Shown here: positions 1 through 64,000 of the stretch, piece by piece
Layout of the letters: each line of letters begins with the position of its first letter
Numbering within the stretch: the stretch's first letter is position 1
Assembly: GCA_020354555.1 (NCBI GenBank)
Contig: CP070648.1
Span: forward strand, 1,281,336-1,345,335
Length of the DNA stretch: 64,000 bases
Reading direction: 5' to 3'
DNA from: Armatimonadota bacterium
Lineage (GTDB): Bacteria > Armatimonadota > Hebobacteria > GCA-020354555 > CP070648
Notes under the pieces: model-generated
Seen by the model: the letters and a program-made list of their open reading frames with translations, nothing else
Told to the model about the DNA's origin: nothing
The model's database searches: none
Position numbers and translations under genes: made by a program

Positions 1-584
1 GAACGCGGGCCACGCCGCGGCTCAAGTACGCACAGCCCGTGGAGGTTGAATGGCAAGGCGACCCGCCGAAGCCGGAATGGAACTGGTGGGATCCCAAGGG
101 CAAGCAACTCGTGACCCAGTGGCGGACGAGCCCTGCTGTGATTGATCTCAACGGCGATGGCCTCAACGACCTCGTGATGTTGGATCACGAGGGCTATCTC
201 GCGTTCTTCGAACGGCGTAAGGCCGCGGGCGAGTTGCAGTTGCTACCGGGCAGGCGCATGTTTTTCAACGAAGACGGCAGCCCGCTTCGATTGAACGCAG
301 GTCGCGCCGGCAAGAGCGGACGGCGCAAGGTCGTGCTCGTGGACTGGGATCGCGACGGCCGGCTTGATATCCTGGCTAACAGCGTCAACGTGGATTTCCT
401 GCGCAATGTATCGACTGATGGCGGCTACGTCTATCGCAACATGGGGCCGGTGGATGACATGATTCTCGCCGGGCACACCACGTGCCCGACCGTCGTGGAC
501 TGGGACGGGAACGGGGTGCCCGATCTGCTCGTGGGCGCGGAGGATGGATTTCTCTACTATCTGGAGAACCGTCACGGCTCCTAG
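1..584 (+). CDS. FG-GAP/VCBS-type repeat protein, C-terminal part. The ORF is open to the window start, so the 5' end is truncated by the window.
   Basis: Repeated Ca-binding-like D-x-D/N-x-D-G motifs (DLNGDGLNDL, DWDRDGRLD, DWDGNGVPDL) typical of FG-GAP beta-propeller blades. No stop between nt 1 and 38 in this frame. Confidence 0.6.
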   Translation, partial: TRATPRLKYAQPVEVEWQGDPPKPEWNWWDPKGKQLVTQWRTSPAVIDLNGDGLNDLVMLDHEGYLAFFERRKAAGELQLLPGRRMFFNEDGSPLRLNAGRAGKSGRRKVVLVDWDRDGRLDILANSVNVDFLRNVSTDGGYVYRNMGPVDDMILAGHTTCPTVVDWDGNGVPDLLVGAEDGFLYYLENRHGS

Positions 585-647
585 CCCGGGCGCGATGCGC
601 CGGATACGATCGAAGTCGCGGAGCCGCCGCGCAAGCTGGAGCGCACG

Positions 648-1115
648 ATGCCGAAAGAAGTGATGCGGCGCAAGGCCGCCGACAACGTGTACCTGCACAA
701 GGACTTCCACGGCGCATTGAGCGCGGGCATTGAGTACTTGCACGAGCGCTACGGCGACGAGGCGGTGCGCGAGTACCTGCGCGGATTCGCCGCGACCTAC
801 TATGGCCCGCTGATCGCGGCCCTGCGGGAGCGCGGGCTGATTGCACTGAAAGAGCATTTCGAGCGGATTTACGCGGCCGAGCAGGGCGACATTCGGGTGA
901 CCTGCTCCGACGACGAACTCCTGCTCGAGGTAGCGGCCTGTCCGGCTGTCAGCCACATGCGCGGGCGGAGCTACGCCGTCGCACGGCTGTTCTCGGAGAC
1001 GGGCAAGGCGGTTTACGAGGGCATCTGCGAGGGGACGCCGTTTGCGGTTGAGGTGCTGGAGCGCGACGATGCCACCGGCCGCAGCCGCGTGCGGTTCCAC
1101 AGGAGGGAGCTGTGA
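648..1115 (+). CDS. Hypothetical protein, paralog A of a Cys/His-containing pair. Possibly ATC-hydrolase-like, a weak recollection only.
   Basis: 155-aa ORF. Alignable to the next ORF (YLHERYGDEAV... vs YLEARGGREAV...; ...TCSDDELLLEVAACPA vs ...ITMHRCPSKGLL). Its stop overlaps the next start (GTGA at 1112-1115). Confidence 0.5.
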   Translation: MPKEVMRRKAADNVYLHKDFHGALSAGIEYLHERYGDEAVREYLRGFAATYYGPLIAALRERGLIALKEHFERIYAAEQGDIRVTCSDDELLLEVAACPAVSHMRGRSYAVARLFSETGKAVYEGICEGTPFAVEVLERDDATGRSRVRFHRREL

Positions 1116-1564
1116 TCCCCTGCACGGATTTCATTCCCGCCTACAGCGAGCTGTTCAAGTATCTGGAGGCCCGCGGCGGCCGGGAGGCGGTGTTGGACTT
1201 CTGGGACTATCTCTCGGACAACTTCCTGGGGAATCTCAGACAATTGGCCGAGCAGCGCGGGATTCGCGGTTGCTGGGACTACTGGACGCACACGCTCAAC
1301 GAAGAAGCCGCGGACTTCACGATGGAGTTGGACGAAGAGGCCGGTGAGTTCCGTATCACCATGCACCGCTGCCCGTCGAAGGGGTTGCTTCTGCAGTGCG
1401 AGCACATCAAACCGTACCGTGACTACTGCGGCCACTGCGATGTGCTCTACCGGCGCATCCTCGAGCCGCTCGGCTACGAGTGCTCGCTCGATATGTCGCG
1501 CTGCGACGAAGCCGCGTGCGTGTTTGAGGTGAAACGCAAGGGCCCTGCTGCCGCTGGCGGGTGA
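1112..1564 (+). CDS. Hypothetical Cys-rich protein, paralog B of the pair.
   Basis: GTG start at 1112 overlaps the upstream TGA. AGGAGGGAG RBS at 1101-1109. Cys cluster CPS...C...CGHC...C...C suggests metal binding. Confidence 0.5.
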   Translation: MIPCTDFIPAYSELFKYLEARGGREAVLDFWDYLSDNFLGNLRQLAEQRGIRGCWDYWTHTLNEEAADFTMELDEEAGEFRITMHRCPSKGLLLQCEHIKPYRDYCGHCDVLYRRILEPLGYECSLDMSRCDEAACVFEVKRKGPAAAGG

Positions 1565-1684
1565 GTGGCGGCACAGTATCTTTCCAGTTTTCTGGCGTCG
1601 CCGCCCAGGCACTTAGCTTGCGCGAGACTCCACGCTCGCCTTAGTCGCTTTGAGTGACAGCCTCCGGCCGGTCGCCCGCGCTTC

Positions 1685-2383
1685 TCACGGCTGGGCCTGT
1701 GCTTTCCTGCGGCTCAGTCTCGTCCTAACCGCATCGCTGGTCAGCTCGCGCAGGGCATCGGAGGCAACCCAGTTCGTCCTCCGCGGACTTGCGGCGAGAA
1801 TCTCGTTCGCCGTCCTGATGGCCTTTCGATTCAGACGAGGATTGCGCTTGCCGATTTGCCGCAGAGCCCAATTGATGGCTTTCCTGACGAAGTTTCTGTC
1901 GTCGCCGGCCTCGCGCTTGATGATGGGCAGGAAGCTTTCGAACGATTCATCGGTTGCGCCCTTGTCGTGGACGCTCAACGCGGCCATCAGGACGAACCCG
2001 GCGCGTTTGACGAACTCCTCGTCCCGCGCGCTCCATTCGAGCGCCTTCTCGTAGGCAAACGGTGTCTTGTCGAAGAGATTACTGCAGCACTGGTCGCACA
2101 CATCCCACGAATCAAAGTCCCTGACCCACCGCTCCATTTGCCGTTCCGTCACGAGCTTCGGGTCGTCAACCAGGCCGGCGAGTATGCGCGCGTCGTGGAT
2201 GTCTGAATCCCACAAGCGCTGCGCGAGACCGTGGTCGCGGCGGATCTCTTTCGCTATACGCCGCAGGGCAGGCATCGAGGCCCCGTACGTGTTGCGCGGG
2301 TTGATGCCGAACCGCGCCATGCCCTCGACCGCTCGCGGGTCGGCAAGCGACTTCAGGCGCTTCATGATCGCTTCGTATCGCAT
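1685..2383 (-). CDS. DNA alkylation repair enzyme (AlkD/AlkC-like HEAT-repeat glycosylase family).
   Basis: From the MRYEAIMKRLKSLADPRAVEGMARFGI... start. The pattern resembles the DNA_alkylation (pfam08713) family. ATG at 2383 was chosen over the longer Arg-rich N-terminal extension of the ORF. Confidence 0.55.
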   Translation of the reverse strand: MRYEAIMKRLKSLADPRAVEGMARFGINPRNTYGASMPALRRIAKEIRRDHGLAQRLWDSDIHDARILAGLVDDPKLVTERQMERWVRDFDSWDVCDQCCSNLFDKTPFAYEKALEWSARDEEFVKRAGFVLMAALSVHDKGATDESFESFLPIIKREAGDDRNFVRKAINWALRQIGKRNPRLNRKAIRTANEILAASPRRTNWVASDALRELTSDAVRTRLSRRKAQAQP

Positions 2384-2497
2384 CTGTCTTCGACGGCGCT
2401 GATGGTGCGCACTCCCCGGAACATTTCTCGGCTTCGCCGGGGCATGACATCCGACCAGCCGCCGGGCCATGGCCGGGGGCGGCGTGGAACGACGGCG

Positions 2498-4927
2498 CTA
2501 CACCCCGCGCCTCGTCCCGGTTGATCGGTGGCACAGTCCCGCCAGTGCGCAGCCCAGTAGGAGCATGAGGATGCCCACTGCGGTTGCGCGAGGGGCGTGA
2601 GACGCGAGTGCCACCGCGTCATCTGTCGGCTCAGCAGCGTCGTCGCCTACCGAGCTGGCGTGCCGGTCTCCGAGCAGTTCGTCAAGCTCCTGCTCCGTGA
2701 ACACATCCTTGCCTTCGTCGCCGATCTGTATCGCCTGGCCATTCGTCACCACAAGCACGCGCGGGCCCTGGGAGAAATACTGATTCAGCTCCGGCCGCCT
2801 TCGCGTCAACTGGAAGTAGGCCTCGCTGTAGGCTTTCACTTGCACCACCTGTTGCACGCCTTCCTTGTACCGCGCGTCCTCCCAATTCCCGCCGCGATTG
2901 AAGAAAGCCTGGTTGTTGCGCGTCTGCGCTTGCTCATATCGGAAGGCATCCCCAGCGCGGTCGAGCTGCACGTTCTGCGCGGCGAGGTTGGACTGACTCC
3001 TGAGCATCTGCGCGTTCTGCCTCTGCGACGTCGCCCACGACCCGACCGGGCCCGCCGGCCCCGCGGCCCCGGCCGGCCCCTTCAGGCCTGCGTCCACGTT
3101 GCTCATGGTGATGCTCCGCGCCTCTTCGAATTCGATTCGGCTCCCTTCCTCAGCCAGGAATGCCGTGTACTCGGTCAGGATGCCGTATCGTGTGCTCAGC
3201 GCGATTACCTCGTCAACCAGTTCCTTCTCTTCGCCGTGCACCATGATCTGATCGAGCAGCCAGCCGATCTTCCTGCTTGCCCATAATGGGGCAATGTAGT
3301 CGTGCTCGCGCTGCGATGTCGGGAACCGCACCGACGTCGCGAATCGCTTGCGCTCAGGCGAGGCGTAGCCGGTCAGTGAGACTTTGGCCATCACCGGCTT
3401 CTCGGCGCGGTAACGCCCGAACACGAGCAGCTGCGACCCGGCGAACAGGTCCGGCATTTCCGCAGGAAACACGTCATAGGTCTCGACTTCGGCGACGTCC
3501 AGCGCCACCCGGGTCAGCACCGGCTGGGCGACCTTCGCGAAGAAGCGCGAAACCTTGACTTCGATGTCTTCCTTGGGCCGCACGTACTCCGTCACCCCTC
3601 CGTTGTTCTGAGCGAGCTGCTCCAGGAAGATCGTGTTGACGTCGTAGCCCGCACCGAAGACGAACAAGCGGGCTCGCCGATCGCCGCCCTGCGCGTTCCA
3701 TTTCTCGACGTCTTTCGCAATCGTGCCGATGTCCGTCTGCCCGACCGTCGGCAATCCGTCGGTCAGGAACACGACATAGCTCGCGCGCTTGTCGTCGAAA
3801 TCCATCCCAAGCGCCGTGTCCAGCGCGGAGTGGATGTCCGTCCCGCCGCCCGCGGTCATGTCCTCCACGAGCTTCCGCGCCTCGCGCACGTTCTCGCGCG
3901 AGGCCGGCTTCAGCCGGTTGCCGACCCCGTGCACCCTCACGGTATTGCTGAAAGTGATGATGCGGAACCGGTCGTTCTCATTGAGACTGTTGAGACAGAA
4001 CGCCAGCGCGCCCTTCGCCTGCTCGATCTTCTCCCCCGACATGCTTCCGGACTGGTCGAGCACGAACGCGACATCTTTGGGCTGCACATCCTTCCTCGCG
4101 AGCTGCGGCGACGGCGCGGCCATGACGAGGAAGAAGCCATCCTCCCCCGATTCCTTGTAGGTCAACACGCTCGTACCGACGTCCTTCTCAGATACCGTAT
4201 AGTGCAGGACGAGATCGAGGCTCGGCCTTGTGCCGTGCTCCTCGAGGGTGGCGAAAGCCGTGTGCGCGTCTGCTTTGTCCACTTGCATCTCGTGGGTGGG
4301 GGAGTACACTGCGCGAATGGGTGTCCTGGACTCGACCTTGATCGCCACGCGCACTTCCTCGATCGGCGCGGACGAGAACTTCTCCGTGCTCAGCGGATAG
4401 ACGTAGCTCACGACGCCGCTGTCGTACGCGAGAAGCTCAGTGTACTCCATCTGAATGCGCTTCGTGCCATGTGCTGGAATCGGGAACACGCGCACGCGAT
4501 ATGTGTCCCTCCCGACGTACTCCAGCAGCGCCGGGTCGCGGCGCTTTCTCACGATGCTCTCGTAGATCTCACGGGCCTTGTCTCGGTTGAGGAGTTCCGC
4601 GTGCAGCGGCTGTCCTTGGTCGTAGAGCGTGAACTCGCGCACCGACGCGCCGTGCGGCAGAGGGAAGACATACACCGCCTCCTGCTCTCGACCGGAGCGG
4701 TTCTCGAAAACCTGGTCAATCTTCGTGGTCGCCGCTTGGCCCTCGATGGTGACGTCCACGCGGTGGTACTTGACCGCGAAATTGGGGGCGTCGGGACGCT
4801 CGGGAATGAGGATGCCGTCCGCGGGTGCAGGAGTCGCGCCGCCCAAGACCACCAGTGCGGCCAGCATGGCGGCCAGGCCGACCCCACGCCGCATGCCGAA
4901 AGCCTTCAGGAACACGTTGCGAGACAT
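2498..4927 (-). CDS. Secreted VIT-domain / von Willebrand factor A-domain protein with C-terminal hydrophobic anchor.
   Basis: N-terminal signal peptide and VIT-like region. vWA MIDAS motif DQSGSMSG...TDG. Short collagen-like GPAGAAGPAGPVG stretch. C-terminal TM helix AVGILMLLLGCALAG followed by basic residues. GAGGAGGGG RBS 6 nt upstream of the ATG at 4927. Confidence 0.7.
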   Translation of the reverse strand: MSRNVFLKAFGMRRGVGLAAMLAALVVLGGATPAPADGILIPERPDAPNFAVKYHRVDVTIEGQAATTKIDQVFENRSGREQEAVYVFPLPHGASVREFTLYDQGQPLHAELLNRDKAREIYESIVRKRRDPALLEYVGRDTYRVRVFPIPAHGTKRIQMEYTELLAYDSGVVSYVYPLSTEKFSSAPIEEVRVAIKVESRTPIRAVYSPTHEMQVDKADAHTAFATLEEHGTRPSLDLVLHYTVSEKDVGTSVLTYKESGEDGFFLVMAAPSPQLARKDVQPKDVAFVLDQSGSMSGEKIEQAKGALAFCLNSLNENDRFRIITFSNTVRVHGVGNRLKPASRENVREARKLVEDMTAGGGTDIHSALDTALGMDFDDKRASYVVFLTDGLPTVGQTDIGTIAKDVEKWNAQGGDRRARLFVFGAGYDVNTIFLEQLAQNNGGVTEYVRPKEDIEVKVSRFFAKVAQPVLTRVALDVAEVETYDVFPAEMPDLFAGSQLLVFGRYRAEKPVMAKVSLTGYASPERKRFATSVRFPTSQREHDYIAPLWASRKIGWLLDQIMVHGEEKELVDEVIALSTRYGILTEYTAFLAEEGSRIEFEEARSITMSNVDAGLKGPAGAAGPAGPVGSWATSQRQNAQMLRSQSNLAAQNVQLDRAGDAFRYEQAQTRNNQAFFNRGGNWEDARYKEGVQQVVQVKAYSEAYFQLTRRRPELNQYFSQGPRVLVVTNGQAIQIGDEGKDVFTEQELDELLGDRHASSVGDDAAEPTDDAVALASHAPRATAVGILMLLLGCALAGLCHRSTGTRRGV

Positions 4928-5210
4928 CTTACCCCTCCTCGATGGGGCCCGGGCGTTGCCGAAGCGCGCTCACGAACCCCATTCCAGAGGAGTTCCGGCG
5001 GCGCGGCGCTCTGCGCCACGCATCCAACAGCCGAAACCCCTTGAGATCGCACTATCCATTTGACCTCTAGCAGGGGCAGAAGGTTCCAGGGATTCTGGCA
5101 TTGCGCACGTGGAGGGGGCAACGACAGGCAATCCGAGGACTGACGGCTAGCCGGCCACGGCGCACAAGTGCTCGGCGTGCCTCAGGCTGCTTGCCGGCGG
5201 GCTGTGGGCC

Positions 5211-6476
5211 TTACTGCGGCACTTCGAGGTCAGCCAGCCATTCGTCCGTGATGCGCTTGCCGAGGAGGAAGAACTTGCGGTCGGGGTGCCACAGGACGTT
5301 GTTGCTGTTGCGCGTCGTGAAGCTCGTGTAGACTCCGATGTCGGTGCGCTTGAGCGGCCCGATCCCCGCGCCGTCATTGTCCATGAGCTGCTTCGACTCG
5401 CTGAACCAGATCGGCTGCTCGGCGCGCGGACGATACTTGCCCAGCGCGATGAAGGCCGGGCGCCGGTTGCGGCCGGATTCCTCGGGCTGGCTGCCCTCGA
5501 AGCGCCCGTCATTGTTGTGGTGCAGCAGAACGTAGCGCCCGTCGGGAAGCTCGTATATGGGGCAACAGCACAGCGGCTCCAAGATGGGCTGCCCATGATC
5601 GCGCCGCAGCAAAGGCGCCGGACTGCGCCATGTCCTCCCGTCGTCGTCGGACACGCTGTACCAGATGTACCCGCTCATCGTGCGCATGGTGCAGAACAGC
5701 CGCTGGTCGGGAAGGCGAACAAGGCTCGGCTCCTGCGCGACGCTCAGCATCGGCTTGTCGTAGTATGGAACGCACAGCGCCTCGTCGCCCCACGCCGAGT
5801 ACTCGACGTTGATGTCCTTCGGCTCGGGGTTGTCATCAATATTCGTGAAGCGCATGAACTCGACGACCGACTCCCACGCGCACCAACTGTTCTTGTGCGG
5901 CGGCGTGCGCACCGCCTTGCTCACCCACCGCGTGAATCCCGTGAACCAGCCACCGTGCAAGTCGCGAATCGGTTTCTGCCACACGATCCAGTTCGACGGC
6001 ACCTTGGGATCGGGGTCGTCGTGCGGGCTGCGCGGCATCGGGATCGTCTGCGGCGACGACCAGCTCTTGCCCATGTCGTCGCTGTAGACGCAGTCCATCG
6101 TGCCCGTGATCTGATGGAGCACGTCGTCAATCCCGTGGTACTGGTTGTAGATCACGTAAATGCGGCCGGAGCGCGACACGATCGGGAATCCCCAGCTTGC
6201 CATGTAACCCTCGCCCGGCTTCATCGGACCGACCAGGCGCTCCGGCGCGATCCACGTCGCCCCTTCGTCGTCCGACCGCGAGAAGACGATGCGATGATCC
6301 CCCGCCCCCTCGTGGCTGCTCTGGGTCCACACCGCCATGAGCGATCCGTCCGGGCCGTCGAAGACGAGGAAGTGCTCGTTCCCCGTATCATAAGTGGAGC
6401 CGTCCACCGACCCCGGCCTGTAAACCACATAGTCCGGCTTGGTGCGCTGGATTTCAACATCGAGATCGACGTCCAT
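5211..6476 (-). CDS. BNR/Asp-box repeat glycosidase, sialidase (GH33)-like. No signal peptide.
   Basis: Three S-x-D-x-G-x-T-W Asp-box motifs (SRSDDEGATW, YSDDMGKSW, SVSDDDGRTW). The length of ~420 aa fits a six-bladed propeller. Confidence 0.65.
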   Translation of the reverse strand: MDVDLDVEIQRTKPDYVVYRPGSVDGSTYDTGNEHFLVFDGPDGSLMAVWTQSSHEGAGDHRIVFSRSDDEGATWIAPERLVGPMKPGEGYMASWGFPIVSRSGRIYVIYNQYHGIDDVLHQITGTMDCVYSDDMGKSWSSPQTIPMPRSPHDDPDPKVPSNWIVWQKPIRDLHGGWFTGFTRWVSKAVRTPPHKNSWCAWESVVEFMRFTNIDDNPEPKDINVEYSAWGDEALCVPYYDKPMLSVAQEPSLVRLPDQRLFCTMRTMSGYIWYSVSDDDGRTWRSPAPLLRRDHGQPILEPLCCCPIYELPDGRYVLLHHNNDGRFEGSQPEESGRNRRPAFIALGKYRPRAEQPIWFSESKQLMDNDGAGIGPLKRTDIGVYTSFTTRNSNNVLWHPDRKFFLLGKRITDEWLADLEVPQ

Positions 6477-6547
6477 GCTCGCATACCTCGTTTGAATTCG
6501 CGATGTCGCCCGGGCGCATCTCGCGCGCGGACGAGCGGCGGCGTCGT

Positions 6548-8419
6548 CTATTTCGGAGCCTCTCGTCTCAGCGGCAGGAGAGGCAGCGCGCGCGCGAGGG
6601 CGTCCGCATCATCTTCGAGCAGGAACACGAACACCTTCATGCCCGCGCGGTTCACCTCGCCGGTGTCGCGATCCGTGAAATCGCTCCGCCCGTCGGCGAC
6701 GTAGACCAGGCCGTCCGAGACGGCAATCCCCCGCGGGTCATTGGAAAACGGCCCGAGATGCCAGAAGCCTCGAAGCTCCTGCAACTCGGAATCCATTTCC
6801 AGGAATCCGCTGCGATGGTTGCGCCAGTTCTGGTTCCCCACATAGGCGGAAAACGTCGCGAACACGCGGCGCTGCGTCTCGTCCGTCCCGATCCCCGCGA
6901 TGTGATCCCCAAAGCCCTCGAAACGCGGGATCACGGGATCACCAAGTGGGGCCAAGGTCTCGGCCGTCACCTGATAGATCTTCGTGCGCCCCGCCGCCAG
7001 CAACAGCCTGTCGTCAATCGCCTCCATGCCCTCCACGGCGCCGATCGCCTGCGTACTCCAGCGCCGCAGGACCTGCCCCTGCGCCGCATCATCGAGCGAC
7101 AGGGAATAGATGCGTTTGCCGTCGTCGTCCGCGAGCAGCAGCACGTCTTCGCCGTTGACGCGGACGACGTCCAGGCCCTCAGGTCCCGGCGCGGTGAGCG
7201 TGCTGCCCGGGAACGGACTGGTCGGGATCGCGCGCGCCACCCGCCCGGTGCGCCGGTCAAGTGCATAGATCAGATGCGCGTTGTCATCGGCCACATAGAC
7301 GCGCTCGCCGAGCACAGTCACGCCCTCCGCGTCTTCGCCCATGGTGCCGTCCGTCGTCGGCCGCAAGTTGTAGATCCCGACCAGGAGCGGCACGCGCACC
7401 GGCAGCTCGTGGGAAGTCCGGGCGGCGCCGCGTTCCACCACACCCGCGACGGTCCTGGGATATGCGTTCGGGGCTTCGAAGACGCTCGCGTAATTGGCGC
7501 TCACACTCGCCTCGCCGGCGTTCGAGAAGACGTTTGCGGCAGCATAGACGGCGGTCCTGGACATCTCTCCCGTGTGCTGTTCGGCGCCGTGCGCGACGAA
7601 CCCCACGCCGAAGCGGCGGTTCGCGCTGAACGTGCAGTTCTGGACGCAGAGCACGTTGTAGTCGCCGCCCTCGACCGGAGAGTTGATGATCTCGACGCCG
7701 TCCTCGCCGTTGCCGTTGAACCGGCTGTCAAGGATGAGCGCATGCGTCCGCGTCGCGAGGCGAATCTCGATGCCGTCGTCGCCGTTGTCTGAGAACGCGC
7801 AGCCGTGGACGAGCACGCCCGCGTCCCCGTCGTAGTCCAGGCCGTCATCGCGGTTATCAACTAATCGGCTGGCGAGGATAGCCCCCTGAGTTGATTCGAG
7901 GTCAACGCCGTCGCCGTTACCAGTGACGAGACACCTCCGCATCAGCAGCACGGTATTGAAATCGTTATCGAACCCGACCCCGTCTGACGCGTTGCCTGCG
8001 ATGTGACAGTTCTCGATATCCAGCGACGCTCCGGCCCGGAGCAGTATCCCCGTCTCTCCGTCTCGAATGGTGAGACCGGCCATGCGGGAATGTCCCGTCA
8101 CCGTCACCACGGCGCCGTCGCCGGCTGCTTCGCCCGTGATTACGCACGTCTCCGCGTCTTCGCCGATGAGGTGGATCGCCGACGGCAGCACTACCCGCTC
8201 TCGATACGTGCCGGGCGCCACCAGTATCGTATCGCCCGCCGCCGCGGCCTGCACGGCCCCGCCGATCGTCTTGAAGTCGTCGGGCACACGACGCATCGCC
8301 GCCTGGCATACCGTACACGCGAGCCCCGAGATGGCCAGAACGAAGAGGTGTCGCACGACACGGCTCCGGAAATGCGATCGACGCATCGCCACAGCGCAAG
8401 CCGTCAGCCGTCTAGTCAT
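6548..8419 (-). CDS. Secreted right-handed parallel beta-helix (pectate-lyase/NosD-like) protein with a C-terminal beta-propeller-like domain.
   Basis: Repeated ..G.DG... beta-helix turns (NGDGVDLE, DNGDDGIEI, GNGEDGVEI). Signal-peptide-like MTRRLTACAVAM.../LFVLAISGLA. The start is ambiguous (8419 or 8386); 8419 avoids overlap with the upstream gene's stop. Confidence 0.55.
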   Translation of the reverse strand: MTRRLTACAVAMRRSHFRSRVVRHLFVLAISGLACTVCQAAMRRVPDDFKTIGGAVQAAAAGDTILVAPGTYRERVVLPSAIHLIGEDAETCVITGEAAGDGAVVTVTGHSRMAGLTIRDGETGILLRAGASLDIENCHIAGNASDGVGFDNDFNTVLLMRRCLVTGNGDGVDLESTQGAILASRLVDNRDDGLDYDGDAGVLVHGCAFSDNGDDGIEIRLATRTHALILDSRFNGNGEDGVEIINSPVEGGDYNVLCVQNCTFSANRRFGVGFVAHGAEQHTGEMSRTAVYAAANVFSNAGEASVSANYASVFEAPNAYPRTVAGVVERGAARTSHELPVRVPLLVGIYNLRPTTDGTMGEDAEGVTVLGERVYVADDNAHLIYALDRRTGRVARAIPTSPFPGSTLTAPGPEGLDVVRVNGEDVLLLADDDGKRIYSLSLDDAAQGQVLRRWSTQAIGAVEGMEAIDDRLLLAAGRTKIYQVTAETLAPLGDPVIPRFEGFGDHIAGIGTDETQRRVFATFSAYVGNQNWRNHRSGFLEMDSELQELRGFWHLGPFSNDPRGIAVSDGLVYVADGRSDFTDRDTGEVNRAGMKVFVFLLEDDADALARALPLLPLRREAPK

Positions 8420-11400
8420 CGGAATTCCGCCTTTCCAGGATTGGCTCACCCCAATGCGCCCAGTCGCAGACATTCGCCCCATCGGAATCCGTAATGAGAG
8501 TGACGAGAACCGTCTGCCCCGCCCATTTGCCGAGGTCCAGCGTGGTCTCCTGCCAGCCCTGCGGCTGAGGCACAGGCGCTTGCCACAGGATCTCGCCGTT
8601 CACTGCCGCGATGAACAGCACGCTTTCCCCGCCGTCGCGGACCCCGTAGTGGAAGCGCAGTCGGCATGGCTCCTCAGGAAGCGCCAGCGCCCAATCAAGC
8701 ACTGTCCGTCCTTGCGACGGCGTGTGTCCGCTGATCGCGCGCATTGAGACGTCTCTCATATCCACGTCTGCGATGGTCCCGCTGCCATAAACGCTGCGGT
8801 CGCCGCCGAGGCCTCGCGACAGTGTCGCCGTGCTGAATGGCAGGTCGGCCAGCTTGGCCGGCAGCGACACCTGCTCGCGCTCGTACACCAGCGCCGCCCA
8901 CAGTGAACGACCGCCCCCCTCGAAGTGATAACGGCGCGGCCTCTGGTCGCTCGCGGCCGCCGACGGGATCGTCGCCTGTGCCCGCGCATCTGACACCAGG
9001 TCAAACGCCAACGGCCCCTCGTCTGCGCCGGCCTCGATCCTGGCGTCATTCCAGTAAGCCCAGTCGTAGGAAACATCGCCGGCGGGACCGGGAGCCGTAA
9101 TCAACCGCAGCGTGGCCACCGTGCCCGCGAGGTCGCTCAGGTCGACTTCGCTCTCCATCCAACCCGCGTCTCGGCTCTGGTGGCGGGTGAATCGGGGTTC
9201 ACCGTTGATCGAGATGACGAACGTGACGCCGTCTCCGGTATCCTTGAGGTCGGGAACGTGGACGATGTCGGCGAGCCCTGTGGCGAAGCGCAGCGTCAGC
9301 GCCTCGGCCCGCGGCAGCTCGACAGTGAACTCACCAATCGTTGCTCCACCCGCCGCCTCGCCCTGCCACGGAGGGTGAGCGAAGATAGCCGGGCGCCGCT
9401 CGCCCTTGCAGGGGGCGCTTCGGGCGATGAAGACGCCGCCATCGGCAAGAGGTCCGGTCTGACCGTCGAGACTGCCGGGCGCCTGCCCGGGCGGTGACAT
9501 CAAGCGCCGCGCTTCGCCCATCGCTTTAGACGCCTCCCACACGAGCTTCGCGTAACGCTTGACCTGGGCAACGGCCCGCCGGGCGCCGCGATAGAATGTC
9601 TGCAGCACCAGTGGTCGCTCGGGACGCGCGACGGCCACCGCTTTCGGCACCGGTTTTCCGGGCCGCGCCAGATAACGCCGTTCCGGGTCGAGGCCGTACA
9701 CCCCGTTCCTGTCTTGCGCCGGCCAATCGGACACCACCCACGGCGCCGGCAGGGCATTCGTACCCGCGGCTATGAGCATGACGGGCGCCCGCTCCGGGCC
9801 GCGCAAGACCCAGCCGTACGACTCGCGTCTCAAGTTCGCCCGGAAGCCGGCGTTGCCGCGCCACGCCATGGCCTCGCTCGGCGCCAGATCAAAGTCGGGT
9901 CGGAGCTGTTGTGTCGCCCACAGCCGCCCGAGATCCAGCGCAAGCCGCACGCCATCGGCTTCCCAGTCAATGCTCGACTCGTGGACAGGCAAAGTCGGCA
10001 GGGACGCCAGTCGGACACCGACCTCTGTTGCGTCAACGTATGCTGCCAGGGCGGTCACCGGGTCGGGCATTCCGAGATGCCCGTAGAGCTGCACGAACGG
10101 AGAGAACAGGAAGCTCCGCACGGGATGGTACGTCCCCAGGTGCTCGTTCGGGTTCCAGAAGATCTCGCCCAGCTGCGCGAACGAGCATGGCAGGAGCACC
10201 TCGTGGATCCCTTCCGTGCCGATGGCGACCTCGGGCAGCGCGGCGTGCAGCTCGCGGAGGTATAGCTCCGCGCCGCCGAGGGCGTTGACGCCGTTCACGC
10301 GGCCGTGGGTGCTGTTGATCAGCACGGGATAATCCAAGTGGATGGCGTCAAACCCGAGCGTGCGATGAGCTTCCACCATCCGCTCGATGAGCAAGCGCCG
10401 CGCCTCGGGATACGCCGTGTTGAGCACGACGATCTGATGCTCCGGGTCGTGAGGGCGATCGAGGTACCAGCCGACGAGGTTCCCCGACCAGCGATCGCGC
10501 AGGAGCATATCGTCGTATTCGTCTCGCAGCGGATGCCGCGGGTTGATCCCGGCGAAGTTGAAGTGCAGCATGACGCGAAAGCCCAGCCCTCGGACCATGT
10601 TGATCCAGTCCGCGACGCCAGGGCCGGGCTCGTATTCCGGATAGTTGACGTCGTAGCCGTAGGACCGCCAACTTGGGACGTAGATCAGCGTGCGGTCTGG
10701 CGGCACTTCGCGGGCGAGTCGCTCCAACTCCGGGCGCTCCAGGAGAGCTTGAATCCGCACCACGAAGCCGATGCGACCTGCCCAGTCCGGTTGCCGCCGG
10801 GCGAGAGGCGTCAGGCCGTAGGAACGCTCCATCAGCCTGCGGTACTGCCCGGCGGGGCTTTGCCAGTGGCCCTGATACGCATCCAGTCGCCACGTCACGG
10901 CATCAAAGCTGCGATGGTCTTGAGCCGGGCCGTCGGTTTCCGTGGCAAAACGCAGAGCGGCCGTCTCGCCCGTGCGCTCGTAGCTGAGGTGTTTGAACTG
11001 CCTGAGGGGATCATCGGTCCAGAGCGAGATGCCGCCCTTCTCGCCTTGAACGAACAACGCGGCCGCCTGCCATGACCCCGGCCACTCATAGTCCACCTCG
11101 GGTTCGGTGCGAGCGGCATCCACGACCACGCCACCGGCGCCTGGGACAATCAGTCCTACTCTCCGCAAATCCAGGCCGCGCCAGCCCCACTCGACGCCGC
11201 CGATTCCGCCTTCGGCCCGCGCGACGCGTTGGGCGATGACAAGCCCGCCGGTCGCCTCGTCGGCCTTGACGGTGGTCGTGACGCGAGCCGGCTGCTCGCC
11301 TGCCGTCTCTGCGACCCATTGACATCCCCCCGGAAATTGGCGCTCCCGCACGAGGCGCGTCGCCTTGAGGACGCCGCCCTTCTCCATCACTCCAACCTGC

Positions 11401-11582
11401 GTTTGCCCCTCGCTGGGAGCGAAATAACGCTCCCCCGTAAGCCTATTCTCGAACGACACCAGGGATCCGTCATCGAAAACAGCGCCCACGGTGCTCGTCG
11501 TCACGGTGAGGGACTCCGCCTTCGCTGCGGCCGTCATCGTCATGGCAAGCACCAGGGCAAACGCAAACCGGCTCGTGGTCAT
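8412..11582 (-). CDS. Large secreted protein. It has a putative glycoside-hydrolase-like TIM-barrel core plus two tandem C-terminal beta-sandwich-like repeats.
   Basis: Start reassigned to MTTSRFAFALVLAMTMTAAAKA (signal peptide; ATG at 11582). The C-terminus holds two ~140-aa repeats ending DWAYWNDARIE / CDWAHWGEPILE. The family was not recognised. Confidence 0.5.
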   Translation of the reverse strand: MTTSRFAFALVLAMTMTAAAKAESLTVTTSTVGAVFDDGSLVSFENRLTGERYFAPSEGQTQVGVMEKGGVLKATRLVRERQFPGGCQWVAETAGEQPARVTTTVKADEATGGLVIAQRVARAEGGIGGVEWGWRGLDLRRVGLIVPGAGGVVVDAARTEPEVDYEWPGSWQAAALFVQGEKGGISLWTDDPLRQFKHLSYERTGETAALRFATETDGPAQDHRSFDAVTWRLDAYQGHWQSPAGQYRRLMERSYGLTPLARRQPDWAGRIGFVVRIQALLERPELERLAREVPPDRTLIYVPSWRSYGYDVNYPEYEPGPGVADWINMVRGLGFRVMLHFNFAGINPRHPLRDEYDDMLLRDRWSGNLVGWYLDRPHDPEHQIVVLNTAYPEARRLLIERMVEAHRTLGFDAIHLDYPVLINSTHGRVNGVNALGGAELYLRELHAALPEVAIGTEGIHEVLLPCSFAQLGEIFWNPNEHLGTYHPVRSFLFSPFVQLYGHLGMPDPVTALAAYVDATEVGVRLASLPTLPVHESSIDWEADGVRLALDLGRLWATQQLRPDFDLAPSEAMAWRGNAGFRANLRRESYGWVLRGPERAPVMLIAAGTNALPAPWVVSDWPAQDRNGVYGLDPERRYLARPGKPVPKAVAVARPERPLVLQTFYRGARRAVAQVKRYAKLVWEASKAMGEARRLMSPPGQAPGSLDGQTGPLADGGVFIARSAPCKGERRPAIFAHPPWQGEAAGGATIGEFTVELPRAEALTLRFATGLADIVHVPDLKDTGDGVTFVISINGEPRFTRHQSRDAGWMESEVDLSDLAGTVATLRLITAPGPAGDVSYDWAYWNDARIEAGADEGPLAFDLVSDARAQATIPSAAASDQRPRRYHFEGGGRSLWAALVYEREQVSLPAKLADLPFSTATLSRGLGGDRSVYGSGTIADVDMRDVSMRAISGHTPSQGRTVLDWALALPEEPCRLRFHYGVRDGGESVLFIAAVNGEILWQAPVPQPQGWQETTLDLGKWAGQTVLVTLITDSDGANVCDWAHWGEPILERRNSDD

Positions 11583-11763
11583 GCTGCGCTCTCCGCGATC
11601 TCTCATAGTCACATCGCTTGTTTCGTTCTGCCACTCCGCAGTCGCGCCCTTCTGTCGGTCGTCGGCCGGGCGCTCCCTTGGCACGAGCGAAGGATAATGA
11701 TGTCCTCTTGATGGCGAATGCGCCGAGCAGGTGAGGAGGGCATGCGCGGCGCAATCCTGATCC

Positions 11764-13146
11764 ATGCTTACGGCTGCCCCGCCGAACCGCGACCAGCAGC
11801 GGCCTGTGGTTTCGATTCCGGCTCATGCCGTGCTATGTGGGCTCGGGCTTGCGATTGCGGTCGGGCTGTGGATGCTGCACACGCCCGCCGACGGGCCCTG
11901 GGGGTCGCGCTTCATCGCGGGTCAAGCCATCGCCTTCGCGGCTTACCTCGGCGCGCTCGCGCTGGCGCGGAGCGGCCGCCTCCGCGGTGTCGCTGCGCTC
12001 ACGCTAATGCTGGCGTTCGCTCTAGGCCTGCGTGCGGTGACGTGGGTGCGCGCGCCGCGCTTGTCCACCGACTTCTATCGCTACATCTGGGACGGCCGGG
12101 TTGCCAACGCCGGGATCAACCCGTATCGTTACGCGCCCGCAAACCCGAAGCTGAGCCATCTCCGCGACGACCTGTGGCGTCCCATCAACCACAAGCGCGT
12201 CCCAACCATCTACCCGCCTGCCGCGCAGATCCTGTTCGCCGGGCTGTGGCGCGTGCCCGGCGGCCCGGAGCGCACCTTCCGGTGCGCATTCGTGTTGTTT
12301 GATCTCGCGGCGCTCGGCCTGGTGTGGATGCTGCTCGTCCGCCTGCGTAGGCCCCGCGAATGGCTCGTGGCGTATGCCTGGCATCCGCTGGTGATCACCG
12401 AGTTCGTGGCTGGCGCCCATGTGGACGTTGTCGGGGTATGCTTCCTGCTCGCCGCCTTGGTCCTGGCGCCTCCGGCGAATGACAGACGGGTCGGCTGGTC
12501 GGCGGCGGCGCTCGGCCTGTCCATTATGACCAAGGGCTACGCGTTGGCGGCGCTGCCGTTCATGTTCCGGCGCCATGGTTGGCGATACCCGGCATGGGTA
12601 GCGGTCACGTGTGCTGCGGTCACCGCGCCGTTTCTGGGGGCTGGCGCCGCGCTCTTTGGCGGGCTGACCCAATACGTCGCCCGGTGGCGGTCGAACGCCA
12701 GCCTGCTGCTGTGGATCGAGCGTGCGGTGGCGCCGCTGACGAATGACGAAGCAGTCGCGGCAAAGGCGATCGTCCTGGCCGCGCTGATTGTGCTCGCTAT
12801 CTGGCTCATGCTGCGCGCGACGCGCGATGACGGGGATCCCGTGCGCAACACATTCATCATTCTCAGCGCGGCGCTGCTCCTGGGTGGCCCGGTTCTGCCG
12901 TGGTATGTCGCGTGGACCGTGCCGTTCCTCTGCCTCTGGCCTGTCGCCGGATGGGTGCTGTTCACGGGGCTGGCTTCAGTGGCATACTACACTCACTGGT
13001 CGCTGCCGGACGCGGTGTCGCCGGCAAAGCAAGTCGAATACGGCGTGGTGTACGCCGCACTGGCCATCGAAGGCGCCTGGCGCCTTTTCCGCCTCAGACG
13101 AATCGGTCGGGTCGCCAGCACAGGCTCCGCAGAGCCATCCCGATAA
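11764..13146 (+). CDS. Polytopic membrane glycosyltransferase, GT-C fold, DUF2029/GT87-like (polyprenyl-phosphate-sugar dependent).
   Basis: About 11 predicted TM helices. The aromatic/Arg-rich loops and the hydrophobic pattern are typical of the PimE/GT87/DUF2029 family. Confidence 0.55.
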   Translation: MLTAAPPNRDQQRPVVSIPAHAVLCGLGLAIAVGLWMLHTPADGPWGSRFIAGQAIAFAAYLGALALARSGRLRGVAALTLMLAFALGLRAVTWVRAPRLSTDFYRYIWDGRVANAGINPYRYAPANPKLSHLRDDLWRPINHKRVPTIYPPAAQILFAGLWRVPGGPERTFRCAFVLFDLAALGLVWMLLVRLRRPREWLVAYAWHPLVITEFVAGAHVDVVGVCFLLAALVLAPPANDRRVGWSAAALGLSIMTKGYALAALPFMFRRHGWRYPAWVAVTCAAVTAPFLGAGAALFGGLTQYVARWRSNASLLLWIERAVAPLTNDEAVAAKAIVLAALIVLAIWLMLRATRDDGDPVRNTFIILSAALLLGGPVLPWYVAWTVPFLCLWPVAGWVLFTGLASVAYYTHWSLPDAVSPAKQVEYGVVYAALAIEGAWRLFRLRRIGRVASTGSAEPSR

Positions 13147-14482
13147 TCGCGGCGCCCGCCTTTGCGGAACCGGTAATAGTGCCGGTTATCTTGGACTTCC
13201 CAATGCGACGGCGATAGCTGACCGGCACCTCCGCGACGCGCAGGCCCGCTCGTGCTGCCTTCGCCTGCATCTCCATCGTCCAGCCGAACGCGCGATCCGC
13301 CATCCCCAGTTCCATGAGCGCGTCCGCGCGAATCGCCCGAAACGGCCCGAGATCCGTCGCGCGCTGTCCGTGAAGCAGCCACAGCATCCGCCCGGCAAGC
13401 CAATTGCCGAACACGGAATGCGAAGGCAAGGCGCCTCGCTCGCGGGTTCCCGCCGTGCGCGAGCCGATGACCAGGTCGGCGCGCCGTTCCAGGATCGGAG
13501 CAACCAACCCAATCATTTCCTCGGGGTGGTCGCTGTAGTCCGCGTCGAGGAAGACGACGAGGTCCGCGCGATCGAGTGCCGAGACTCCGCGCAGACACGC
13601 CGCTCCGTAACCGCGCTCCGGCTCGGAGACCACGCGAGCTCCGTGAGATCGGGCGACCGCCGCCGTGCCGTCCGTGCTGCCGTTGTCCACCACGATGACT
13701 TCCGACGCAAGCTCGGGGGGGATGTCGTCCAGCACGCGGCCGATGGACGATTCCTCATTCAGCGCCGGAATGACTACGCCGATGCGCGGCGGACAATCCG
13801 AGAGCCGCAATTCGCGCAACGCAGCGCGGGTTGCAGGGCAGGGCGTCGGCGCGCCGCGGGCTTCGATCGCGCGCAGGTGCGCAGCCAGGAAGCGCAGATC
13901 GTCAACCGTGTCCACGTCGTACCATGTGGCAAGCAAATCGACCCGCAACTCCCGGCGCTCAGCGGCCGATCGAGTCTGCGCGTGCGCTTCGGGGGTGCTC
14001 CACGGGATGTCATCCAGCATGTGCGGGTCGAGTGAGCGACCGGCGATCAGATAGTAGCCTCCGTCGCGTGTGGGGCCGAGCACGATGTCGGCCCCGCGCA
14101 GATGGCGCGCGGCCGCCGTGATGCGCGATACCGGCAAGCTCGGGCTGTCGGATCCGACGATGACCACGCGCTCACACTCGCGCGCTCGAGCGCGCGCCCA
14201 AGCGTCGGCGATGCGCTCTCCGAGGTTATCGCCCTGCTGGGGGAACACCTCGATTCCAGGGCACGCGCGCTCGATCCAGGCTGTGCTCGAGAGAGACGCG
14301 CCCGCCCACGCGATGAAGGGCCGCGCATCGCGCAGACGCGATGCGGCAGCCACGGTGTCCTGCAGGAAGCCTTGATAGAGACGCGCCGCGCGCTCCGCCC
14401 CGATGTCTGCGGCGAGACGACTCTTCACCTCGCCCGGTTTCGGCTCCCGCGCAAAGATGACCAGGCCGAAAGTGAAGCCCAT
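13094..14482 (-). CDS. Fusion protein. N-terminal TIGR04282/DUF2064 domain fused to a C-terminal TIGR04283-like GT2 (dolichyl-phosphate-sugar synthase-like) glycosyltransferase.
   Basis: N-terminus GLVIFAREPKPGEVKSRLA...LYQGFLQDTV matches the DUF2064 signature (xxAKxPxPGxVKTRL). C-terminal half IGVVIPALNEESSIGRVLDDI...VIVVDNGSTDGT...DADYSDHP is a GT-A/GT2 DXD glycosyltransferase. Confidence 0.7.
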   Translation of the reverse strand: MGFTFGLVIFAREPKPGEVKSRLAADIGAERAARLYQGFLQDTVAAASRLRDARPFIAWAGASLSSTAWIERACPGIEVFPQQGDNLGERIADAWARARARECERVVIVGSDSPSLPVSRITAAARHLRGADIVLGPTRDGGYYLIAGRSLDPHMLDDIPWSTPEAHAQTRSAAERRELRVDLLATWYDVDTVDDLRFLAAHLRAIEARGAPTPCPATRAALRELRLSDCPPRIGVVIPALNEESSIGRVLDDIPPELASEVIVVDNGSTDGTAAVARSHGARVVSEPERGYGAACLRGVSALDRADLVVFLDADYSDHPEEMIGLVAPILERRADLVIGSRTAGTRERGALPSHSVFGNWLAGRMLWLLHGQRATDLGPFRAIRADALMELGMADRAFGWTMEMQAKAARAGLRVAEVPVSYRRRIGKSKITGTITGSAKAGAAIIGMALRSLCWRPDRFV

Positions 14483-14506
14483 GCCCTCGAAGCCGTCCTT
14501 CGATAC

Positions 14507-15451
14507 TTACGAGGCAACTAGCGAACCCATGCAGCCGGAGCCTGCGCCCGCGGTACACCCATAGCAGTGGGTCGCGGTCTTTATGGGCCGCGCGGAGAGA
14601 GCCGCATAGTCGAACTCCCATATCGTCTGCGGCACATCCTCGCCGAGTCGCAGGTCGAGCGCCTGGTTGAAGTCGCAGTCGTACAGCCGTCCGTCCCACG
14701 CAACGCTGAGCAGCACTCGGCACATAACGTGCGCAACGGCCTCCGGGTTGTGGCTTTTCACCAGCAGGTCCCAGTAGTCCTCGAGGTCGCCGGATTCGCG
14801 CAGTTGCTCCTCGAAGCGGCCGATGGGCATGTTGGTGATAGTGATCAGGCGGCTGAACTCTATGCCGTGGTCGCGGCCCAATTCGTGTCGGTACGCGTCC
14901 TCCAGTTCGGCTTGCGGGCCGGGCAGGGCGGGCCCGGCGGGATTGTACACGAGAGTGAGCGACAGGCCGCTGTTGGCAACGCCATAGCCGATCCCGTTGA
15001 GTCGCTTCAGCGCGGCGATGCTCTTGCCGTACGCGCCGTTGCCGCGCACGGCGTCAACGTTCTCCTGCGTGTAACACGGCATGCTGGCCACCAGCTCTGC
15101 CGTGCGCTCAGCAAAGAATTCGGGCAGATCGGCCTGCTCCGGCTCTGTGAGAACGGTGAGATTGGTGCGCACCTTGACATTCGGGACGACCGCCGCGGCG
15201 GCACTGACGAAATCGCGAAACGTGGGGTTGAGTTCCGGGCTACCGCCGGTCAGGTCGAGCGTCTCAATGGGATGCCGCTCCAGCACCGACACGATCGCGC
15301 GCTGGGTGTCCCACTCCATGCACTCCTTGCGCTCCGGGCCGGACGCGAGATGACAATGCCGGCACGACTGGTTGCACAGACGGCCGAGATTGACTTGCAA
15401 GATGTCCAGGCCGGACGCCTCTATCCCAGGAAACGGCGAGTAGATCTGCAT
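14507..15451 (-). CDS. arsS: Radical SAM/Cys-rich-domain protein of the ArsS (TIGR04167) type. All-Cys version, no in-frame TGA.
   Basis: CNQSCRHC (CxxxCxxC radical-SAM cluster motif) near the N-terminus. C-terminal Cys-rich tail CYGCTAGAGSGCMGS. AGGAG RBS 7 nt upstream of the ATG at 15451. Confidence 0.65.
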   Translation of the reverse strand: MQIYSPFPGIEASGLDILQVNLGRLCNQSCRHCHLASGPERKECMEWDTQRAIVSVLERHPIETLDLTGGSPELNPTFRDFVSAAAAVVPNVKVRTNLTVLTEPEQADLPEFFAERTAELVASMPCYTQENVDAVRGNGAYGKSIAALKRLNGIGYGVANSGLSLTLVYNPAGPALPGPQAELEDAYRHELGRDHGIEFSRLITITNMPIGRFEEQLRESGDLEDYWDLLVKSHNPEAVAHVMCRVLLSVAWDGRLYDCDFNQALDLRLGEDVPQTIWEFDYAALSARPIKTATHCYGCTAGAGSGCMGSLVAS

Positions 15452-15480
15452 GAGCTGCTCCTACGCATTGATGATGTCAC

Positions 15481-16701
15481 CTAGCAGTGGAAGCGGGCGC
15501 GCAATGGATGGTCCTTCGGCAGTTCTTCCCAGCGTGCGCGGTGGGCAATCAGGGCGCGTGTCAGATCGCCCACACGAATGTCGCCGACGAAGCATCCGCC
15601 GACGATGTATCCGTCCCGCAGCACCACGCGCGCCGTGCCGTGCGGCGTGTAGGGAGCCCACAGTGTCTCCACACCGTCCTGGTCCGGGACGATGCTGCCG
15701 ACGCCGCAGAAGTCCACGCCAGCAAGCTCGGACACATTCAGGAACGGCGCGGCTTCGTAGCGCTCAGCCCCTCCCTTCATGTTCGCCCCTGCAACGCGTC
15801 CCATGTGCGCGGCGACGTACCACAGCATTTCGGCCGGAGCGGCGGAGCCGTCGGCCTGCCGCACCTGGGCACAGTCGCCGGCCGCGAATACGTCGGGCAA
15901 GCTGGTGCGCATAGAGTCGTCCACCACGATGCCTGCGGCCACTTCCGCGCCCGCCGCTTCGGCCAGCTCGCGGTTGGGCGCGATACCCACCGCGAGGCTG
16001 ATTATCTGACACGGGATGTGGTCGCCGCTCTTGGTCGTGACCCCGGTCACGCGGCCGTCCGCCACCGACATCTCGGTGACCTCTTCGCCCGTGCGGACGT
16101 CCACACCCATGCGGCGCAGCGCGTCATGGACTACCTCGGCCTCCTCGGAAGTCATCTGCTTCGCCAGGAAGCGGTCGTCGCGCATGATGAACGTCGTCTT
16201 GATGCCATGATGCGCGAGCGACTCCACGATCTCGATCGAGGTCAGCCCGCCTCCGACGACGACGGCGGCCTCCGCGTCCTGCATGGCGTGGGTGATCTCC
16301 ACGACGTCGCGCAGGGTATTGAGGCCAATCAGGCCTTTGACGCCCTCTCGCACCCAGGGCAGCATGCGCCCGCGGGTGCCGGTTGCCAGCAGTATTCGGC
16401 GGTAGCTCAACTCGGCCCCGTCAGCAAGTGTGATCGTGCGCGCCTCTGGGTCAAGCGAGGAAACGGTCGTGGCGCACTGGAGGTCGAATCGGTTGCGCCG
16501 GTAGAAGCCCCTGGGGCGCCCCACGGTGTCCGCGAACTCGATGCGCCCGAGGAGGTAGTAATAGAGCGCCGGGCGCGAGTAGAACTCGCACTCCTGATCG
16601 GTAATCACGATGACTTGCGCCCGCGGGTCGCGCGCGCGTATGGTCTCCGCCGCGTTGACACCTGCGACGCCGTTGCCGATTATGATGTACGGGGCTGCCA
16701 T
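15481..16701 (-). CDS. FAD-dependent pyridine nucleotide-disulfide oxidoreductase (NAD(P)H:ferredoxin/rubredoxin reductase-like).
   Basis: N-terminal GxGxxG FAD site IIGNGVAGVNAAE. Second Rossmann site VVVGGGLTSIE. Conserved AAGDCA flavin motif. Confidence 0.7.
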   Translation of the reverse strand: MAAPYIIIGNGVAGVNAAETIRARDPRAQVIVITDQECEFYSRPALYYYLLGRIEFADTVGRPRGFYRRNRFDLQCATTVSSLDPEARTITLADGAELSYRRILLATGTRGRMLPWVREGVKGLIGLNTLRDVVEITHAMQDAEAAVVVGGGLTSIEIVESLAHHGIKTTFIMRDDRFLAKQMTSEEAEVVHDALRRMGVDVRTGEEVTEMSVADGRVTGVTTKSGDHIPCQIISLAVGIAPNRELAEAAGAEVAAGIVVDDSMRTSLPDVFAAGDCAQVRQADGSAAPAEMLWYVAAHMGRVAGANMKGGAERYEAAPFLNVSELAGVDFCGVGSIVPDQDGVETLWAPYTPHGTARVVLRDGYIVGGCFVGDIRVGDLTRALIAHRARWEELPKDHPLRARFHC

Positions 16702-16704
16702 GGA

Positions 16705-17787
16705 TTACGCCTCCCTCTGGCGAGGCGCCGCCAATTGGCGGACGAATGGCCGGCGGAAACGATACGTGTTCTTCACCGCGGCGGCATGCTCCGGCTCCGG
16801 AAACTGCCGGAAACTGAGCGCGTAGCGCGGGCACACCGCGATGCACGCTCCGCAGCCGACGCACTGATCGTCCTTGAGCGGAATGCCCTGACGCGCGCGC
16901 ATGCGGATGTCAATGCCCATCTCGCAGTACCGATTGCACGTGCCGCATTCGATGCAGCGCTGATCGTCGGTGTAGATCGCGAATCTGCCGTGTTGGGACA
17001 GCGCCCCAAGTCCCGCCGCAAGCGGGCAGAAGAAGCGACACCACGGCCGGTTCCCCAGAATGGGATAGAGCCCGATCCCCACGAGATCAACCAGCACGAA
17101 TCCGACGATCCACTCGTACCATTTGAAGGGCCAGGTGACCTTGAACCACACGCCCAGGGTTACGATGCCCGCGGCGACGAGGATCGCGTAGAAGGTGCGG
17201 TCGAGGCCCTGAGCCCGAGGTCCTTTGGGGCCGATGGTACGGAACGCCTCACCCGCGGTCTCCGCGAGATTGCCGCAGAAGCAGAACCACGAGCAGTACC
17301 GCTTGCCGAGGACCAGCGCCACCGCAGGCCAGACAATGAAAGACATGATGGCCCCGTAGACGAGGATGGATTCCGGACGGTTCGGATTGAGGACGCTCAT
17401 GTGTAAAGGCCACGTGAGATGAACCCGCCGGGCGAGAAGCGGCATGCCGAAGCCCAGGGCGAGCGGCCCGGCCATGATGATCCCGATGACGGTCTGCACC
17501 GTCATCACGGAGACCGTGCGCCAGCGGAAGTAGGTGTTCTTCCACCGTCGGATCACCCACACGCCGAACACGATGACGCTTGCCCAATACGCCCACGGCA
17601 CGAGCGGGCCGAGCCAGCGCGGGCTGCCCGGCCACAGCGCGCGGATGACGATGACCGCGAGCAGCGAAAGCACAGCGGTTCCCGCCAGCCACGGCAGCAC
17701 GTCGAAACGCCGCCGCGCTCTGAAGCGCTCGCACAGCGGACAGTGATCGAAATCGTGGTACTGTGCTATGTCTGTCGGCTCCGCCAC
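16705..17787 (-). CDS. Membrane-bound polyferredoxin (NapH/MauN/YccM-type 4Fe-4S binding protein).
   Basis: Multiple TM helices. Two CxxCxxCxxxCP ferredoxin motifs (CIECGTCNRYCE, CVGCGACIAVCP) plus additional CxxC pairs. Confidence 0.65.
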   Translation of the reverse strand: MAEPTDIAQYHDFDHCPLCERFRARRRFDVLPWLAGTAVLSLLAVIVIRALWPGSPRWLGPLVPWAYWASVIVFGVWVIRRWKNTYFRWRTVSVMTVQTVIGIIMAGPLALGFGMPLLARRVHLTWPLHMSVLNPNRPESILVYGAIMSFIVWPAVALVLGKRYCSWFCFCGNLAETAGEAFRTIGPKGPRAQGLDRTFYAILVAAGIVTLGVWFKVTWPFKWYEWIVGFVLVDLVGIGLYPILGNRPWCRFFCPLAAGLGALSQHGRFAIYTDDQRCIECGTCNRYCEMGIDIRMRARQGIPLKDDQCVGCGACIAVCPRYALSFRQFPEPEHAAAVKNTYRFRRPFVRQLAAPRQREA

Positions 17788-18165
17788 GTTGTCGTTCGCC
17801 TCCTGCTCGGCGGTCCCGAGGTGCCCCCGACCGGTCGGTGCTGCTGGGCCAATCGCGCGCCCCGAATCGCGCTGTGTCCGCGCATTACAACCGGTGGAGT
17901 CGATTTAGGCGGTCCAAGCGATTGCCCCTGCGATGCGATGTTGGATCCATCTACCATACGTCACGTGCCGCCCGGATGCTGCGAACCGCGGTGCGCCTGG
18001 TACACGCCCGGTTGAGACAGGCAAAGCCAATCCCCGTGGTAAACATGCCGCACAACGTTGTGCCGCGGCCGCAACAGGAGTCACTGGTGAGAAGTCGGGA
18101 ACGAATGACAGTCCATTGCAGCGCGACGATGTTCGGACGCCGGTGCTACACGAAAGGGCGGGGGA

Positions 18166-18927
18166 ATGAAGGTTTGTGCCGCTGTTCTAGTTGCGATAGG
18201 GCTGGTATTCTCGACCGGATGTGCGCCCGAGAATGCCGTCGGCATCGGCGACTCCGCGCCGACCGCCTTCAGCCACGAACTGTTTGACGCGGTGCTCCAG
18301 GAACACGTAGGATCCCACGGCCTGGTGGACTACGCGGCGCTGCGGAGGGACCGCGCTCGCCTCGATCAATACCTCGACGCGCTGGCCCGAACCGACGCAT
18401 CGTCCCTTCCGTCGCGTGAGGATCGTCTGGCCTACTGGCTGAATGCCTACAACGCATTTACCATCGCGGGCGTGCTCGACCACTATCCCGTGAAGAGCGT
18501 GCAAGACGTCGAGCGCTTCTTCAAGGAACAGCGCTACAAGGCCGGCGGCGCGCGATACTCACTGGACGACATCGAGAACGCGGTGATTCGGCCGACTTTC
18601 CGGGAGCCGCGCATCCATTTCGTCCTCGTGTGCGCCGCGAAGAGTTGCCCGCGCCTGTGGAGCCGCGCAATTGATCCAGGTACGCTCGAACAGCGGCTCG
18701 AGGCGTCAGCAAAAAAGTTCATCAACAGCCCCGCAGGCGCGCGCGTTGATAGAACGAAGAAGGAGTTGACGCTGTCAGCGCTCTTCAAGTGGTACCGTAC
18801 GGACTTCCTCGGCGAGGCGGATTCGCTTGCGGGCTACGTGCGGCGGTACCTCGATGATCCGCCCTCTGACTTGGCGCAGTACCGCGTTCGCTTCCAGGCC
18901 TATGACTGGAGCCTTAACGAGCGGTAG
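18166..18927 (+). CDS. DUF547-domain lipoprotein.
   Basis: Lipobox VFSTGC after MKVCAAVLVAIGL. Conserved ...YWLNAYNAFTI...HFVLVCAAKSCP... block characteristic of DUF547. AAGGGCGGGGGA RBS region. Confidence 0.55.
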   Translation: MKVCAAVLVAIGLVFSTGCAPENAVGIGDSAPTAFSHELFDAVLQEHVGSHGLVDYAALRRDRARLDQYLDALARTDASSLPSREDRLAYWLNAYNAFTIAGVLDHYPVKSVQDVERFFKEQRYKAGGARYSLDDIENAVIRPTFREPRIHFVLVCAAKSCPRLWSRAIDPGTLEQRLEASAKKFINSPAGARVDRTKKELTLSALFKWYRTDFLGEADSLAGYVRRYLDDPPSDLAQYRVRFQAYDWSLNER

Positions 18928-18965
18928 GCGCCCGGCCCGCGGCCCGAAGGAGCTTGCTCGCCCGC

Positions 18966-20513
18966 TTAGGCGTGACTCATTCGCCGCGGCAGCCGGTTAT
19001 CGGTCTCGACCAGTCGCTCCATCAGCCGTATCAGCAGGTCCCTCTTCAGCTCGCGCCTCCCGGGGTCATGCCAGAGATTGTGCAGCTCCCCCGGGTCTCC
19101 GCTGAGATCGAACAGCTCCCCGTACTCCTGCCCGGGATAGGCCGTGATCTTGTAACGCTCAGTGATCAACGTGCGCAAACGCAGACCGAGATAGTCCTCG
19201 TCATTCTCGACGACGACGCTGTCCTGCAAAGCTCCCGTTTCCCCGCGCAACTGTCCCGCGAACGAAATGCCGGGCCAGGGCGGGAGCTGGTTCTCGGTTT
19301 CCGGCTCAGGCGGCGCCAAGCCCTCGGGTATCGGCACTCCCGCGATATCCAGAATCGTCGGCGCGAAGTCGAGATAGCTGATAAGCCCGGCGCTCGTGAC
19401 GCCCTTGGCAAAGAGGCCCGGGCAACTCCAGATGAACGGCATATGGACCAGGCCGTTCATGTGAAACGGCCCCTTGTTGATCATCCAGTGATCTCCCATC
19501 ATGTCCCCGTGGTCGGAGAGGAAGCACACCACGGTATTCTCGCGCAGGCCGCACCGGTCGAGCTCATCCATCACGCGCCCGATGTTGTGATCGACGTGCG
19601 AGATCATGCCATAGGTCAGCGCGAGAATCTCCCGCAGCTGCTCATCGCTCATCTTCGTCGGGCGCATGCGCCCACTGAGCGGCAGCGGCCTCTCGTACAC
19701 CTCTCCGTAGAACGGCGGCAGCGTCTCGAGTTCACCCTCACGACGCGTGGGCATGGGCATGTCGGCGGAATCGTACATCCTCGCCCACGGCTCCGGCGGG
19801 CAGTAGGGATGATGCGGATCCGGAAACGAGCACCACGCGAAGAACGGCTCCTCGCGCGCATGCCGCTCGAGGAACTCAATCGTCCGATCCGCGACCCAAG
19901 TGTTGTAGTGCAACTCCTCGGGGATCGCGCAGTGCCATGCCTGCTCGGCATTGTGGGGAGTTGGCGTGCCGGCCTCGGGCTTCCACAGCCCTTCGGCTCC
20001 GGGGTCTTTGCCGCGCAGCCAGCGACGGTAGTCACCGGTCGTTCCGGGCCCGTGGCCGATGCTTATCTCGGCGGTCTGGAAGCCGAAGTACGGCGTCGGC
20101 ATTGCGTCGAGAATGCCGTGGTTCCAGAAGTAGTACGACTCGGCCCAGTGAGCTGGATCGAGCGTACTCGGATCAACGCCGTGAGGCGTGGAAAAGGGGA
20201 GCAGATGGAGCTTGCCGACGGAGTGCGTGGAGTAGCCCGCCTGTGACAGCGCGTCGAGCATCGTCGGGAAGCGGCGATCCAGCGGGATGCCGTTCGTGCG
20301 CACCCCGTGAGCGCGCGGCGTCAAGCCGTTGAACAGCGTGGCACGCGACGGCATGCACAGCGGGTTATTGACGTACGCGCGAGTGAAACGGACACCGGCG
20401 GCGGCGAGCCGGTCCAGGTTAGGCGTCTGGATCACCGGATTCCCCGCGCAGCCCATGTGGTCGCCGCGCATCTGGTCGGTCACGAAGCACAGGAAGTTGA
20501 GACGTCTAGGCAT
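18966..20513 (-). CDS. Cys-type (formylglycine-dependent) sulfatase with no signal peptide.
   Basis: Canonical sulfatase signature PLCMPSRATLFNG (C-x-P-x-R...TG). N-terminus LCFVTDQMRGDH fits the metal-binding start of sulfatases. Confidence 0.8.
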   Translation of the reverse strand: MPRRLNFLCFVTDQMRGDHMGCAGNPVIQTPNLDRLAAAGVRFTRAYVNNPLCMPSRATLFNGLTPRAHGVRTNGIPLDRRFPTMLDALSQAGYSTHSVGKLHLLPFSTPHGVDPSTLDPAHWAESYYFWNHGILDAMPTPYFGFQTAEISIGHGPGTTGDYRRWLRGKDPGAEGLWKPEAGTPTPHNAEQAWHCAIPEELHYNTWVADRTIEFLERHAREEPFFAWCSFPDPHHPYCPPEPWARMYDSADMPMPTRREGELETLPPFYGEVYERPLPLSGRMRPTKMSDEQLREILALTYGMISHVDHNIGRVMDELDRCGLRENTVVCFLSDHGDMMGDHWMINKGPFHMNGLVHMPFIWSCPGLFAKGVTSAGLISYLDFAPTILDIAGVPIPEGLAPPEPETENQLPPWPGISFAGQLRGETGALQDSVVVENDEDYLGLRLRTLITERYKITAYPGQEYGELFDLSGDPGELHNLWHDPGRRELKRDLLIRLMERLVETDNRLPRRMSHA

Positions 20514-20824
20514 CCAGTTGTCCTCCTCGTCCGTGTCGCACCAGTACTGCGGCGCCGCCCACCGCGCAGCACCGCGCCCGCCGGGCGCTGCACCCGGTAG
20601 CCGGTTCCATCTCTCTGCAGTTCCAGCACTTCAATCAGCACCCCTGCCTGCAGCCGACTGCGCTCGGCCGCTGCCAGACCGCGCCCGCTGGCCGAAGCAC
20701 GATGGCTTCGCCGGCGACGGCGATTCGGTCATTCCGCAGTCCTCGCGTCCGCTTGACCCAGGTACACCGTTCATGTATCCTTCGGAGAGTTGCGCGTCGG
20801 GGGCGTAGTCAACGGTCTACCGTC

Positions 20825-22732
20825 ATGAAATACGCGCTGCGGCTTGCCTTCTCCATGGCCCTGATGTCTGGCGTGATGCTCACGGAAGCTCGAACGATGA
20901 TGGCCGATGAGGAGAGTCATCCCGTGAAGACATGGGCGCAACTGGTGGACTCCGTCAAGAATGACAAGGCTGCGCGGGGCATCCGCGACGCGCTGGTCGA
21001 GCGCGCTCGCGCGGTCGCTCAATCGCCGGTTGTGCGCCGGGTTTACCGGCTGGACGACGTCGGCAAGCATCGCACGGGGCTCGACGGGCGCGCGCAGTAT
21101 CTGGAGCCGGAGATCGCCGAGACCTTCGCGCTCGCGATGTCCGATTACGGTACTGCGAGCACGATCGCGAGTGAGTTGCCCCTGCTCGCGGCGGCGTACC
21201 GCCTGACCGACGAGGACGTCTTCCGCGCGCGCGTTATCGAGCAACTCGCCGAGACTGCCACATGGTCGCCCTTGCAGCGTCCGGGCTGGACGCTCTATGC
21301 GCCCGGCCATCGCCTGCCCCCGGACGGCCAGGACGGCAACTGGCTTGCGACCGGCATGGCGATGAGGGGCATCGGGGATGCGCTCGACCTCATGCCGCGC
21401 GGTTCGATACCGGCTGACCTGCGCGGGTCGCTGGACGATCTCCTCGCGCGTGAGATTGCGAGCATCGTTGACGATTGGGAGACGAAGCGACCTTGGTTCG
21501 TCAGGGGCGACAACCCGATCACCAATCAGTGGATGCTGCCCACCGAGGGCTTGGTGCGGGCGTGCCTGGTGCTGGGCGTTGAGAAGCATCGGGACGCGTA
21601 TGAGTTGGGTGTCGCAAACACGGTGAAGGCGCTGGACAGCCACGGCGCAGCCGGCGAGTTCGAGGAAGGCGTCGGCTACGCAGCGTTCACCATCACCTCG
21701 ATGGTGCACACCGCGCACGCCATGGCCACTGCCGGGGACCGGCGGGCCATTGACCACCCGTTCCTGCGCAATTGCCCGACGTGGATCGTCCATCACATTC
21801 AACCCGGGGGCATGCTCATCAACTGCTTCGATGCGGGCGCCGCCCGCGCACTCGGCAACCTGCGGCCGCTGCTGTCCCTGCTCGCCGTGTGCACCGGAAG
21901 CTCCGCGGCGCGCTGGGCATTGGCGGAGCAAGTGGGCGGCCCTTCGGACGACCTGCCGGGGCTGCTGTGCCGTGAACTGCCGCCGGTGGGCGACGAGGCA
22001 GCACCGCCTCTGCACGCGTCCTACGAGCGAGCCACCCGGGTTAACTGGCGGGACTCCTGGGGGCACGACGCCACCGGGGTCTGGGTGCGCGGCGGCCACG
22101 GAACTGACCAGCACGACCACCACGACCGGGGCCACGTGAACTTCATCTCTCGCGGGCGTCCGATCCTCATCGAGGCCGGCACTCCCGCTTACCACAACCC
22201 GCTGATTGAGTCGCACTATCAGTCCGGCGTCGGCCATAACGTCCTGCAATTGGGCGAGGCCATGCCGCGCACCGACGTCGCACCGATGTCCGTGCGGCGC
22301 CTGGGCGACAGCGGCGGCGAGGTCACCGTGGATCCTACGAAATGCTACGACGACCTGGAGCAATGGCGTCGTACCGTGCAGTGGACCGCCGATGCCATGA
22401 CTGTGAGCGATCAAGTGAAGCTCGAGGCGGGAACGCGCCAAGTTGTCTGTTTCCGTTGGCATCTGGGGACTGCGGACCACGTCGATATCATGGGCAGCGA
22501 CGATGCTTTCACGGTCCACTGGCCGGACGCGACCATGACGGTTCAGGGATCCGGGCCGCTGCTCGTCTCACAGGAGATGCTGCCGGATAACACGCTGGCG
22601 TCCGGCCCGCGCAGCAGCGAGTCCCCCGACCACTTGCATACCTGCATCGTGATCAGATCACGCGATGCAGCGGAAGCCCTGAGGCTGGTGACGAAAGTCG
22701 TGCCCAACGACCGGACTTCGGGCAACCAGTGA
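20825..22732 (+). CDS. Secreted heparinase II/III-like polysaccharide lyase family protein.
   Basis: Start reassigned to MKYALRLAFSMALMSGV (signal peptide). The ORF track opens at 20702. C-terminal H-x-H/D-rich block GGHGTDQHDHHDRGHVNFISRGRPILIEAGT resembles the heparinase II/III C-terminal domain. The alpha/alpha-toroid N-half is plausible. Confidence 0.5.
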   Translation: MKYALRLAFSMALMSGVMLTEARTMMADEESHPVKTWAQLVDSVKNDKAARGIRDALVERARAVAQSPVVRRVYRLDDVGKHRTGLDGRAQYLEPEIAETFALAMSDYGTASTIASELPLLAAAYRLTDEDVFRARVIEQLAETATWSPLQRPGWTLYAPGHRLPPDGQDGNWLATGMAMRGIGDALDLMPRGSIPADLRGSLDDLLAREIASIVDDWETKRPWFVRGDNPITNQWMLPTEGLVRACLVLGVEKHRDAYELGVANTVKALDSHGAAGEFEEGVGYAAFTITSMVHTAHAMATAGDRRAIDHPFLRNCPTWIVHHIQPGGMLINCFDAGAARALGNLRPLLSLLAVCTGSSAARWALAEQVGGPSDDLPGLLCRELPPVGDEAAPPLHASYERATRVNWRDSWGHDATGVWVRGGHGTDQHDHHDRGHVNFISRGRPILIEAGTPAYHNPLIESHYQSGVGHNVLQLGEAMPRTDVAPMSVRRLGDSGGEVTVDPTKCYDDLEQWRRTVQWTADAMTVSDQVKLEAGTRQVVCFRWHLGTADHVDIMGSDDAFTVHWPDATMTVQGSGPLLVSQEMLPDNTLASGPRSSESPDHLHTCIVIRSRDAAEALRLVTKVVPNDRTSGNQ

Positions 22733-22846
22733 GGGCCCTGCAGTGTCGGAATGACTCGCGGGCTTCGGTGCGCACCTATCGAGGTTCGTGTATTAGGGAA
22801 GGACGCAAGGGACGGCGGGGCACATCCCGAACGAACCTCGTCCGGA

Positions 22847-22952
22847 AGAGTCTATGTGTATTACCGGCGCTGCGGTAATACACGAGACTCTACAAGGGAT
22901 CTCGTGCGGAAGAGCGTTTGGCATCAGCGGCCATCCGCGAATGCCAAACGCT
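22847..22952 (+). promoter_or_regulatory. Two tandem strong stem-loops in the 5' leader of the secreted-protein gene at 23035.
   Basis: HP1 agagtctatgtgtattacc-ggcgctgc-ggtaatacacgagactct (22847-22891). HP2 agcgtttggcat-cagcggccatccgcga-atgccaaacgct (22913-22952). Each is preceded by CGGAAGAG. No U-tract follows. Confidence 0.4.
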
Positions 22953-23034
22953 GTATGGGAGTGAACCGGCAGGCGCGTCGAGCCAGGCTGCCATTTGCCT
23001 GGGCACCCAGGGAGTGCAGAGGAAAAGCCGAAGC

Positions 23035-24651
23035 ATGGACAAGTTCCGGTCAGCCCTAGTCGCGCTCGCCATATCGGTCGGGGGCACGTGTGCAATGTGC
23101 AGCACCCACATGAACGCGATGCAGCGGATCGATTTGGAACCGGTCCAGGGCAGCATGGCGGTCAAGATGCGCTCGCCGGTCTTGCCCGGCGGCGCGATGG
23201 TGCTCGTCGTGCCGGAGACGATCGGGGACGAACAGGAGGTGCTGCTCAACTTCCCCGGTTACGAGCCGTACTGGACCGGGCCCGACACGGCAGGGGCCGT
23301 CGGGTACACGCTGGCCAATGAGAACGTGCGGTACGAGGTGCGCATCGTCCCGTTCTGCGATCATGTGGATGTGTGGCAAGGCGTTAGGAACCTGACGGCG
23401 CGCACCTGGCGCCACGCCTTTAGCTTCGCGTGTGTCAACCCAGGGCCGATCAACGACAAGACATTCGACCGCACGTACATCGCGACCGCGAACGGGCCGG
23501 CGCGTATCGCGGACATCTCGCGGACAACCAGTTCGCGACCACTGCAGTTCTACGAGTTGACGGGGAAGCAGTATCAGAGCCATGCATTTGTGGACGGCTT
23601 CAATGCCACGTGCCAGACACCAGCCGCGGATTCGTGGGTAGCCACGGTGGCGCCGGACGGGCGGAGAGTCGTGGGAGTCGCGGCGAACGATGCGGCATTC
23701 CTCTTCAACAACGGCGAATACGGATGCATCCATGCCTGCCCCGACTTCGGTGACGTGCCGCCGGGGGAGACGCGCTGGGCGCTCATGCGGGTGTACGCGA
23801 TGCCGGGCGGCCTCGACGACTTCATCGGGCGCCAGGCCCGCGACAGACAAGGCTTGGTCCCTTCGCTGCGGGCGGTCCAGCGCGATCCGACGAAACTGAC
23901 CTATCAGGCCGCGGAAATCTGGCTGCCGTGGGCCGATGCTGGGCATCTGACGCTGCGCCTCCCGGAGACTCTTGCGTCAGGTCTCGGGTTACTCTTCATA
24001 GACCATGCGCGCGCCGACATGCCGCCCGTCGTGCGCGTTGATTCGTTGCCCGATTGGCAGTGTGATTGCGCCACCGGCGCCCTGTGGTACACCCTCGAGC
24101 TGCCGAATGACGTAGCCTTCGGCGGGCAGATCACGCCTGTCGCCAACGGGGCGGAGATGCTGTTCTGGGTGGCGAATCAGACGAGCGCAGCACTGAAGGG
24201 GCTGAGCCCCCAGTTCTGCTTGATGGCGAACGGCGCGCCGCCTTTCAAGGCGAGACATCTGGCGCGCACGTACCTGCGCACCGGGGGAAACTGGCGGGCG
24301 CTGGCGCGAACGACACACGAGGTGATGGACCCGAATCTCGCGCCGTGGGTGATAGCCGGAGTGGGGGAGGACGGACCGCGCGCGGGCGCTAGTTGGCCGG
24401 GTGGCTGGTACGTCTGTCACGAGCGTGCGGAGGCACCGCTGCTGGCGACTGCCGACGCAGCCGGCGTTCGCGTCATAGCGATCATGTGGGAGAACGGCCG
24501 CAGCGTAATGAGCAATGGCCGCATCCCGTGCCTCCACGCAGATCCGGCGATACCAGACGCCGAGCCGGGGGACACGGTTCACGCCCACGGCCGGGTATAC
24601 GCCCTCTCGGGTGGGCTCGATCAGCTATGGACGGCGTATTCGACGAGATGA
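23035..24651 (+). CDS. Secreted hypothetical protein with an internal tandem domain duplication.
   Basis: Signal peptide MDKFRSALVALAISVGGTCA. Two related segments (...CIHACPDFGDVPPGETRWALMRVYAMPGGLDDF... / ...CLHADPAIPDAEPGDTVHAHGRVYALSGGLDQL...). RBS GGAGTGCAGAGGAAAAG upstream. Confidence 0.5.
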   Translation: MDKFRSALVALAISVGGTCAMCSTHMNAMQRIDLEPVQGSMAVKMRSPVLPGGAMVLVVPETIGDEQEVLLNFPGYEPYWTGPDTAGAVGYTLANENVRYEVRIVPFCDHVDVWQGVRNLTARTWRHAFSFACVNPGPINDKTFDRTYIATANGPARIADISRTTSSRPLQFYELTGKQYQSHAFVDGFNATCQTPAADSWVATVAPDGRRVVGVAANDAAFLFNNGEYGCIHACPDFGDVPPGETRWALMRVYAMPGGLDDFIGRQARDRQGLVPSLRAVQRDPTKLTYQAAEIWLPWADAGHLTLRLPETLASGLGLLFIDHARADMPPVVRVDSLPDWQCDCATGALWYTLELPNDVAFGGQITPVANGAEMLFWVANQTSAALKGLSPQFCLMANGAPPFKARHLARTYLRTGGNWRALARTTHEVMDPNLAPWVIAGVGEDGPRAGASWPGGWYVCHERAEAPLLATADAAGVRVIAIMWENGRSVMSNGRIPCLHADPAIPDAEPGDTVHAHGRVYALSGGLDQLWTAYSTR

Positions 24652-24686
24652 GCCGCAATCATTGACTGACACAGAAGGAGGTCGCA

Positions 24687-26822
24687 GTGAGCGATAAGTC
24701 AGGCATCTGGGATGAGCCTTCCGTGCAGGAGTTCAGGACACTGTTTACGCGTTTCGACGGGCTTCCGTCGAATGAAGTCCGCGATCTGGCGTTAACCGCG
24801 GACGGGACGGTCTGGGCGGCCACCGCGGCCGGGCTTGCCCGCTTCGACGGGAAGCTATGGGAGAGGATATGGGTCGCCGGCGCGCTTGCAGGCGCGAATG
24901 TAGGGCGGCTCGCGGCAGGACGCGACGGCGACTTGTGGGTCGGAGGATCCACAGGCGTGTCCCTGCTGCGAGAGGGGCAGTGGCGCCACTGGTGGGGCTA
25001 TGAATCGCCGACGCGATGGATTCATGACCTCGCGCCCGACGACAACGGCGGGGTGTGGGCCGTAATGTCGCATGAGGGCGATCTCGCAACGCGCGACGTC
25101 TGGCACCTGGTCGGAGATACCTGGCAATTCTGGCAGGTGGGCGCCGCCCGGGACATCAGCGGCATCGCGCTCGACGGCGCGGGCCGTCCCCATGTCGTCA
25201 GTGACGGAGCGCTGCTGACGCTGGACCGCGATCAGTGGCAGGCGGTTGACCTCGGCGGCGCGGAGGTCCTTGGTGCCAGCGCCGCGCCGGATGGCTCGGT
25301 CTGGGTCGGAACGAGCGACGATGTGATCGTGCTTCGAGAAGGCGCGATCGCCGAGCGCATCGGCAAGGCCGAGGGCCTGCCGGTAGCGGGAGTTCGGAAG
25401 GTCGCGTTCGGCCCGGACGGGGACGTCTGGCTCACCCACTCGACGGCGGTGTCGCGCCGCACAACGACGGGATGGCGCTACTACTCCCCCGACACCTGGG
25501 TTCCCGGGGACGGCGCGAATGCGATCGCGCTCGCGAGCGACGGCACGGTATGGATGGCCGGTTCGCAGGGCGTGGCCCGCATTGAGAGCAGTAGCATGAC
25601 GCTTGCGGATAAGGCGCAGCCCCTCGATTCGCTGACGCCGGCCCTTCACATGAGAGATGGATTCCTCTGCGACGTCGCGTATGCCGTACCGAATGATCCC
25701 GACTCGCCGCGGCATTTTCACATCAGCGATAACGACGGCCTGTGGACCGCGGAGTACGTCGCGTCGCAATGCTTTCGTTACGCCGTCACGCGCGCGCCGG
25801 AGGCAAAGGCCCACGCGCGCGCCGGCCTCGAAGCGCTCATGCGCCTGGTCGAGGTAACCGGACTGCCCGGTTTCTTCGCTCGCGCCATGTATCGCTTGGA
25901 TGATGAGACGGTCGCCGCGGTAGCTGGCGAGTGGCATCTGTCCTCTGACGGGCAGTGGGTGTGGAAGGGAGATACCAGCTCCGACGAGATGGACGGCCAC
26001 ATGTTCGCCTACGGCGTGTACTACGATCTCGCGGCCGATGAGCAGGAGCGCGAGCGCATCAGCGCCCTCGTCTCGCGACTCGTTGGCGGCATCATCGACA
26101 ACGACTATATCCTCCAGGACACCGACGGCAAGCATACCCGGTGGGGAGTGTGGAGCCCGAGCCTGCTCAACGAGTCCCCGGAGTGGCAGGCGCAGCAGAA
26201 ACTGAACTCGCTCGAGATCCTGTCGCACGTCCGCACAGCCCTGCACATCACGGGAGAGCAGCGCTTCCGGGATGCATATCGCGAACTGGTCGAGACGCAC
26301 GGCTATGCCGAAAACGTGCGCAGGGAGCAGATGGCCACGCCGATTGACGCGTTCCACAAGTTCGACGACGACCTCGCCATGCTCGCATACTATCCGCTCA
26401 TTCAGTACGAGGATGACCCGGGGCTGCGGGAGATCTACCTCGACAGCTTGGCCCGTTTCTGGGAGTTCGTGCGCCCCGAAGTCAACCCGCTGCACGTCTT
26501 CATGTGCAATGCGCTGCTGTGCCGTAAGGAAGGCCTGGAGCCTGCCGTCGAGGTGCTGCGCGGGTACCGCATGGATCACGCGTCCCGCGCCGTGGTCAAC
26601 GAAGTGCGCCAGGACGTCGAATGGCGCCAGGTCGGCCGCAGGCGCCTGCTGGTAAAGCCCCTGCCGGGCGCGGAACGCGCCGCCTATCACTCCAATCAGA
26701 ACATGTACGCGAGCGAACGCCGCGCCTCGCCCGGGCGAATGCGCATGCCCACGCCCTTCCTGTGGACATACTGGCTGGCACGCTACCACGGGCTGATATC
26801 GGGGCCGGCGGACGGTCGCTAA
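24687..26822 (+). CDS. Protein with an N-terminal two-component-regulator-propeller-like (Reg_prop) beta-propeller and an uncharacterised ~400-aa C-terminal domain.
   Basis: GTG start at 24687 with AAGGAGG RBS at 24675-24681. Repeats of the GLARFDG.LWE / DG.VW type are typical of Reg_prop blades. Confidence 0.5.
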   Translation: MSDKSGIWDEPSVQEFRTLFTRFDGLPSNEVRDLALTADGTVWAATAAGLARFDGKLWERIWVAGALAGANVGRLAAGRDGDLWVGGSTGVSLLREGQWRHWWGYESPTRWIHDLAPDDNGGVWAVMSHEGDLATRDVWHLVGDTWQFWQVGAARDISGIALDGAGRPHVVSDGALLTLDRDQWQAVDLGGAEVLGASAAPDGSVWVGTSDDVIVLREGAIAERIGKAEGLPVAGVRKVAFGPDGDVWLTHSTAVSRRTTTGWRYYSPDTWVPGDGANAIALASDGTVWMAGSQGVARIESSSMTLADKAQPLDSLTPALHMRDGFLCDVAYAVPNDPDSPRHFHISDNDGLWTAEYVASQCFRYAVTRAPEAKAHARAGLEALMRLVEVTGLPGFFARAMYRLDDETVAAVAGEWHLSSDGQWVWKGDTSSDEMDGHMFAYGVYYDLAADEQERERISALVSRLVGGIIDNDYILQDTDGKHTRWGVWSPSLLNESPEWQAQQKLNSLEILSHVRTALHITGEQRFRDAYRELVETHGYAENVRREQMATPIDAFHKFDDDLAMLAYYPLIQYEDDPGLREIYLDSLARFWEFVRPEVNPLHVFMCNALLCRKEGLEPAVEVLRGYRMDHASRAVVNEVRQDVEWRQVGRRRLLVKPLPGAERAAYHSNQNMYASERRASPGRMRMPTPFLWTYWLARYHGLISGPADGR

Positions 26823-26932
26823 CGTCTTTCCCGCTGCGAACGCGCCTCGGCGAATCGGCAGCCGCGAACCACGCCTATGTCACACCCGCGCTCATGCATG
26901 GAACATTCTCCGGGGCGGCAAGGAGGAGTAAC

Positions 26933-27337
26933 GTGCAGGCCAGGCGAGGCTTATTGGTGGCGGTGTTGTGCGCTGTCGCACTTGCGGCGGGCTGTGGCGG
27001 CGGACAGATCCCACCCGAACTCATCGGCTCGTGGCGTATGGTGCAGAGCGGCGAGGAGGTGGCCCACCTCGGTGTCGGCGATCAGACCTTCAATGCCGAC
27101 GGCACGTGGCACGGCCAGGAAACCAACATCTACGGCGGATCACTGCCCGGTAAGGAGTACCAACAGACCGGTACTTTCGAGGTCAAGGGGGATCAGCTCA
27201 TCATCACGCGCGACCTCGGCGGCGACAAGGTGCCGATTCCGCTGTATTTCGAGGTCAACGGCGATACGCTCACGACCCGCTGGCAGCTCGATGAGCACGG
27301 CGCCGATACATCCGTTGTCTACCAGCGAGTGAAGTGA
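26933..27337 (+). CDS. Lipocalin-like-domain lipoprotein.
   Basis: GTG start with AAGGAGG RBS 5 nt upstream. Lipobox LAAGC. LIGSWRMV...G (G-x-W) lipocalin-like start. The ORF-track upstream extension (26621) overlaps the previous gene and was discarded. Confidence 0.5.
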   Translation: MQARRGLLVAVLCAVALAAGCGGGQIPPELIGSWRMVQSGEEVAHLGVGDQTFNADGTWHGQETNIYGGSLPGKEYQQTGTFEVKGDQLIITRDLGGDKVPIPLYFEVNGDTLTTRWQLDEHGADTSVVYQRVK

Positions 27338-27451
27338 CATTGCCGGCACTGCGTGGATCGCGTAAGCCGAGCCGGCTCGTGAGAAACGCGGTCAGTCGTT
27401 GCGTCGGATGTCGGTATCCCCGTGGTGTTCGCCGCCGACAGCGACCAGTCG

Positions 27452-28351
27452 TCAGCGTCCTCGGAGCGGCGAGGGCCAAAGCAGCTTCGCGCGATGCTGC
27501 GAGACGCGCACGTGCACCGGCGTCTCGCACTGCACATCGCCATCAACGAGCACGTGACGCGACTGCTCGAACGTTTCGATCGTGACTTCCCGGCCTCGCC
27601 ATGTGCGAACGGCGGGATGCGTCAGGTGAGTTCCGCGAAAGACCCTCGGGAGATTGCGCAGGAAAGCGACACGGCTCACGTGCTGCACCAGAACTACGTC
27701 GAGCAGGCCGTCCGCGATCTCGGCCTTGGGCGCGATCTTCATTCCCGCGCCGTAGGAGCGCGCGTTCGCGACCGCCAGCAGAAGCGCCTCGCCTTCCCAT
27801 GTTTCGCCATCCACGGTCAGACGCACCGGGGTGGATCGATAGGCAATCAGCTCCTGCGCCACCGCGAATAGGTACCCGACCGGTCCGGCGACCAGCGGCC
27901 CGTGATGATTCATGCGCAGCGTGACCTGCGCATCGAAACCGACTCCCATGATGTTGACCGACCACAGCAGCCCGTCATTGATCTCCAGCAGGTCAACGTC
28001 AGCCGTGCGCCCCGGTATGAGTTGCCGTGCCGCGACAGCGGGGTTGCGGCTGAGGCCGATGGTTCGCGCGAAGTCGTTCCCGGTGCCGCACGGGATAAGC
28101 CCGGCGGGGATGCCGGTGTCGAGCAGCCCCGCGAGCGCCTGCGACAGCGTGCCATCCCCGCCGCAGGCCAGTACTGCATCGAAGCTCTGAGCGGCAGCCT
28201 GGCGCGCGAGCCGCTCCGCGTCGCCCGCGCATAGAGTCACGGCCGTCGCGACTTCCCACCCCGCGCGCTGGAATTCGGTTCTCGCGCGCGATGCCGCGAC
28301 GGCTCCGCGATTCCTACCGGCTCTCGGGTTGACGACGAGTGATGCGCGCAT
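27452..28351 (-). CDS. Diacylglycerol-kinase-family lipid kinase (YegS/DagK catalytic domain).
   Basis: DAGK_cat motifs: FDAVLACGGDGTLSQ, GLIPCGTGNDFAR. Confidence 0.7.
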   Translation of the reverse strand: MRASLVVNPRAGRNRGAVAASRARTEFQRAGWEVATAVTLCAGDAERLARQAAAQSFDAVLACGGDGTLSQALAGLLDTGIPAGLIPCGTGNDFARTIGLSRNPAVAARQLIPGRTADVDLLEINDGLLWSVNIMGVGFDAQVTLRMNHHGPLVAGPVGYLFAVAQELIAYRSTPVRLTVDGETWEGEALLLAVANARSYGAGMKIAPKAEIADGLLDVVLVQHVSRVAFLRNLPRVFRGTHLTHPAVRTWRGREVTIETFEQSRHVLVDGDVQCETPVHVRVSQHRAKLLWPSPLRGR

Positions 28352-28507
28352 GGTTCAGCAATCCGGCAGTCGCGGAGTCACTTCTAACGCGGCGCCCGTT
28401 TCCCTTCTGGCTTGCCGCTAGCGGTGGCGTCAGCGGCACAGCGCGAGGGCGGCACGACGCCCCACAGGGCGCGCTCCCGGCTTCGCCCGTCGCACGGAGC
28501 GAAGCCG

Positions 28508-29548
28508 TCAGGCGCTCGACAGCGCCCGCCTCGCCTGCGCGATATCTCGACGGATTTGCTCCTGCAAAGCTTGGCCGTCGGGGAACGCTCGTTCCTCTCG
28601 CAGGCGAGTGACGAGGTCTAGCGTAATCGTGCGGTCGTACAGGTCGCCGGGCTCGCCTTCCAGGACATGCGCTTCGACGCAGGCGGCAGGATCGGAAGGC
28701 CGGGTGCGGTTTGCAGGAAAGGTCGGGCGCACGCCGACATTGGCCACCGCCGGGATCGCGGGGCGACGCTCGTCGTCGATGCGCCGGGGCGGATCGAGTT
28801 CGCCGTCCGGCGCGCTCGTCGAATCCGAAGCGCCGCTCCGCTCGCATTCGGCGCGACCCTCGATGCGCGCCCATACCGCATAGACGCCATGGGGCGGCAG
28901 CAACTTGTCGCGACTGACGCACAGGTTCGCGGTGGGGAAGCCCAACTCTCGGCCCCGCCGGTCGCCGGGCGTCACAGATCCCCGGATCGTGTAGTAATGA
29001 CCGAGAAGCACCGCGGCGCGCTCGATGTTGCCGGAGGAGATCAACTGCCGCACTACGGTGCTCGAGACCTCGGTGTCGTCCACCGCCACGCGCTTGACCG
29101 CCGAGGCTTCGAATCCTAGCTTGCGGCCGAGTTCCGCGAGGATTGCGGCATTTCCCCTTGCGCCGCGCCCAAAGACGAAACCATCACCGGCGACAACGCA
29201 CCGCGCCGCCAACTGCTCCACCAGGACGCAGTGTGCGAATTCCTCTGCGGTCAGGCTGGCGAAGGCGCGATCGAACTGCGCGACGACAAGCGCCTCGATC
29301 CCCGTCTCCGCAATCAGCGCCGCGCGCTCCGGCAGCGTCGTCAGCAGCAGCGGCGCTTGACGGGGCCTGAGCACTCGTTCCGGGTGAGGATCGAACGTAA
29401 GCGCGGCCGCCACTAGGCCGGCTTCGCGCGCGCCAGCGACGGCTTGGCGCAGAACCGCCTGATGTCCGACGTGGACCCCGTCGAACACGCCGACGGCGAC
29501 GCAAGTAGGCGAGAGCACGCCTGCTTTGATTTCGCGCAGAATCTCCAT
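28508..29548 (-). CDS. ribF: Bifunctional riboflavin kinase / FMN adenylyltransferase.
   Basis: N-terminal nucleotidyltransferase VGVFDGVHVGHQ. C-terminal riboflavin kinase region RGRELGFPTANL. Confidence 0.8.
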   Translation of the reverse strand: MEILREIKAGVLSPTCVAVGVFDGVHVGHQAVLRQAVAGAREAGLVAAALTFDPHPERVLRPRQAPLLLTTLPERAALIAETGIEALVVAQFDRAFASLTAEEFAHCVLVEQLAARCVVAGDGFVFGRGARGNAAILAELGRKLGFEASAVKRVAVDDTEVSSTVVRQLISSGNIERAAVLLGHYYTIRGSVTPGDRRGRELGFPTANLCVSRDKLLPPHGVYAVWARIEGRAECERSGASDSTSAPDGELDPPRRIDDERRPAIPAVANVGVRPTFPANRTRPSDPAACVEAHVLEGEPGDLYDRTITLDLVTRLREERAFPDGQALQEQIRRDIAQARRALSSA

Positions 29549-29604
29549 AGACGCTCAGACCGTCACACCGCGGTTGCCGCTCACGTCGGATGACACCTGG
29601 CTGC

Positions 29605-30573
29605 TTAGATGACGACAACACGAGGCCGCAGCGTAGCGCCCCGCGGTTCGCCGAGGCCGATGAACCGGCCTGCCGCATCGTACATGCGCGCCATGCCGCA
29701 GGCGTCGAGCGTTCCGCTCACCTCGACCGTGCTGCCATGCGCTACCAGACGCGCCTCCCGTGGTTCGAGCGTGACTGCCGGCAGCGATGACAGGGGCTCG
29801 TCCAGCGGGCGCAGCAGTCCCTCGAAGCGCCCGCCTGCGATTGCCTCCTCGACCCGTTCGATGGTAACGCTGTCCGCGATATCGAACGGACCGGATCGAG
29901 TGCGCACGAGGAACGAAAGGCAACCGCCGCACCCCAGCACCTCACCGAGATCGGCCGCCAAAGAGCGGATATACGTCCCCTTCGAGCATTCAACCGCTAT
30001 CCTGGCGCGCGGCAGGCGGGCAGTTACCGCAGCGACCGAATCGAGCCCCGCCTCGCCGCCGGTCGCCTCGACGGGCGGCGAGGCGCGTTCCGCCGGCACA
30101 CCCTCGTGGAAATCCAGCAGCCGCAACGAATGGACCTGCACCGTGCGCGTTCGGCGAGGCACATCCTGCCCCTGCCGCGCCAACTCATAGAGACGGGCGC
30201 CGTCCGCGTGCACGGCGGAATACGCCGGCGCGCTCTGTTCAATTTCGCCCTCGAACCGCGTCAGCTCTCTCTCGATCTGCTGGGCACTCAGGCCCGAGAA
30301 GTCCCGCTCGGAGGTGATCTGCCCCTCGGCATCGAGGGTATCGGTAGTTATGCCGAACGTGATCTCACCGACATACGCCTTGTCGCTCTCGACCACCCAC
30401 TTGCTGAGCCGCCGTGCTCTGCCGACGCACAACACGAGCACGCCGGCGGCCGCGCGATCGAGCGTGCCGGTGTGACCCGCCGCTGTGTGCGTTAGCCGGC
30501 GCAGCCACACCACGGCATCGTGCGACGTCATCCCCGGCGGTTTGATGAGATTGAGGAACCCGTCTGCCGCCAT
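29605..30573 (-). CDS. truB: tRNA pseudouridine(55) synthase.
   Basis: GFLNLIKPPGMTSHD...AGHTGTLD..AAGVLVL catalytic-Asp motif. C-terminal PUA-like extension. Confidence 0.8.
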   Translation of the reverse strand: MAADGFLNLIKPPGMTSHDAVVWLRRLTHTAAGHTGTLDRAAAGVLVLCVGRARRLSKWVVESDKAYVGEITFGITTDTLDAEGQITSERDFSGLSAQQIERELTRFEGEIEQSAPAYSAVHADGARLYELARQGQDVPRRTRTVQVHSLRLLDFHEGVPAERASPPVEATGGEAGLDSVAAVTARLPRARIAVECSKGTYIRSLAADLGEVLGCGGCLSFLVRTRSGPFDIADSVTIERVEEAIAGGRFEGLLRPLDEPLSSLPAVTLEPREARLVAHGSTVEVSGTLDACGMARMYDAAGRFIGLGEPRGATLRPRVVVI

Positions 30574-30576
30574 CTC

Positions 30577-31554
30577 CTACTCCCGCGACAGAGCTTCGAC
30601 GAGGGCGGGGAGAACCCGATCCTGGGCCTGTGGCATGGGGCCGGGAACGGTGCAGCCGGCGGCGTTCGTATGTCCGCCGCCGCCGAAACGCAGCGCAACC
30701 TCGCCGACGTCTATCGCGCCCTGGGAGCGGAGGCTCACGCGAACGCCCCCGTCGGGCAATGCGACAAAGAGAGCCGCGGCGCGCGCCTGGCGCACCGCGC
30801 GCAAGTGGTCAATGATGCCCTCGGTCTCATCCGGGGTGCTGCCGGCGCTTCGGAAGTCATCTTGAGTCAGCGTGGAGAAAATGACGCCACCTTCGGCCGT
30901 CTGGCTCAGGCGCCCCAGCGCGAGGCCGAGGAGCCGGCTCGCCGAGAAGGACTTGCTCTCATATACTTCGCGGTAGATCCGCTGCGGGTTGGCGCCGGCG
31001 CGCACGAGCGCGGCCGCAATGCGCAGCACCCGCGGGCTGGTATTGCTGTAGCAGAACCTCCCGGTGTCAGTGAGGATGGCGGTGTAGAGGCAGGTCGCGA
31101 TATCGGGACTCACGGCCACGTCCATCGCTCTGAGCAGCCGGTACACCATCTCGCCGGTGGCGGCAGCGCGCGGGTCCACCCACTGCACGTCGCCGAAGGC
31201 CTTCTCAGTGGCGTGGTGGTCAATGTCAACCGTCGTGCACACGCGCTCCAGACCCAAGGCGAGCCGCCCGACGCGGGAGCGCCCGTCGCTGTCCACCGCA
31301 ATCGCCAGCATCGGAGGCTGTGCCGGAAAGTCACTGGCGATGCGCTCGGCGCCGGGGAGGAAGCGGTAGATGGCAGGCACGGGATCAGCGCACAGCGGCG
31401 CGGTTCGTATTCCAAGCGACTCCAGGCCCAACGCGAGGCCGAGCAGGGACCCGAGGGCATCGCCGTCAGGATTGACGTGCGTCAGCATCAGGCAGCTTCT
31501 ATGCCGCCGGATCAGATCCGCTATCTGTTGGATCCTCTGTGGGACGCGAGTCAC
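30577..31554 (-). CDS. nrnA: DHH/DHHA1 phosphoesterase, NrnA-type nanoRNase/pAp phosphatase.
   Basis: LTHVNPDGDALGS DHH motif, then DHH...GGGH DHHA1 elements (RFGGGGHTNAAG). If the start is 31554, it overlaps the rbfA 3' end by ~56 nt. An alternative ATG at 31488 removes the overlap. Confidence 0.7.
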   Translation of the reverse strand: MTRVPQRIQQIADLIRRHRSCLMLTHVNPDGDALGSLLGLALGLESLGIRTAPLCADPVPAIYRFLPGAERIASDFPAQPPMLAIAVDSDGRSRVGRLALGLERVCTTVDIDHHATEKAFGDVQWVDPRAAATGEMVYRLLRAMDVAVSPDIATCLYTAILTDTGRFCYSNTSPRVLRIAAALVRAGANPQRIYREVYESKSFSASRLLGLALGRLSQTAEGGVIFSTLTQDDFRSAGSTPDETEGIIDHLRAVRQARAAALFVALPDGGVRVSLRSQGAIDVGEVALRFGGGGHTNAAGCTVPGPMPQAQDRVLPALVEALSRE

Positions 31555-31969
31555 GTTTCACCTGTTCGAGCAGTTCGTGGATGCGGGCGCCCCGCGCCGC
31601 GGACTCATCGCGGCGGAACTCGAGTTCGGGGATGTAGCGCAGACGCACGGTCTTCCCCAGTTCGCCGCGGATGAAGCCCGCCGCGCCATCGAGGACGGCA
31701 AGGCTGGCGACCGCCTCGTCGTCGCTGCCGAAGACGCTGGCGAAGACGCGTGCGTGGCGCAGGTCGGCGGTGACCTCGACGTCGGTGATGCTGATCATGC
31801 CGATGCGCGGGTCCTTCAGTTGGCGCTTGATGATATGGCTGATCTCCTGCCGCAGCAGTTGACCAACGCGCTCCTGCCGCTGAGTGGGCACGACGCACCT
31901 CATTGCGTTCTGTAATCGGAGGCCGGCACGCCCTGTTCGCGCCGGTGGCGCGGCGCTCGACAGCGTCAT
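31499..31969 (-). CDS. rbfA: Ribosome-binding factor A.
   Basis: RbfA core QERVGQLLRQEISHIIKRQLKDPRIGMISITDVEVTADLRHARVF. The ATG at 31969 overlaps the upstream DUF503 stop (ATGA). A shorter start at 31903 is also possible. Confidence 0.75.
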   Translation of the reverse strand: MTLSSAAPPARTGRAGLRLQNAMRCVVPTQRQERVGQLLRQEISHIIKRQLKDPRIGMISITDVEVTADLRHARVFASVFGSDDEAVASLAVLDGAAGFIRGELGKTVRLRYIPELEFRRDESAARGARIHELLEQVKRDSRPTEDPTDSGSDPAA

Positions 31970-32250
31970 AACATCTCGATGTCGTGGGACAACAGCGCGG
32001 CTCGCGGCTCAGACTCGACCAGGTCAACCGCCTTCTCCAATATCGAATGGACCACCGCCTGGTCATTGGCAACGGCACAGATCGCCAGCGTCGCGAAACG
32101 CGGTGAGTCGAGGTGATCCACCTCTGCCGCGGCGACGTTGAACCGCCTGCGCAGACGGTCGAGCAGACCTTTAACGACCTGCCGCTTGTCCTTGAGCGTG
32201 AGGCTGTCCGTGACCTCGAGTTCGAGCGTGCCGGCGCCGATGGAATACAT
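31966..32250 (-). CDS. DUF503 (YlxP-like) protein.
   Basis: 94 aa. Position between infB and rbfA as in the Bacillus ylxP locus. ACT-like small-domain pattern. Confidence 0.55.
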   Translation of the reverse strand: MYSIGAGTLELEVTDSLTLKDKRQVVKGLLDRLRRRFNVAAAEVDHLDSPRFATLAICAVANDQAVVHSILEKAVDLVESEPRAALLSHDIEML

Positions 32251-32326
32251 GGGCGTAATCCACTTCCGGGCTGCAGCGCGTGTGTGTCCTAAGTCCGGTG
32301 GAGCCAGCGCGCACGAATCACGCGCG

Positions 32327-34660
32327 CTAGATGACCTCGCGACGTACTTCGCGCATGGTGAAGGCCTGGATCACGTCTCCAGGCTCGACCTGCTCGAAGC
32401 CCTCAATCCCGATGCCGCACTCAAAGCCTTCGCCAATCTCCCGCACGTCGTCCTTGAGGTGGCGGAGAGAGGCGATCTTCCCCTCGTGCACCACTTCGTC
32501 CCCGCGCAAGACGCGCACATCCGCGCCGCGTGCGATCGTACCCTCGGTGACGTAGCAGCCCGCAATCGTGCCCAGTCGGGAAATCTTGAACAACTGGCGC
32601 ACCTCCGCGCGTCCGGTGAGCACCGTCTCGTACTCGGGCTCCAGCATGCCCGTCATGGCGGCTTTGACGTCGTCGAGCAGGTCGTAAATGACCTGATAGA
32701 TGCGAACGTCCACGCCCTGCTCCCCGGCGACCTCGCGCGCGGCAGACTCGATATTGACATGAAAACCGATGATGACTGCCTGCGACGCCTGCGCCAGCAT
32801 GACGTCGGAATCGGAGATGTCGCCGACACCGGCGTGGATCACCCGCACGCGCACCTCGGGATGCTCGATACTTGTCAGCGACTGCGAGATGGCTTCGACC
32901 GAACCCTGAACGTCGGCCTTGAGGACGACGTTCAACTCCTTGACCTCCCCGGCCTCGATGCGCTGGTAGAGATCCTCCAGGCTCATGCGCTGCGCGGCCT
33001 GAATGCGGTTCGCACGATGCCGATTCTGCCGCGACGATGCCACCTGCTTCGCGGCCCTTTCGTCATCCACGAGCTCAAGCGTATCGCCCGCCTCGGGCAC
33101 GGTGTCCAGGCCCATGATCACGGCGGGCATCGCCGGCCCCGCCTCCGCGATCGGCTCGCTGGTATCGTTGAGCATCGCGCGGATCTTGCCCCCGGCCAGC
33201 CCGGCCACTACGGCGTCGCCCGTGCGCAGCGTGCCCTCGCGTACCAGCGCCGTCACCAGCGGCCCGACGCGCCGGTCGAGCTCGGCCTCGATGACGGTCG
33301 CCGTGGCCGGCGCGTCCGGGTCGGCCTTCAGCTCCTGCACCTCGGCGACGACGAGGATCATCTCCAACAGACTGTCAATCCCGGTCCCGTTGAGCGCGGA
33401 GATATTGACGAAGACCGTGTCGCCGCCCCATTCCTCCGGCGTCAAGCCCTGCTCCGCAAGCTGCTGGCGCGTCCGCTCCGGGTTCGCCTGGGGGCGGTCA
33501 ATCTTGTTGACCGCGACAATGATCGGCACCCCCGCGGCGCGAGCGTGGTTGATGGCCTCGATGGTCTGCGGCATGACGCCGTCGTCTGCGGCAACTACGA
33601 GAACCGCGATGTCGGTCACATTGGCGCCGCGCGCGCGCATCGCGGTGAACGCCTCGTGCCCCGGTGTGTCAACGAACGTGATCCCCTTGCCGCCAACCTC
33701 GACGTGATAGGCGCCGATGTGCTGCGTGATGCCGCCGACTTCCTGCTCCGTGACCTTGGCGTGCCGGATCGTGTCGAGGAGCGTGGTCTTGCCGTGATCC
33801 ACGTGTCCCAGCACCGTGACGATAGGAGATCGCGGGAGCGATTGTTTCGTGGCGGCGCGGGCCTCGGACGCCTCGAGGGCGGCCTCGAGCGCCTCGTCCG
33901 TGGGTTCCTCGATTGTGACCTCTCGACCCAACGCTGCGCCAACACGGGTGAGCGCGTCAGGCTCGAGCACCTTGTTGACGTTGGCGACGATGCCCATGTC
34001 CAACAGAGCGCCGAGCAGCCGCGCCGGCTCCGATTTCAGCAGTGCTGCGAATTCCTTGACCGACATCGCGGTTGAGACCGCGACCGGCTGCTTGGTGGGT
34101 TTCGGCTGAGCTGGCTCTTTCTCGGTCCTCGCCTTGGCGCGCGCGCGCCGGATCGTGGGCAGGCGTCGCGGCGGGACGCGTAGCCGCACTGGCGGCTTGA
34201 GGGCCCCCGCGGGCGCCTCTTTGGGACGCCGTTCCTGGGCGACGCGAAGCAGGGGCGCGACGACCTTGCTGACCTTCGGTTCGGCGGGCTTGGTGGGCCG
34301 CGCGCGCTTCTCCGGTCCCGCGGGTGCGCGGGGCACGGCGGCCGCCTTGTCCGGCAATTGCTCCGGTGCCTTCTCGGCGACCTTGGCCTTCGGGATCTTC
34401 CTGACCGTGGTTGGCGCCGCGGGTTTGCCAGCGGGGGCTTCCGCAGGCGCAGCGGGTGCCGGCTCCGCGGCGGCCGCCACAGGCGCCTCCAGCAGCGCGC
34501 GCACCTGATCGCCCTTGCCGAGCGTCTCCGCCACCCGAAGCGCATCCGCGTCTTTCAGCGCGGTGTTGACGGTACGTGCCTTGACCCCTAGCTCGTCAAG
34601 TGTCGCCTTGAGCTTCGGCAGGGCGATTCCCAGTTCTTTTGATAACTCGATAACCTTCAT
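32327..34660 (-). CDS. infB: Translation initiation factor IF-2.
   Basis: Start reassigned to [12 protein letters not shown]... (ATG 34660). G-domain [24 protein letters not shown]. The ORF-track N-terminal extension is Arg-rich and was discarded. Confidence 0.9.
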
Positions 34661-34715
34661 ACTATCTCGGCCGGACTCCCGCGGTTTCGCACACCCGGAT
34701 CGGGCGCCCCCGGAT

Positions 34716-34994
34716 CTACCTGGCGTCCGATCCGACCGCCCTCGCCGACTGCAGCATACGCTGAACGGCTTCCTCCGGCAGCGACTGCCCCAGCGCCCGG
34801 CGCACAGCTCCCTTGTGGGCAATTCGCTCGACGCATTCGCTGCGTCGGCACACGTATGCTCCCCGCCCCGTCGCACCTCCGGTCGGATCGAACTCGACCC
34901 GACCCTCCGGTGTGCGCACCACCCGCATCAGTTCGGCCTTCGGCCGCTGATTGCGGCACGCCACACACGTGCGCATCGGGACGTGGCGCGGCAT
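34716..34994 (-). CDS. ylxR: YlxR/DUF448 family RNA-binding protein.
   Basis: MPRHVPMRTCVACR...GRGAYVC Cys motif characteristic of YlxR. AAGGAG RBS upstream. Lies between nusA and infB. Confidence 0.7.
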   Translation of the reverse strand: MPRHVPMRTCVACRNQRPKAELMRVVRTPEGRVEFDPTGGATGRGAYVCRRSECVERIAHKGAVRRALGQSLPEEAVQRMLQSARAVGSDAR

Positions 34995-35009
34995 ACTGCG
35001 TTGAACTCC

Positions 35010-36449
35010 TTATTTCGCCGACTCGTCCGCGACAGCAACGGCCGCCGCCGCCTCCTGCCCGCCTTCTTCCGTCGCGGCCTCGGGTTCGCTCTCGCCGCTG
35101 GCCTCTTCGGTCGCTGCGGGCGCCGGCGACTCTTCGGGTTCGCCGGTCTGCTCAGGCGTCTCGTCTGCGACAGAGGTCTCCGGTTCGGCCGCAGCCTCCG
35201 CTTGAGCTTCAGGCTCCGCCTCGGCTTCCTCGCCGACTTCCCCCTCGGCTGGCGCCTCGACGGCTGATTCGTCGCGCTCTCCGCCGACCACGAACTCGGC
35301 AGACGGCTCGCCGACTTCCTCCGCGCCGACCGGCCCGTCTTCGTCGGCATCCGCGGCGCCGGAGATCGTCGCAGTGGCCCGCGCATCCAATTCGGCGTAC
35401 ATCGCCTCTTCCATCTCGGCGATTTGGGTCTCGCTGCGGATATCTATGCGCCATCCCGTCAGCCGCGCCGCCAGCCGGACATTCTGACCTTCCTTGCCGA
35501 TGGCAAGGGAGAGTTGGTTGTCGGGGACGATAACCGTCGCCGTCTTCTGATCCTCGTCCACGACCACCTCGTTGACGCGCGCCGGGCTGAGCGCACTGGC
35601 GAGGTAGCGCGACATCTCGTCGCTCCAGCGCACGATGTCAATCTTCTCGCCGCGCAGCTCGTCCACCACGGCTTGTACCCGGCTGCCGCGATGGCCGACG
35701 CACGCGCCGACCGGATCAACGTTGTCCTGGCGGGAGAAAACCGCGACTTTGGAGCGCAGGCCGGCCTCGCGAGCGATAGCCTTGATTTCGACCACGCCGT
35801 CGTGGACCTCCGGCACCTCCAGCTCGAACAGCCGCCGCAGCAGCCCCGGATGACTGCGCGAAACCAGGACATGCGGCGTCTTCGTCGTGCGCTTGACCTC
35901 GACGACATAGACCTTGAGCCGCTCCCCAAAGCGGCACGCATCCGACGACATCTGCTCCGACGCCGGGAGCAGGGCTTCCACCTTACCGACGTTGATGAAC
36001 ACCGACCGCCCGGTGCGGCGCTGGACGATGCCGGTGACGACCTCTCCCGCGCGATCGCTGAACTCGGAGAAGATGATCTCGCGCTCCGCCTCGCGGATGC
36101 GCTGAACCACTACTTGCTTGGCGGTCTGGGCGGCGATGCGACCGAAGTTCTCGGGCGTCACCTCGATATCAACGCTCTCCCCGACCTCGATGCCGGCATC
36201 CAGCTTGCGCGCGTCTTCGATTGATAGCTCGACGTTTGTATCCTCGACCGTCTCCACCACGAGCTTGCGCGCGTAAATGCTGGCGCGCGAGTCATCCCAG
36301 TCGATCTCGACGTGAATCTCGCCTGCCGAACCGTAGTGCTTGCGGTATGCCGAAACCAGAGCCGCCTCGAGGATCTCCTCGAGCGTCTCCAGCGGTATGT
36401 CTTTTTCTTTCTCTATGTCCCGCAGGGCTTGTACGAAGTCCATTTGCAT
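35010..36449 (-). CDS. nusA: Transcription termination/antitermination factor NusA with a long acidic low-complexity C-terminal tail.
   Basis: N-terminal domain, S1, KH1/KH2 (IGKEGQNVRLAARLTGW), then ~140 aa Glu/Ala/Pro-rich tail. AAGGAG RBS 9 nt upstream of the ATG at 36449. Confidence 0.85.
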   Translation of the reverse strand: MQMDFVQALRDIEKEKDIPLETLEEILEAALVSAYRKHYGSAGEIHVEIDWDDSRASIYARKLVVETVEDTNVELSIEDARKLDAGIEVGESVDIEVTPENFGRIAAQTAKQVVVQRIREAEREIIFSEFSDRAGEVVTGIVQRRTGRSVFINVGKVEALLPASEQMSSDACRFGERLKVYVVEVKRTTKTPHVLVSRSHPGLLRRLFELEVPEVHDGVVEIKAIAREAGLRSKVAVFSRQDNVDPVGACVGHRGSRVQAVVDELRGEKIDIVRWSDEMSRYLASALSPARVNEVVVDEDQKTATVIVPDNQLSLAIGKEGQNVRLAARLTGWRIDIRSETQIAEMEEAMYAELDARATATISGAADADEDGPVGAEEVGEPSAEFVVGGERDESAVEAPAEGEVGEEAEAEPEAQAEAAAEPETSVADETPEQTGEPEESPAPAATEEASGESEPEAATEEGGQEAAAAVAVADESAK

Positions 36450-36471
36450 CGCCCTACGCTCCTTAACGCCA

Positions 36472-36494
36472 AAGAGTGGGAGAACCCCACTCTT
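36472..36494 (-). promoter_or_regulatory. Stem-loop in the nusA leader, ~25 nt upstream of the nusA RBS.
   Basis: aagagtggg-agaac-cccactctt (9-bp perfect stem). On the minus strand it is followed by uggcguu, then AAGGAG and the ATG. Confidence 0.3.
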
Positions 36495-36670
36495 CGGTCG
36501 CTACGTCACACCGGATTCAATGCTAGTATATCACACAACGCGGGCCTTGACAAGGACGGGAAGGAGCAGCAGTGAGAGCGTCGCGCGAGCCACGCCGGGC
36601 GCGGCGCCGCGGCTGACCCTGGGGATTCCGGAGGACCGATGCAGCACGGTCCGCATCTGCCGTGTCGGTC

Positions 36671-37678
36671 CTACGCGCAGTCGAGCGAGGGCACCGGCAC
36701 GACACGGCCCGTCTCCAGGGATTCAATCGCCGCCTGGATAACGTTCTGTGCGGCCAGCCCGTCAGATCCCGAGCCGTCAATCCTAGCCGGAGCGGCGCCC
36801 TGCGACACTTGCTCCAGGAACCGATGAATGCGGCGGCGGAAGGTGTCCGGAAAGCCCGTCATGCCGCCGCAGATGGGGTTGGTGATGACGGCCTTCTCGT
36901 CCGACCGACGCGGGTAGAAGGTGAGTTCCTTGTACATGTCCACGAGGACGAATCGCCCCTCGGTGCCTGCCACTTCGCAGCGCTCCATGGGATGCCCGCG
37001 CATGATGTCGTAGCTGCCGGTCAGATGGCCGATGGCACCGCTCGCGAACTTCATGTTGAACTGAGCGGTTGACCAGATCTTCCGTCCCGGCGCCTTCACG
37101 GCGAAGCAGTGCACCTGCTCGATCTCGCCGCAGAAGTATCGCATGACATCGATCGTGTGCGGGTGCAGCGCCTTGAGGTGGAAATACGGCGAACTCTCGG
37201 CTGGGTTGCCGATCCACATCGACATGTTGATGAAGAGGAGGGCCCCAAGCCGGCGCTCGTCCACCCATTCCCTGGCTTTGGCCGCCGCGGGGGTGAAGCG
37301 ATGATTGAGATTGGTGCCGAGGCACACCTTCATCTCCCGCGCTTTGAGCACCATCTCGCGCGCCTGCGGCACCTCGTTGCTCAGCGGCTTCTCGCATAGA
37401 ACGTGGCAGCCGCGCTCCAGCGCCTGCATCGTCGGTCGGTGGTGATCGCTGCCGTACTCATGCCCGCCGGTCGCCACGCTCACCAGGTCCGGGCGCAGCG
37501 TGTCGAGCATCTCAACTGCGTCGTGGAAGCCGGGCACGCCTAGACGCGCGCTGGCGTCTTCGGCGCGCTCCTTGATGACGTCACACACACCGACGAGGTC
37601 AGCCAACTCGTCTTCCTGATAGATATCGGCATGGCGATTCCCGATCGGCCCCATGCCTATGACACACACTCGCAGCAT
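36671..37678 (-). CDS. Gfo/Idh/MocA family oxidoreductase.
   Basis: LRVCVIGMGPIGNRHA Rossmann start. EKPLS conserved motif. C-terminal alpha/beta dimerisation domain. Confidence 0.75.
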   Translation of the reverse strand: MLRVCVIGMGPIGNRHADIYQEDELADLVGVCDVIKERAEDASARLGVPGFHDAVEMLDTLRPDLVSVATGGHEYGSDHHRPTMQALERGCHVLCEKPLSNEVPQAREMVLKAREMKVCLGTNLNHRFTPAAAKAREWVDERRLGALLFINMSMWIGNPAESSPYFHLKALHPHTIDVMRYFCGEIEQVHCFAVKAPGRKIWSTAQFNMKFASGAIGHLTGSYDIMRGHPMERCEVAGTEGRFVLVDMYKELTFYPRRSDEKAVITNPICGGMTGFPDTFRRRIHRFLEQVSQGAAPARIDGSGSDGLAAQNVIQAAIESLETGRVVPVPSLDCA

Positions 37679-37753
37679 AGTCAGTGCGATTGCCCCGGAT
37701 CAGCGCCGTGCGATGCTGATGGTCGTGCGGCGAGGGCACAGCATGCTGGGCCC

Positions 37754-38740
37754 CTACACGGCCGTCACCGGCGCGATCTCCCCGCTCTCGAGCGATGCGA
37801 CGGCCGCATCCACGGACGCTTGTGCCGCCAGCGCATCAGCCCCCGAGCCTTCTATCTCATCCGGCCCTGCACTCGCCGCCAACTGCTCGAGCAGGCGCTC
37901 CACCCGGCAGCGGTACGTATCCTCGTAGCCCCCCAGACCGCCGAAGATGGAATTCGTAATGACGGTCTTGTCCTCCTCGGCGTGAGGGTAGAGGGCGACT
38001 TCCTCGTAAATGTTATCCACGACCACGCGCGCCGTCGTGCCGGCGACTTCGCAGCGAGCCAGGGGATGACGCGCCGCCATGTCGGTGCTGACAGTCAGGC
38101 CGCCCACAATATCGCTTGCGAACCGCACGTTCATCTGCGCCGACGACCAGCTACCGCCTTGCGATGCCTGCGTCGCAAAGCACTGCGCCTGCGCGATGCC
38201 GCCGCACAGGTAGCGCATGAGGTCGAAGCCGTGACAGGCGATCCGCCACAGCAGCAATGGGGGGTCGCCGGATTTCCCCGCGCAACTCCACCACAGCGAC
38301 GTGTTGATGAAGAGCGGCGTGCCCACGCGTCCGTCGTCAATCCAACGCTTGGCAGTCACGACCGCCGGGGTAAAGCGCAGGTTGAAGTCCGCTGCGAGAC
38401 ACAGGCCCCGCGCACGCGCAAGCGCAACCACCTCGCGCGCCGGTGTCGGCTCTCGCGATAGGGGCGCCTCGCACAGGACGTGGCAACCGGCTTCGAGGAC
38501 CTGTCTCACGAGTGCGATCCGGTCGCCTCGCGTGCACACGCTCACCAGGTCTGGCCGCGCGGTCGCCAGCATTTCGTCCAGGTCGCGGAAGGCCGGTGCC
38601 TTGAGACGCGCCGCCAACTCCTCGGCGCGCTGCGTTTCAGTGTCGCATACGCCGACGAGCTGAGAACGCGTATCGCCCCGGTAAGCAGCAGCGTGCGCCC
38701 CGCCGGCGGCAGTCAGCCCGATGACGCAAGCGCGAATCAT
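37754..38740 (-). CDS. Gfo/Idh/MocA family oxidoreductase, paralog of the adjacent gene.
   Basis: IRACVIGLTAAGGAHAAAY...CEAPLS. About 40% identical by eye to 36671..37678. Confidence 0.75.
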   Translation of the reverse strand: MIRACVIGLTAAGGAHAAAYRGDTRSQLVGVCDTETQRAEELAARLKAPAFRDLDEMLATARPDLVSVCTRGDRIALVRQVLEAGCHVLCEAPLSREPTPAREVVALARARGLCLAADFNLRFTPAVVTAKRWIDDGRVGTPLFINTSLWWSCAGKSGDPPLLLWRIACHGFDLMRYLCGGIAQAQCFATQASQGGSWSSAQMNVRFASDIVGGLTVSTDMAARHPLARCEVAGTTARVVVDNIYEEVALYPHAEEDKTVITNSIFGGLGGYEDTYRCRVERLLEQLAASAGPDEIEGSGADALAAQASVDAAVASLESGEIAPVTAV

Positions 38741-38767
38741 AGAAGAGCCAATCCTCGTGCCTGACCG

Positions 38768-40111
38768 CTACCGCTGCTGCAGCTTCTTCGCAGTGGCGAT
38801 CGAGCCGATGTACTTGTCCACCCCGATCGTATACGTCATGATCGGGTCGGGCTTGCCGGTCTCCTTCATGCGGCGGTCGAGCCAGGCGAGCATGCGCCCG
38901 CGCAGGTGTTCCACGACCGTGCGCTCCTTCTTCGCGAGGTTCTTCTCCTCGAGCGGGTCGGTCACCAGGTTGTACAGCTCCACCGGCGGCTTGTCGTGGA
39001 AGTCCGGTTCCAGGGCCTCGATGAGCTTCCACTCCGGCGTGCGCCAACCGCGCTTGCGCATCCAAGTGCACTCGCTGATGTAGAACTCCGAGCGGTAATT
39101 CGCCACCTGGCCGCGCACCATGCGCATCAGGTTGTTGCCGTCGAAGCGTGTCTTCTTGGCCTTCTCCAGGCCCATTACGTCGACCAACGTCGGCACGATG
39201 TCCTCGAGCAGCGCGATGCCCGTGAGACGCATCCCGGCCGGCAGGCGGCCCGGCCAGTGCAGCACCAGCGGCACCATCAGCGTCGGCTCGTACGTGCCGT
39301 GGTGATCGAAATAGCACCCGTGGTCGGCAAGGGTCTCGCCGTGGTCGGAGGTGAAGAGGACCAGCGTGTTCTCCCACTGCCCGAGTTCCTGGATATGCCT
39401 GAAGATGCGAGCGATGCAGGCGTCCATGTACGCCAGCTCACCGTCGTACTGCGCGATGACGTGGTTGATGTCGCGGATTCCCGGCGGCATCCATGACAGA
39501 TGGAAATCGCGGAACGGCTTGAAGTCACGCACCGGGCCCATCGTATCCGGCAGCGCCGGGTCACACGGATCGCCGGAATAGAACATCGTGTCGAACGGCG
39601 GCGGCGGCACGTACGGAGCATGTGGGTCCATGTGGCGCAGGAACAGGCACCACGGCTGGCCGGACTGCGCCATCTCGTTCAGCATGGGCAGCGCTTTGTC
39701 GTTCAGGTTCTCCGCCTTGCGCGCTGGGCGATCCTCCCACGACACCCACGCCTCATAGTCCGCGTATTTGTCGAAGCCGCGGTAGAAATCGCCCCCGAAT
39801 CCCACGCATGCGGAGGCATAGCCGTGATCGCGCAGGATCTCGCCGAGGGTAGGATGGTCTGGATCGAGAACCCGACCTTGCGGACTCAGCCCGACCATCT
39901 GGGTATTGATAACATCCCACCCTGTGAGCATGCCCGAATATCCCGGCGTCGTCGGCACGTACGGGCTGAACATGTTCTCGAACAGAACGCCGCTGCGGGC
40001 AAGCTCATCGAGATGCGGCGTCGTGCGGCGATGGTAACCGTACATCGAGCAGTGATCGCGGCGCAGGCTGTCCACCGCGAGCATGAGCAGATTCGGGCGA
40101 CGACGTGGCAT
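38768..40111 (-). CDS. Sulfatase-like alkaline-phosphatase-superfamily hydrolase with Thr (not Cys/Ser) at the formylglycine position.
   Basis: N-terminal LLMLAVDSLRRDH metal-site start. Signature region VPTTPGYSGMLTG aligns to C-x-P-x-R...LTG with T-x-P-x-Y. AAGGAG RBS 8 nt upstream. Confidence 0.6.
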   Translation of the reverse strand: MPRRRPNLLMLAVDSLRRDHCSMYGYHRRTTPHLDELARSGVLFENMFSPYVPTTPGYSGMLTGWDVINTQMVGLSPQGRVLDPDHPTLGEILRDHGYASACVGFGGDFYRGFDKYADYEAWVSWEDRPARKAENLNDKALPMLNEMAQSGQPWCLFLRHMDPHAPYVPPPPFDTMFYSGDPCDPALPDTMGPVRDFKPFRDFHLSWMPPGIRDINHVIAQYDGELAYMDACIARIFRHIQELGQWENTLVLFTSDHGETLADHGCYFDHHGTYEPTLMVPLVLHWPGRLPAGMRLTGIALLEDIVPTLVDVMGLEKAKKTRFDGNNLMRMVRGQVANYRSEFYISECTWMRKRGWRTPEWKLIEALEPDFHDKPPVELYNLVTDPLEEKNLAKKERTVVEHLRGRMLAWLDRRMKETGKPDPIMTYTIGVDKYIGSIATAKKLQQR

Positions 40112-40187
40112 GGATTCTTCTCCTTGTTGCTATCTGTGAATCGCAAAAGCGCACGCAGCGCTGAATGGCGACCCCACCGAGTGCGGT

Positions 40188-40277
40188 GTCATTCAGAGCC
40201 GAAGGCGAAGAATCTCGGTTCCGCAGTAGGCGGCGGTGCCGGGATTCCTCGCCCCGCCCCGCTGCGCTCGGAATGAC
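40188..40277. repeat. Complete copy of the interspersed inverted-repeat element (GTCATTC...GAATC family). Forms a ~90-nt hairpin bracketed by ~17-nt direct repeats.
   Basis: Arms gtcattcagagccgaaggcgaagaatc / gattcctcgccccgccccgctgcgctcggaatgac. Flanking direct repeats cgcagcgctgaatggcg (40154-40170) and cgcagcgcgctgacgggcg (40284-40302). Confidence 0.55.
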
Positions 40278-40302
40278 AGCCCGCGCAGCGCGCTGACGGG
40301 CG

Positions 40303-41103
40303 CTAACGCACTCCGCACGCCTTGATGCACGCGTTAAGATAACCGCGGCTCTCGGCGGCGACAATGGCGCAGCGCGCAAGTTCATATTCCCCGGCGCCGA
40401 TGATCTCCAGATCAACCGGGCCCGTGTATCCCGCTTCCGTCAGGACTCTGACATACCCCAACAGGTCAATCTCGCCGCGTCCGCAGGCCTGCACCTCGGG
40501 CTTTCCCGGGCCGGGGCCCCGGTCGGGACAATCGCGGATGTGGATGTGCCGCACGCGGCTGATCACTTGCGGCAGCGCCTCCACCGGGTTCTCGCCGGCG
40601 CGATAGACGTGGCTGGGATCCATGTCTATCCCGAACCCGGGAGAATCAATCTCGGACATCGCGCGCAGGGTCGTCGGTGTGTTGTAGATGCTGGCGCCGA
40701 CGTGGGCCTTGACGCACAGGACGACGCCGAAATCGGCCGCGCGCTCCGCCAACTTGGCCATCTTGGCGATCGCCGCTTTGAGATCATCGTCGTTATCCGA
40801 CTTCCCGCCCGGGCCGATATTGATGACCGGAATGCCGATGTCGGAGCAGGCCTCGAATGCGGTGATGAGGCGCTCCTCGTCGAGGGCGGCCTCCTCGATC
40901 GCCAGGAGCTTGAGGCCATGCTGCTGCGCCAGGTCGCGTATGCGCGGCGCATCCTCACGCCACGTGTCGAGACACAAGTGCTCGCACATGCCCTTGATGG
41001 CCGACAGCTCAATGCCATCGTAGCCGGAAGCGGCGGTGTGCGCCATCGCCGTCTCCAGATCAAATCCACCGAACAGAACCGAATTCGCACCGAGGGAAAA
41101 CAT
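40303..41103 (-). CDS. Sugar phosphate isomerase/epimerase (xylose-isomerase-like TIM barrel).
   Basis: AP-endonuclease-2 / xylose-isomerase-like TIM pattern (GYDGIEL...H.......D). GAGGAGG RBS 5 nt upstream of the ATG at 41103. Confidence 0.7.
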   Translation of the reverse strand: MFSLGANSVLFGGFDLETAMAHTAASGYDGIELSAIKGMCEHLCLDTWREDAPRIRDLAQQHGLKLLAIEEAALDEERLITAFEACSDIGIPVINIGPGGKSDNDDDLKAAIAKMAKLAERAADFGVVLCVKAHVGASIYNTPTTLRAMSEIDSPGFGIDMDPSHVYRAGENPVEALPQVISRVRHIHIRDCPDRGPGPGKPEVQACGRGEIDLLGYVRVLTEAGYTGPVDLEIIGAGEYELARCAIVAAESRGYLNACIKACGVR

Positions 41104-41130
41104 TCAGCCTCCTCTTGACCGTTCTCGTTT

Positions 41131-41194
41131 GTCATTCCGAGCGCAACGAGGAATCTTGGCCCCGCCGGACCCAGGAGTCCCTCCGGGATTCCTC
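41131..41194. repeat. Second copy of the GTCATTC...GAATC repeat family. Left arm plus inner stem only.
   Basis: gtcattccgagcgcaacgaggaatc ... ccgggattcctc. Intercistronic, immediately upstream (mRNA sense) of the isomerase RBS. Confidence 0.5.
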
Positions 41195-41342
41195 ACTGCG
41201 GCCGTCGGCTTCAACCCAGTGGCCTCAGCGCACAATTACTTGAGGGCGGGGCGTCACCGTCAGCCGGTCGCTGCGGGGAGGCGCCGGGCGGGTCTGACCT
41301 CGGCACGGATTGCCCCTCGCATACCGCATCGGCCCCGGCGCT

Positions 41343-42335
41343 TCACGCCAGGTCCACGACCGAATGCGTTTCCCAGGACCTGATCGCCCCCTCAATGATC
41401 TCCTGCGCGGCGAGCGCGTCGGCACCGGACGCGTCCACCTCCTCCGGCTTCACGCCTTCCGTCATTTGCTCCAACCACTTGTGGATGCGCGACTTGAAGG
41501 TCTCCCCGAAGCTCATCATCCCGCCGAGGTAATAGTACGTCTCCTTCTCCTGCGAGAAGCGCGGGTACCACGTCAGCACTTCGCAGGCGTCATCGAGCAC
41601 GAAGCGCCCTTTGGAGCCAACCACCTCGCAGCGCTCGAGGCCGAAGCTCCCCCCGGCGTCGTAGCTGCCCGTCAGGTGGCCGACGACATCGTTCTCGAAA
41701 TGCATATTGATCTGAGCGTTCGACCAGATCGTGCGCCCCTCGCCCTTCATCAGGAACGCGTGCACACTCTTCACCGATCCGCAGAAGTAGCGCATCACAT
41801 CAATCGAGTGCGGATGCAGCGCGCGCAGATGGAACCACGGCGACGTCTCGTTCGGGTTGTTGATCCACATCGTCATGTTGATGATGTGGAGCTTGCCCAG
41901 CCGCCCGCTGTCCCCCCACTCCTTGGCGCGAATGGCGGCCGGCGTGAAGCGGTGGTTCAGGTTAATCGCGTAGGGCAGCTTCTTCTGCTTCGCCAGAGCG
42001 ACCATCTCGCGGCCTTTCTCGATCTCGTTGGAGATGGGCTTCTCGCCGAGCACCGGAATGCCGCCCTCGAGCAACTCCATCGTGGGCACGTAATGGTCGC
42101 CGCCGTTCTCCTTGCCCGCCGTGCACATGCTCGCCGCGTCGATTCTAATGTCGCTGGCGAGCATCTCCTTAACGCTGTAAAACGCCGGCACCCCGTAGGC
42201 CTGCGATGCCTTGTCCGCGCGTTCGTGGATGATGTCGCAGACCGCTACGATTTCCGAAAGGGCGTCGTCCTGATAGACGCGGGCGTGGGTATTCCCGATC
42301 CCACCCATGCCGACAATTGCGATTCGTAAGGCCAT
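41343..42335 (-). CDS. Gfo/Idh/MocA family oxidoreductase (third copy).
   Basis: Start reassigned to MALRIAIVGMGGIGNTHARVY (ATG 42335). EKPIS motif. The long Arg/Pro-rich N-terminal extension in the ORF track was rejected. Confidence 0.75.
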   Translation of the reverse strand: MALRIAIVGMGGIGNTHARVYQDDALSEIVAVCDIIHERADKASQAYGVPAFYSVKEMLASDIRIDAASMCTAGKENGGDHYVPTMELLEGGIPVLGEKPISNEIEKGREMVALAKQKKLPYAINLNHRFTPAAIRAKEWGDSGRLGKLHIINMTMWINNPNETSPWFHLRALHPHSIDVMRYFCGSVKSVHAFLMKGEGRTIWSNAQINMHFENDVVGHLTGSYDAGGSFGLERCEVVGSKGRFVLDDACEVLTWYPRFSQEKETYYYLGGMMSFGETFKSRIHKWLEQMTEGVKPEEVDASGADALAAQEIIEGAIRSWETHSVVDLA

Positions 42336-42559
42336 TATCGTTCTCCCGTCGGGCAAGACTTGTCGCGCGGCGCGTCGCACAACGCGCCACAATCCTGCAA
42401 CCGCGCGTGTCTGCGCTTGTTTCTGCGGGCGTCGCCGAACACCTGCCGACAGGGCGTCTCGTCCGTGCGGCGAATACTCCTGACATGGCCCGCAGCCGCA
42501 GAAACCGATGTTGCGGCCCTTCCCGGCCGGTCGCGCGCCGCGGAGGGCACCACGTCCGG

Positions 42560-43336
42560 ATGCTCCCGGCGGTGGTCTGTGCGCTGACCGCGAGCGCGCT
42601 CTTGCCGGGCTGCGCCGCCCTGCGCTCCTATCAATCGCGTGTCGCGGCGGAGGAGTCCTTCGCCGAGGGGGCCAAGGCTGTCGCGCGGAACGATCTCGCG
42701 ACGGCGCGCGAGGAGTTCCGACAGGCACTGGACGCGACGCCCGATTCCGCGGGGCTGCACGCCCGCATCGGGCTCGCTTACATGCCTCGTCTCGGCGAGG
42801 ACTTCATGCGCCTCGAGCCGGCCGCGGCCGCCCGCGCGCTGCCTCACCTCGAGCGGGCTCTGGAGCTGGACCCGAAGCAGCCCTATCCGGTCTATCTTCA
42901 GGCGATCTTCGCCGCCGCGCGGCTCGGCCGCGAGTCACGAGCACGCGCCGTGCTCGACGCCGCCGCCACTTGCTTTCACGACGACGGCATGGCTCTCAAC
43001 GACATCGGCTACCTGCTGGTTGACGCGAACCTGCTCAATGCGGAGGCGTTGCCCATGCTCGAACGCGCGGTGGAGCTCGAACCTAAGAGCGGCATCATCC
43101 TCGACAGCCTGGGCTGGGCCCACTACCGCCTGGGAAACCTCCGGCGCGCGGCGGACATGCTTGAGACAGCGTCGGACCTCGCGCGCGGGAATGCGGAGAT
43201 CGAGTACCACCTGGGAGTCGTGTACGCCGAACTCGGCCGCTTCAACGATGCCCGGGCGCAATTCAACCGCGCCCTCGAGATAGCTCCCAGTTTTGGCCGC
43301 GCCCGCACCGCGCTGCAGGCGCTGGAGAACTACTAG
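42560..43336 (+). CDS. TPR-repeat lipoprotein.
   Basis: Lipobox LLPGC after MLPAVVCALTASA. Multiple TPR-like helices (AxxxFxxALxxxP). Alternative start at 42485. Confidence 0.6.
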   Translation: MLPAVVCALTASALLPGCAALRSYQSRVAAEESFAEGAKAVARNDLATAREEFRQALDATPDSAGLHARIGLAYMPRLGEDFMRLEPAAAARALPHLERALELDPKQPYPVYLQAIFAAARLGRESRARAVLDAAATCFHDDGMALNDIGYLLVDANLLNAEALPMLERAVELEPKSGIILDSLGWAHYRLGNLRRAADMLETASDLARGNAEIEYHLGVVYAELGRFNDARAQFNRALEIAPSFGRARTALQALENY

Positions 43337-43573
43337 GCGTCGGCATCATGAGCCAGCGCTGTCCTGCACATCTGCTGTTGCACTGGCCTTGCCGCCATCG
43401 CAGGTTGAGACCCCTCTCCATCCCAGGGAGAGGCCGGATGAGGCGGACTCGCTCGGAGAACAGTCTTATAAGAACGCACCAGCGCGACCCAGCGTGGCCG
43501 GCTGCTTGATCTTGTGGATGCCGTCGAGAGGCGGGCAGCCACGCCCTGACCGCTATGCGAGGCACGGCGATCT

Positions 43574-43963
43574 GTGAGACCTGATCGTGCGACTGATGTC
43601 CTCTTCGCGCTCAGCTCAGCCGTTGCGTTCTTCGGCTTCGTGCTGTCGCCGCTGTGGCTGCTGTTCACTCCCGCGGTTGGCCTCGCGCTTCTGCCGGCGT
43701 ACCTTCTGGTGGATATCCTCACGATGTATCGCGTTCTGCGCGGACACTTCCGGCTGCCGGGACATTTCATCCCGCTACTGTACTACACCGTCTTCTGCGT
43801 CGTCGGCATCCGGCGAGACGCCCATCTCGTGCACCGCGAGTATTGGCTGCTCGCGCTGATTGCACTCGCTCTCTTCCACGTCTCGTGCCAGTATCTCATT
43901 CCTGCGGCAGTCACGCAGTCGACCCGGCGTCGGCGTGGGGGAGGGTCAAGCATACAGGCGTAG
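43574..43963 (+). CDS. Small hypothetical membrane protein (3-4 TM helices).
   Basis: GTG start. Hydrophobic segments. No recognised family. Confidence 0.3.
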   Translation: MRPDRATDVLFALSSAVAFFGFVLSPLWLLFTPAVGLALLPAYLLVDILTMYRVLRGHFRLPGHFIPLLYYTVFCVVGIRRDAHLVHREYWLLALIALALFHVSCQYLIPAAVTQSTRRRRGGGSSIQA

Positions 43964-43999
43964 GCCGGGCAGGCCAGATCGGCGGATCGTTCAGCTGCC

Positions 44000-45178
44000 T
44001 CACATCGCGTCGTTCGCTTGCTCCATTAACTTCACGACCGCGGGCGTGCGCGTCGGGTTCACGTCGTTGACATCGCCCGGCGAGTCCCACTGCCACACCA
44101 GCGTCAGCGGGATCTTCAGGCGCGCCGCCGTGTCGAGCACATCCCCGAGAAACGGCGTATTCGGCCGTTCCTCGTACTTGTCGCCGGTCTCGCCGATGTA
44201 GAGCGGCTTGCCGACGCGGTCGGCAGCTTGCTTGAGCTGCACGAGCGCCTGCGCCGACAGCGCATCCACGTTCCCGAACCGCATGTTGTCGTGCTCGCTG
44301 TAGAAATGGATCGAGATCAGATCCATCGGGTCGGGATTCGTGTCGCGCAGGTAGGTCACGAGGTCGTCCAGGCTGTCGTGCGTCCAGTCCATCTCGTCGG
44401 TCTGCGTGCGCATGTGCTGCGCCGCCGGGCGCGGCGCGCTGTTGCCGGTCGCGATCAGGTGATTGGAATCAACGTCGCGGATGACCTCCGCGAGCCGCTT
44501 CATGTACACGATCATGTCATCGCTCGTGTAGTTGTCGCGCCGCAGGCGCATGTACGACGTGCCGAGATCCACCCAGTTCAGCCCTTCGTATCCGTAGGGG
44601 TGCATCGGCCCGAGATCTGCGCCTAGGTTCAGCTCGTTCGACAGTTCCCAGAACAGGATTGTGTCGTTGTCCCGGTAGCGCCCGACGAGCTGCCGCGTGT
44701 ACAGTTCCAGGTATTGCCACGAGCGCGAGTCGGGGTCGAGCAGCATGTCGAGCACGCACTCCTGCGCCATGTCGGGGAAGAGGTGTGTGTTCCAGTTGAC
44801 CACCGGAATCAGCCGCACACCGTGCCTTTGCGCATCGGCGACCAGCGCATCGAACGCGCCCCACCATGCATCCTGCCGCGGCCAGTTCTTCATATCCCTG
44901 GGGTAGAATCCGACACCGGAGAAACGAATCGCGGTGAAGCCGTGCTCGGCCGCGCTCGCGAGCGCGCTCTCTGCCTGCTTGCGATCATCGCCGCCCTTGA
45001 GATAGCGCAGGACGAGATCGAACTTGTTGACCGATACCAGGCGCAGCGGCTTGCCGTCGAGAAGCAGATCCGTTCCGTCGCGCTTGAGGAAGCCGGCGTG
45101 CGCGTAACCCGTGAGGGCGCACACGGCCAGAATGAGAACTAGCGTCTGCTGCGTCCGCCATAGATCAAGAAAGGACAT
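44000..45178 (-). CDS. Secreted glycoside hydrolase family 5-like protein.
   Basis: Start reassigned to MSFLDLWRTQQTLVLILAVCALTGYAHA (signal peptide; AAGGAG RBS). WELSNE (NEP acid/base) and IGETG (nucleophile) motifs of GH5. Confidence 0.65.
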   Translation of the reverse strand: MSFLDLWRTQQTLVLILAVCALTGYAHAGFLKRDGTDLLLDGKPLRLVSVNKFDLVLRYLKGGDDRKQAESALASAAEHGFTAIRFSGVGFYPRDMKNWPRQDAWWGAFDALVADAQRHGVRLIPVVNWNTHLFPDMAQECVLDMLLDPDSRSWQYLELYTRQLVGRYRDNDTILFWELSNELNLGADLGPMHPYGYEGLNWVDLGTSYMRLRRDNYTSDDMIVYMKRLAEVIRDVDSNHLIATGNSAPRPAAQHMRTQTDEMDWTHDSLDDLVTYLRDTNPDPMDLISIHFYSEHDNMRFGNVDALSAQALVQLKQAADRVGKPLYIGETGDKYEERPNTPFLGDVLDTAARLKIPLTLVWQWDSPGDVNDVNPTRTPAVVKLMEQANDAM

Positions 45179-45249
45179 TAGTGAGTCTTCTCCTTTCGAC
45201 TGCTTGCAGGCCCATGGCATGGGCGCTCCGCTCTCCCTCACGGAGCGGG

Positions 45250-45804
45250 TCAAGGAGAGGCGGCGTCCGCCCTGCCCTCCACGGACCGCGCGCTTTGCGC
45301 GGCGGACTTGGGTCTCCTCATGCGGTAGGAATCCCCCGGCTCTCGATGCTCGCACTCGTCGTAGATCGTGAATCCGAATCGCTGGTAGAGAGCCAACGCC
45401 CGAGTGTTTTTCTTGTTGACCGTGAGAATCACCGCCTGCACCTCGGGCCGCGCGTCCGCCTCGGCCAGGACTTCCGCCATCAGCCGAGGCCCGAATCCGC
45501 GGTTCTGCCAGCGGTCGGCAATGCCGATGCCGAGCGTCGGCTCCGCGGCGGCGATATTCATCAATAACGCGTGCCCCACTATCTCCCCGACAGGAGTTGC
45601 AAGGACGCGCGCGACATCCTGACCGGAGACAACGCGCGCCAGGACGTCTTCCATCACCTGCAACGTGATGTCGCGGTACGGCTCGTAGAAATGAACCGTC
45701 GCCTCAGATAGACCTTGATAGAAGCGCAGCAGCGCCTCGGCGTCGCCCGCGCACAGGGGCCGGATTATCGGCTCCCGGCGGACCTCGGAATCAGTCATTT
45801 CCAT
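45250..45804 (-). CDS. GNAT family N-acetyltransferase.
   Basis: Acetyl-CoA binding motif RWQNRGFGPRLM. ~180 aa. Confidence 0.7.
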   Translation of the reverse strand: MEMTDSEVRREPIIRPLCAGDAEALLRFYQGLSEATVHFYEPYRDITLQVMEDVLARVVSGQDVARVLATPVGEIVGHALLMNIAAAEPTLGIGIADRWQNRGFGPRLMAEVLAEADARPEVQAVILTVNKKNTRALALYQRFGFTIYDECEHREPGDSYRMRRPKSAAQSARSVEGRADAASP

Positions 45805-45824
45805 TTCCAGATGTCCGTCCGGCG

Positions 45825-46958
45825 CTACGGCACGAACTCGATGTCCGCCGCCCAGATGGTGCCGTCGCCGCCATCGCCCAACGCGGCTCCGTGAACGCCG
45901 ATGACCACGCGGCTCACTCGCTCCAACTCAAGCTGACCGCTGGTGTCCCGCGACCATGCCCCGAGGCGAAACGAATCGAACGGGATCGTGATCGTGCGCC
46001 ACTCATCAGTCGGGGGCGGATATGGCATCGCCTCGTACTGGGCGCCGCCTTGTTCCCACAGCGAAATGAGCAGACCTTTGATGCCCTCGGGCAATGCAGC
46101 CCTATAGGTGAAACGCAGCGCCCGATAGCCCTCCACATCCGACACCGGCACCGGCGTTGACGGCAGCGCGTACATGTGGCGCTGCCCGGGGAAGAAGAAC
46201 TCGAACTTCATGCACGCCTTGGCATCAGGCCCTTCGTTCGGGGTGCTGAGTCGGGCGCGCACCGCCGGGTCGTGGGCGAGACCCCACTCGCCGGTGCCGC
46301 CGCCGGTAATCCTGAGCGGCCCGCTGGGCGTGTACGGCTCGCTGGTCAGCAATGCATCGCCTATCGCGATGCTGCCGCGGGCCGCGCCATCCACGACCAT
46401 TCCGACCCATATCCGTTGCAGGTTCCGCCATTGCAGGTCGCCGCCGGGATCCTCGCTGAACGCCGCCTGCCGCAGCGATTTGAGCGAGATCCGCTGGGAG
46501 GTCCACGCCCCCGATGACACCGGCTGCTGGCTGACTCTGAACCACACCCCTCCGTCGTCCTCGAATACCATCAGTGCCAGGCGCGGCGCCTGCCCCGCTT
46601 CGACGTCCGCTCGGTAGGTCACTTCCAGAGCGCGCGCGGCGGGGAGGTCAGCCGGCACCGCGGCCTCGACCGCGACCAGCCGCCGCTCCGGGCCATCCTT
46701 CGTGAACGTCACCTTGATCCCGTTGGATCGGTCGTCGCTGGGAGCAATTCGTTCGATGGCAGCGCTGACGCCCGCGGATGCCGCCAGCCTTGCGGCGCCG
46801 AGGTCGAGGCGTCCCGCCTCGGCCTCCGGGTTTGCCTGCGCCAGCGCGCCGGTCAACGCAACCGCGAGCGCCACCACCGTCACCGCGGCAACGCGCTGCG
46901 AGCCACGGGCGCGCCCGACATGATCGTTCGCACCGGCGTTTGCGTTAGCCCCCGTCAT
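45825..46958 (-). CDS. Secreted hypothetical protein.
   Basis: Start chosen at MTGANANAG...[15 protein letters not shown] (signal peptide; 14-nt overlap with upstream stop). No recognised family. Confidence 0.45.
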
Positions 46959-49659
46959 TCGTAAGCTCCAGGTCGTCAAGGTAGAAGACCGTCGTACCCG
47001 TCGCCGTGCTGCTGAACCCGAGCCAGGTCAATGTGTCCCAATCCGGGCTCCCATTGCGCAAACCCACGAAGGCTTTCGTATCCTGTCCGGGCAAGGTCAC
47101 CGTGAGGTCCCACGTTCCTGTGGACTCAGCGCCGAGGCCCGCCGCGATCTCAAAGCCCACCCATTCGCCGACGGGCAGTTCGAACAGTTCCTCATCCGCC
47201 GCGCTCAGCGTGGCGTTTTGGACGGCGAGGCCGGGCCCGACTCGATATGGGTTCGCGCCGTCGCGCCACTGATGGTACATTTCCACACCCGGCTCGACGC
47301 GCATCTTGAAGCGGAACCGCGTGACGCCATCGCTATGGCCCGGGGTGTAGTAGAAATGCGGGTTGTAGTCGTGCTGCAACCCCGGCGCATCTGCTATCCT
47401 GAGGCTCTGCTTGCCGCTGGCGGCGGCTTCATCCGTGACGCAGATTCCGTCGCCCTTGTTCTCGATGTACACTCGCGCGCGCTGCGGCTGTGCACCGAGC
47501 GGCGATGTCTCGAAGTCTTCTGTGAATGTCAGCGGCGGGGGTGGGGGAGGCTCGGGCGCAAACTCCACCGGCGGGAAGTCGGCAGCCGCGAGCGCGACCC
47601 ATCTCGCATCCCCGTAGACGCCGGCGCGGGTGTAATCGAATGGCTCAAAGTCAATCCGGGGCGCCGGGGAATCGCGGCGCAGGCGGAAATCGAATCGCGA
47701 CGGCGCCACGAACCTGGGCGCGGCGACGAGGCTTCCCGCGTCCTTGCCCAGGCCCTGCCACTCCTCGAAGCTCATGCCCTCAAAAGTGACTGGCTTGCCG
47801 GACGCGTCGTAGTACAGGTTGCTCCTGAGTACAACGTTGCCGTCCTGCCAGGATCCGCTGAAGAGCCTGCCGCCGTTCCAGTAAACGATGTTGCGCTCGA
47901 AGGTGAACGACAGGTGCGGCTCGACGCGCGACCGCTGCAGTTGCCCGTCCATGCTGAACGCGAGGATGTTGTTGCGGATAGTGTTTTCCTTGCCGTAGTG
48001 CTGGTGGTAGCTGCCGGTCTTCACATTGTAGACGAGATTGTTCTCCAGGCGGATGTCGGAGCTGCCTTCGTCATTGTAGAGCCCCCATCCGCCGCGGCCG
48101 TAGCGGTCGTAGGAATACACGTCGTGAATCACGTTGTTGCTCACGGTGGTGCCGGGTGACGGGCCCAGCGTGTACACTCCGCCCATGTCGCTGAGCACGC
48201 CCCAGCCGATGTGATGGATATGGTTGAAGTCAATGTGGTTATGATGCGCCAGGCTCTCCGCATATCCCCAGCGCCAGCCCACCGAGACGCCGGTATAGCG
48301 GAAGTCGGAGATGTCGTTGTGGGTCACGCGGTTGTGCGGGCTATGCCCGAGCCACACGCCCACCGCGCCCATGAAAATGTGCCCGCCGGAGCGGATGATG
48401 TTATTGTCAACCACGATGTGCTGGGTGCGGTTGGCGGGATCGGGCTGGATCAAGCCCTCCCCGATGCGCACGCCGCCGGCACCGAGGTCGTGAATGTAGC
48501 AGCGCAAGACCTGGCAGTCCTGGCACCCGCGCCTGAACCAGATCCCGTAAATCCCGGTGTGCGCCACCTCGCAGTCCTCGATGGTGACGTTGCGCGCGCC
48601 GTCGGCCATGATGACCGCCGGGATGCTGAATGCCGCCTGGCCGTCGCTATGCCCCTGAGGCTCGAGCAGATATTGGCTGTGCCGAAACGCGAGTCCCTTG
48701 AGGGCGATGTGCTCCACACACAGCCCCGCCTCCGGCTCGCCGACGAAGCGGACGAACTGCTCCGCTACAGGAGCCACGACTTCCGCTCGCGCCGGGTCCT
48801 CTCCGGGCAGCGGGATGTAGTAGAGCGTCCCGTTGCGGTCGAGGAACCATTCGCCGGGCTGATCGAGAGCTTCTCTGAAGTTCTCAACGTGATACCGCTG
48901 GCTCGGCCCCCACGACTCGAACGCCCACGCCGCCGGCCCGGTGAGGAAGACGGCATTGGTGTCCGCGTCGAACGATGCGATACGCAGCCGCGATACTTCC
49001 CAGGACTGATACGCGACGACAGTGACGTCGCTGAGATTCGGCCAAGGCTTGATATCGCCGGCCCGAGCGACGAACGCGCGATTGGCGAAAGTGGCGGCTT
49101 GCCCCGTCGCCGGGTCAATCGCGTAGCGGAGCTGCCCCGCCGTGTAGTAATAGAACTTGTTCGGCGACCGAGCGCGCGTCGCGCGTCGGCCGTTGACGAA
49201 CAACTGCTCGAAGTACCACTTGCCGGCTGCGACTTCAGGAATGCGAGCCGTCCACATGCCGTCTTTGCCGCGCTTGAAGCCGCTGATGACGCGCCCGCCC
49301 GTGAAGACCGGCTTTGCCCCCGGCGCGGCCCGGTAGGTGATGGGACAGGTTTCCGTGCCGCTGTCCTCGGGGGTGAAGACGACCGCCTCGCGAAGCTGAT
49401 ACGTACCGTCGGCCACGATCACCCGTACAGGCTGACTGAGCGACCCCGCCGCCTTCAGCCCCCGCACCGCGTCACGCGCGCCCCGCAGAGATGCAACCGG
49501 CCCGTCGGTCTGCTGCGCGTTGGGTCGCGAGAGCCGCCCGGACCATGCATCGTCGCCGTCGGGGGCAATGTGAAGGGTCGTTGCATCGCCGCCCTGAGCC
49601 GGAACAGCCAGTGCCGCACCAAGTAGCACCGCCATGATTACGCCTCTCCATCTGAGCAT
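46945..49659 (-). CDS. Large secreted right-handed parallel beta-helix repeat protein (pectate lyase superfamily) with extra C-terminal beta-sandwich domains.
   Basis: Start at [23 protein letters not shown]. Many beta-helix turn repeats ([36 protein letters not shown]). Confidence 0.6.
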
Positions 49660-49871
49660 GAACCTTGCCTCGATCGGGTTTCTGTCAGCCGAGTTCCCGT
49701 TGCAAGTTTTGCGAATGCCGCGCTTATACCTGCTGTAGCATAGCGGAAAGCATCGGCTTCCGCCCGCCTCACCGCTCACTGCACCTGCGCCCGTTGTCGC
49801 AGGATTCCGCGCTTCGAGCGGGAATCTTGCCCTACGCCCCTACGGAGGTGTCGCCTGTGTTCGCGCGAATC

Positions 49872-51506
49872 ATGACTTGGGTTGCGGGGGTCGTCATCAT
49901 CGTCGCCGCCGCCCCCGCCCGGCCGCAGGAGCCAACCATGGATTTCGGCCCGTCCGCGCCACAGTGGCTCGTCGAGAGCGAAACCTGTCTCGTCGCCGTC
50001 AGCGACTGGGGCATGTATGAATCGAGCAAGGCGTCCTTCGCGACCCACGTGCCCATCAACCGCGAGTTCTTCGCGGCCTGCAACGCGCGCGGGATATACC
50101 CCATCCCCTACGTCACCTTCTACCAGCAATTCGCGACCACACCATACCAGGACATAGACCTGCGCGAACACCCCCAATGGATCGAGATTGACGAGCAAGG
50201 CCGCAGGAAGCGCACCGGCTTCTGGGAATCCGAGGACGCGAAGAACATGTACACGACCTGCCCCAATGTGCGCGAGTACGTCGAAGCATTGGAGGCGTGG
50301 GTGCGCAAGCTGATAGGCATGGGGGCCGGCGGCATCTTCATTGACAACCTCGGTCGCCGCGCCCCTTGCTTCGGCGACAAGTTCGGCATCCACGAGCACA
50401 TGTACCCCGATCAGAATGAGGCGTTCGCAAAGCTCCTCGAGCGCATCCGCGCGGCAGTCAAGGGCTATGGCGAGGACAAGGCGATCTTCGTCAACTCGGC
50501 CAGCCCGCACACGCTGCCCGCCGCGTTCTGGCCGCACATCGACTGCGAAATGGCGGAGTCCTACATTTGCACATGGGCCTCGACAGAACGCTGGTTCGAC
50601 TGGCACGACCACTGGTTTGCGATGGGCGAAGCGCTCCGCCCGCATCTCGCGGCGGGCAAAGGCGTCATCGCGCTGTCATACCTCGGGCACACGCCGCACA
50701 GTATCAGGGATGACTCGTACTTCTGCTATGCATCCGCGCGGTTGAGCGGCCTCATCTGGTCGGCGGGCGGGGACATTCTCAAGGACAATCCGGCGCGCAG
50801 ACTGTACGAGATCCGTCTGGGCGGGGCTCAGGGACCGGCGCAGCAGTCCGGCGAGGTGCACTATCGCGTCTTCGAGCGCGGCTTCGTCGCCGTCAATCCA
50901 ACCGACAAGGCCGAGGCGCTGAGCATCCCATCCGGCGTCCCGAGCACCGGCCTGTACGACTTGTACGAGGAAAAAGGGCTGCCGGTGGACCGCGCCGCGC
51001 CGACGGTGGCGATTCCGGCCCAATCCGGGCGCGTGTACGTCTTCGCGCCGGGGCGCGGGTCCGACGTCGAGAAGCCCATGATCGCGCTGACCATTGAAAC
51101 CGAGCCCGCGCTCGGCGAGGTGCGCTTCCGCGTGGACGGCTTCGACTACTTCACGCACAGCGGCCGGTGGACCACCGAGTACTACCTGGGTCCGAACTTC
51201 GGCAAGTTCACGATCAATCTCGACGAGCCGGGGACGCATGTGGTCGAGATCGTTGACGTCGTGCCACATGATATGAAGACGCCGGCCGGGTACGGCAGCG
51301 GCGAGCGCCTGGGCCAGTTCATGGATCCCGCTCAGCCGACCAAGCCGAGCCGCGGGGCGACGTACCGGTTCCGAGCGTGGAGCGGTCTCGTGACCTCCGA
51401 CGAACCGACCATCGAGGTGCGTGTCGAGGCGAACGCGACGCTCACGGCACACTTCGACCGCGAGGAAGGCGGGGAGGAGCAAGAGAACGCGGGAGGGGCA
51501 TCATGA
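49872..51506 (+). CDS. Putative glycoside-hydrolase-like (GHL/GH114-like) TIM-barrel protein, secreted.
   Basis: Signal-like MTWVAGVVIIVAAAPA. Possible alternative GTG start at 49857, 6 nt after GGAGGTG. Its stop overlaps the next gene's start. The family assignment is a weak recollection. Confidence 0.4.
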   Translation: MTWVAGVVIIVAAAPARPQEPTMDFGPSAPQWLVESETCLVAVSDWGMYESSKASFATHVPINREFFAACNARGIYPIPYVTFYQQFATTPYQDIDLREHPQWIEIDEQGRRKRTGFWESEDAKNMYTTCPNVREYVEALEAWVRKLIGMGAGGIFIDNLGRRAPCFGDKFGIHEHMYPDQNEAFAKLLERIRAAVKGYGEDKAIFVNSASPHTLPAAFWPHIDCEMAESYICTWASTERWFDWHDHWFAMGEALRPHLAAGKGVIALSYLGHTPHSIRDDSYFCYASARLSGLIWSAGGDILKDNPARRLYEIRLGGAQGPAQQSGEVHYRVFERGFVAVNPTDKAEALSIPSGVPSTGLYDLYEEKGLPVDRAAPTVAIPAQSGRVYVFAPGRGSDVEKPMIALTIETEPALGEVRFRVDGFDYFTHSGRWTTEYYLGPNFGKFTINLDEPGTHVVEIVDVVPHDMKTPAGYGSGERLGQFMDPAQPTKPSRGATYRFRAWSGLVTSDEPTIEVRVEANATLTAHFDREEGGEEQENAGGAS

Positions 51507-53047
51507 ACCTGCGTGACATGGTGATACCAATGGCAGCGACGTGGCTGATCGCTGTGCTGGGAGGTGCAGCCTTGACAACAGCCCAGGCAGATTGCGTGGT
51601 ATGGCCTGTTGACGGAATGACGAAGGTCATGCGCAGGGCGCAGCCGCCGGATCCGCTGCCGCGCAGCGTGCGCATGTACGCGGCACGCAATGAGTATGAG
51701 TCCGCCCAGGTCGTGATCCGCGCGGAGTCGCGTCGGCTTGACGAGGTCAAGGTCGCGGTAAGCGATCTCATCGGCCCGCGCGGGCGGAAGATCAGCTCGC
51801 GGGATATCGCCCTGCACCGCGTCGCGTACATTCACCTGCCCGCGCTTAATGCCGACTTTCCGGATCCCCTGCCGCCCATCACGCCGTTCTCGGTTGAACC
51901 GGACGCCGATCAGCCGGTGTGGATGACGGTCTATGTCCCCAAGGGGACGCCCAAGGGCGAGTATCGCGGCCAACTCACGGTCTCCATCTCAGGGCAGGAA
52001 GATCGCCGCGTGCCAATCGTCCTCACGGTCTGGGGCTTCACGCTCCCCGACACGCCCGCGAGCCGCACGGCCTTCGGCATCAGCGGCGGCTTCATCGCGG
52101 CCGCTCACGGCCTCGACACGAAGAGCAGGGAGTATCAGGAACTACTGCCGCAATACTACCTCGCGCTCCTGGAACACCGGATATCGGCTTATGACCCTCC
52201 CGTGCCGCTCGATTCATCTGAAGTGGGCTACTACCTCGATGACAGCCGCGTCACCGGCTTCATCATCCCTTACTCCGATGACGTCGCGCGGATGCGCGAG
52301 GACGTGGAACGCTGCCGCAGCAACGGATGGCTCGACAAGGCGTACTTCTACCCGCTCGACGAGCCGTTCACGGCTGAGGCCTACGCGACGCTCAAGCAGC
52401 GCGCAGATCGCATCCACTCGATTGACCGCTCACTGCAGGTCGTCTCTCCGTACTTCCGCGGCCCGGACTTCGAGACCGACCAGACGATCTACGAGCACTT
52501 CGACGGCTCCCTCGATATCTGGTGCCCCAACCTCGGGTTCTACGACGCGAAAGCCATGCGCGCCAAGCAGGCGAAAGGGGAGGAGGTGTGGTGGTACGTG
52601 TGCTGTGGGCCGGGTCAACCATACCCCAACTTCTTCGTCAATTATGACGGCGTGGATCACCGCATCCTGATGTGGATGCAGAAGCTCTACGACGTGCAGG
52701 GCCTGCTCTACTGGAGCACCACGTACTGGAACCCGAACATCACGAAGGATGTCTGGGATGACGTTGCCACGGTCAAGGACATCAATCCCAATCTGTACGG
52801 CGACGGGTCGCTGTTCTACCCGGGCTCGAAGGTCGGTCTCGCGCAGCCCGTGAGTTCCATACGGCTTGAATGCATCCGCGACGGGCTGGAGGACTTCGAC
52901 TACCTTGCATTGCTCGAGCGCAAGGTGGGGGTGGCGAGGACGAAAGACATCATCCGCCGCCTCGTGCGCAGCCGCACGGAATACGAGAAGAGCCCGCGCC
53001 GGCTGCAGCTGGTGCGCCGCCAAATCGCGCGGGAGCTGGAGCAGTAG
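51503..53047 (+). CDS. DUF4091-domain (GH123-like) putative glycosidase, secreted.
   Basis: ATG at 51503 overlaps upstream TGA (ATGA). GGGAGGGG RBS. Signal peptide MNLRDMVIPMAATWLIAVLGGAALTTAQA. WWYVCCGP motif recalled from DUF4091 proteins. Confidence 0.45.
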   Translation: MNLRDMVIPMAATWLIAVLGGAALTTAQADCVVWPVDGMTKVMRRAQPPDPLPRSVRMYAARNEYESAQVVIRAESRRLDEVKVAVSDLIGPRGRKISSRDIALHRVAYIHLPALNADFPDPLPPITPFSVEPDADQPVWMTVYVPKGTPKGEYRGQLTVSISGQEDRRVPIVLTVWGFTLPDTPASRTAFGISGGFIAAAHGLDTKSREYQELLPQYYLALLEHRISAYDPPVPLDSSEVGYYLDDSRVTGFIIPYSDDVARMREDVERCRSNGWLDKAYFYPLDEPFTAEAYATLKQRADRIHSIDRSLQVVSPYFRGPDFETDQTIYEHFDGSLDIWCPNLGFYDAKAMRAKQAKGEEVWWYVCCGPGQPYPNFFVNYDGVDHRILMWMQKLYDVQGLLYWSTTYWNPNITKDVWDDVATVKDINPNLYGDGSLFYPGSKVGLAQPVSSIRLECIRDGLEDFDYLALLERKVGVARTKDIIRRLVRSRTEYEKSPRRLQLVRRQIARELEQ

Positions 53048-53108
53048 CGCCGGTCGCGGGCTTACCTTGCGTGCCGGCTGATGCAAGTCGCACGCAGCTT
53101 CCGCCATT

Positions 53109-53134
53109 GTCATTCTGAACGAAGTGAAGAATCC
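53109..53134. repeat. Third copy of the GTCATTC...GAATC repeat family (single unit).
   Basis: gtcattctgaacgaagtgaagaatcc. This created the spurious N-terminal extension (…HSERSEES…) of ORF 53081. Confidence 0.5.
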
Positions 53135-53233
53135 TGCGACCGCGCAGCAGCGGACGGCCTCCGCCGACCGCCGATGGAAGGGGCGCTTGCCCGGACCCCC
53201 GGGCGTTACTGCCCCGCACGGCGGAGTTGGATA

Positions 53234-54166
53234 ATGACCGAGAACCGCCCCGATTTCCGCATTCGCCATGACATCGGGCAGGGAGTCAACCTCTGCTACT
53301 ACCTGCTCGGTAGGGCGCAATTGCGGCTGCCCGCTCTCGCGCGTCCGCTGCTCTGGGTCACGCCGGACAGCGACCCGTTCGCCGACTTCGCGCGGCGTTT
53401 CGATGTTGCCGACGCAGCCGGCTTGAACGCAGTCCAGGTCGAACCCCTGTGGCGCCGATGGCTGCGCGCCGTGGTGGAGACCTGCCCGGATTCAGCCGCC
53501 GACGCGCTTTCGGCCATGCCCGACCTGCCCGCCAGGCCGCACGTCCGCACCACCTTTCAACGCTTCGGCCGCGTCCACCTCAACGACTTCCTGGAACGGT
53601 GGACCGGCATCACCCTGGAGATGGAGGGACGTCTCAACGAGGCTCTGCGCTCTTTCGATGCGTCGCGCATGCTGACGCGCCACGAAGATGCCTTTGGCTT
53701 CGAGTACCGCCCCGGCCGCGCTGTCTTCCACTACCACGTGCTGCGCGTTTTCGCCGCCGCGCGATTCGGGATGTCCGCGGTTTTGGGATGCGCCTACCTG
53801 GAGCATCCCGACAAGCTCGCCGCCGCCGTCGCCCAGGAGACGCTGCACGCCCTGGTCGGGCAGACCAAGGTCTGGCAGCGCGAGGAGATCAGCTCACTAC
53901 TCGATCAACTGCGCCCGCTGCTGTCGGATACCTACCTCCAGCCCGTGGATGCCGTCGAGGACACCCTCTGCGTTCTCATCAGCGTCTTGGAGCACGAGGG
54001 CGAGGGCGCGCCGCTCGAACGCGTCGAGGCCAGGATCCCACAGCCGGCTTTGCGCTGGCTCGCCCGCGCTCTCTATGAGAACCGGCGCCTGCGTCGCTCG
54101 CAGGGGTTTGTCGAATGGCTCGCCGCGTCGCTCGAGCAGGCGGCGCGCCGGAGGCCGGCCATCTAG
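53234..54166 (+). CDS. Hypothetical protein.
   Basis: Start at MTENRPDF (GGAG 7 nt upstream). The upstream part of the ORF-track version is a GTCATTC...GAATC repeat unit (translating to HSERSEES), so it is not coding. Confidence 0.4.
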   Translation: MTENRPDFRIRHDIGQGVNLCYYLLGRAQLRLPALARPLLWVTPDSDPFADFARRFDVADAAGLNAVQVEPLWRRWLRAVVETCPDSAADALSAMPDLPARPHVRTTFQRFGRVHLNDFLERWTGITLEMEGRLNEALRSFDASRMLTRHEDAFGFEYRPGRAVFHYHVLRVFAAARFGMSAVLGCAYLEHPDKLAAAVAQETLHALVGQTKVWQREEISSLLDQLRPLLSDTYLQPVDAVEDTLCVLISVLEHEGEGAPLERVEARIPQPALRWLARALYENRRLRRSQGFVEWLAASLEQAARRRPAI

Positions 54167-54354
54167 GACGTGGGGACTGACCACTCGGCGCCGCTGGCGA
54201 GATCGCCCACTGGCTCGCAGGTAGTCCTCGTGGCTTCTCGACGCAGGTCGTGGAGACTCAATGACATACGACGAAGCGGAGCCGGAGATATCCGGCCCCG
54301 CTTGATTCAGACTCGCACTGCGGACGCAGAGGGCAGAGCGGCAGTAGCGTTCGC

Positions 54355-55287
54355 CTACTCGCCCCCCTCCTCACCCGCCAGCTTGAGCAGCTTGTGCCAC
54401 TTGGAGTCCACTGACTCCTGGATGTCTTTCAGGATCGGCTCGCCGCCCTTTCTGGACAGGTGGCGGTAGCGCGTCTGCTGGCGCAGGAACTCCTCGACCG
54501 GCTTCTTTTCCTTCGGCTTGTAGGTAATCTTGTACTCGCCGTTGACCACCTCGTACAGCGGCCAGAAGCACGTGTCCACCGCGTCGCGCCCGATAGCGAT
54601 GGTATCTTGGGTCGGGAACCCCCAGCCCAGCGGGCACGGGGCGAGGACGTTGATGAACGTCGGGCCGTCTGTATTCAACGCCTTCTCGACCTTGTTGACG
54701 AGGTCGCGCCACATGCTCACCGTGCCCTGCGCGGCGTACGGGATCTCGTGAGCGACCATGATCGCCGTGAGGTCCTTGCGCGCCTCGCGCTTGCCGGGAA
54801 TCACCTCGCCGGCCGGGCTGGTCGTCGTGTGCGCCCACGTCGGCGTTGCGCTCGAACGCTGGATGCCGGTGTTCATGTACGCCTGGTTATCGTAGCACAC
54901 ATAGAGCATGCGGTGGCCGCGCTCCATCGCGCCCGACAGCGACTGGAAGCCGATGTCGTAGGTGCCGCCGTCGCCGCCCATGGCGACAAAGCGGAACTCC
55001 TGGTTGAGGCGCCCGCGCCGCGTCAGCGAGCGATAGGCCGACTCCACGCCCGACATGGTGGCGGCGGAGTTCTCGAAGGCGGTGTGGATGTACGAGCACT
55101 TCCACGCGGTAAAGGGGAAAATGGTGGAGACGACCTCCATGCAGCCCGTGGCGATGCCCGCCACCACGGGCACGTCGGGAGTCTCCATCAGCATGCGAAA
55201 CGTGATCGCCGCGCCGCACCCCGCGCACGCGCGATGGCCGCCGGTGAACACGGTCGGTCTTGCGGTCAATTCCTTGACGGTCGGCAT
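54355..55287 (-). CDS. porB: Pyruvate:ferredoxin (2-oxoacid:ferredoxin) oxidoreductase, beta (TPP-binding) subunit.
   Basis: GCG..CxGCG...GGDG TPP-binding signature (FVAMGGDGGTYDIG). GAGGAGG RBS. Confidence 0.85.
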   Translation of the reverse strand: MPTVKELTARPTVFTGGHRACAGCGAAITFRMLMETPDVPVVAGIATGCMEVVSTIFPFTAWKCSYIHTAFENSAATMSGVESAYRSLTRRGRLNQEFRFVAMGGDGGTYDIGFQSLSGAMERGHRMLYVCYDNQAYMNTGIQRSSATPTWAHTTTSPAGEVIPGKREARKDLTAIMVAHEIPYAAQGTVSMWRDLVNKVEKALNTDGPTFINVLAPCPLGWGFPTQDTIAIGRDAVDTCFWPLYEVVNGEYKITYKPKEKKPVEEFLRQQTRYRHLSRKGGEPILKDIQESVDSKWHKLLKLAGEEGGE

Positions 55288-55319
55288 TTGATTCCTCCTC
55301 GCTATCCGTGAGCCGCCGG

Positions 55320-56504
55320 CTACTCGCGCACGCCGATGTAGCGGCAGCGCTGATCCTTGCGGCCGGCCTTGACATCGCCCTTTAGCTCGTCGAACACTGC
55401 CTCGATGTCCTCGACGCGAATATCGCGCCCGCCCAGGCCGTAGACGTATCCTGTCACCACCGGGCGCGGATCGAGGTCGTACAGCGCGGACCGGATCTCG
55501 CCGTACACCGGGCCGCCCAGGCCCGCCATGCCCTCCGCGCGATCGAGCACCGCGATTCCGCGGACGTGCGCGAGCGTGTCGATCAGCTCCTCCGCCGGGA
55601 ACGGGCGGAACACGCGCAGCTTGAGCATGCCGACCGCCTCGCCGCGCTCGCGCAGTTCGTCAACCACGACGCGCACGGTACCGGCCGTCGAGCCGAGGAC
55701 GACGACGACGTGCTCGGCGTCATCGAGGCGGTACGGTTCGATGAGCCCATACTGCGTGCCGAAGCGTTCGGCGAACTCGTCGAAGACCGCCTGGATGCGC
55801 GGCTTGCAGGTGCGCATCGCCTCCGCGTGGGCGCGCTTGTGCTCGAAGTAGTAGTCGAACATGTCAATCGCGCCCATCGTGATGGGCTGAGCCTTGTTGA
55901 GCAGCGCGTACTCCGGCTCGTAGATCCCAACGAAGTCACGCACCTCCTCGTCCGGATACAGTTCGACGCCCATCATCGCGTGGCTGAGGATGAAGCCGTC
56001 CAAGCATACCATCGTCGGCAGCAGGATCTCCGGGTGCTCGGCGATGCGCGGCGCCTGAATCAGGCTGTCATAGACCTCCTGCGAATCCTCGGCATAGATC
56101 TGGATCCAGCCGCTGTCGCGGGCGCCCATGCTGTCCGAGTGATCGCAGTGAATGTTCAACGGGGCGGACAGCGTGCGGTTGACCATCGGCATCACGATCG
56201 GCAGCCGCAGGCCCGACGCAATGTAGAGCATCTCCCACATCAGCGCCAGCCCCTGGCTGGAAGTCGCCGTCATCGCCCGCGCGCCCGCCGCCGATGCCCC
56301 GATGGTTGCGCTCATCGAGGAATGTTCGCTCTCCACCGCCACCGTCTCGGTGTCCACGATTCCGTCGGCGACGAAGCCGGAGTAGAGCTGCACGATTTCC
56401 GTCTGCGGCGTGATCGGATAGGCCGCGACGACGTCCGGGTTGATCTGACGCATCGCCTCCGCCGCCGCTTCGTTACCTGTTAACGCTCTCAGCGTTTTCT
56501 CCAT
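55320..56504 (-). CDS. porA: Pyruvate:ferredoxin oxidoreductase, alpha subunit.
   Basis: N-terminus MEKTLRALTGNEAAAEAMRQINPDVVAAYPITPQTEIV is typical of PorA. Confidence 0.85.
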   Translation of the reverse strand: MEKTLRALTGNEAAAEAMRQINPDVVAAYPITPQTEIVQLYSGFVADGIVDTETVAVESEHSSMSATIGASAAGARAMTATSSQGLALMWEMLYIASGLRLPIVMPMVNRTLSAPLNIHCDHSDSMGARDSGWIQIYAEDSQEVYDSLIQAPRIAEHPEILLPTMVCLDGFILSHAMMGVELYPDEEVRDFVGIYEPEYALLNKAQPITMGAIDMFDYYFEHKRAHAEAMRTCKPRIQAVFDEFAERFGTQYGLIEPYRLDDAEHVVVVLGSTAGTVRVVVDELRERGEAVGMLKLRVFRPFPAEELIDTLAHVRGIAVLDRAEGMAGLGGPVYGEIRSALYDLDPRPVVTGYVYGLGGRDIRVEDIEAVFDELKGDVKAGRKDQRCRYIGVRE

Positions 56505-56525
56505 GGCTTATCTCCCGTTCTCCGG

Positions 56526-56873
56526 CTACTCGGCCTTGGCCGATGCATCTTTCTCACGCAGTTCGGATTCCGCCACCATGGCTATGGCGCCGGCTTTGGG
56601 AGGGCACTCGCGCGCGCAGATGCCGCAGCCCTTGCAGTGGTCGAGATCTATCCCGACCACCTTGCCGTCCTCCACGATGATTGCCCCGTCCGGACAGTAG
56701 ATCCAGCACAGCATGCAGTTGCGGCACTTCTCGGCATCGCGCACCGGCCGCAGCGTGCGCCAGTCACCGGTCTTGTAGCGGGCGGCACTGCCCGGCTCGA
56801 GGATCAATCCCCCGCGCGGCAAATCATGCCAGCCCGGCTTGTTGCCCTCCAAATCCTTTTCGCTCGTCTTCAT
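56526..56873 (-). CDS. porD: Pyruvate:ferredoxin oxidoreductase, delta (2x[4Fe-4S] ferredoxin) subunit.
   Basis: CRNCMLCWIYCP and CKGCGICARECP motifs. GAGGAGG RBS. Confidence 0.8.
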   Translation of the reverse strand: MKTSEKDLEGNKPGWHDLPRGGLILEPGSAARYKTGDWRTLRPVRDAEKCRNCMLCWIYCPDGAIIVEDGKVVGIDLDHCKGCGICARECPPKAGAIAMVAESELREKDASAKAE

Positions 56874-57460
56874 TCGCCCGTAACCTCCTCGTAGCCGCGC
56901 CGCATGGCCTCCAGGTTCCCGTCAATCACCTCCGGCTTGGCGCGAAACTTCTTTTCCAGCCGTTTGCGCGAGTCCTCGATGAGCGATTCCAGGTCGAGCA
57001 CCCCCGAGACCTTGGCCAGCGCACCCAGCATCGGCGTGTTGGGGATGTTGCGCTTGATCGTGTCTGTGGCTATGCCCGACGCATCCACGGTGTAAACCCG
57101 CCTGCCCTTGAGGCCGAGCTTCGCGCGCACCTGCGCTGGCGCCATGGGCGTGTTCACCACCAGCGTGCCGTCGTCTCCGAGGCCCTCCGTCACGTCCACC
57201 GCGTCGAGCAGCGTCGGGTCAATCACCACGACCACTTCCGGCTCGGTGACGTGGCAGTGCAGCGTGATGGGATGGTCGCTGATGCGGTTGAACGCCTGAA
57301 TGGGCGCACCCATGCGCTCCGCGCCGTACTCGGGGAAGGCCTGCATGTGCTTCCCCGTCGCTAGCACGGCCTCGCCGAGCAGCAGCGCCGCGGTCTTCGC
57401 GCCCTGCCCGCCGCGCCCGTGCCAGCGGATCTCCAACAGGTCATCAGTTTTGGTCGTCAC
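56870..57460 (-). CDS. porG: Pyruvate:ferredoxin oxidoreductase, gamma subunit.
   Basis: IRWHGRGGQG motif. GTG start at 57460 with AAGGAGG 5 nt upstream. 4-nt overlap with porD. Confidence 0.8.
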   Translation of the reverse strand: MTTKTDDLLEIRWHGRGGQGAKTAALLLGEAVLATGKHMQAFPEYGAERMGAPIQAFNRISDHPITLHCHVTEPEVVVVIDPTLLDAVDVTEGLGDDGTLVVNTPMAPAQVRAKLGLKGRRVYTVDASGIATDTIKRNIPNTPMLGALAKVSGVLDLESLIEDSRKRLEKKFRAKPEVIDGNLEAMRRGYEEVTGE

Positions 57461-57685
57461 ACCCTCCTCCTTGTCGCAGGGTTTCGCTTTGACGAATGCT
57501 GCATGGCTGTGGCGGACACCACGGGCCTCACCAAGAAGCATTCCCACCAGGGAGCCGGTTGCATCACCCGTCGAGAAAAGAGCTTCGGGGCTTGCGAGCC
57601 GCCGGGACGCGGGTGTTGTGCGGTACGGTCTGCGGCGCCCAAAGCTCTTCAGAGTCGCATGCTCGTTCCGCGCGTCAACGCCAAC

Positions 57686-58285
57686 CTACATTTCGGTCCT
57701 GCCCTGGAGCGCGCGCGTGATGGTGAGTTGGTCGGCGTAATCGAGGTCACCGCCCACCGGAAGCCCGAGTGCGATACGCGTCACCTTGACCCCCAGCGGC
57801 TTGAGCACGCCCGCCAGATACGCGGCGGTCGCGTCGCCCTCCACCACCGGGTTGGTGGCGATGATCACCTCCCTGACATCATCCGCGCGCGCGCGCTCCA
57901 CCAATTCCTTGATGCGCAGCTGCTCCGGGCCCACATTGTCCAGCGGCGAGATGAGACCGTGGAGCACATGGTAGAGCCCCGCGTATTCGCTGGTGTTTTC
58001 CATCGCCAGCAAGTCGCGTGGCTCGGCGACGACGCAGATCTGGCTGCGGTCGCGCCGCTCGTCATCGCAGATCGCGCACGGGTCGGCATCCGTGAAATTG
58101 AAGCACTGCGAGCAGTGCCTGATGCTCTGCTTGACCTCTACGATGGCGTCGGCGAGCGCCCGTGCCTCGTCCTCGGGACGCTCCAGTATATGAAACGCCA
58201 AGCGCTGCGCGGACTTCGGGCCGATGCCTGGCAGCCGCTCCAGCTCCTCGATCAGCCTCGCCAACGGTTTGGGATAGTATCTCAT
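57686..58285 (-). CDS. recR: Recombination protein RecR.
   Basis: Start [28 protein letters not shown] (HhH). C4 zinc finger [16 protein letters not shown]. Toprim domain. Confidence 0.85.
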
Positions 58286-58385
58286 CTCGCCAGTCCCTAT
58301 CCTGGCGGGTGCACCCGCCTCGGGCACCGCATCGCTCCGTCACTACGGCAAAGCAGTTCTGCGAGAAGCCGGCGCGGAGTGCCGC

Positions 58386-58706
58386 TCACGCCCCGAACAG
58401 CCCCGGAATGTCCAGCCCGCCGGTGAGTTCGGCGGTCCTCTGCTGCTGGATGTCCCGAGCCTTGCTCAACGCCTCCCGCACCGCAGCCAGCACCAGGTCC
58501 TGGAGCATCTCCACGTCATTCGGATCCACCGCCTCCGGCTTGATCTTCACCTCGATCAGATCGCCGAGCCCCGATGCCGTCGCCTCCACCATCCCCCCGC
58601 CGGCGCTCGCCTGCACCCGTTCCTCGCCGAGCTCTTGCTGGAGCCGCTGCATCTTCTGTATCTGGTCCGCCAGCATCTTCTCCAGCCCCGCTTTGAACTG
58701 ACGCAT
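58386..58706 (-). CDS. ybaB: YbaB/EbfC nucleoid-associated protein.
   Basis: 106 aa. MLADQIQKMQRLQQEL...VKIKPEAVDPNDVEMLQDLVLAAVREA is typical of YbaB. Confidence 0.8.
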   Translation of the reverse strand: MRQFKAGLEKMLADQIQKMQRLQQELGEERVQASAGGGMVEATASGLGDLIEVKIKPEAVDPNDVEMLQDLVLAAVREALSKARDIQQQRTAELTGGLDIPGLFGA

Positions 58707-58835
58707 GCGTTGCTCCCTTCCTGTACGCGGCGTTTCCCGCTGGCTAGCCGCAGAACCGTCCCGACGCGCGCGGGAGACACTCCGGCCGCGTTCGCCTCGC
58801 GACGCCAGACCTCATCCCCCGGTGTGCGCGCCGCA

Positions 58836-60452
58836 TCATACGATCTCGCTCCCGGGAAACATGGACATGACGTTCTTGACGTTGTCGTTGTTCGCGTCCG
58901 CCCCCCGCTGCTCCGGCTCCAGCAGGCGGCACTCCAGGGTCATCTCCATGCCCGTCTCCGCGGCGATCAGGTCAGATACGATCTGCTGCCGCTCCGCTGA
59001 CTTCATCTGGTTCCAGTGGAACTCGTGGTTGAAGCCCACGACGAGCCGGTTGCCGTTGAGTTCCACCGGCGAGCTCTCCGCCAGAAACGCCGCGACGGTC
59101 GAATGCCTCTGGGCGCGCAGCTTCTCCATGATCGCGGGCCAGCGCCCCTGCACCATTTCGAGCGAGACCTCTCCGTCGGACGGCGCATCCCCGGTTCCCG
59201 TCGAGGCGGGCGCCTCGGCGGCGACCTTCGCCTTCTTGCGACCTGCGGCAGGCCCCGTGGCCTTGGTGCGGGGCGGCTTCGCGCTCGCGGCCTTCGCCGG
59301 CTGCTTCTCCGGGGCTGGCGCAGCGGCGGCGGGCCGTGCCTCCTCGACTGCCGCGGCCGGCTCGGGCGACGAGGCGAGACGCACCAGCGCCAACTCGAGT
59401 GTCAGCCGCTGCTGCTCGCTGCGCCTGAGTTCCCGCTCCGCGTCGCTCATGATCTGCGCCGCACGCGTGATATCGCGCTCATCCATGCCGTCCGCCTGCG
59501 CCTTGATCCTCTCCGCGTTGTCCTCCGGCAGGACGACGAGTTCCCCGCCGCGGCGACAGACGCGCAGCAGCAGCAGGTCGCGGAAATGCGCCATCAGCTC
59601 GGCAGCCAACTGACGCAGATCCCGGCCCTCGTCAACCGCCCGCGCCACGAGATGGAACGCCTTCTCGACATCACGCTGCGCAACGGCATCCGCGAAATCG
59701 GCGACCAACTCCAGGTCTACCCCGCCCACAATGGCCTGGATGTCAGCGGCGGAGACCTCGTTGCCCGCATACGAGATCGCCTGCTCGAGCAGACTCAGGG
59801 CATCGCGCGCCGACCCGGCCGCCGCCCGGACGAGCATCGTGGTCGCCTGTTCGTCGAGCGCCACGTTCTCCGCCTGCGCCACCTTGCCCACCAGTGATCT
59901 CAAGTCGGACGTGGGCAAGCGCCGAAAGTCGTAGCGCTGGCATCGTGAGAGCACGGTGGCGGGGAGCTTGTGCGGCTCCGTCGTGCACAGCACGAAGATG
60001 ACGTGGCTCGGGGGCTCCTCGAGGGTCTTGAGGAAGGCGTTGAAGGCGGAGGTGCTCAGCATGTGCACCTCGTCCACAATGTACACCTTGTACCGCGCGG
60101 CGGCGGGCGCCGTCTGAACCCGCTCGCGCAGTTCGCGGATGTCATCTACACTCGTCTTGCTCGCGGCGTCAATCTCGATGACATCCAGCGCCGAGCCTTG
60201 CGCAATCCGCCGGCATGAGTCGCACTCGCCGCACGGCTCCGAAGCCGGGCCTTTGTCACAGTTCAACGCCTTGGCGAGCAGCCGCGCGGTGGTCGTCTTA
60301 CCGGTGCCGCGCGGCCCGGCGAATAAGTAGGCGTGGGCAATGCGCTCTTCGCGCACTGCGTTGCGCAGCGCGCGCGCGACGTGTGGCTGGCCGATGAGTT
60401 CGTCGAACGTCTGCGGCCGGTATTTCCTGTAGAGCGTCAGATACGCCATCAT
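58836..60452 (-). CDS. dnaX: DNA polymerase III subunit gamma/tau.
   Basis: YRKYRPQTFDELIGQ...GPRGTGKTT Walker A. Zn module CDKGPASEPCGECDSC. SRC motif. Confidence 0.85.
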   Translation of the reverse strand: MMAYLTLYRKYRPQTFDELIGQPHVARALRNAVREERIAHAYLFAGPRGTGKTTTARLLAKALNCDKGPASEPCGECDSCRRIAQGSALDVIEIDAASKTSVDDIRELRERVQTAPAAARYKVYIVDEVHMLSTSAFNAFLKTLEEPPSHVIFVLCTTEPHKLPATVLSRCQRYDFRRLPTSDLRSLVGKVAQAENVALDEQATTMLVRAAAGSARDALSLLEQAISYAGNEVSAADIQAIVGGVDLELVADFADAVAQRDVEKAFHLVARAVDEGRDLRQLAAELMAHFRDLLLLRVCRRGGELVVLPEDNAERIKAQADGMDERDITRAAQIMSDAERELRRSEQQRLTLELALVRLASSPEPAAAVEEARPAAAAPAPEKQPAKAASAKPPRTKATGPAAGRKKAKVAAEAPASTGTGDAPSDGEVSLEMVQGRWPAIMEKLRAQRHSTVAAFLAESSPVELNGNRLVVGFNHEFHWNQMKSAERQQIVSDLIAAETGMEMTLECRLLEPEQRGADANNDNVKNVMSMFPGSEIV

Positions 60453-60515
60453 TCGCTGCGGCGTTCCGGCAAGCGCGTCGCCACGCCGCGACCCTCACGC
60501 AGCCCCTCTCACAAA

Positions 60516-60576
60516 GGTTAAGGTGTAAGGCACGTGCCGACCTTGGACGGGGCGGTCTCCGCCTTACACCTTAGCC
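60516..60576 (-). terminator. Long imperfect inverted repeat (16-bp arms) between ffs and dnaX. Candidate ffs terminator or dnaX leader structure.
   Basis: ggttaaggtgtaaggc ... gccttacaccttagcc. On the minus strand the stem is followed by UUUGUG. Contains the perfect palindrome GGCACGTGCC (60529-60538). Confidence 0.35.
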
Positions 60577-60639
60577 GAAAACTGATCGTGCACCTGCCTT
60601 CGACCGGACGTACAGAGCGGAATCGGCGCAGTTAGCTCC

Positions 60640-60740
60640 AGCCAGGATGACTGCGGCGCCCGCGTGTCCTCGCTTACCGCTGCTTCCTTCCGGATCTGAC
60701 GGGGTTCACGAGCACGCGTCGCGCAGGGCCCAACCTTCAT
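60640..60740 (-). ncRNA. ffs: Signal recognition particle RNA (small 4.5S type).
   Basis: Minus-strand sequence GUCAGAUCCGGAAGGAAGCAGCGGUAAGCGAGGACACGCGGGCGCC matches the universally conserved SRP RNA domain IV (..GUCAGGUCCGGAAGGAAGCAGCCAAGG..). 5'/3' complementarity (CUGCG..CGCAG). Canonical position immediately upstream of dnaX. Ends are approximate. Confidence 0.6.
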
Positions 60741-61347
60741 CACCACTTGCGCCGCCCAGCCTCCATGCGGACGGCCTCGGGCAGGGATTCGACCCCGCTA
60801 GAGCGGATTGCGGGTACAGGGCACCGCTAGCTCCCCGTCTAGCACGATCAGCAAACCCGGTCAGCAATCACTGCCCCAATGACAGCCCGGCAAACAGCCG
60901 GGAGCGCTCCGCGATCCGCCGCCGGAAAGCACTTCGGCGTGACCCGACAGAGCGTTTCCTGCCGCGCCCGCGCATCGCCTCTGGCGCGCGCAAAGCGCGG
61001 CGCCAGTGTCCAGTCTCATGATAGCACATCCGCTCAGCGACGACAACTGGCGCCGAGTCACGGCTGCCGGCAACGCCGCCGCGCGTCTGGTGCGAAGCCA
61101 GGCCGGACTTGGCGCAGCCATCCGGGCGCCATCCCGGCATGACTCCTACGGGCCGCGAGCGCTGCCGGGGTCAGGCATGCAAGGTACAGTGGAAAGGGCG
61201 TTCGACGTGAGCCGTCGCTCGGGCGCTGGCTGCGCGCGGGCGGCCTGCTGCGGGGGAATGGGAGAAGGCCGGAGGGGCTGCCGTTTGCCGCGGCCGCTGT
61301 CCGCGACCGAGCGCGAACGGAGGTCGCCATCGGCGCACCGCGAGATG

Positions 61348-61851
61348 CTACTCCGCGGGCGTGTAGGTGATGTGCTTGTCGAAGTCGTTTTGGCCCAGCC
61401 CATCCCAGCCGAGGCCGTCCGGCGACCACACCAGGACCCACGGCGCATTCTCGCCCAACGCTTCCCGTTCGGCCTCCGAGGAATACGCTAGAATCGCAAC
61501 GGCGGAGACCCCGGGATCCTTGCGTTGGATGCTGTCGGCCAAGCGCGTCAACTCGAGCTGCGTGAACTGCTCATCCGTGGGGCGGGAGACGGCTGCATAC
61601 GCGAGGATTCGTGGGCGGCCTTCATCGGTTGCGTTGGTTTGGTCGAGCAGCCTGGCTACGGGTCTCATGTCGGGAGCCCCCGGGACCTCGTGCGCGCCGA
61701 GACCGACCGCGGCGAGGGACGGCGTAGCGACGGTGCCGCCGATCTGCTGTGTGAGGTGAATGGCCAGCGCCAGGACGATCGCGATCGCGACCAGAGCGCC
61801 TCCGATGCTGGAGAAGCGGGCTCTTGCTTCGCGCATGCTCTTGTCTCCCAT
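61348..61851 (-). CDS. Hypothetical membrane-anchored protein.
   Basis: Start at MGDKSMREARARFSSIGGALVAIAIVLALAI (signal-anchor; alternative ATG 61836 has the better RBS). No recognised family. Confidence 0.4.
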   Translation of the reverse strand: MGDKSMREARARFSSIGGALVAIAIVLALAIHLTQQIGGTVATPSLAAVGLGAHEVPGAPDMRPVARLLDQTNATDEGRPRILAYAAVSRPTDEQFTQLELTRLADSIQRKDPGVSAVAILAYSSEAEREALGENAPWVLVWSPDGLGWDGLGQNDFDKHITYTPAE

Positions 61852-62810
61852 CTCCGCTAACGTAGAACTGCCGTTAAGACAGGCTGACGCCGTTCTGGCA
61901 GCGTGTCGCGCCAACGGCGATGCCGCAACCCCGCGGTCGCAGACTGGGATTCGTGCTGAGGCCGGTCCTGGAGACGTGACACTGACGCGCGAGCGGGGAC
62001 CGATCAACCCAAACGACCCACTTAACGGATACGAGAGCCGTATTCAACGTGCTCATCGTCGGTTCCTTCTTGACCTGGCGGTCTCCGGGAGGGATTTCTG
62101 CGTGTTTCTTCGGGCCGTTCGGCGAGCGGCAGCGCCAGGACCTCACGCACAATATGTCTCGTTCGACTTCTACCCAAGTTGGGAGCGCAGTAACCCTCTT
62201 TCGGGGCACTGCGAGGCGGCTTGCCGGAAAGGCGATCTGACCTAGCGCTCGTTCACTCGCTACCCAGGTATGCGAACGCCTGCCGACCGTGAGCGGCGCG
62301 CCGGGCGGGAGCGCCCTCTCCTTGTGAGCAGATCGCCGGGCTAAACCGCGGGCCGACGCTCGACCAGTTGAGCAAAACCCGCGAGATCTGGGAGGGCTCG
62401 AAGCGCACGCGCAGTCCGCTTTCCGCCGGATATCGAGCAATTCCCACACCCCGCGGTTCACTTCGTCCGCGACAAGGAGTACACTCCATTCGCTCCCATC
62501 ATCAGCCCACGCGAGAGGAATGCGGCGAGACAGGCTTGGCGCCATCGGGATGTAGACAACTAGATCGTCCAGATTGGGGAAAGCAGAATCGGGGTGCATG
62601 CGCAGCACTGCCGTGACGGGGCAGTTGGAGATATTCGCCGGGGTCAAAGTGATACGGACGCCACAGGCCCACGCTAACCCGGATTGCTCATGACGAGCGC
62701 AGACTTCGGGCAAACTGCGCGGCTGGGCAGTCATGAATTATCCGCGAGCAGCGACTATGGCGCACGCAACGACGATACCGCCGACACACGACAGGTACGA
62801 ACAATGCAGG

Positions 62811-63998
62811 CTAACGCATGTAGCCCAGCGAGCGAAGCTCCCGCGCTCGTTGCTCACTGATCCGGACCTGAGCCCGGCCACCGCGAGCTTCGTTCATGGC
62901 GATGTGGCGCGCCATCAGCGGCTTGAGTTGAGTCGCGCCCTCCCAGGTGCCGTCGGCTCGCCGGAACCCGACGTCGGTCGCGGTGCGGATCGCGTGCTGA
63001 TGGAAAGGCGGGCAGTTGGTGTACCCCATGCGCTCGGCGAGGGTGCTGAATACGGCCTTGGGGGCGGGGGCGTAGGGCGGCAGTGGCGGCGCCGTCATCT
63101 CGTTCGGTGTCAGCCCTGCCAGGCGCAGGAGAGTCGGCGCGAGCTGGAATGTCCCGACCGGGGCGATGATAACGCCGGTGCGCTGCCCGGCCAGGATGAG
63201 CGGGACGTGGCTGCACTCGTCATAGAGGGTTCGTGAGTGTTTGAGACCGCCGTGCTCAGCCCACTCTTCGCCGTGATCAGAAACCAACGCTACGGTGCAG
63301 CGCGGCGGCGCGTCGGCGAGGAGCACGCCAAGGTCCGCATCGGCGTCCTCGATCTCGCCCTCGTAGCACGAATGCAGGTATGTGATTTCCTTCCGCCCGA
63401 ACTTCCCGTTCGGGAAGGCACCGTTCGCCAACTCGGCCGGAGCCCCGTCCGGGAGCGCAGGCGGACGCTTGGGAGTATATGGGTCGTGCGGGCCGAGCAG
63501 GTACACAACCGCGAAGAACGAACGCGCGGAGTGCCCTTGCAGCCATTGGGCGCATTCCCTCACGACGCGTCGATCGTTGTCGAATATGTAACGGGTCACG
63601 CCGAAGCCCTGGGTGAACCCGAAGTCGGCTGTGATGCGCGGGTGGGAGGTGAACAGCGCTGTCGCAAAACCCGCTGCGCGGAAGCGTTCAGCCAGTGTGT
63701 TCGCCTCGGGCCGCAGCCAGGGCAGCCCCTCGGGCGTAATCAAGAGGACTTGCCCCGGATACATCCCGGTGAACAAAGCGGCATTGGCACCCGCGGTCCA
63801 CGATGCTTGCGTGTATGCCGCGTCGTAGCGCAGGCCGCGTCGAGCCAGCGCGTCCATGTTCGGCGTCCGCACCGTGGTTGAGCCATAGCAGCCGACGTGA
63901 TCCGCCCTCAGTGCATCTACCACGACGACAAGGAACTGCTGCGGGCGCCGCGACGCCCGAAAGCCGGCGACGCCGATCGCGACGAGCACGAAGACCAT
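62811..63998 (-). CDS. Sulfatase-like alkaline-phosphatase-superfamily hydrolase (second Thr-type copy). The N-terminus may extend beyond the window.
   Basis: LVVVVDALRADH metal-site start. Signature region AYTQASWTAGANAALFTG lacks C/S-x-P-x-R. The ATG at 63998 is 2 nt from the window end. Confidence 0.55.
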   Translation of the reverse strand: MVFVLVAIGVAGFRASRRPQQFLVVVVDALRADHVGCYGSTTVRTPNMDALARRGLRYDAAYTQASWTAGANAALFTGMYPGQVLLITPEGLPWLRPEANTLAERFRAAGFATALFTSHPRITADFGFTQGFGVTRYIFDNDRRVVRECAQWLQGHSARSFFAVVYLLGPHDPYTPKRPPALPDGAPAELANGAFPNGKFGRKEITYLHSCYEGEIEDADADLGVLLADAPPRCTVALVSDHGEEWAEHGGLKHSRTLYDECSHVPLILAGQRTGVIIAPVGTFQLAPTLLRLAGLTPNEMTAPPLPPYAPAPKAVFSTLAERMGYTNCPPFHQHAIRTATDVGFRRADGTWEGATQLKPLMARHIAMNEARGGRAQVRISEQRARELRSLGYMR

Positions 63999-64000
63999 GA

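Follow-up and report, generated by a model that had tools for sequence, protein, structure and literature searches.

An ArsS-centred gene set of several phyla in an Armatimonadota genome and its proposed part in carrying a sugar to the cell envelope

An arsenosugar pathway encoded by arsM and arsS has been described for Synechocystis sp. PCC 6803 (Xue et al. 2019; Cheng et al. 2021); there arsS is co-transcribed with arsM. The ArsS enzyme converts DMAs(III) to DDMAA (PMC13598754, and by reference Cheng et al. 2021). A further point of comparison is CcoG, a cupric reductase with two [4Fe-4S] clusters whose electron donor is unknown (PMC7558416). The arsenosugar partner set of NCBIfam/TIGRFAMs comprises TIGR04167 together with TIGR04282, TIGR04283, TIGR04169 and NF038099; its transferases were formerly named "rSAM/selenodomain-associated transferases 1 and 2". 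Polyprenyl-phosphate sugar synthases that work in pairs with GT-C enzymes include Ppm1/DPMS with PimE (GT87) or MptA/B, ArnC with ArnT and GtrB with GtrC.

The locus analysed here lies in a 64-kb stretch of the genome of an Armatimonadota bacterium, called the window in the following. All six ORFs that the initial annotation had placed in it were confirmed at their coordinates by gene calls (Table 1), with a coding-type GC3 of 0.76-0.84. The minus-strand run starts with the polyferredoxin gene and has intergenic gaps of 3, 29 and 24 bp; the GT87 gene is convergent with the fusion gene, their 3' ends overlapping by 53 bp, and the DUF547 gene is divergent from the polyferredoxin gene. The region between the latter two presumably holds the promoters of both flanking units; a consensus scan found no sigma-70 sites in it, a result of little weight in an Armatimonadota genome. 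The families named by the initial annotation were also correct, the profile search giving 416/300 for TIGR04167, 180/134 for TIGR04282, 35/25 for GT87 and 96/27 for DUF547 (score/curated cut-off, in bits).

Table 1. Features of the locus in window coordinates; profile scores are written as score/curated cut-off, in bits.
Feature	Position	Strand	Size and remarks
Polyferredoxin, membrane, NapH-like	16705-17787	-	360 aa
Flavoprotein, Pyr_redox_2, ferredoxin/rubredoxin-reductase type	15481-16701	-	406 aa
ArsS, radical SAM + DUF3641	14507-15451	-	314 aa; TIGR04167 416/300
TIGR04282::GT2 fusion	13094-14482	-	462 aa
TIGR04282 (DUF2064) domain, N-terminal half of fusion	13895-14464	-	residues 7-196
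AglJ/DPM-like GT2 domain, C-terminal half of fusion	13094-13789	-	residues 232-450
GT-C membrane glycosyltransferase, GT87/MptA_B-like	11764-13146	+	460 aa; PF09594 35.1/25
DUF547 protein	18166-18927	+	253 aa; PF04784 95.8/27
Divergent intergenic region, polyferredoxin/DUF547 genes	17788-18165	.	378 bp; position only

The radical SAM protein, well over the equivalog-level cut-off, is a genuine TIGR04167 member, and an Armatimonadota MAG protein that NCBI names ArsS is 100% identical to it. It carries the radical SAM motif C26xxxC30xxC33 and a Cys-rich C-terminal DUF3641 domain (172 bits), represents the Cys form and not the selenocysteine form, and in an alignment with homologues retains 83 of 88 highly conserved columns, including all eight conserved Cys (C26, C30, C33, C244, C259, C296, C299 and C307). 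Position 135, Gln in 93% of ArsS sequences, is Val in the window and in locus L006 (other loci are designated by L numbers). In the ArsS tree the proteins of ArsM-linked and ArsM-unlinked loci are interleaved, and the branch nearest to the window protein is the ArsM-linked ArsS of L092.

The initial annotation had seen no methyltransferase in the 64 kb, and this was upheld: the Pfam scan found a methyltransferase domain in none of the 48 window ORFs, tblastn of the window with five ArsM-type proteins, one ArsC and one ArsR gave no match, and neither did a regular expression for the class-I motif I in six frames. Genes for MTA phosphorylase, DedA/TVP38, ArsM, ArsC, ArsR and PHO4 are all missing from the window. 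The further suggestion, that the substrate may then not be arsenic, lost ground. Of 19 ArsS loci flanked on each side by 5 kb or more of sequence, 7 have an ArsM-like gene within 5 kb and 12 have none, so that ArsS without adjacent arsM is the commoner state; Burkholderia, Thiodictyon and Hymenobacter plasmid loci are likewise without a neighbouring arsM. The same accessory genes stand beside ArsM in L092, L003, L035, L103 and L104: the L003 methyltransferase scores 552/400 with NF038099 (AsSugarArsM), L104 carries a gene annotated arsM, and L092 and L103 carry ArsM-like genes. Adenosylation of a different soft nucleophile by the ArsS homologue of this lineage, for instance of a selenium species, with export of the product as a glycoconjugate, would agree with 64 kb devoid of ArsM, ArsC, ArsR, PHO4 or any other arsenic gene, with the Q135V exchange of the window and L006 clade, with redoxin, AhpD-like and deiodinase-like genes near ArsS elsewhere, and with the fact that the assayed members are a minority of more than 8000 ArsS homologues; however, given the TIGR04167 score, the intact cysteines, the position next to the L092 protein, the operons shared with ArsM-type methyltransferases and the majority of ArsS loci without adjacent arsM, we consider it very unlikely.

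The fusion protein joins two different activities. Its TIGR04282 half (179.8/134; DUF2064 98.5 bits) matches PDB 3CGX, a "putative nucleotide-diphospho-sugar transferase", with 98.9 bits and is predicted to have a CofC/MobA-like nucleotidyltransferase fold. The GT2 half, implicitly taken by the initial annotation as a member of the known partner set, is not TIGR04283, for which it scores 46.6/182; the top profile match is AglJ (127 bits), followed by Dol-P hexose transferase (81), PpgS (53) and ArnC (26), and in the profile search it reaches no equivalog cut-off. It thus resembles, in sequence, the polyprenyl-phosphate hexose transferases such as AglJ. An alignment of 44 sequences has 36 invariant columns, which include the positions of DNGS..D and of the DxD motif; homologues from different phyla are 52-76% identical to the window domain, and no TM helix is predicted. 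In a fold search with the AF2 model (pLDDT 94.6), GpgS and ArnC/DPMS match equally well, so the fold does not separate a polyprenyl-phosphate acceptor from the soluble phosphoglycerate acceptor of GpgS and MpgS. About 100 of the best 120 homologues of the fusion protein are triple fusions of about 680 aa, AglJ-like GT2::TIGR04282::TIGR04283; judged by its sequence, the window domain is a third, distinct GT2 type, elsewhere fused to both TIGR04282 and TIGR04283.

At least 9 TM helices are predicted for the GT87 protein. In 7 homologues from at least three phyla, L100, D103, R106, D110 and G111 of the first loop after the N-terminal TM helices are invariant, as are Y150-P152-A154, E213, H219, K257 and PWY379-381. 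The AglJ-like GT2 and GT87 occur together in all seven loci that have either (window, L006, L090, L095, L096, L097 and L092), a pattern that fits the lipid-linked, outward-facing glycosylation proposed by the initial annotation. With Cys19 and a signal or anchor sequence at its N-terminus, the DUF547 protein is possibly a lipoprotein; DUF547 is also found in the ArsS or module loci L003, L011, L023, L024, L030, L056, L076, L077, L082, L095, L096 and L100-L103 and, as a fusion with a DedA/VTT domain, in L092.

The five-gene block is 60-73% identical and in the same order on the independent metagenome contigs L006 and L007, which indicates that the juxtaposition is not due to chance. More distant loci keep parts of the set. 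The order is FADred-polyFd-DUF547-AglJ-like GT2-GT87-large GT2-TIGR04282-TIGR04169-ArsS in L096 (Zixibacteria), ArsM-like-PHO4-ArsS-redoxin-DedA::DUF547-MerA-like flavoprotein-deiodinase-like-GT87-[AglJ-like GT2::TIGR04282::TIGR04283] in L092 (Phycisphaerales) and FADred-polyFd-DUF547-ArsS-TIGR04282-AsSugarArsM in L003 (Crocinitomicaceae), and in L035 ArsM-ArsS adjoin a fusion of a flavoprotein with a NapH-like polyferredoxin. The inclusion of the GT-C enzyme and the flavoprotein/polyferredoxin pair in a conserved cluster is borne out by this recurrence. As to an undescribed variant of the pathway, the gene set is unpublished, and a literature search found no paper on the partner genes; its recurrence in several phyla, sometimes with ArsM, makes it, however, an uncharacterised branch of the known pathway and gives no grounds for assuming chemistry other than that of arsenic.

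The polyferredoxin (Pfam matches Fer4_21 and Fer4_5) has six predicted TM helices, an N-terminal CxxC, C165xxxC169xC171 after TM4, C250xxxC254P after TM6 and two [4Fe-4S] motifs of the CxxCxxCxxxC type (C278/281/284/288 and C309/312/315/319); across 25 homologues every mapped cysteine is invariant apart from C281, whose conservation is about 90%. The family is small, its close relatives being exclusively from Armatimonadota, and membership in TIGR02163 was rejected (58.9/213). The flavoprotein (Pyr_redox_2 184 bits, without a Pyr_redox_dim domain) is assigned by its sequence to the NAD(P)H-dependent ferredoxin/rubredoxin-reductase branch of the pyridine-nucleotide-disulfide oxidoreductase superfamily; PadH, AndAa, the NirB N-terminus, HcaD and NorW are its best profile matches, none at cut-off. 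Flavoproteins of this type adjoin the polyferredoxin in L003, L006, L090, L095, L096 and L097, while the one fused in L035 is of a different, YpdA/thioredoxin-reductase-like type.

Radical SAM enzymes require a one-electron donor to begin catalysis, and the pair lies directly upstream of arsS in the window and L006 (gaps of 3 and 29 bp), while the pair or its fusion adjoins ArsS in L003, L035 and L096; the two proteins could then form a dedicated NAD(P)H-to-[4Fe-4S] chain that chiefly reduces the ArsS cluster, as the initial annotation had supposed. This idea is weakened by the company that the pair keeps, as it is found with the AglJ-like GT2 and GT87 in 6 of 6 cases and with ArsS in only 3 of 6, L090, L095 and L097 having it with GT2/GT87 and no ArsS in the locus, and by the report that ArsS turnover is redox-neutral, the As-centred radical re-reducing the cluster (PMC13598754). 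In addition, most ArsS loci are without the polyferredoxin, and many have instead a MerA-like flavoprotein of the disulfide-reductase type, not a ferredoxin reductase. Flavoproteins are often neighbours of ArsS; the MerA-like type is present in 15 or more loci, one of which is L104, an arsM-arsS cluster on a cyanobacterial plasmid. A chain dedicated to ArsS is thus clearly improbable; the pair is tied to the GT2/GT-C module no less closely than to ArsS.

The same loci bear on whether the module and ArsS are chemically linked at all. L097 has FADred-polyFd-GT2-large GT2-GT87 without ArsS, TIGR04282 or DUF547, and L090 and L095 keep the module with no ArsS within 4.7-10 kb; the long contigs with the polyferredoxin homologues of these loci encode none of the best 120 ArsS homologues, and GT87 is rare near ArsS (1 of 31 ArsS-seeded loci). 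Polyferredoxin, flavoprotein, GT2 and GT87 could accordingly be an ordinary-sugar envelope module, to which ArsS and TIGR04282 are joined in some lineages by location or regulation alone. However, a covalent fusion joins the AglJ-like GT2 to TIGR04282 in the window, and the roughly 100 triple fusions include TIGR04283 as well; GT87 and GT2 share an operon with ArsS in three phyla, namely in the window (Armatimonadota), L096 and L092; and polyferredoxin and flavoprotein accompany ArsS and ArsM without GT87 in L003 and L035. Two unlinked systems side by side therefore seem rather unlikely to us.

The reading that we favour, at about even chances, is that the locus is an Armatimonadota-specific arrangement of a modular, multi-phylum ArsS-centred gene set; the ArsS-associated module probably passes a sugar to the envelope via a lipid carrier. 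Along this route ArsS, by family membership and the published chemistry, would adenosylate a trivalent methylarsenical to 5'-deoxy-5'-dimethylarsinoyl-adenosine; the methylarsenical may come from an arsM elsewhere in the 4.88 Mb genome or from neighbouring organisms. A housekeeping or unlinked enzyme of the MTA-phosphorylase type would free 5-deoxy-5-arsinoyl-ribose 1-phosphate, a step suggested by the dedicated mtnP genes that adjoin TIGR04283/TIGR04282 in Burkholderia and Acinetobacter plasmid clusters, and the TIGR04282 domain, with its CofC/MobA-like fold, may activate this arsinoyl-ribose phosphate. The fused AglJ/DPM-like GT2 would then charge polyprenyl phosphate with a sugar, which the GT87 GT-C enzyme would hand on to an acceptor at the outer face of the membrane, as family resemblance and the strict co-occurrence of the two suggest. 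This sugar may be the arsenical ribose or an ordinary hexose; the L097 GT2, 52% identical to the window domain in a locus without ArsS, TIGR04282 and DUF547, argues for an ordinary nucleotide-sugar donor. Adjacency and the L035 fusion, with its different flavoprotein half, suggest that the flavoprotein hands electrons from NAD(P)H to the membrane polyferredoxin, which might in turn reduce pentavalent methylarsenicals to give the As(III) substrate, prime the radical SAM cluster or serve a redox step on the lipid-linked intermediate. The DUF547 protein would act outside the cytoplasm or at the membrane.

Compared with the Synechocystis system, the window has a radical SAM protein of the same NCBIfam equivalog, with CxxxCxxC and the Cys-rich DUF3641, but no methyltransferase in 64 kb, and it adds to the published two-gene picture a polyferredoxin, a ferredoxin-reductase-type flavoprotein, an AglJ-like GT2 and a GT-C enzyme. 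With the NCBIfam partner set it shares adjacent ArsS and TIGR04282, both over cut-off, and a nearby DUF547 gene, as in many loci; it differs in lacking TIGR04283 (46.6/182), the TIGR04169 peroxidase-like protein and the NF038099 ArsM, the distinct AglJ-like GT2 replacing TIGR04283. Like the synthase/GT-C pairs, it combines a GT2 of GT-A fold with a DxD motif, resembling AglJ, DPMS, PpgS and ArnC, with a multi-TM GT87/MptA_B-like protein whose acidic first-loop residues are invariant; unlike them, its GT2 is under all equivalog cut-offs, fits the soluble GpgS fold equally well and is fused to TIGR04282 within an ArsS cluster with a redox pair. Finally, the polyferredoxin resembles NapH, MauN and CcoG in its multiple TM helices, CX3CP-type motifs and two [4Fe-4S] ferredoxin motifs, but its gene, not beside nap, cco or nos genes, adjoins that of its own NAD(P)H flavoprotein.

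The six genes assigned to the cluster in the initial annotation were all recovered, as open reading frames with a coding-type codon bias, where they had been placed (see the table). Their families score above the curated cut-offs: TIGR04167 for the radical SAM protein (416 bits against 300), TIGR04282 (DUF2064; 179.8 against 134, residues 7-196 of the 462-aa protein), GT87 (PF09594, 35.1 against 25) and DUF547 (PF04784, 95.8 against a gathering threshold of 27). The GT2 half of the fusion protein does not belong to TIGR04283, for which it scores 46.6 bits against 182, just about 90 N-terminal residues being aligned; genuine TIGR04283 proteins reach 242-302 bits in the same test.

TIGR04167 describes the arsenosugar biosynthesis radical SAM (seleno)protein, and the window ArsS is aligned to positions 3-303 of its 303. 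The protein carries the CxxxCxxC motif at C26/C30/C33 and a C-terminal DUF3641 domain (171.6 bits), and across 91 sequences conservation reaches at least 90% at each of the columns of C244, C259, C296, C299 and C307. It departs from consensus at five of the 88 columns conserved to this degree and at none of the eight cysteine columns; the sole non-conservative change is Q135V, in a DAQRG motif where 93% of the 91 sequences have Gln, and it is shared with the ArsS of a related locus, L006. The window stems from an Armatimonadota metagenome-assembled genome, and proteins 100% identical to its radical SAM protein and polyferredoxin are on record, the first being named ArsS by NCBI. Transfer of 5'-deoxyadenosyl to dimethylarsenite, leading to DDMAA, is an activity known only for the characterised enzyme (PMC13598754), whose product is given in the literature as 5'-deoxy-5'-dimethylarsinoyl-adenosine. 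Sequence searches of the PDB returned no solved structure for ArsS, GT87 or DUF547. ArsS homologues are abundant in environmental data, with at least 7999 clusters at E<=1e-20.

No methyltransferase is encoded in the 64 kb, as had been noted: Pfam scans of the 48 ORFs, tblastn with five ArsM-type proteins, ArsC and ArsR, and a motif-I scan brought up none. The initial annotation had deduced, in part from this absence, that the substrate might not be arsenic. Among 88 sampled ArsS-seeded loci, an ArsM-like gene is found within 5 kb of ArsS in 7 of the 19 whose flanks extend 5 kb or more in each direction, and in 10 of 27 when 3 kb flanks are used. Annotated plasmids present both states: in the loci examined, arsS has no arsM within 8-9 kb in Burkholderia glumae, B. 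thailandensis, Thiodictyon and Hymenobacter, and arsM is near arsS in Acinetobacter portensis and the cyanobacterium Pseudanabaena; arsS occurs on 49 Burkholderia plasmid records. The lack of a neighbouring arsM is thus the commoner state in the sampled loci and is no real argument for a changed substrate. Nor do the proteins themselves favour one, since the cysteine columns are kept and ArsM-linked and ArsM-unlinked sequences interleave in a neighbour-joining tree of the 91 proteins, where the closest to the window clade is the ArsM-linked protein of L092.

The cluster is conserved and is not a chance juxtaposition. The order polyferredoxin-flavoprotein-ArsS-[TIGR04282::GT2] with a convergent GT87 gene recurs on two independent metagenome contigs at 60-73% identity, and related arrangements are found in several phyla, of which the window locus is one instance rather than a unique oddity. 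In L092, IS66 and Mu-type transposase genes directly follow the operon, which suggests that it is mobile. Plasmid-borne ArsS clusters are also present in cultured bacteria, B. thailandensis (L100), B. glumae (L101) and Acinetobacter portensis (L103, pJNE5-X3_NDM-1); these encode a dedicated S-methyl-5'-thioadenosine phosphorylase, CcdA with thioredoxin, an N1pC/P60 hydrolase, a second radical SAM protein and DUF547, and the Acinetobacter cluster has a TVP38::FAD-oxidoreductase fusion.

Features of the window and of related loci (L numbers); brackets enclose domain fusions
Locus	Position	Strand	Feature
Window	5211-6476, 18966-20513, 20702-22732, 38768-40111, 44000-53047, 62811-63998		abundant polysaccharide-degradation genes: three sulfatases, heparinase II/III-like, GH5, GH141-like beta-helix, GHL15, GH123, BNR sialidase-like
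Window	8412-11765	-	ORF of 1117 aa; mechanical start overlaps GT87 start codon
Window	11764-13146	+	GT87
Window	13094-14482	-	[TIGR04282::GT2] fusion
Window	14507-15451	-	ArsS
Window	15481-16701	-	flavoprotein
Window	16705-17787	-	polyferredoxin
Window	18166-18927	+	DUF547
Window	28508-36449	-	housekeeping: ribF-truB-DHH-rbfA-infB-nusA
Window	54355-57547 and 57686-60452	-	housekeeping blocks: four-subunit 2-oxoacid:ferredoxin oxidoreductase; recR-ybaB-dnaX
L003, Crocinitomicaceae			flavoprotein-polyferredoxin-DUF547-ArsS-TIGR04282-AsSugarArsM (NF038099, 552 bits against 400)
L023	3676-5001		[TIGR04282::TIGR04283] fusion, 441 aa
L035			ArsM-ArsS beside 789-aa [flavoprotein::NapH-like polyferredoxin] fusion
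L035	2752-5121		the 789-aa fusion: flavoprotein part YpdA/TrxR-like, polyferredoxin part NapH-like
L090, other Armatimonadota	4765-9865		TIGR04282, GT2, polyferredoxin, flavoprotein, (DUF547), GT87; no ArsS within 4.7-10 kb
L092, Phycisphaerales (GCA_016710275.1)	1-12025		ten-gene operon: ArsM-like-PHO4-ArsS-[DUF3179::redoxin]-[DedA(VTT)::DUF547]-MerA-like flavoprotein-94 aa-T4-deiodinase-like-GT87-[AglJ-like GT2::TIGR04282::TIGR04283]
L095, other Armatimonadota	8516-14429		TIGR04282, GT2, polyferredoxin, flavoprotein, (DUF547), GT87; no ArsS within 4.7-10 kb
L095	11080-12281		flavoprotein gene, seemingly split or frameshifted: two tblastn segments; 359 aa called against 409 aa on sibling contig
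L096, Zixibacteria			one operon: flavoprotein-polyferredoxin-DUF547-AglJ-like GT2-GT87-CelA/PgaC-like GT2-TIGR04282-TIGR04169-ArsS (420 bits)
L097	8667-15389		flavoprotein-polyferredoxin-GT2-large GT2-GT87 and small methyltransferase; nothing else of the module

The flavoprotein belongs to the ferredoxin/rubredoxin-reductase type, with PadH, AndAa, HcaD and NorW as best matches, and its partner is a NapH-like polyferredoxin with six predicted transmembrane helices, CX3CxC and CX3CP motifs and two [4Fe-4S] motifs. The latter is not a member of NapH/MauN (TIGR02163, 58.9 bits against 213), with which it has the architecture alone in common; its family is small (73 matches), and every close match carrying a name is from Armatimonadota. 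The two had been regarded as a possible dedicated electron supply for the radical SAM cluster. All six loci with this particular pair (window, L006, L090, L095, L096 and L097) also have an AglJ-like GT2 and GT87, five of them TIGR04282 and only three ArsS; in addition, the long contigs that bear the polyferredoxins of the ArsS-less relatives of the module contain no member of the top 120 ArsS homologues. In L003 such a pair, and in L035 a flavoprotein::polyferredoxin fusion, accompanies ArsS and ArsM in the absence of GT87. According to a review, adenosylation of DMAs(III) by ArsS needs no NADH, because an As-centred radical re-reduces the cluster (PMC13598754). Thus, a reductant role towards ArsS is possible, and it is not the favoured explanation of the pair. 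Seen from ArsS, flavoproteins are very frequent neighbours, usually of a MerA-like type (in at least 15 loci, one of them the cyanobacterial arsM-arsS cluster L104) and often accompanied by DedA/TVP38 proteins and redoxins. Among related membrane polyferredoxins, CcoG acts as a cupric reductase with an unknown electron donor (PMC7558416); this offers a precedent for the reduction of metal(loid)s, but no more than that.

The gene of the fusion protein starts 24 bp downstream of arsS. Its TIGR04282 domain has a CofC/MobA-like fold (PDB 3CGX), and by profile comparison the GT2 half resembles AglJ, dolichyl-phosphate hexose transferase, PpgS and ArnC. The AglJ model scores 127 bits on residues 234-431, below the equivalog cut-off of 325, so that the likeness is to the polyprenyl-phosphate GT2 class and does not amount to AglJ membership. 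Across 44 homologues the DxD positions of the domain, D85 and D87, show conservation of at least 90%, although they do not appear on the invariant list. In Foldseek searches with the AF2 model (pLDDT 94.6), GpgS (TMq 0.76-0.78) is level with ArnC/DPMS (0.71-0.75), so that these values do not separate a soluble from a polyprenyl-phosphate acceptor; no transmembrane helix is predicted in the GT2 half, where domain residues 208-227 form just a C-terminal helix. The strict co-occurrence with GT87 points indirectly to a lipid-phosphate acceptor.

About 100 of the best 120 homologues of the fusion protein, from Planctomycetota, Desulfomonile and others, are triple fusions of about 680 aa with the order AglJ-like GT2::TIGR04282::TIGR04283, an architecture that links the AglJ-like GT2 with the partners of ArsS; across those homologues this domain is 52-76% identical to that of the window. 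A reversed-order fusion, AglJ-like GT2::TIGR04282, is found in a 452-aa protein (P0174). GT87 has at least nine transmembrane segments, and D103 and D110 in the first loop (LSTDxYRYxWDG) are among the positions invariant in seven homologues; those of L006, L092, L096 and L097 also match PF26314 (MptA_B_family). For bacterial DUF547 no functional study was found, the papers retrieved being plant transcriptomics or incidental mentions.

In the window, tblastn gave no match for TIGR04169, MTA phosphorylase, DedA/TVP38 or PHO4. The 1117-aa ORF more likely starts at residue 62, with the signal-peptide-like MTTSRFAFALVLAMTMTAAAKA; its sole family match is a weak one to NPCBM. A functional pairing of GT87 with this gene for a secreted protein was rejected, since it has no homologue in any related locus and the GT2/ArsS side is conserved. 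A promoter scan of the divergent region between the polyferredoxin and DUF547 genes found nothing, the sigma-70 consensus saying little for Armatimonadota, and the number of terminators in the window equals the shuffle expectation. GC content is uniform (0.63-0.68) and mobile-element genes are absent, thus the cluster lies on no obvious island.

From the observed family memberships (ArsS, TIGR04282, GT87, DUF547), the domain fusion and the conserved gene set, a route beyond ArsS can be proposed. An MTA-phosphorylase-type enzyme, none of whose genes is in the window, would free an arsenical ribose 1-phosphate; the step is suggested by the dedicated mtnP that adjoins TIGR04283/TIGR04282 in Burkholderia and Acinetobacter. 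TIGR04282 would then activate this compound, the AglJ-like GT2 would load a sugar on polyprenyl phosphate and GT87 would pass it on outside the cytoplasm. The DedA/TVP38 family is implicated in polyprenyl-phosphate recycling, and its proteins are fused to DUF547 or to a flavoprotein in L092 and L103. The recurrent gene set may point to a route by which a lipid carrier serves the envelope. The envelope export proposed in the initial annotation is a reasonable idea. The composition of L097 indicates that the GT2 donor may be an ordinary nucleotide sugar.

It is rather improbable, in our judgement, that the ArsS-associated clusters of Armatimonadota, Zixibacteria and Planctomycetota represent a lipid-carrier branch of organoarsenical metabolism leading to an arsenic-containing cell-surface glycoconjugate. 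Under such a scheme, the ArsS product would be converted to an activated 5-deoxy-5-arsinoyl-ribose, the AglJ-like GT2 would put it on polyprenyl phosphate, GT87 would install it on an envelope glycan or lipid, and the NAD(P)H-flavoprotein-polyferredoxin chain would supply a required reduction; if true, this would for the first time open what follows ArsS to genetic study. In arsenosugar synthesis the first committed step, that of ArsS, is the only one characterised, and no paper was found on the enzymes turning the adenosylated arsenical into ribosides and arsenolipids. TIGR04282, the AglJ-like GT2, the GT87 GT-C enzyme, DUF547 and an NAD(P)H flavoprotein, in some cases joined by a polyferredoxin, form a recurrent candidate set, to which MTA phosphorylase and DedA/TVP38 proteins are added in other lineages, and which makes the post-ArsS steps testable.

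No functional work on the partner genes emerged from a search of the literature on TIGR04167, TIGR04282, TIGR04283, DUF2064, DUF3641 and arsenosugar with glycosyltransferase, and no published description was found of the additional window genes in such a context. In the canonical Synechocystis-type arsM-arsS locus the methyltransferase gene is adjacent or co-transcribed, whereas the window has none. What the initial annotation observed is right; its inferences of a non-arsenic substrate and of a reductant for the radical SAM cluster are not supported. The window locus is part of the ArsS/TIGR04282 gene set already known; compared with the canonical locus it lacks the adjacent ArsM and TIGR04283, and it adds an AglJ-like GT2, a GT87 GT-C enzyme and a ferredoxin-reductase/polyferredoxin pair.

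Follow-up and report, generated by a model that had tools for sequence, protein, structure and literature searches.

What occupies the intergenic gap between a sulfatase gene and an isomerase gene in this Armatimonadota genome? The original prediction, made from the letters alone, had placed a palindrome of ca. 90 nt there and read it either as the insertion of a miniature transposable element (MITE) or as a REP-type intercistronic stabiliser. We analysed the palindrome together with the whole 64-kb stretch of DNA in which it lies (the window) and with related loci from other genomes. The element is probably a dimer in which two copies of an oriented DNA hairpin repeat with a CGTC/TGTC tag stand in inverted order; repeats of this kind are called NTS in Neisseria and Ssn-related motifs (SRM) generally. 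The dimer is a known kind of element, an ordinary family copy recently explained in print, and its unit is a G.A-interrupted variant outside the reach of the published search string.

An inverted dimer of hairpin units

The dimer sits in a 191-nt gap bounded by two minus-strand genes, whose coordinates bear out the predicted location. Downstream lies the gene for a sulfatase-family enzyme (PF00884; 38768-40111) with the N-terminal motif VPTTPGYSGMLTG and upstream that for a xylose-isomerase-like TIM-barrel protein (PF01261; 40303-41103), which is 100% identical to an Armatimonadota MAG protein. The 90-nt imperfect palindrome at 40188-40277 consists of two hairpin units on opposite strands; both arms were found as predicted, with an inner GAATC/GATTC stem. 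U1 (27 nt, 40188-40214, plus strand, GTCATTCAGAGCCGAAGGCGAAGAATC) carries a TGTC tag with its T at 40187, followed by an outer stem ATTCA/AGAAT with a mismatched innermost pair (A.A), a G.A/A.G internal loop, a GCC-GAA-GGC mini-hairpin and then the 3' C. A 27-mer from a Dehalococcoidia locus (GTCATTCTGAGCCGAAGGCGAAGAATC) equals U1 except that the innermost outer-stem pair is intact. After a 28-nt spacer (40215-40242) with a small stem-loop of its own follows U2 (35 nt, 40243-40277, minus strand, GTCATTCCGAGCGCAGCGGGGCGGGGCGAGGAATC), whose outer stem ATTCC/GGAAT is perfect and whose inner part is enlarged by a G-rich insertion of ca. 10 nt. Because of the mismatch in U1 and the insertion in U2, both may be decayed copies. 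The whole inverted dimer TGTCA...TGACA spans 40187-40278, with the tags outward and the tails inward.

The window holds four units (U1-U4), all of them intergenic, each with TGTC before the stem and ...AATC at the end. U3 (41131-41155, plus strand, GTCATTCCGAGCGCAACGAGGAATC) lies 27 nt upstream of the start codon of the isomerase gene, in the operon's next intergenic gap. At a distance of 31 nt from it we read from the sequence a truncated partner arm (41187-41199, minus strand) of which the unit's 3' 13 nt are left (GCAGTGAGGAATC). U4 (53109-53133, plus strand, GTCATTCTGAACGAAGTGAAGAATC) is a solo unit in an intergenic region and has an A-T inner pair in place of G-C, a compensated change. 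The element had been called interspersed, which U3 and U4 confirm. The GAAC...GTGA variant of the U4 type was seen again in other genomes.

Matches to the 27-nt unit pattern (one in the window vs 0.01 expected) and to ATTCNGAGCN{3,30}GAATC (three vs 0.11 expected, with none of 100 shuffles reaching three) were clearly in excess. Folded as DNA, the 96-nt dimer reached -29.2 kcal/mol (z = -4.4; none of 200 shuffles as stable), while nearest-neighbour folding of single units gave -0.8 to -6.1 kcal/mol with z about 0. By this measure the inter-arm hairpin is far more stable than the single-unit hairpins, so that in a single-stranded dimer the fold could mask the unit hairpins. Covariance models from Rfam returned no relevant match over 39000-41500 at E <= 10.

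Unit consensus and linkage to small GIY-YIG genes

The window units follow the oriented, 25-35-nt pattern TGTC-ATTCY-GA-GC-GNA-GC-GA-RGAAT-C. It is composed of an unpaired 5' TGTC tag, a 5-bp outer stem whose first pairs are A-T and T-A, an internal loop of symmetric G.A/A.G type, an inner stem of 2-3 bp, a GNA triloop and an unpaired C immediately 3' of the stem. For 156 units from 120 genome loci the consensus is GTCATTCYGAGCGNAGCGARGAATC, in which the Y and R positions are always complementary. Covariation was analysed in 43 units found by a pattern that leaves the stem free. In this set, 93.7% of stem cells are paired, compared with at most 48.5% in slid-register controls, and 34 cells are changed on both sides vs 8.8 +/- 2.2 in shuffles, none of which (0/500) reached 34. 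G2, T3, C4 and C26 are invariant in the alignment of these 43 units, and T precedes GTCA in 161 of 192 arms. Partner arms often carry different but self-consistent stems (ATCCY/RGGAT, ACCCT/AGGGT, ATGCT/AGCAT and others), which argues that complementarity is kept within the unit and not between the arms. Enlarged inner stems, as in U2, are common across the hairpin-repeat family.

Pairs of units in the genome loci are mostly arranged with tags outward (75, vs 11 with tags inward and 12 direct), and the tags-outward dimers elsewhere have median spacers of 23-32 nt. The unit is present in nearly every bacterial phylum and on viral contigs, mostly as a tags-outward dimer, with hosts among the Armatimonadota, Chloroflexota, Acidobacteriota, candidate phyla radiation (CPR) groups and others. 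Mini-hairpins of the type d(GCGNAGC) and sheared tandem G.A pairs in a pyrimidine-GA-purine context are unusually stable in single-stranded DNA. The unit core Y-GA-GC-GNA-GC-GA-R contains both motifs, which we take to be a structural analogy only. By this analogy, the stability of the core is consistent with the unit being recognised as DNA and would account for the weak-looking standard folding energies; the conserved combination of tandem G.A pairs and GNA triloop may point to a recognition structure specific for single strands.

Only one protein family recurs in the neighbourhood of the unit. An all-against-all comparison of 622 open reading frames from the 120 genome loci, each at most 250 nt away from a unit, yielded GIY-YIG proteins and no other recurrent family. 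Conversely, among 80 metagenome loci chosen solely by a small GIY-YIG protein, 74 have a unit at most 250 nt from the GIY-YIG gene, and 38 of the 80 combine a plus-strand unit upstream with a minus-strand unit downstream. These loci hold 214 units, compared with 1.9 in simulated sequence, and unit density is 21-fold higher near the gene (4.45 per kb) than farther off (0.21 per kb). Loci L034 and L040 each show the GIY-YIG reading frame between a plus and a minus unit.

The unit-associated proteins have ca. 95-130 residues and a single domain (PF01541). A tiny GIY-YIG nuclease, Ssn, was reported in 2025 as a cutter of such single-stranded DNA hairpins (Chenal et al., Nat Commun 2025, PMC11893778). 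In N. gonorrhoeae, a 94-residue SsnA-type reading frame is flanked by seven exact NTS copies; it shares 43% identity with the L040 protein (E = 1e-24) and matches the family profile with 99.8% probability (E = 5.6e-30). Judged by these sequence matches, the unit-linked GIY-YIG proteins are homologous to the NTS-flanked SsnA of Neisseria. No ssn gene was found in the 64-kb window using tblastn and hmmsearch, and none in 120 viral stretches carrying the unit, in a search whose positive control on genome loci worked. Searches of NCBIfam and PADLOC with Ssn proteins gave no meaningful match. One ssn protein is present in 16 contigs, with a single genomic context in ten of the ten places listed.

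Some annotated protein tails were seen to run through the 3' unit (GDSSLRSE*, GPSLRSG*, RSLDKLGMT). Spurious protein tails produced by translating such units (VILSEAKNL, SLRSE*, LGMT) are routine, an annotation artefact of practical concern.

Alternative readings of the dimer

The surrounding DNA (64-68% G+C) is rich in short inverted and direct repeats, and a palindrome might arise in such intergenic DNA by chance. This reading is refuted by the shuffle comparison, which the pattern counts far exceed, and by the recurrence of the same 25-27-mers in hundreds of unrelated genomes; we give it practically no weight. A classical MITE, derived by deletion from a DDE-type insertion sequence and bounded by terminal inverted repeats with a duplicated target site, would account for the arms as inverted repeats and for the similar 17-19-nt direct sequences on both sides. 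The predicted flanking direct repeats of ca. 17 nt do exist on the plus strand (left, CGCAGCGCTGAATGGCG, 40154-40170; right, CGCAGCGCGCTGACGGGCG, 40284-40302), and only 0.9% of random flank pairs taken from the window at equal spacing reach their gapped similarity score of 12. However, they differ by one indel and two mismatches, sit 17 nt (left) and 6 nt (right) from the arms where a duplicated flank would abut them, and are absent at the other window copies, U3 and U4. The left repeat lies outside the family architecture, and the right one, thought to overlap the isomerase stop codon, only abuts it (TAG, 40303-40305). When compared with half-units, the left repeat shows a weak likeness to the 5' half of a minus-strand unit (half-unit score 9, top 1% of windows), whose counterpart on the right (score 7, top 11%) is not significant. 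A target-site duplication was looked for in 95 family dimers from other genomes and found in none, the longest exact flank match being 4 nt and flank similarity being 6.88 vs 6.73 in controls; U3 and U4 show none either. The original prediction was to be given up if other copies lacked the direct repeats, and these 95 dimers do lack them. Further, each arm is a hairpin in its own right and covaries internally, which would be unnecessary in terminal inverted repeats, and the full-length versions enclose a nuclease gene and not a transposase gene. We consider a MITE highly improbable.

Two other readings would explain the hairpins by their function in RNA or by a different enzyme. As an RNA element, the dimer would form a stable stem-loop between genes of a Gfo-isomerase-sulfatase transcript that shields the upstream mRNA from 3' exonucleases or adjusts the relative expression of the genes, similar to REP sequences of E. 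coli. This would suit the co-directional neighbouring genes with their short gaps, the presence of such elements in both operon gaps and the RNA fold of the intergenic region (-88.9 kcal/mol, z = -2.7), and mRNA stabilisation has been hypothesised for REP sequences (PMC3733652). However, the comparison with orthologous loci that had been proposed as a check revealed syntenic Armatimonadota operons (79-85% protein identity) with no unit and with spacers of 61 nt and 87 nt. An intercistronic stabiliser is therefore not favoured, and the dimer is not a conserved part of the operon. The gap (40112-40302) shows no terminator-like site and no T-run, so that the dimer is not an intrinsic terminator. 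The motif is kept across phyla whatever the gene context or transcript orientation and in other genomes occurs within coding sequence as well; its unpaired conserved tag and orientation-specific conservation suit a protein-DNA recognition site, and SsnA binds no RNA (PMC11893778). We thus regard a role as RNA element as unlikely, and an RNA effect could exist as a by-product of insertion. In the same gap, the inverted repeat at the ribosome-binding site of the sulfatase gene (AAGGAGAAGAATC) was considered as a decayed unit and rejected because AAGGAGAA is the Shine-Dalgarno region in the unit-less ortholog L201 too. On the other reading the dimer would be a REPIN, a REP doublet that depends for its movement on a RAYT supplied in trans. 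This enzyme, an IS200/IS605-type Y1 HUH tyrosine transposase, would bind the single-stranded hairpin and cut beside the conserved tetranucleotide. REPINs share with our dimer the oriented hairpin with unpaired 5' tetranucleotide, the inverted doublets with a spacer of ca. 30 nt and the multi-copy, intergenic distribution (PMC3337134, PMC3116915). The tag here is TGTC and not GTAG, GIY-YIG alone recurs among the 622 reading frames near units, units are linked to ssn genes, and no flanked tyrosine transposase was found for CGTC-type repeats (Di Nocera et al., BMC Genomics 2013, PMC3733652), all of which speaks against a RAYT and makes this reading quite improbable.

Relation to published repeat systems

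In view of the linkage to ssn and the homology to Neisseria SsnA, we assign the inverted hairpin dimer to the Ssn-related motifs and regard it at the same time as a TGTC-tagged relative of the CGTC REPs. The closest published counterpart is the SRM/NTS system served by SsnA, a GIY-YIG protein of the cd10448 type. Both share the skeleton [C/T]GTC-ATTCC...GGAAT-C, an oriented hairpin with multi-copy, intergenic distribution and a motif-ssn-motif layout, described for Neisseria as NTS-ssnA-NTS (PMC11893778). The NTS reads CGTCATTCCCGCGMAVGCGGGAATCYRG (PMC11893778) and has GTCATTCC...GGAATC in common with the window unit. Its stem is continuous (ATTCCCGC), whereas the unit here has a tandem G.A/A.G loop and a GNA triloop. 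SsnA binds and cuts nothing but single-stranded DNA, acting on a single orientation and cutting upstream of the hairpin, a few nt 5' of the tag; its recognition depends critically on the three bases that precede the palindrome on the 5' side and on the C that immediately follows it, the latter being the most critical base for binding (PMC11893778). U1-U4 possess both the 5' (H)GTC tag and the cytosine directly 3' of the palindrome. Such oriented cleavage restricted to single strands is published solely for the Neisseria and Wolbachia enzymes (PMC11893778). An SRM is a hairpin-forming inverted repeat of 20-50 nt, and the unit has 25-35 nt and a covarying stem, with weak single-unit energies. 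The class flanks Ssn-family genes in the metagenome loci, while the window itself is without ssn. The host phyla also differ, with Armatimonadota, Chloroflexota, Acidobacteriota, CPR groups and others represented here. The published SRM search string, HGTCWYN(0-2)YYVSBRHN(0-5)WNVSBRGN(0-2)RNCYNB, was built by hand from 29 genomes (PMC11893778). It matches Neisseria NTS and has no match in the window, in U1-U4 or in the 80 ssn loci, since U1-U4 and the G.A class fail at the G.A loop. Surveys using this string would consequently under-count such copies. Full-text literature searches with the unit sequence and its core returned unrelated primer matches only, and the G.A-interrupted hairpin class was not found described in the searchable literature, the supplementary tables of the Ssn paper lying outside that search. 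A literature search linking GIY-YIG with REP, REPIN or RAYT returned nothing relevant.

Elsewhere, units form a unit-ssn-unit cassette, in which the GIY-YIG gene of ca. 95-130 codons has a unit immediately upstream and another, inverted, immediately downstream. The gene-less dimer of the window shares its ends with this cassette, with a mere 28 nt between them. By analogy with SsnA biochemistry, a tags-outward dimer would offer one cleavable unit per strand, at its two outer edges. A cognate Ssn would presumably be encoded elsewhere in the genome and act on the window copies, and gene-less dimers would be derived from the cassette. We tentatively propose, as a possibility that we rate below even chances, that the G.A hairpin is a distinct class of Ssn site and that gene-less dimers are non-autonomous derivatives of a cassette that spreads through the nicking of single-stranded DNA by a GIY-YIG nuclease, without target-site duplication. 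The pattern of the class is TGTC-AYYCY-GA-GC-GNA-GC-GA-RGRRT-C, and it may be very widespread. The window alone adds little. Together with the other loci, it suggests that the Ssn/hairpin system extends to Armatimonadota and many other non-proteobacterial phyla via a hairpin variant that escapes the published search pattern. The authors of the Ssn study propose these enzymes as programmable cutters of single-stranded DNA (PMC11893778).

The description of the element as a REP-like inverted repeat holds as well, since it belongs to the CGTC/TGTC-tagged palindromic superfamily in addition to the Ssn-related motifs. This REP superfamily, which includes dRS3 of Neisseria and RPE-4/RPE-6 of Rickettsia, has TGTC or CCTC tag variants and A-T pairs at stem positions 1 and 2, and occurs mainly as inverted dimers, often heterodimers, with 20-100-bp spacers and a short unpaired tail (PMC3733652). 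Likewise, the window units read TGTC-AT...AT-C, inverted dimers prevail among units, and no RAYT-like family recurs nearby, in line with the lack of any RAYT association for CGTC-type repeats (PMC3733652). CGTC REPs have continuous stems of 8-9 bp with loops of 4-5 nt, whereas the present unit combines 5 + 2 canonical pairs, placed on either side of two G.A pairs, with a loop of 3 nt. The unit is also far more widespread than the CGTC REP families, reported from five phyla and mainly from Alphaproteobacteria (PMC3733652). Di Nocera et al. noted that their search may have overlooked members of unusual structure (PMC3733652).

With REP, BIME and REPIN elements, the units have in common hairpins with an unpaired conserved tetranucleotide, the arrangement in doublets and a small enzyme specific for single-stranded DNA hairpins whose gene is flanked by the repeats. 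The two systems differ in the tag, which is GTAG in REP/REPIN, and in the enzyme, which has the HUH Y1 transposase fold there and would be a GIY-YIG nuclease here. If the proposed spread of the cassette is true, GIY-YIG nicking would drive mobile elements in parallel with the REPIN/RAYT mechanism, although with a nuclease of another fold.

Units in the window and at syntenic loci

The 191-nt intergenic gap (40112-40302) between a sulfatase-family gene (38768-40111, minus strand, PF00884) and a xylose-isomerase-like TIM-barrel gene (40303-41103, minus strand, PF01261, TAG stop codon at 40303-40305) contains both arms of the palindrome quoted in the original prediction. The first arm, U1 (40188-40214, plus strand), reads GTCATTCAGAGCCGAAGGCGAAGAATC and is separated by 28 nt from its imperfect inverse, U2 (40243-40277, minus strand), which reads GTCATTCCGAGCGCAGCGGGGCGGGGCGAGGAATC on the minus strand. 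This arm pair is real and above chance. The 27-nt unit pattern matched once in the window (0.01 expected), the pattern ATTCNGAGCN{3,30}GAATC matched three times (0.11 expected), and the 96-nt dimer folded as ssDNA with -29.2 kcal/mol (z = -4.4). The outer stem of U1 is mismatched at one pair (A.A) and U2 contains a G-rich insertion, and the long inter-arm hairpin is predicted to outcompete both unit hairpins in ssDNA.

Another unit, U3 (41131-41155, plus strand, GTCATTCCGAGCGCAACGAGGAATC), was found in the adjacent intergenic gap of this operon, between the isomerase gene and a Gfo/Idh/MocA oxidoreductase gene located farther upstream. It ends 27 nt upstream of the isomerase start codon and has a truncated inverse partner at 41187-41199, of which the last 13 nt of the unit remain. 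The solo unit U4 (53109-53133, plus strand, GTCATTCTGAACGAAGTGAAGAATC) lies in the gap after an ORF ending at 53047, has a compensated change to A-T at its inner pair and shows no recognisable partner arm at its locus. All four window units are intergenic. Cumulative GC skew falls near-monotonically along the window and long ORFs are mostly on the minus strand; the sense strand is plus for three of the four units, too few for judging a replication-related strand bias.

Comparison with orthologous loci, proposed in the original prediction, was carried out for six syntenic loci of 7-9 kb each (L201-L206), where no regex units were found anywhere. An Armatimonadota MAG encodes a protein with 100% identity to the window isomerase. 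The isomerase-sulfatase spacer measures 61 nt in L202 and L203 (82% identity to the window isomerase) and 87 nt in L204-L206 (79% identity), in all cases free of units and of the dimer, while the 307-nt spacer of L201 (85% identity) holds only degenerate unit-like fragments in another arrangement. The dimer and U3 were therefore added in this lineage and do not belong to a conserved regulatory set of the operon. With a stable fold predicted for the gap RNA, the dimer may nevertheless have a side-effect on the transcript; no T-run terminator was found in 40112-40302. Independently of the repeats, the sulfatase-family protein carries VPTTPGYSGMLTG (39950-40111, minus strand) in place of the classical C/S-x-P-x-R. 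This residue pattern is consistent with a Thr nucleophile as in phosphodiesterase-like superfamily members and agrees with the earlier description of the gene as Thr-type.

Unit architecture and the flanking direct repeats

A species-level scan (one genome per species) with the pattern GTCATTCNGAGCN{5,25}GARGAATC matched at least 120 stretches. Those listed come from Nitrospirota, Chloroflexota, Acidobacteriota, Planctomycetota, Verrucomicrobiota, Bacteroidota, Bacillota, several proteobacterial classes, CPR groups, Abditibacteriales (Armatimonadota) and a Nanoarchaeota bin, and their most frequent forms, the 25-mers GTCATTCYGAGCGNAGCGARGAATC, always have complementary Y and R. From its 5' side, the unit consists of a TGTC tag, an outer stem A-T-T-C-Y paired to R-G-A-A-T, a symmetric GA/GA internal loop, a GC/GC inner stem (often longer) and a GNA triloop, with an unpaired C following the stem. 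For a stem test avoiding selection bias, units were taken from protein-chosen loci with a pattern in which everything but the tag, core and terminal C was left free. Across 43 distinct units, 93.7% of stem cells were paired (at most 48.5% in slid-register controls) and changes on both sides were seen in four of seven stem pairs. Doubly changed stem cells numbered 34 compared with 8.8 ± 2.2 after shuffling, a value reached by none of 500 shuffles. Partner arms often carry differing self-consistent stems (ATCCY/RGGAT, ACCCT/AGGGT, ATGCT/AGCAT, ATGTC/GACAT), so that complementarity is lost between arms but kept within them; conservation therefore concerns the small hairpin of each unit rather than the 90-nt palindrome.

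Using standard energy parameters, single units folded with only -0.8 to -6.1 kcal/mol (z about 0). In DNA, exceptional stability is a property of d(GCGNAGC) mini-hairpins and of tandem sheared G.A pairs in a Y-GA-R context, which could explain this weak rating, and a stable G.A/GNA core would suit ssDNA recognition.

The genome loci listed contain 75 tags-outward pairs compared with 11 tags-inward and 12 direct pairs. Tags-outward dimers with units about 30 nt apart thus predominate, with a similar picture in two other locus sets, and the window dimer is a typical copy. The REP-like reading of the original prediction was right, the element being a CGTC/TGTC-type inverted hairpin-repeat dimer. 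Its alternative, a MITE with target duplication, relied on terminal inverted repeats plus the flanking direct repeats. Both repeats do exist, with a likeness score of 12 compared with 6.7 ± 1.6 (higher than for 99% of window flank pairs at equal spacing), but each is set apart from its arm, by 17 nt and 6 nt respectively, the two sequences show two mismatches and a 2-nt indel relative to each other, and neither recurs at U3 or U4. The second repeat adjoins the isomerase stop codon instead of overlapping it. No target-site duplication was found in 95 tags-outward dimers from other genomes, where the longest exact flank match was 4 nt, flank similarity showed no excess (6.88 vs 6.73) and the outward extension is the palindrome itself (T before GTCA, A after TGAC). 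Together with the distance of the repeats from the arms, this makes the reading as a MITE with target duplication wrong. Similarity to a unit's 5' half is seen in the left repeat (top 1% of windows) but not in the right (top 11%), so that decayed half-units are only a possible origin.

Several further occurrences of these hairpin units were observed. In Terriglobia/Acidobacteriota (L013, L030, L080, L088, L093), an extra conserved motif CAGGCTGCGGAAAA lies outside the TGTC tag about 12-15 nt beyond the units on both sides of dimers, and the repeated element therefore seems larger than the dimer there. A Fibrobacter MAG (L091, 7194-7343) has two units within a putative lipoprotein ORF, one translated in the signal peptide (VILSVAKNL) and one in a Ser-rich linker (VILSDSEES); the family is thus also present in coding sequence. 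A tandem array whose period is about 329 nt contains seven identical units, in both orientations, on a Dehalococcoidia chromosome (OZ244885.1; L023, 6247-7141). In IMG/VR viral/prophage contigs (L211-L330), the canonical 25-nt G.A unit is abundant (at least 293 units in 1.1 Mb), with no ssn-like gene in these stretches among the matches listed.

Linkage to ssn-type GIY-YIG genes

Among 622 ORFs within 250 nt of a unit at the 120 loci listed, a GIY-YIG protein was the sole small recurrent family. At one Gracilibacteria locus (L034) and one Kiritimatiellae locus (L040), its gene lies between a plus unit immediately 5' of the start codon and a minus unit overlapping the gene's 3' end. We then chose 80 metagenome loci solely by alignment of GIY-YIG proteins and counted units with a pattern that also accepts A.C, a frequent variant, at the first pair. 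A unit was present within 250 nt of the ssn-type gene at 74 loci, with a plus unit upstream and a minus unit downstream at 38. Unit density was 4.45/kb near the gene compared with 0.21/kb in farther flanks, and the 214 units observed contrast with about 2 in simulated sequence. Many C-terminal tails of database proteins of this family are the translated 3' unit (GDSSLRSE*, GPSLRSG*, RSLDKLGMT), and the termini of many database Ssn-like proteins are probably mis-called. Other unit-derived N- or C-terminal extensions in the proteins compared (P0001-P0120) are SFRAKRGI, CHFERSREI and IPRQARDD.

The compared GIY-YIG proteins are all single-domain PF01541. A PLSDB search with a member of their alignment returned, among others, two complete N. 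gonorrhoeae chromosomes filed as plasmids. A region of one encodes a 94-aa ORF with seven exact copies of the Neisseria motif NTS around it, and this ORF matches the L040 protein (43% identity, E = 1e-24) and the family profile (99.8% probability, E = 5.6e-30). The unit-bracketed proteins are therefore members of Ssn, a family of small GIY-YIG ssDNA nucleases.

Genomic contexts of ssn genes were also noted. On a Planktothrix agardhii plasmid (NZ_LR882964.1, 18253-19713; L208), the ssn homolog and G.A-type dimers lie between a type IIL MmeI-like restriction-modification gene and DISARM drmA, a defence-island-like setting. At 956-1003 of this locus, the unit 5' half (GTCATTCTGAG plus about 12 nt) occurs in 2-3 tandem copies immediately upstream of a complete unit, as such repeats also do in L003, L022, L034 and L089. 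They lie 5' of the tag, on the side where SsnA reportedly cuts, and may have been left by nicking and repair. Contigs carrying one ssn gene (P0086; L331-L340) encode, about 1.2 kb upstream, an RVT_1/bAvd-domain reverse transcriptase that looks like a diversity-generating retroelement. Differing contexts of this identical gene were sought, and all ten places listed showed the same one. No ssn gene was found in the 64-kb window. Its unit copies may be live Ssn substrates or relics.

Comparison with known repeat systems

The CGTC-tagged palindromic repeats, defined as a superfamily by Di Nocera et al. 2013, include Neisseria dRS3 and Rickettsia RPE-4/6 and have TGTC variants, A-T at the first two stem positions and a short unpaired tail; inverted, often heterodimeric dimers with 20-100-bp spacers predominate and tyrosine transposase is not associated (PMC3733652). 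Chenal et al. 2025 described the oriented Neisseria NTS (CGTCATTCCCGCGMAVGCGGGAATCYRG) flanking ssnA, whose product is a 94-aa single-domain GIY-YIG protein that binds the hairpin only as ssDNA and in only one orientation, and cleaves a few nucleotides away from the motif on its 5' side (PMC11893778). Cleavage needs the three bases preceding the palindrome and binding the C following it, the system reduces transformation by NTS-bearing DNA, and Ssn homologs with their own Ssn-related motifs (SRM) are widespread (PMC11893778). In our comparison, a Novosphingobium homolog is flanked by the hairpin CGTCGCCCCGTGCTTGACACGGGGC and those of Planktothrix and Spirosoma carry G.A-type units, which fits the published picture of many enzyme-motif pairs. 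The unit-ssn-unit cassette looks like an insertion sequence, a likeness also drawn by the Ssn authors (PMC11893778).

Like the NTS, the window unit has GTCATTCC...GGAATC. However, the published degenerate SRM string, which matches the NTS, matches no window unit and no canonical G.A 25-mer, fails at the G.A loop of the units and has 0 matches in the 80 ssn loci. Likewise, the four described CGTC families have a continuous 8-9-bp stem and a 4-5-nt loop whereas the window unit has neither. A search of the full-text literature found no paper spelling out the core of the G.A unit. The element is therefore filed with the Ssn-motif/CGTC-REP kind, in a structural sub-class that may be undescribed. 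It is best explained as two Ssn-type ssDNA hairpin repeats, paired in inverted orientation, that were inserted in an Armatimonadota sugar-utilisation operon. The dimer is of modest interest, being of an already known kind but with an unusual structure.
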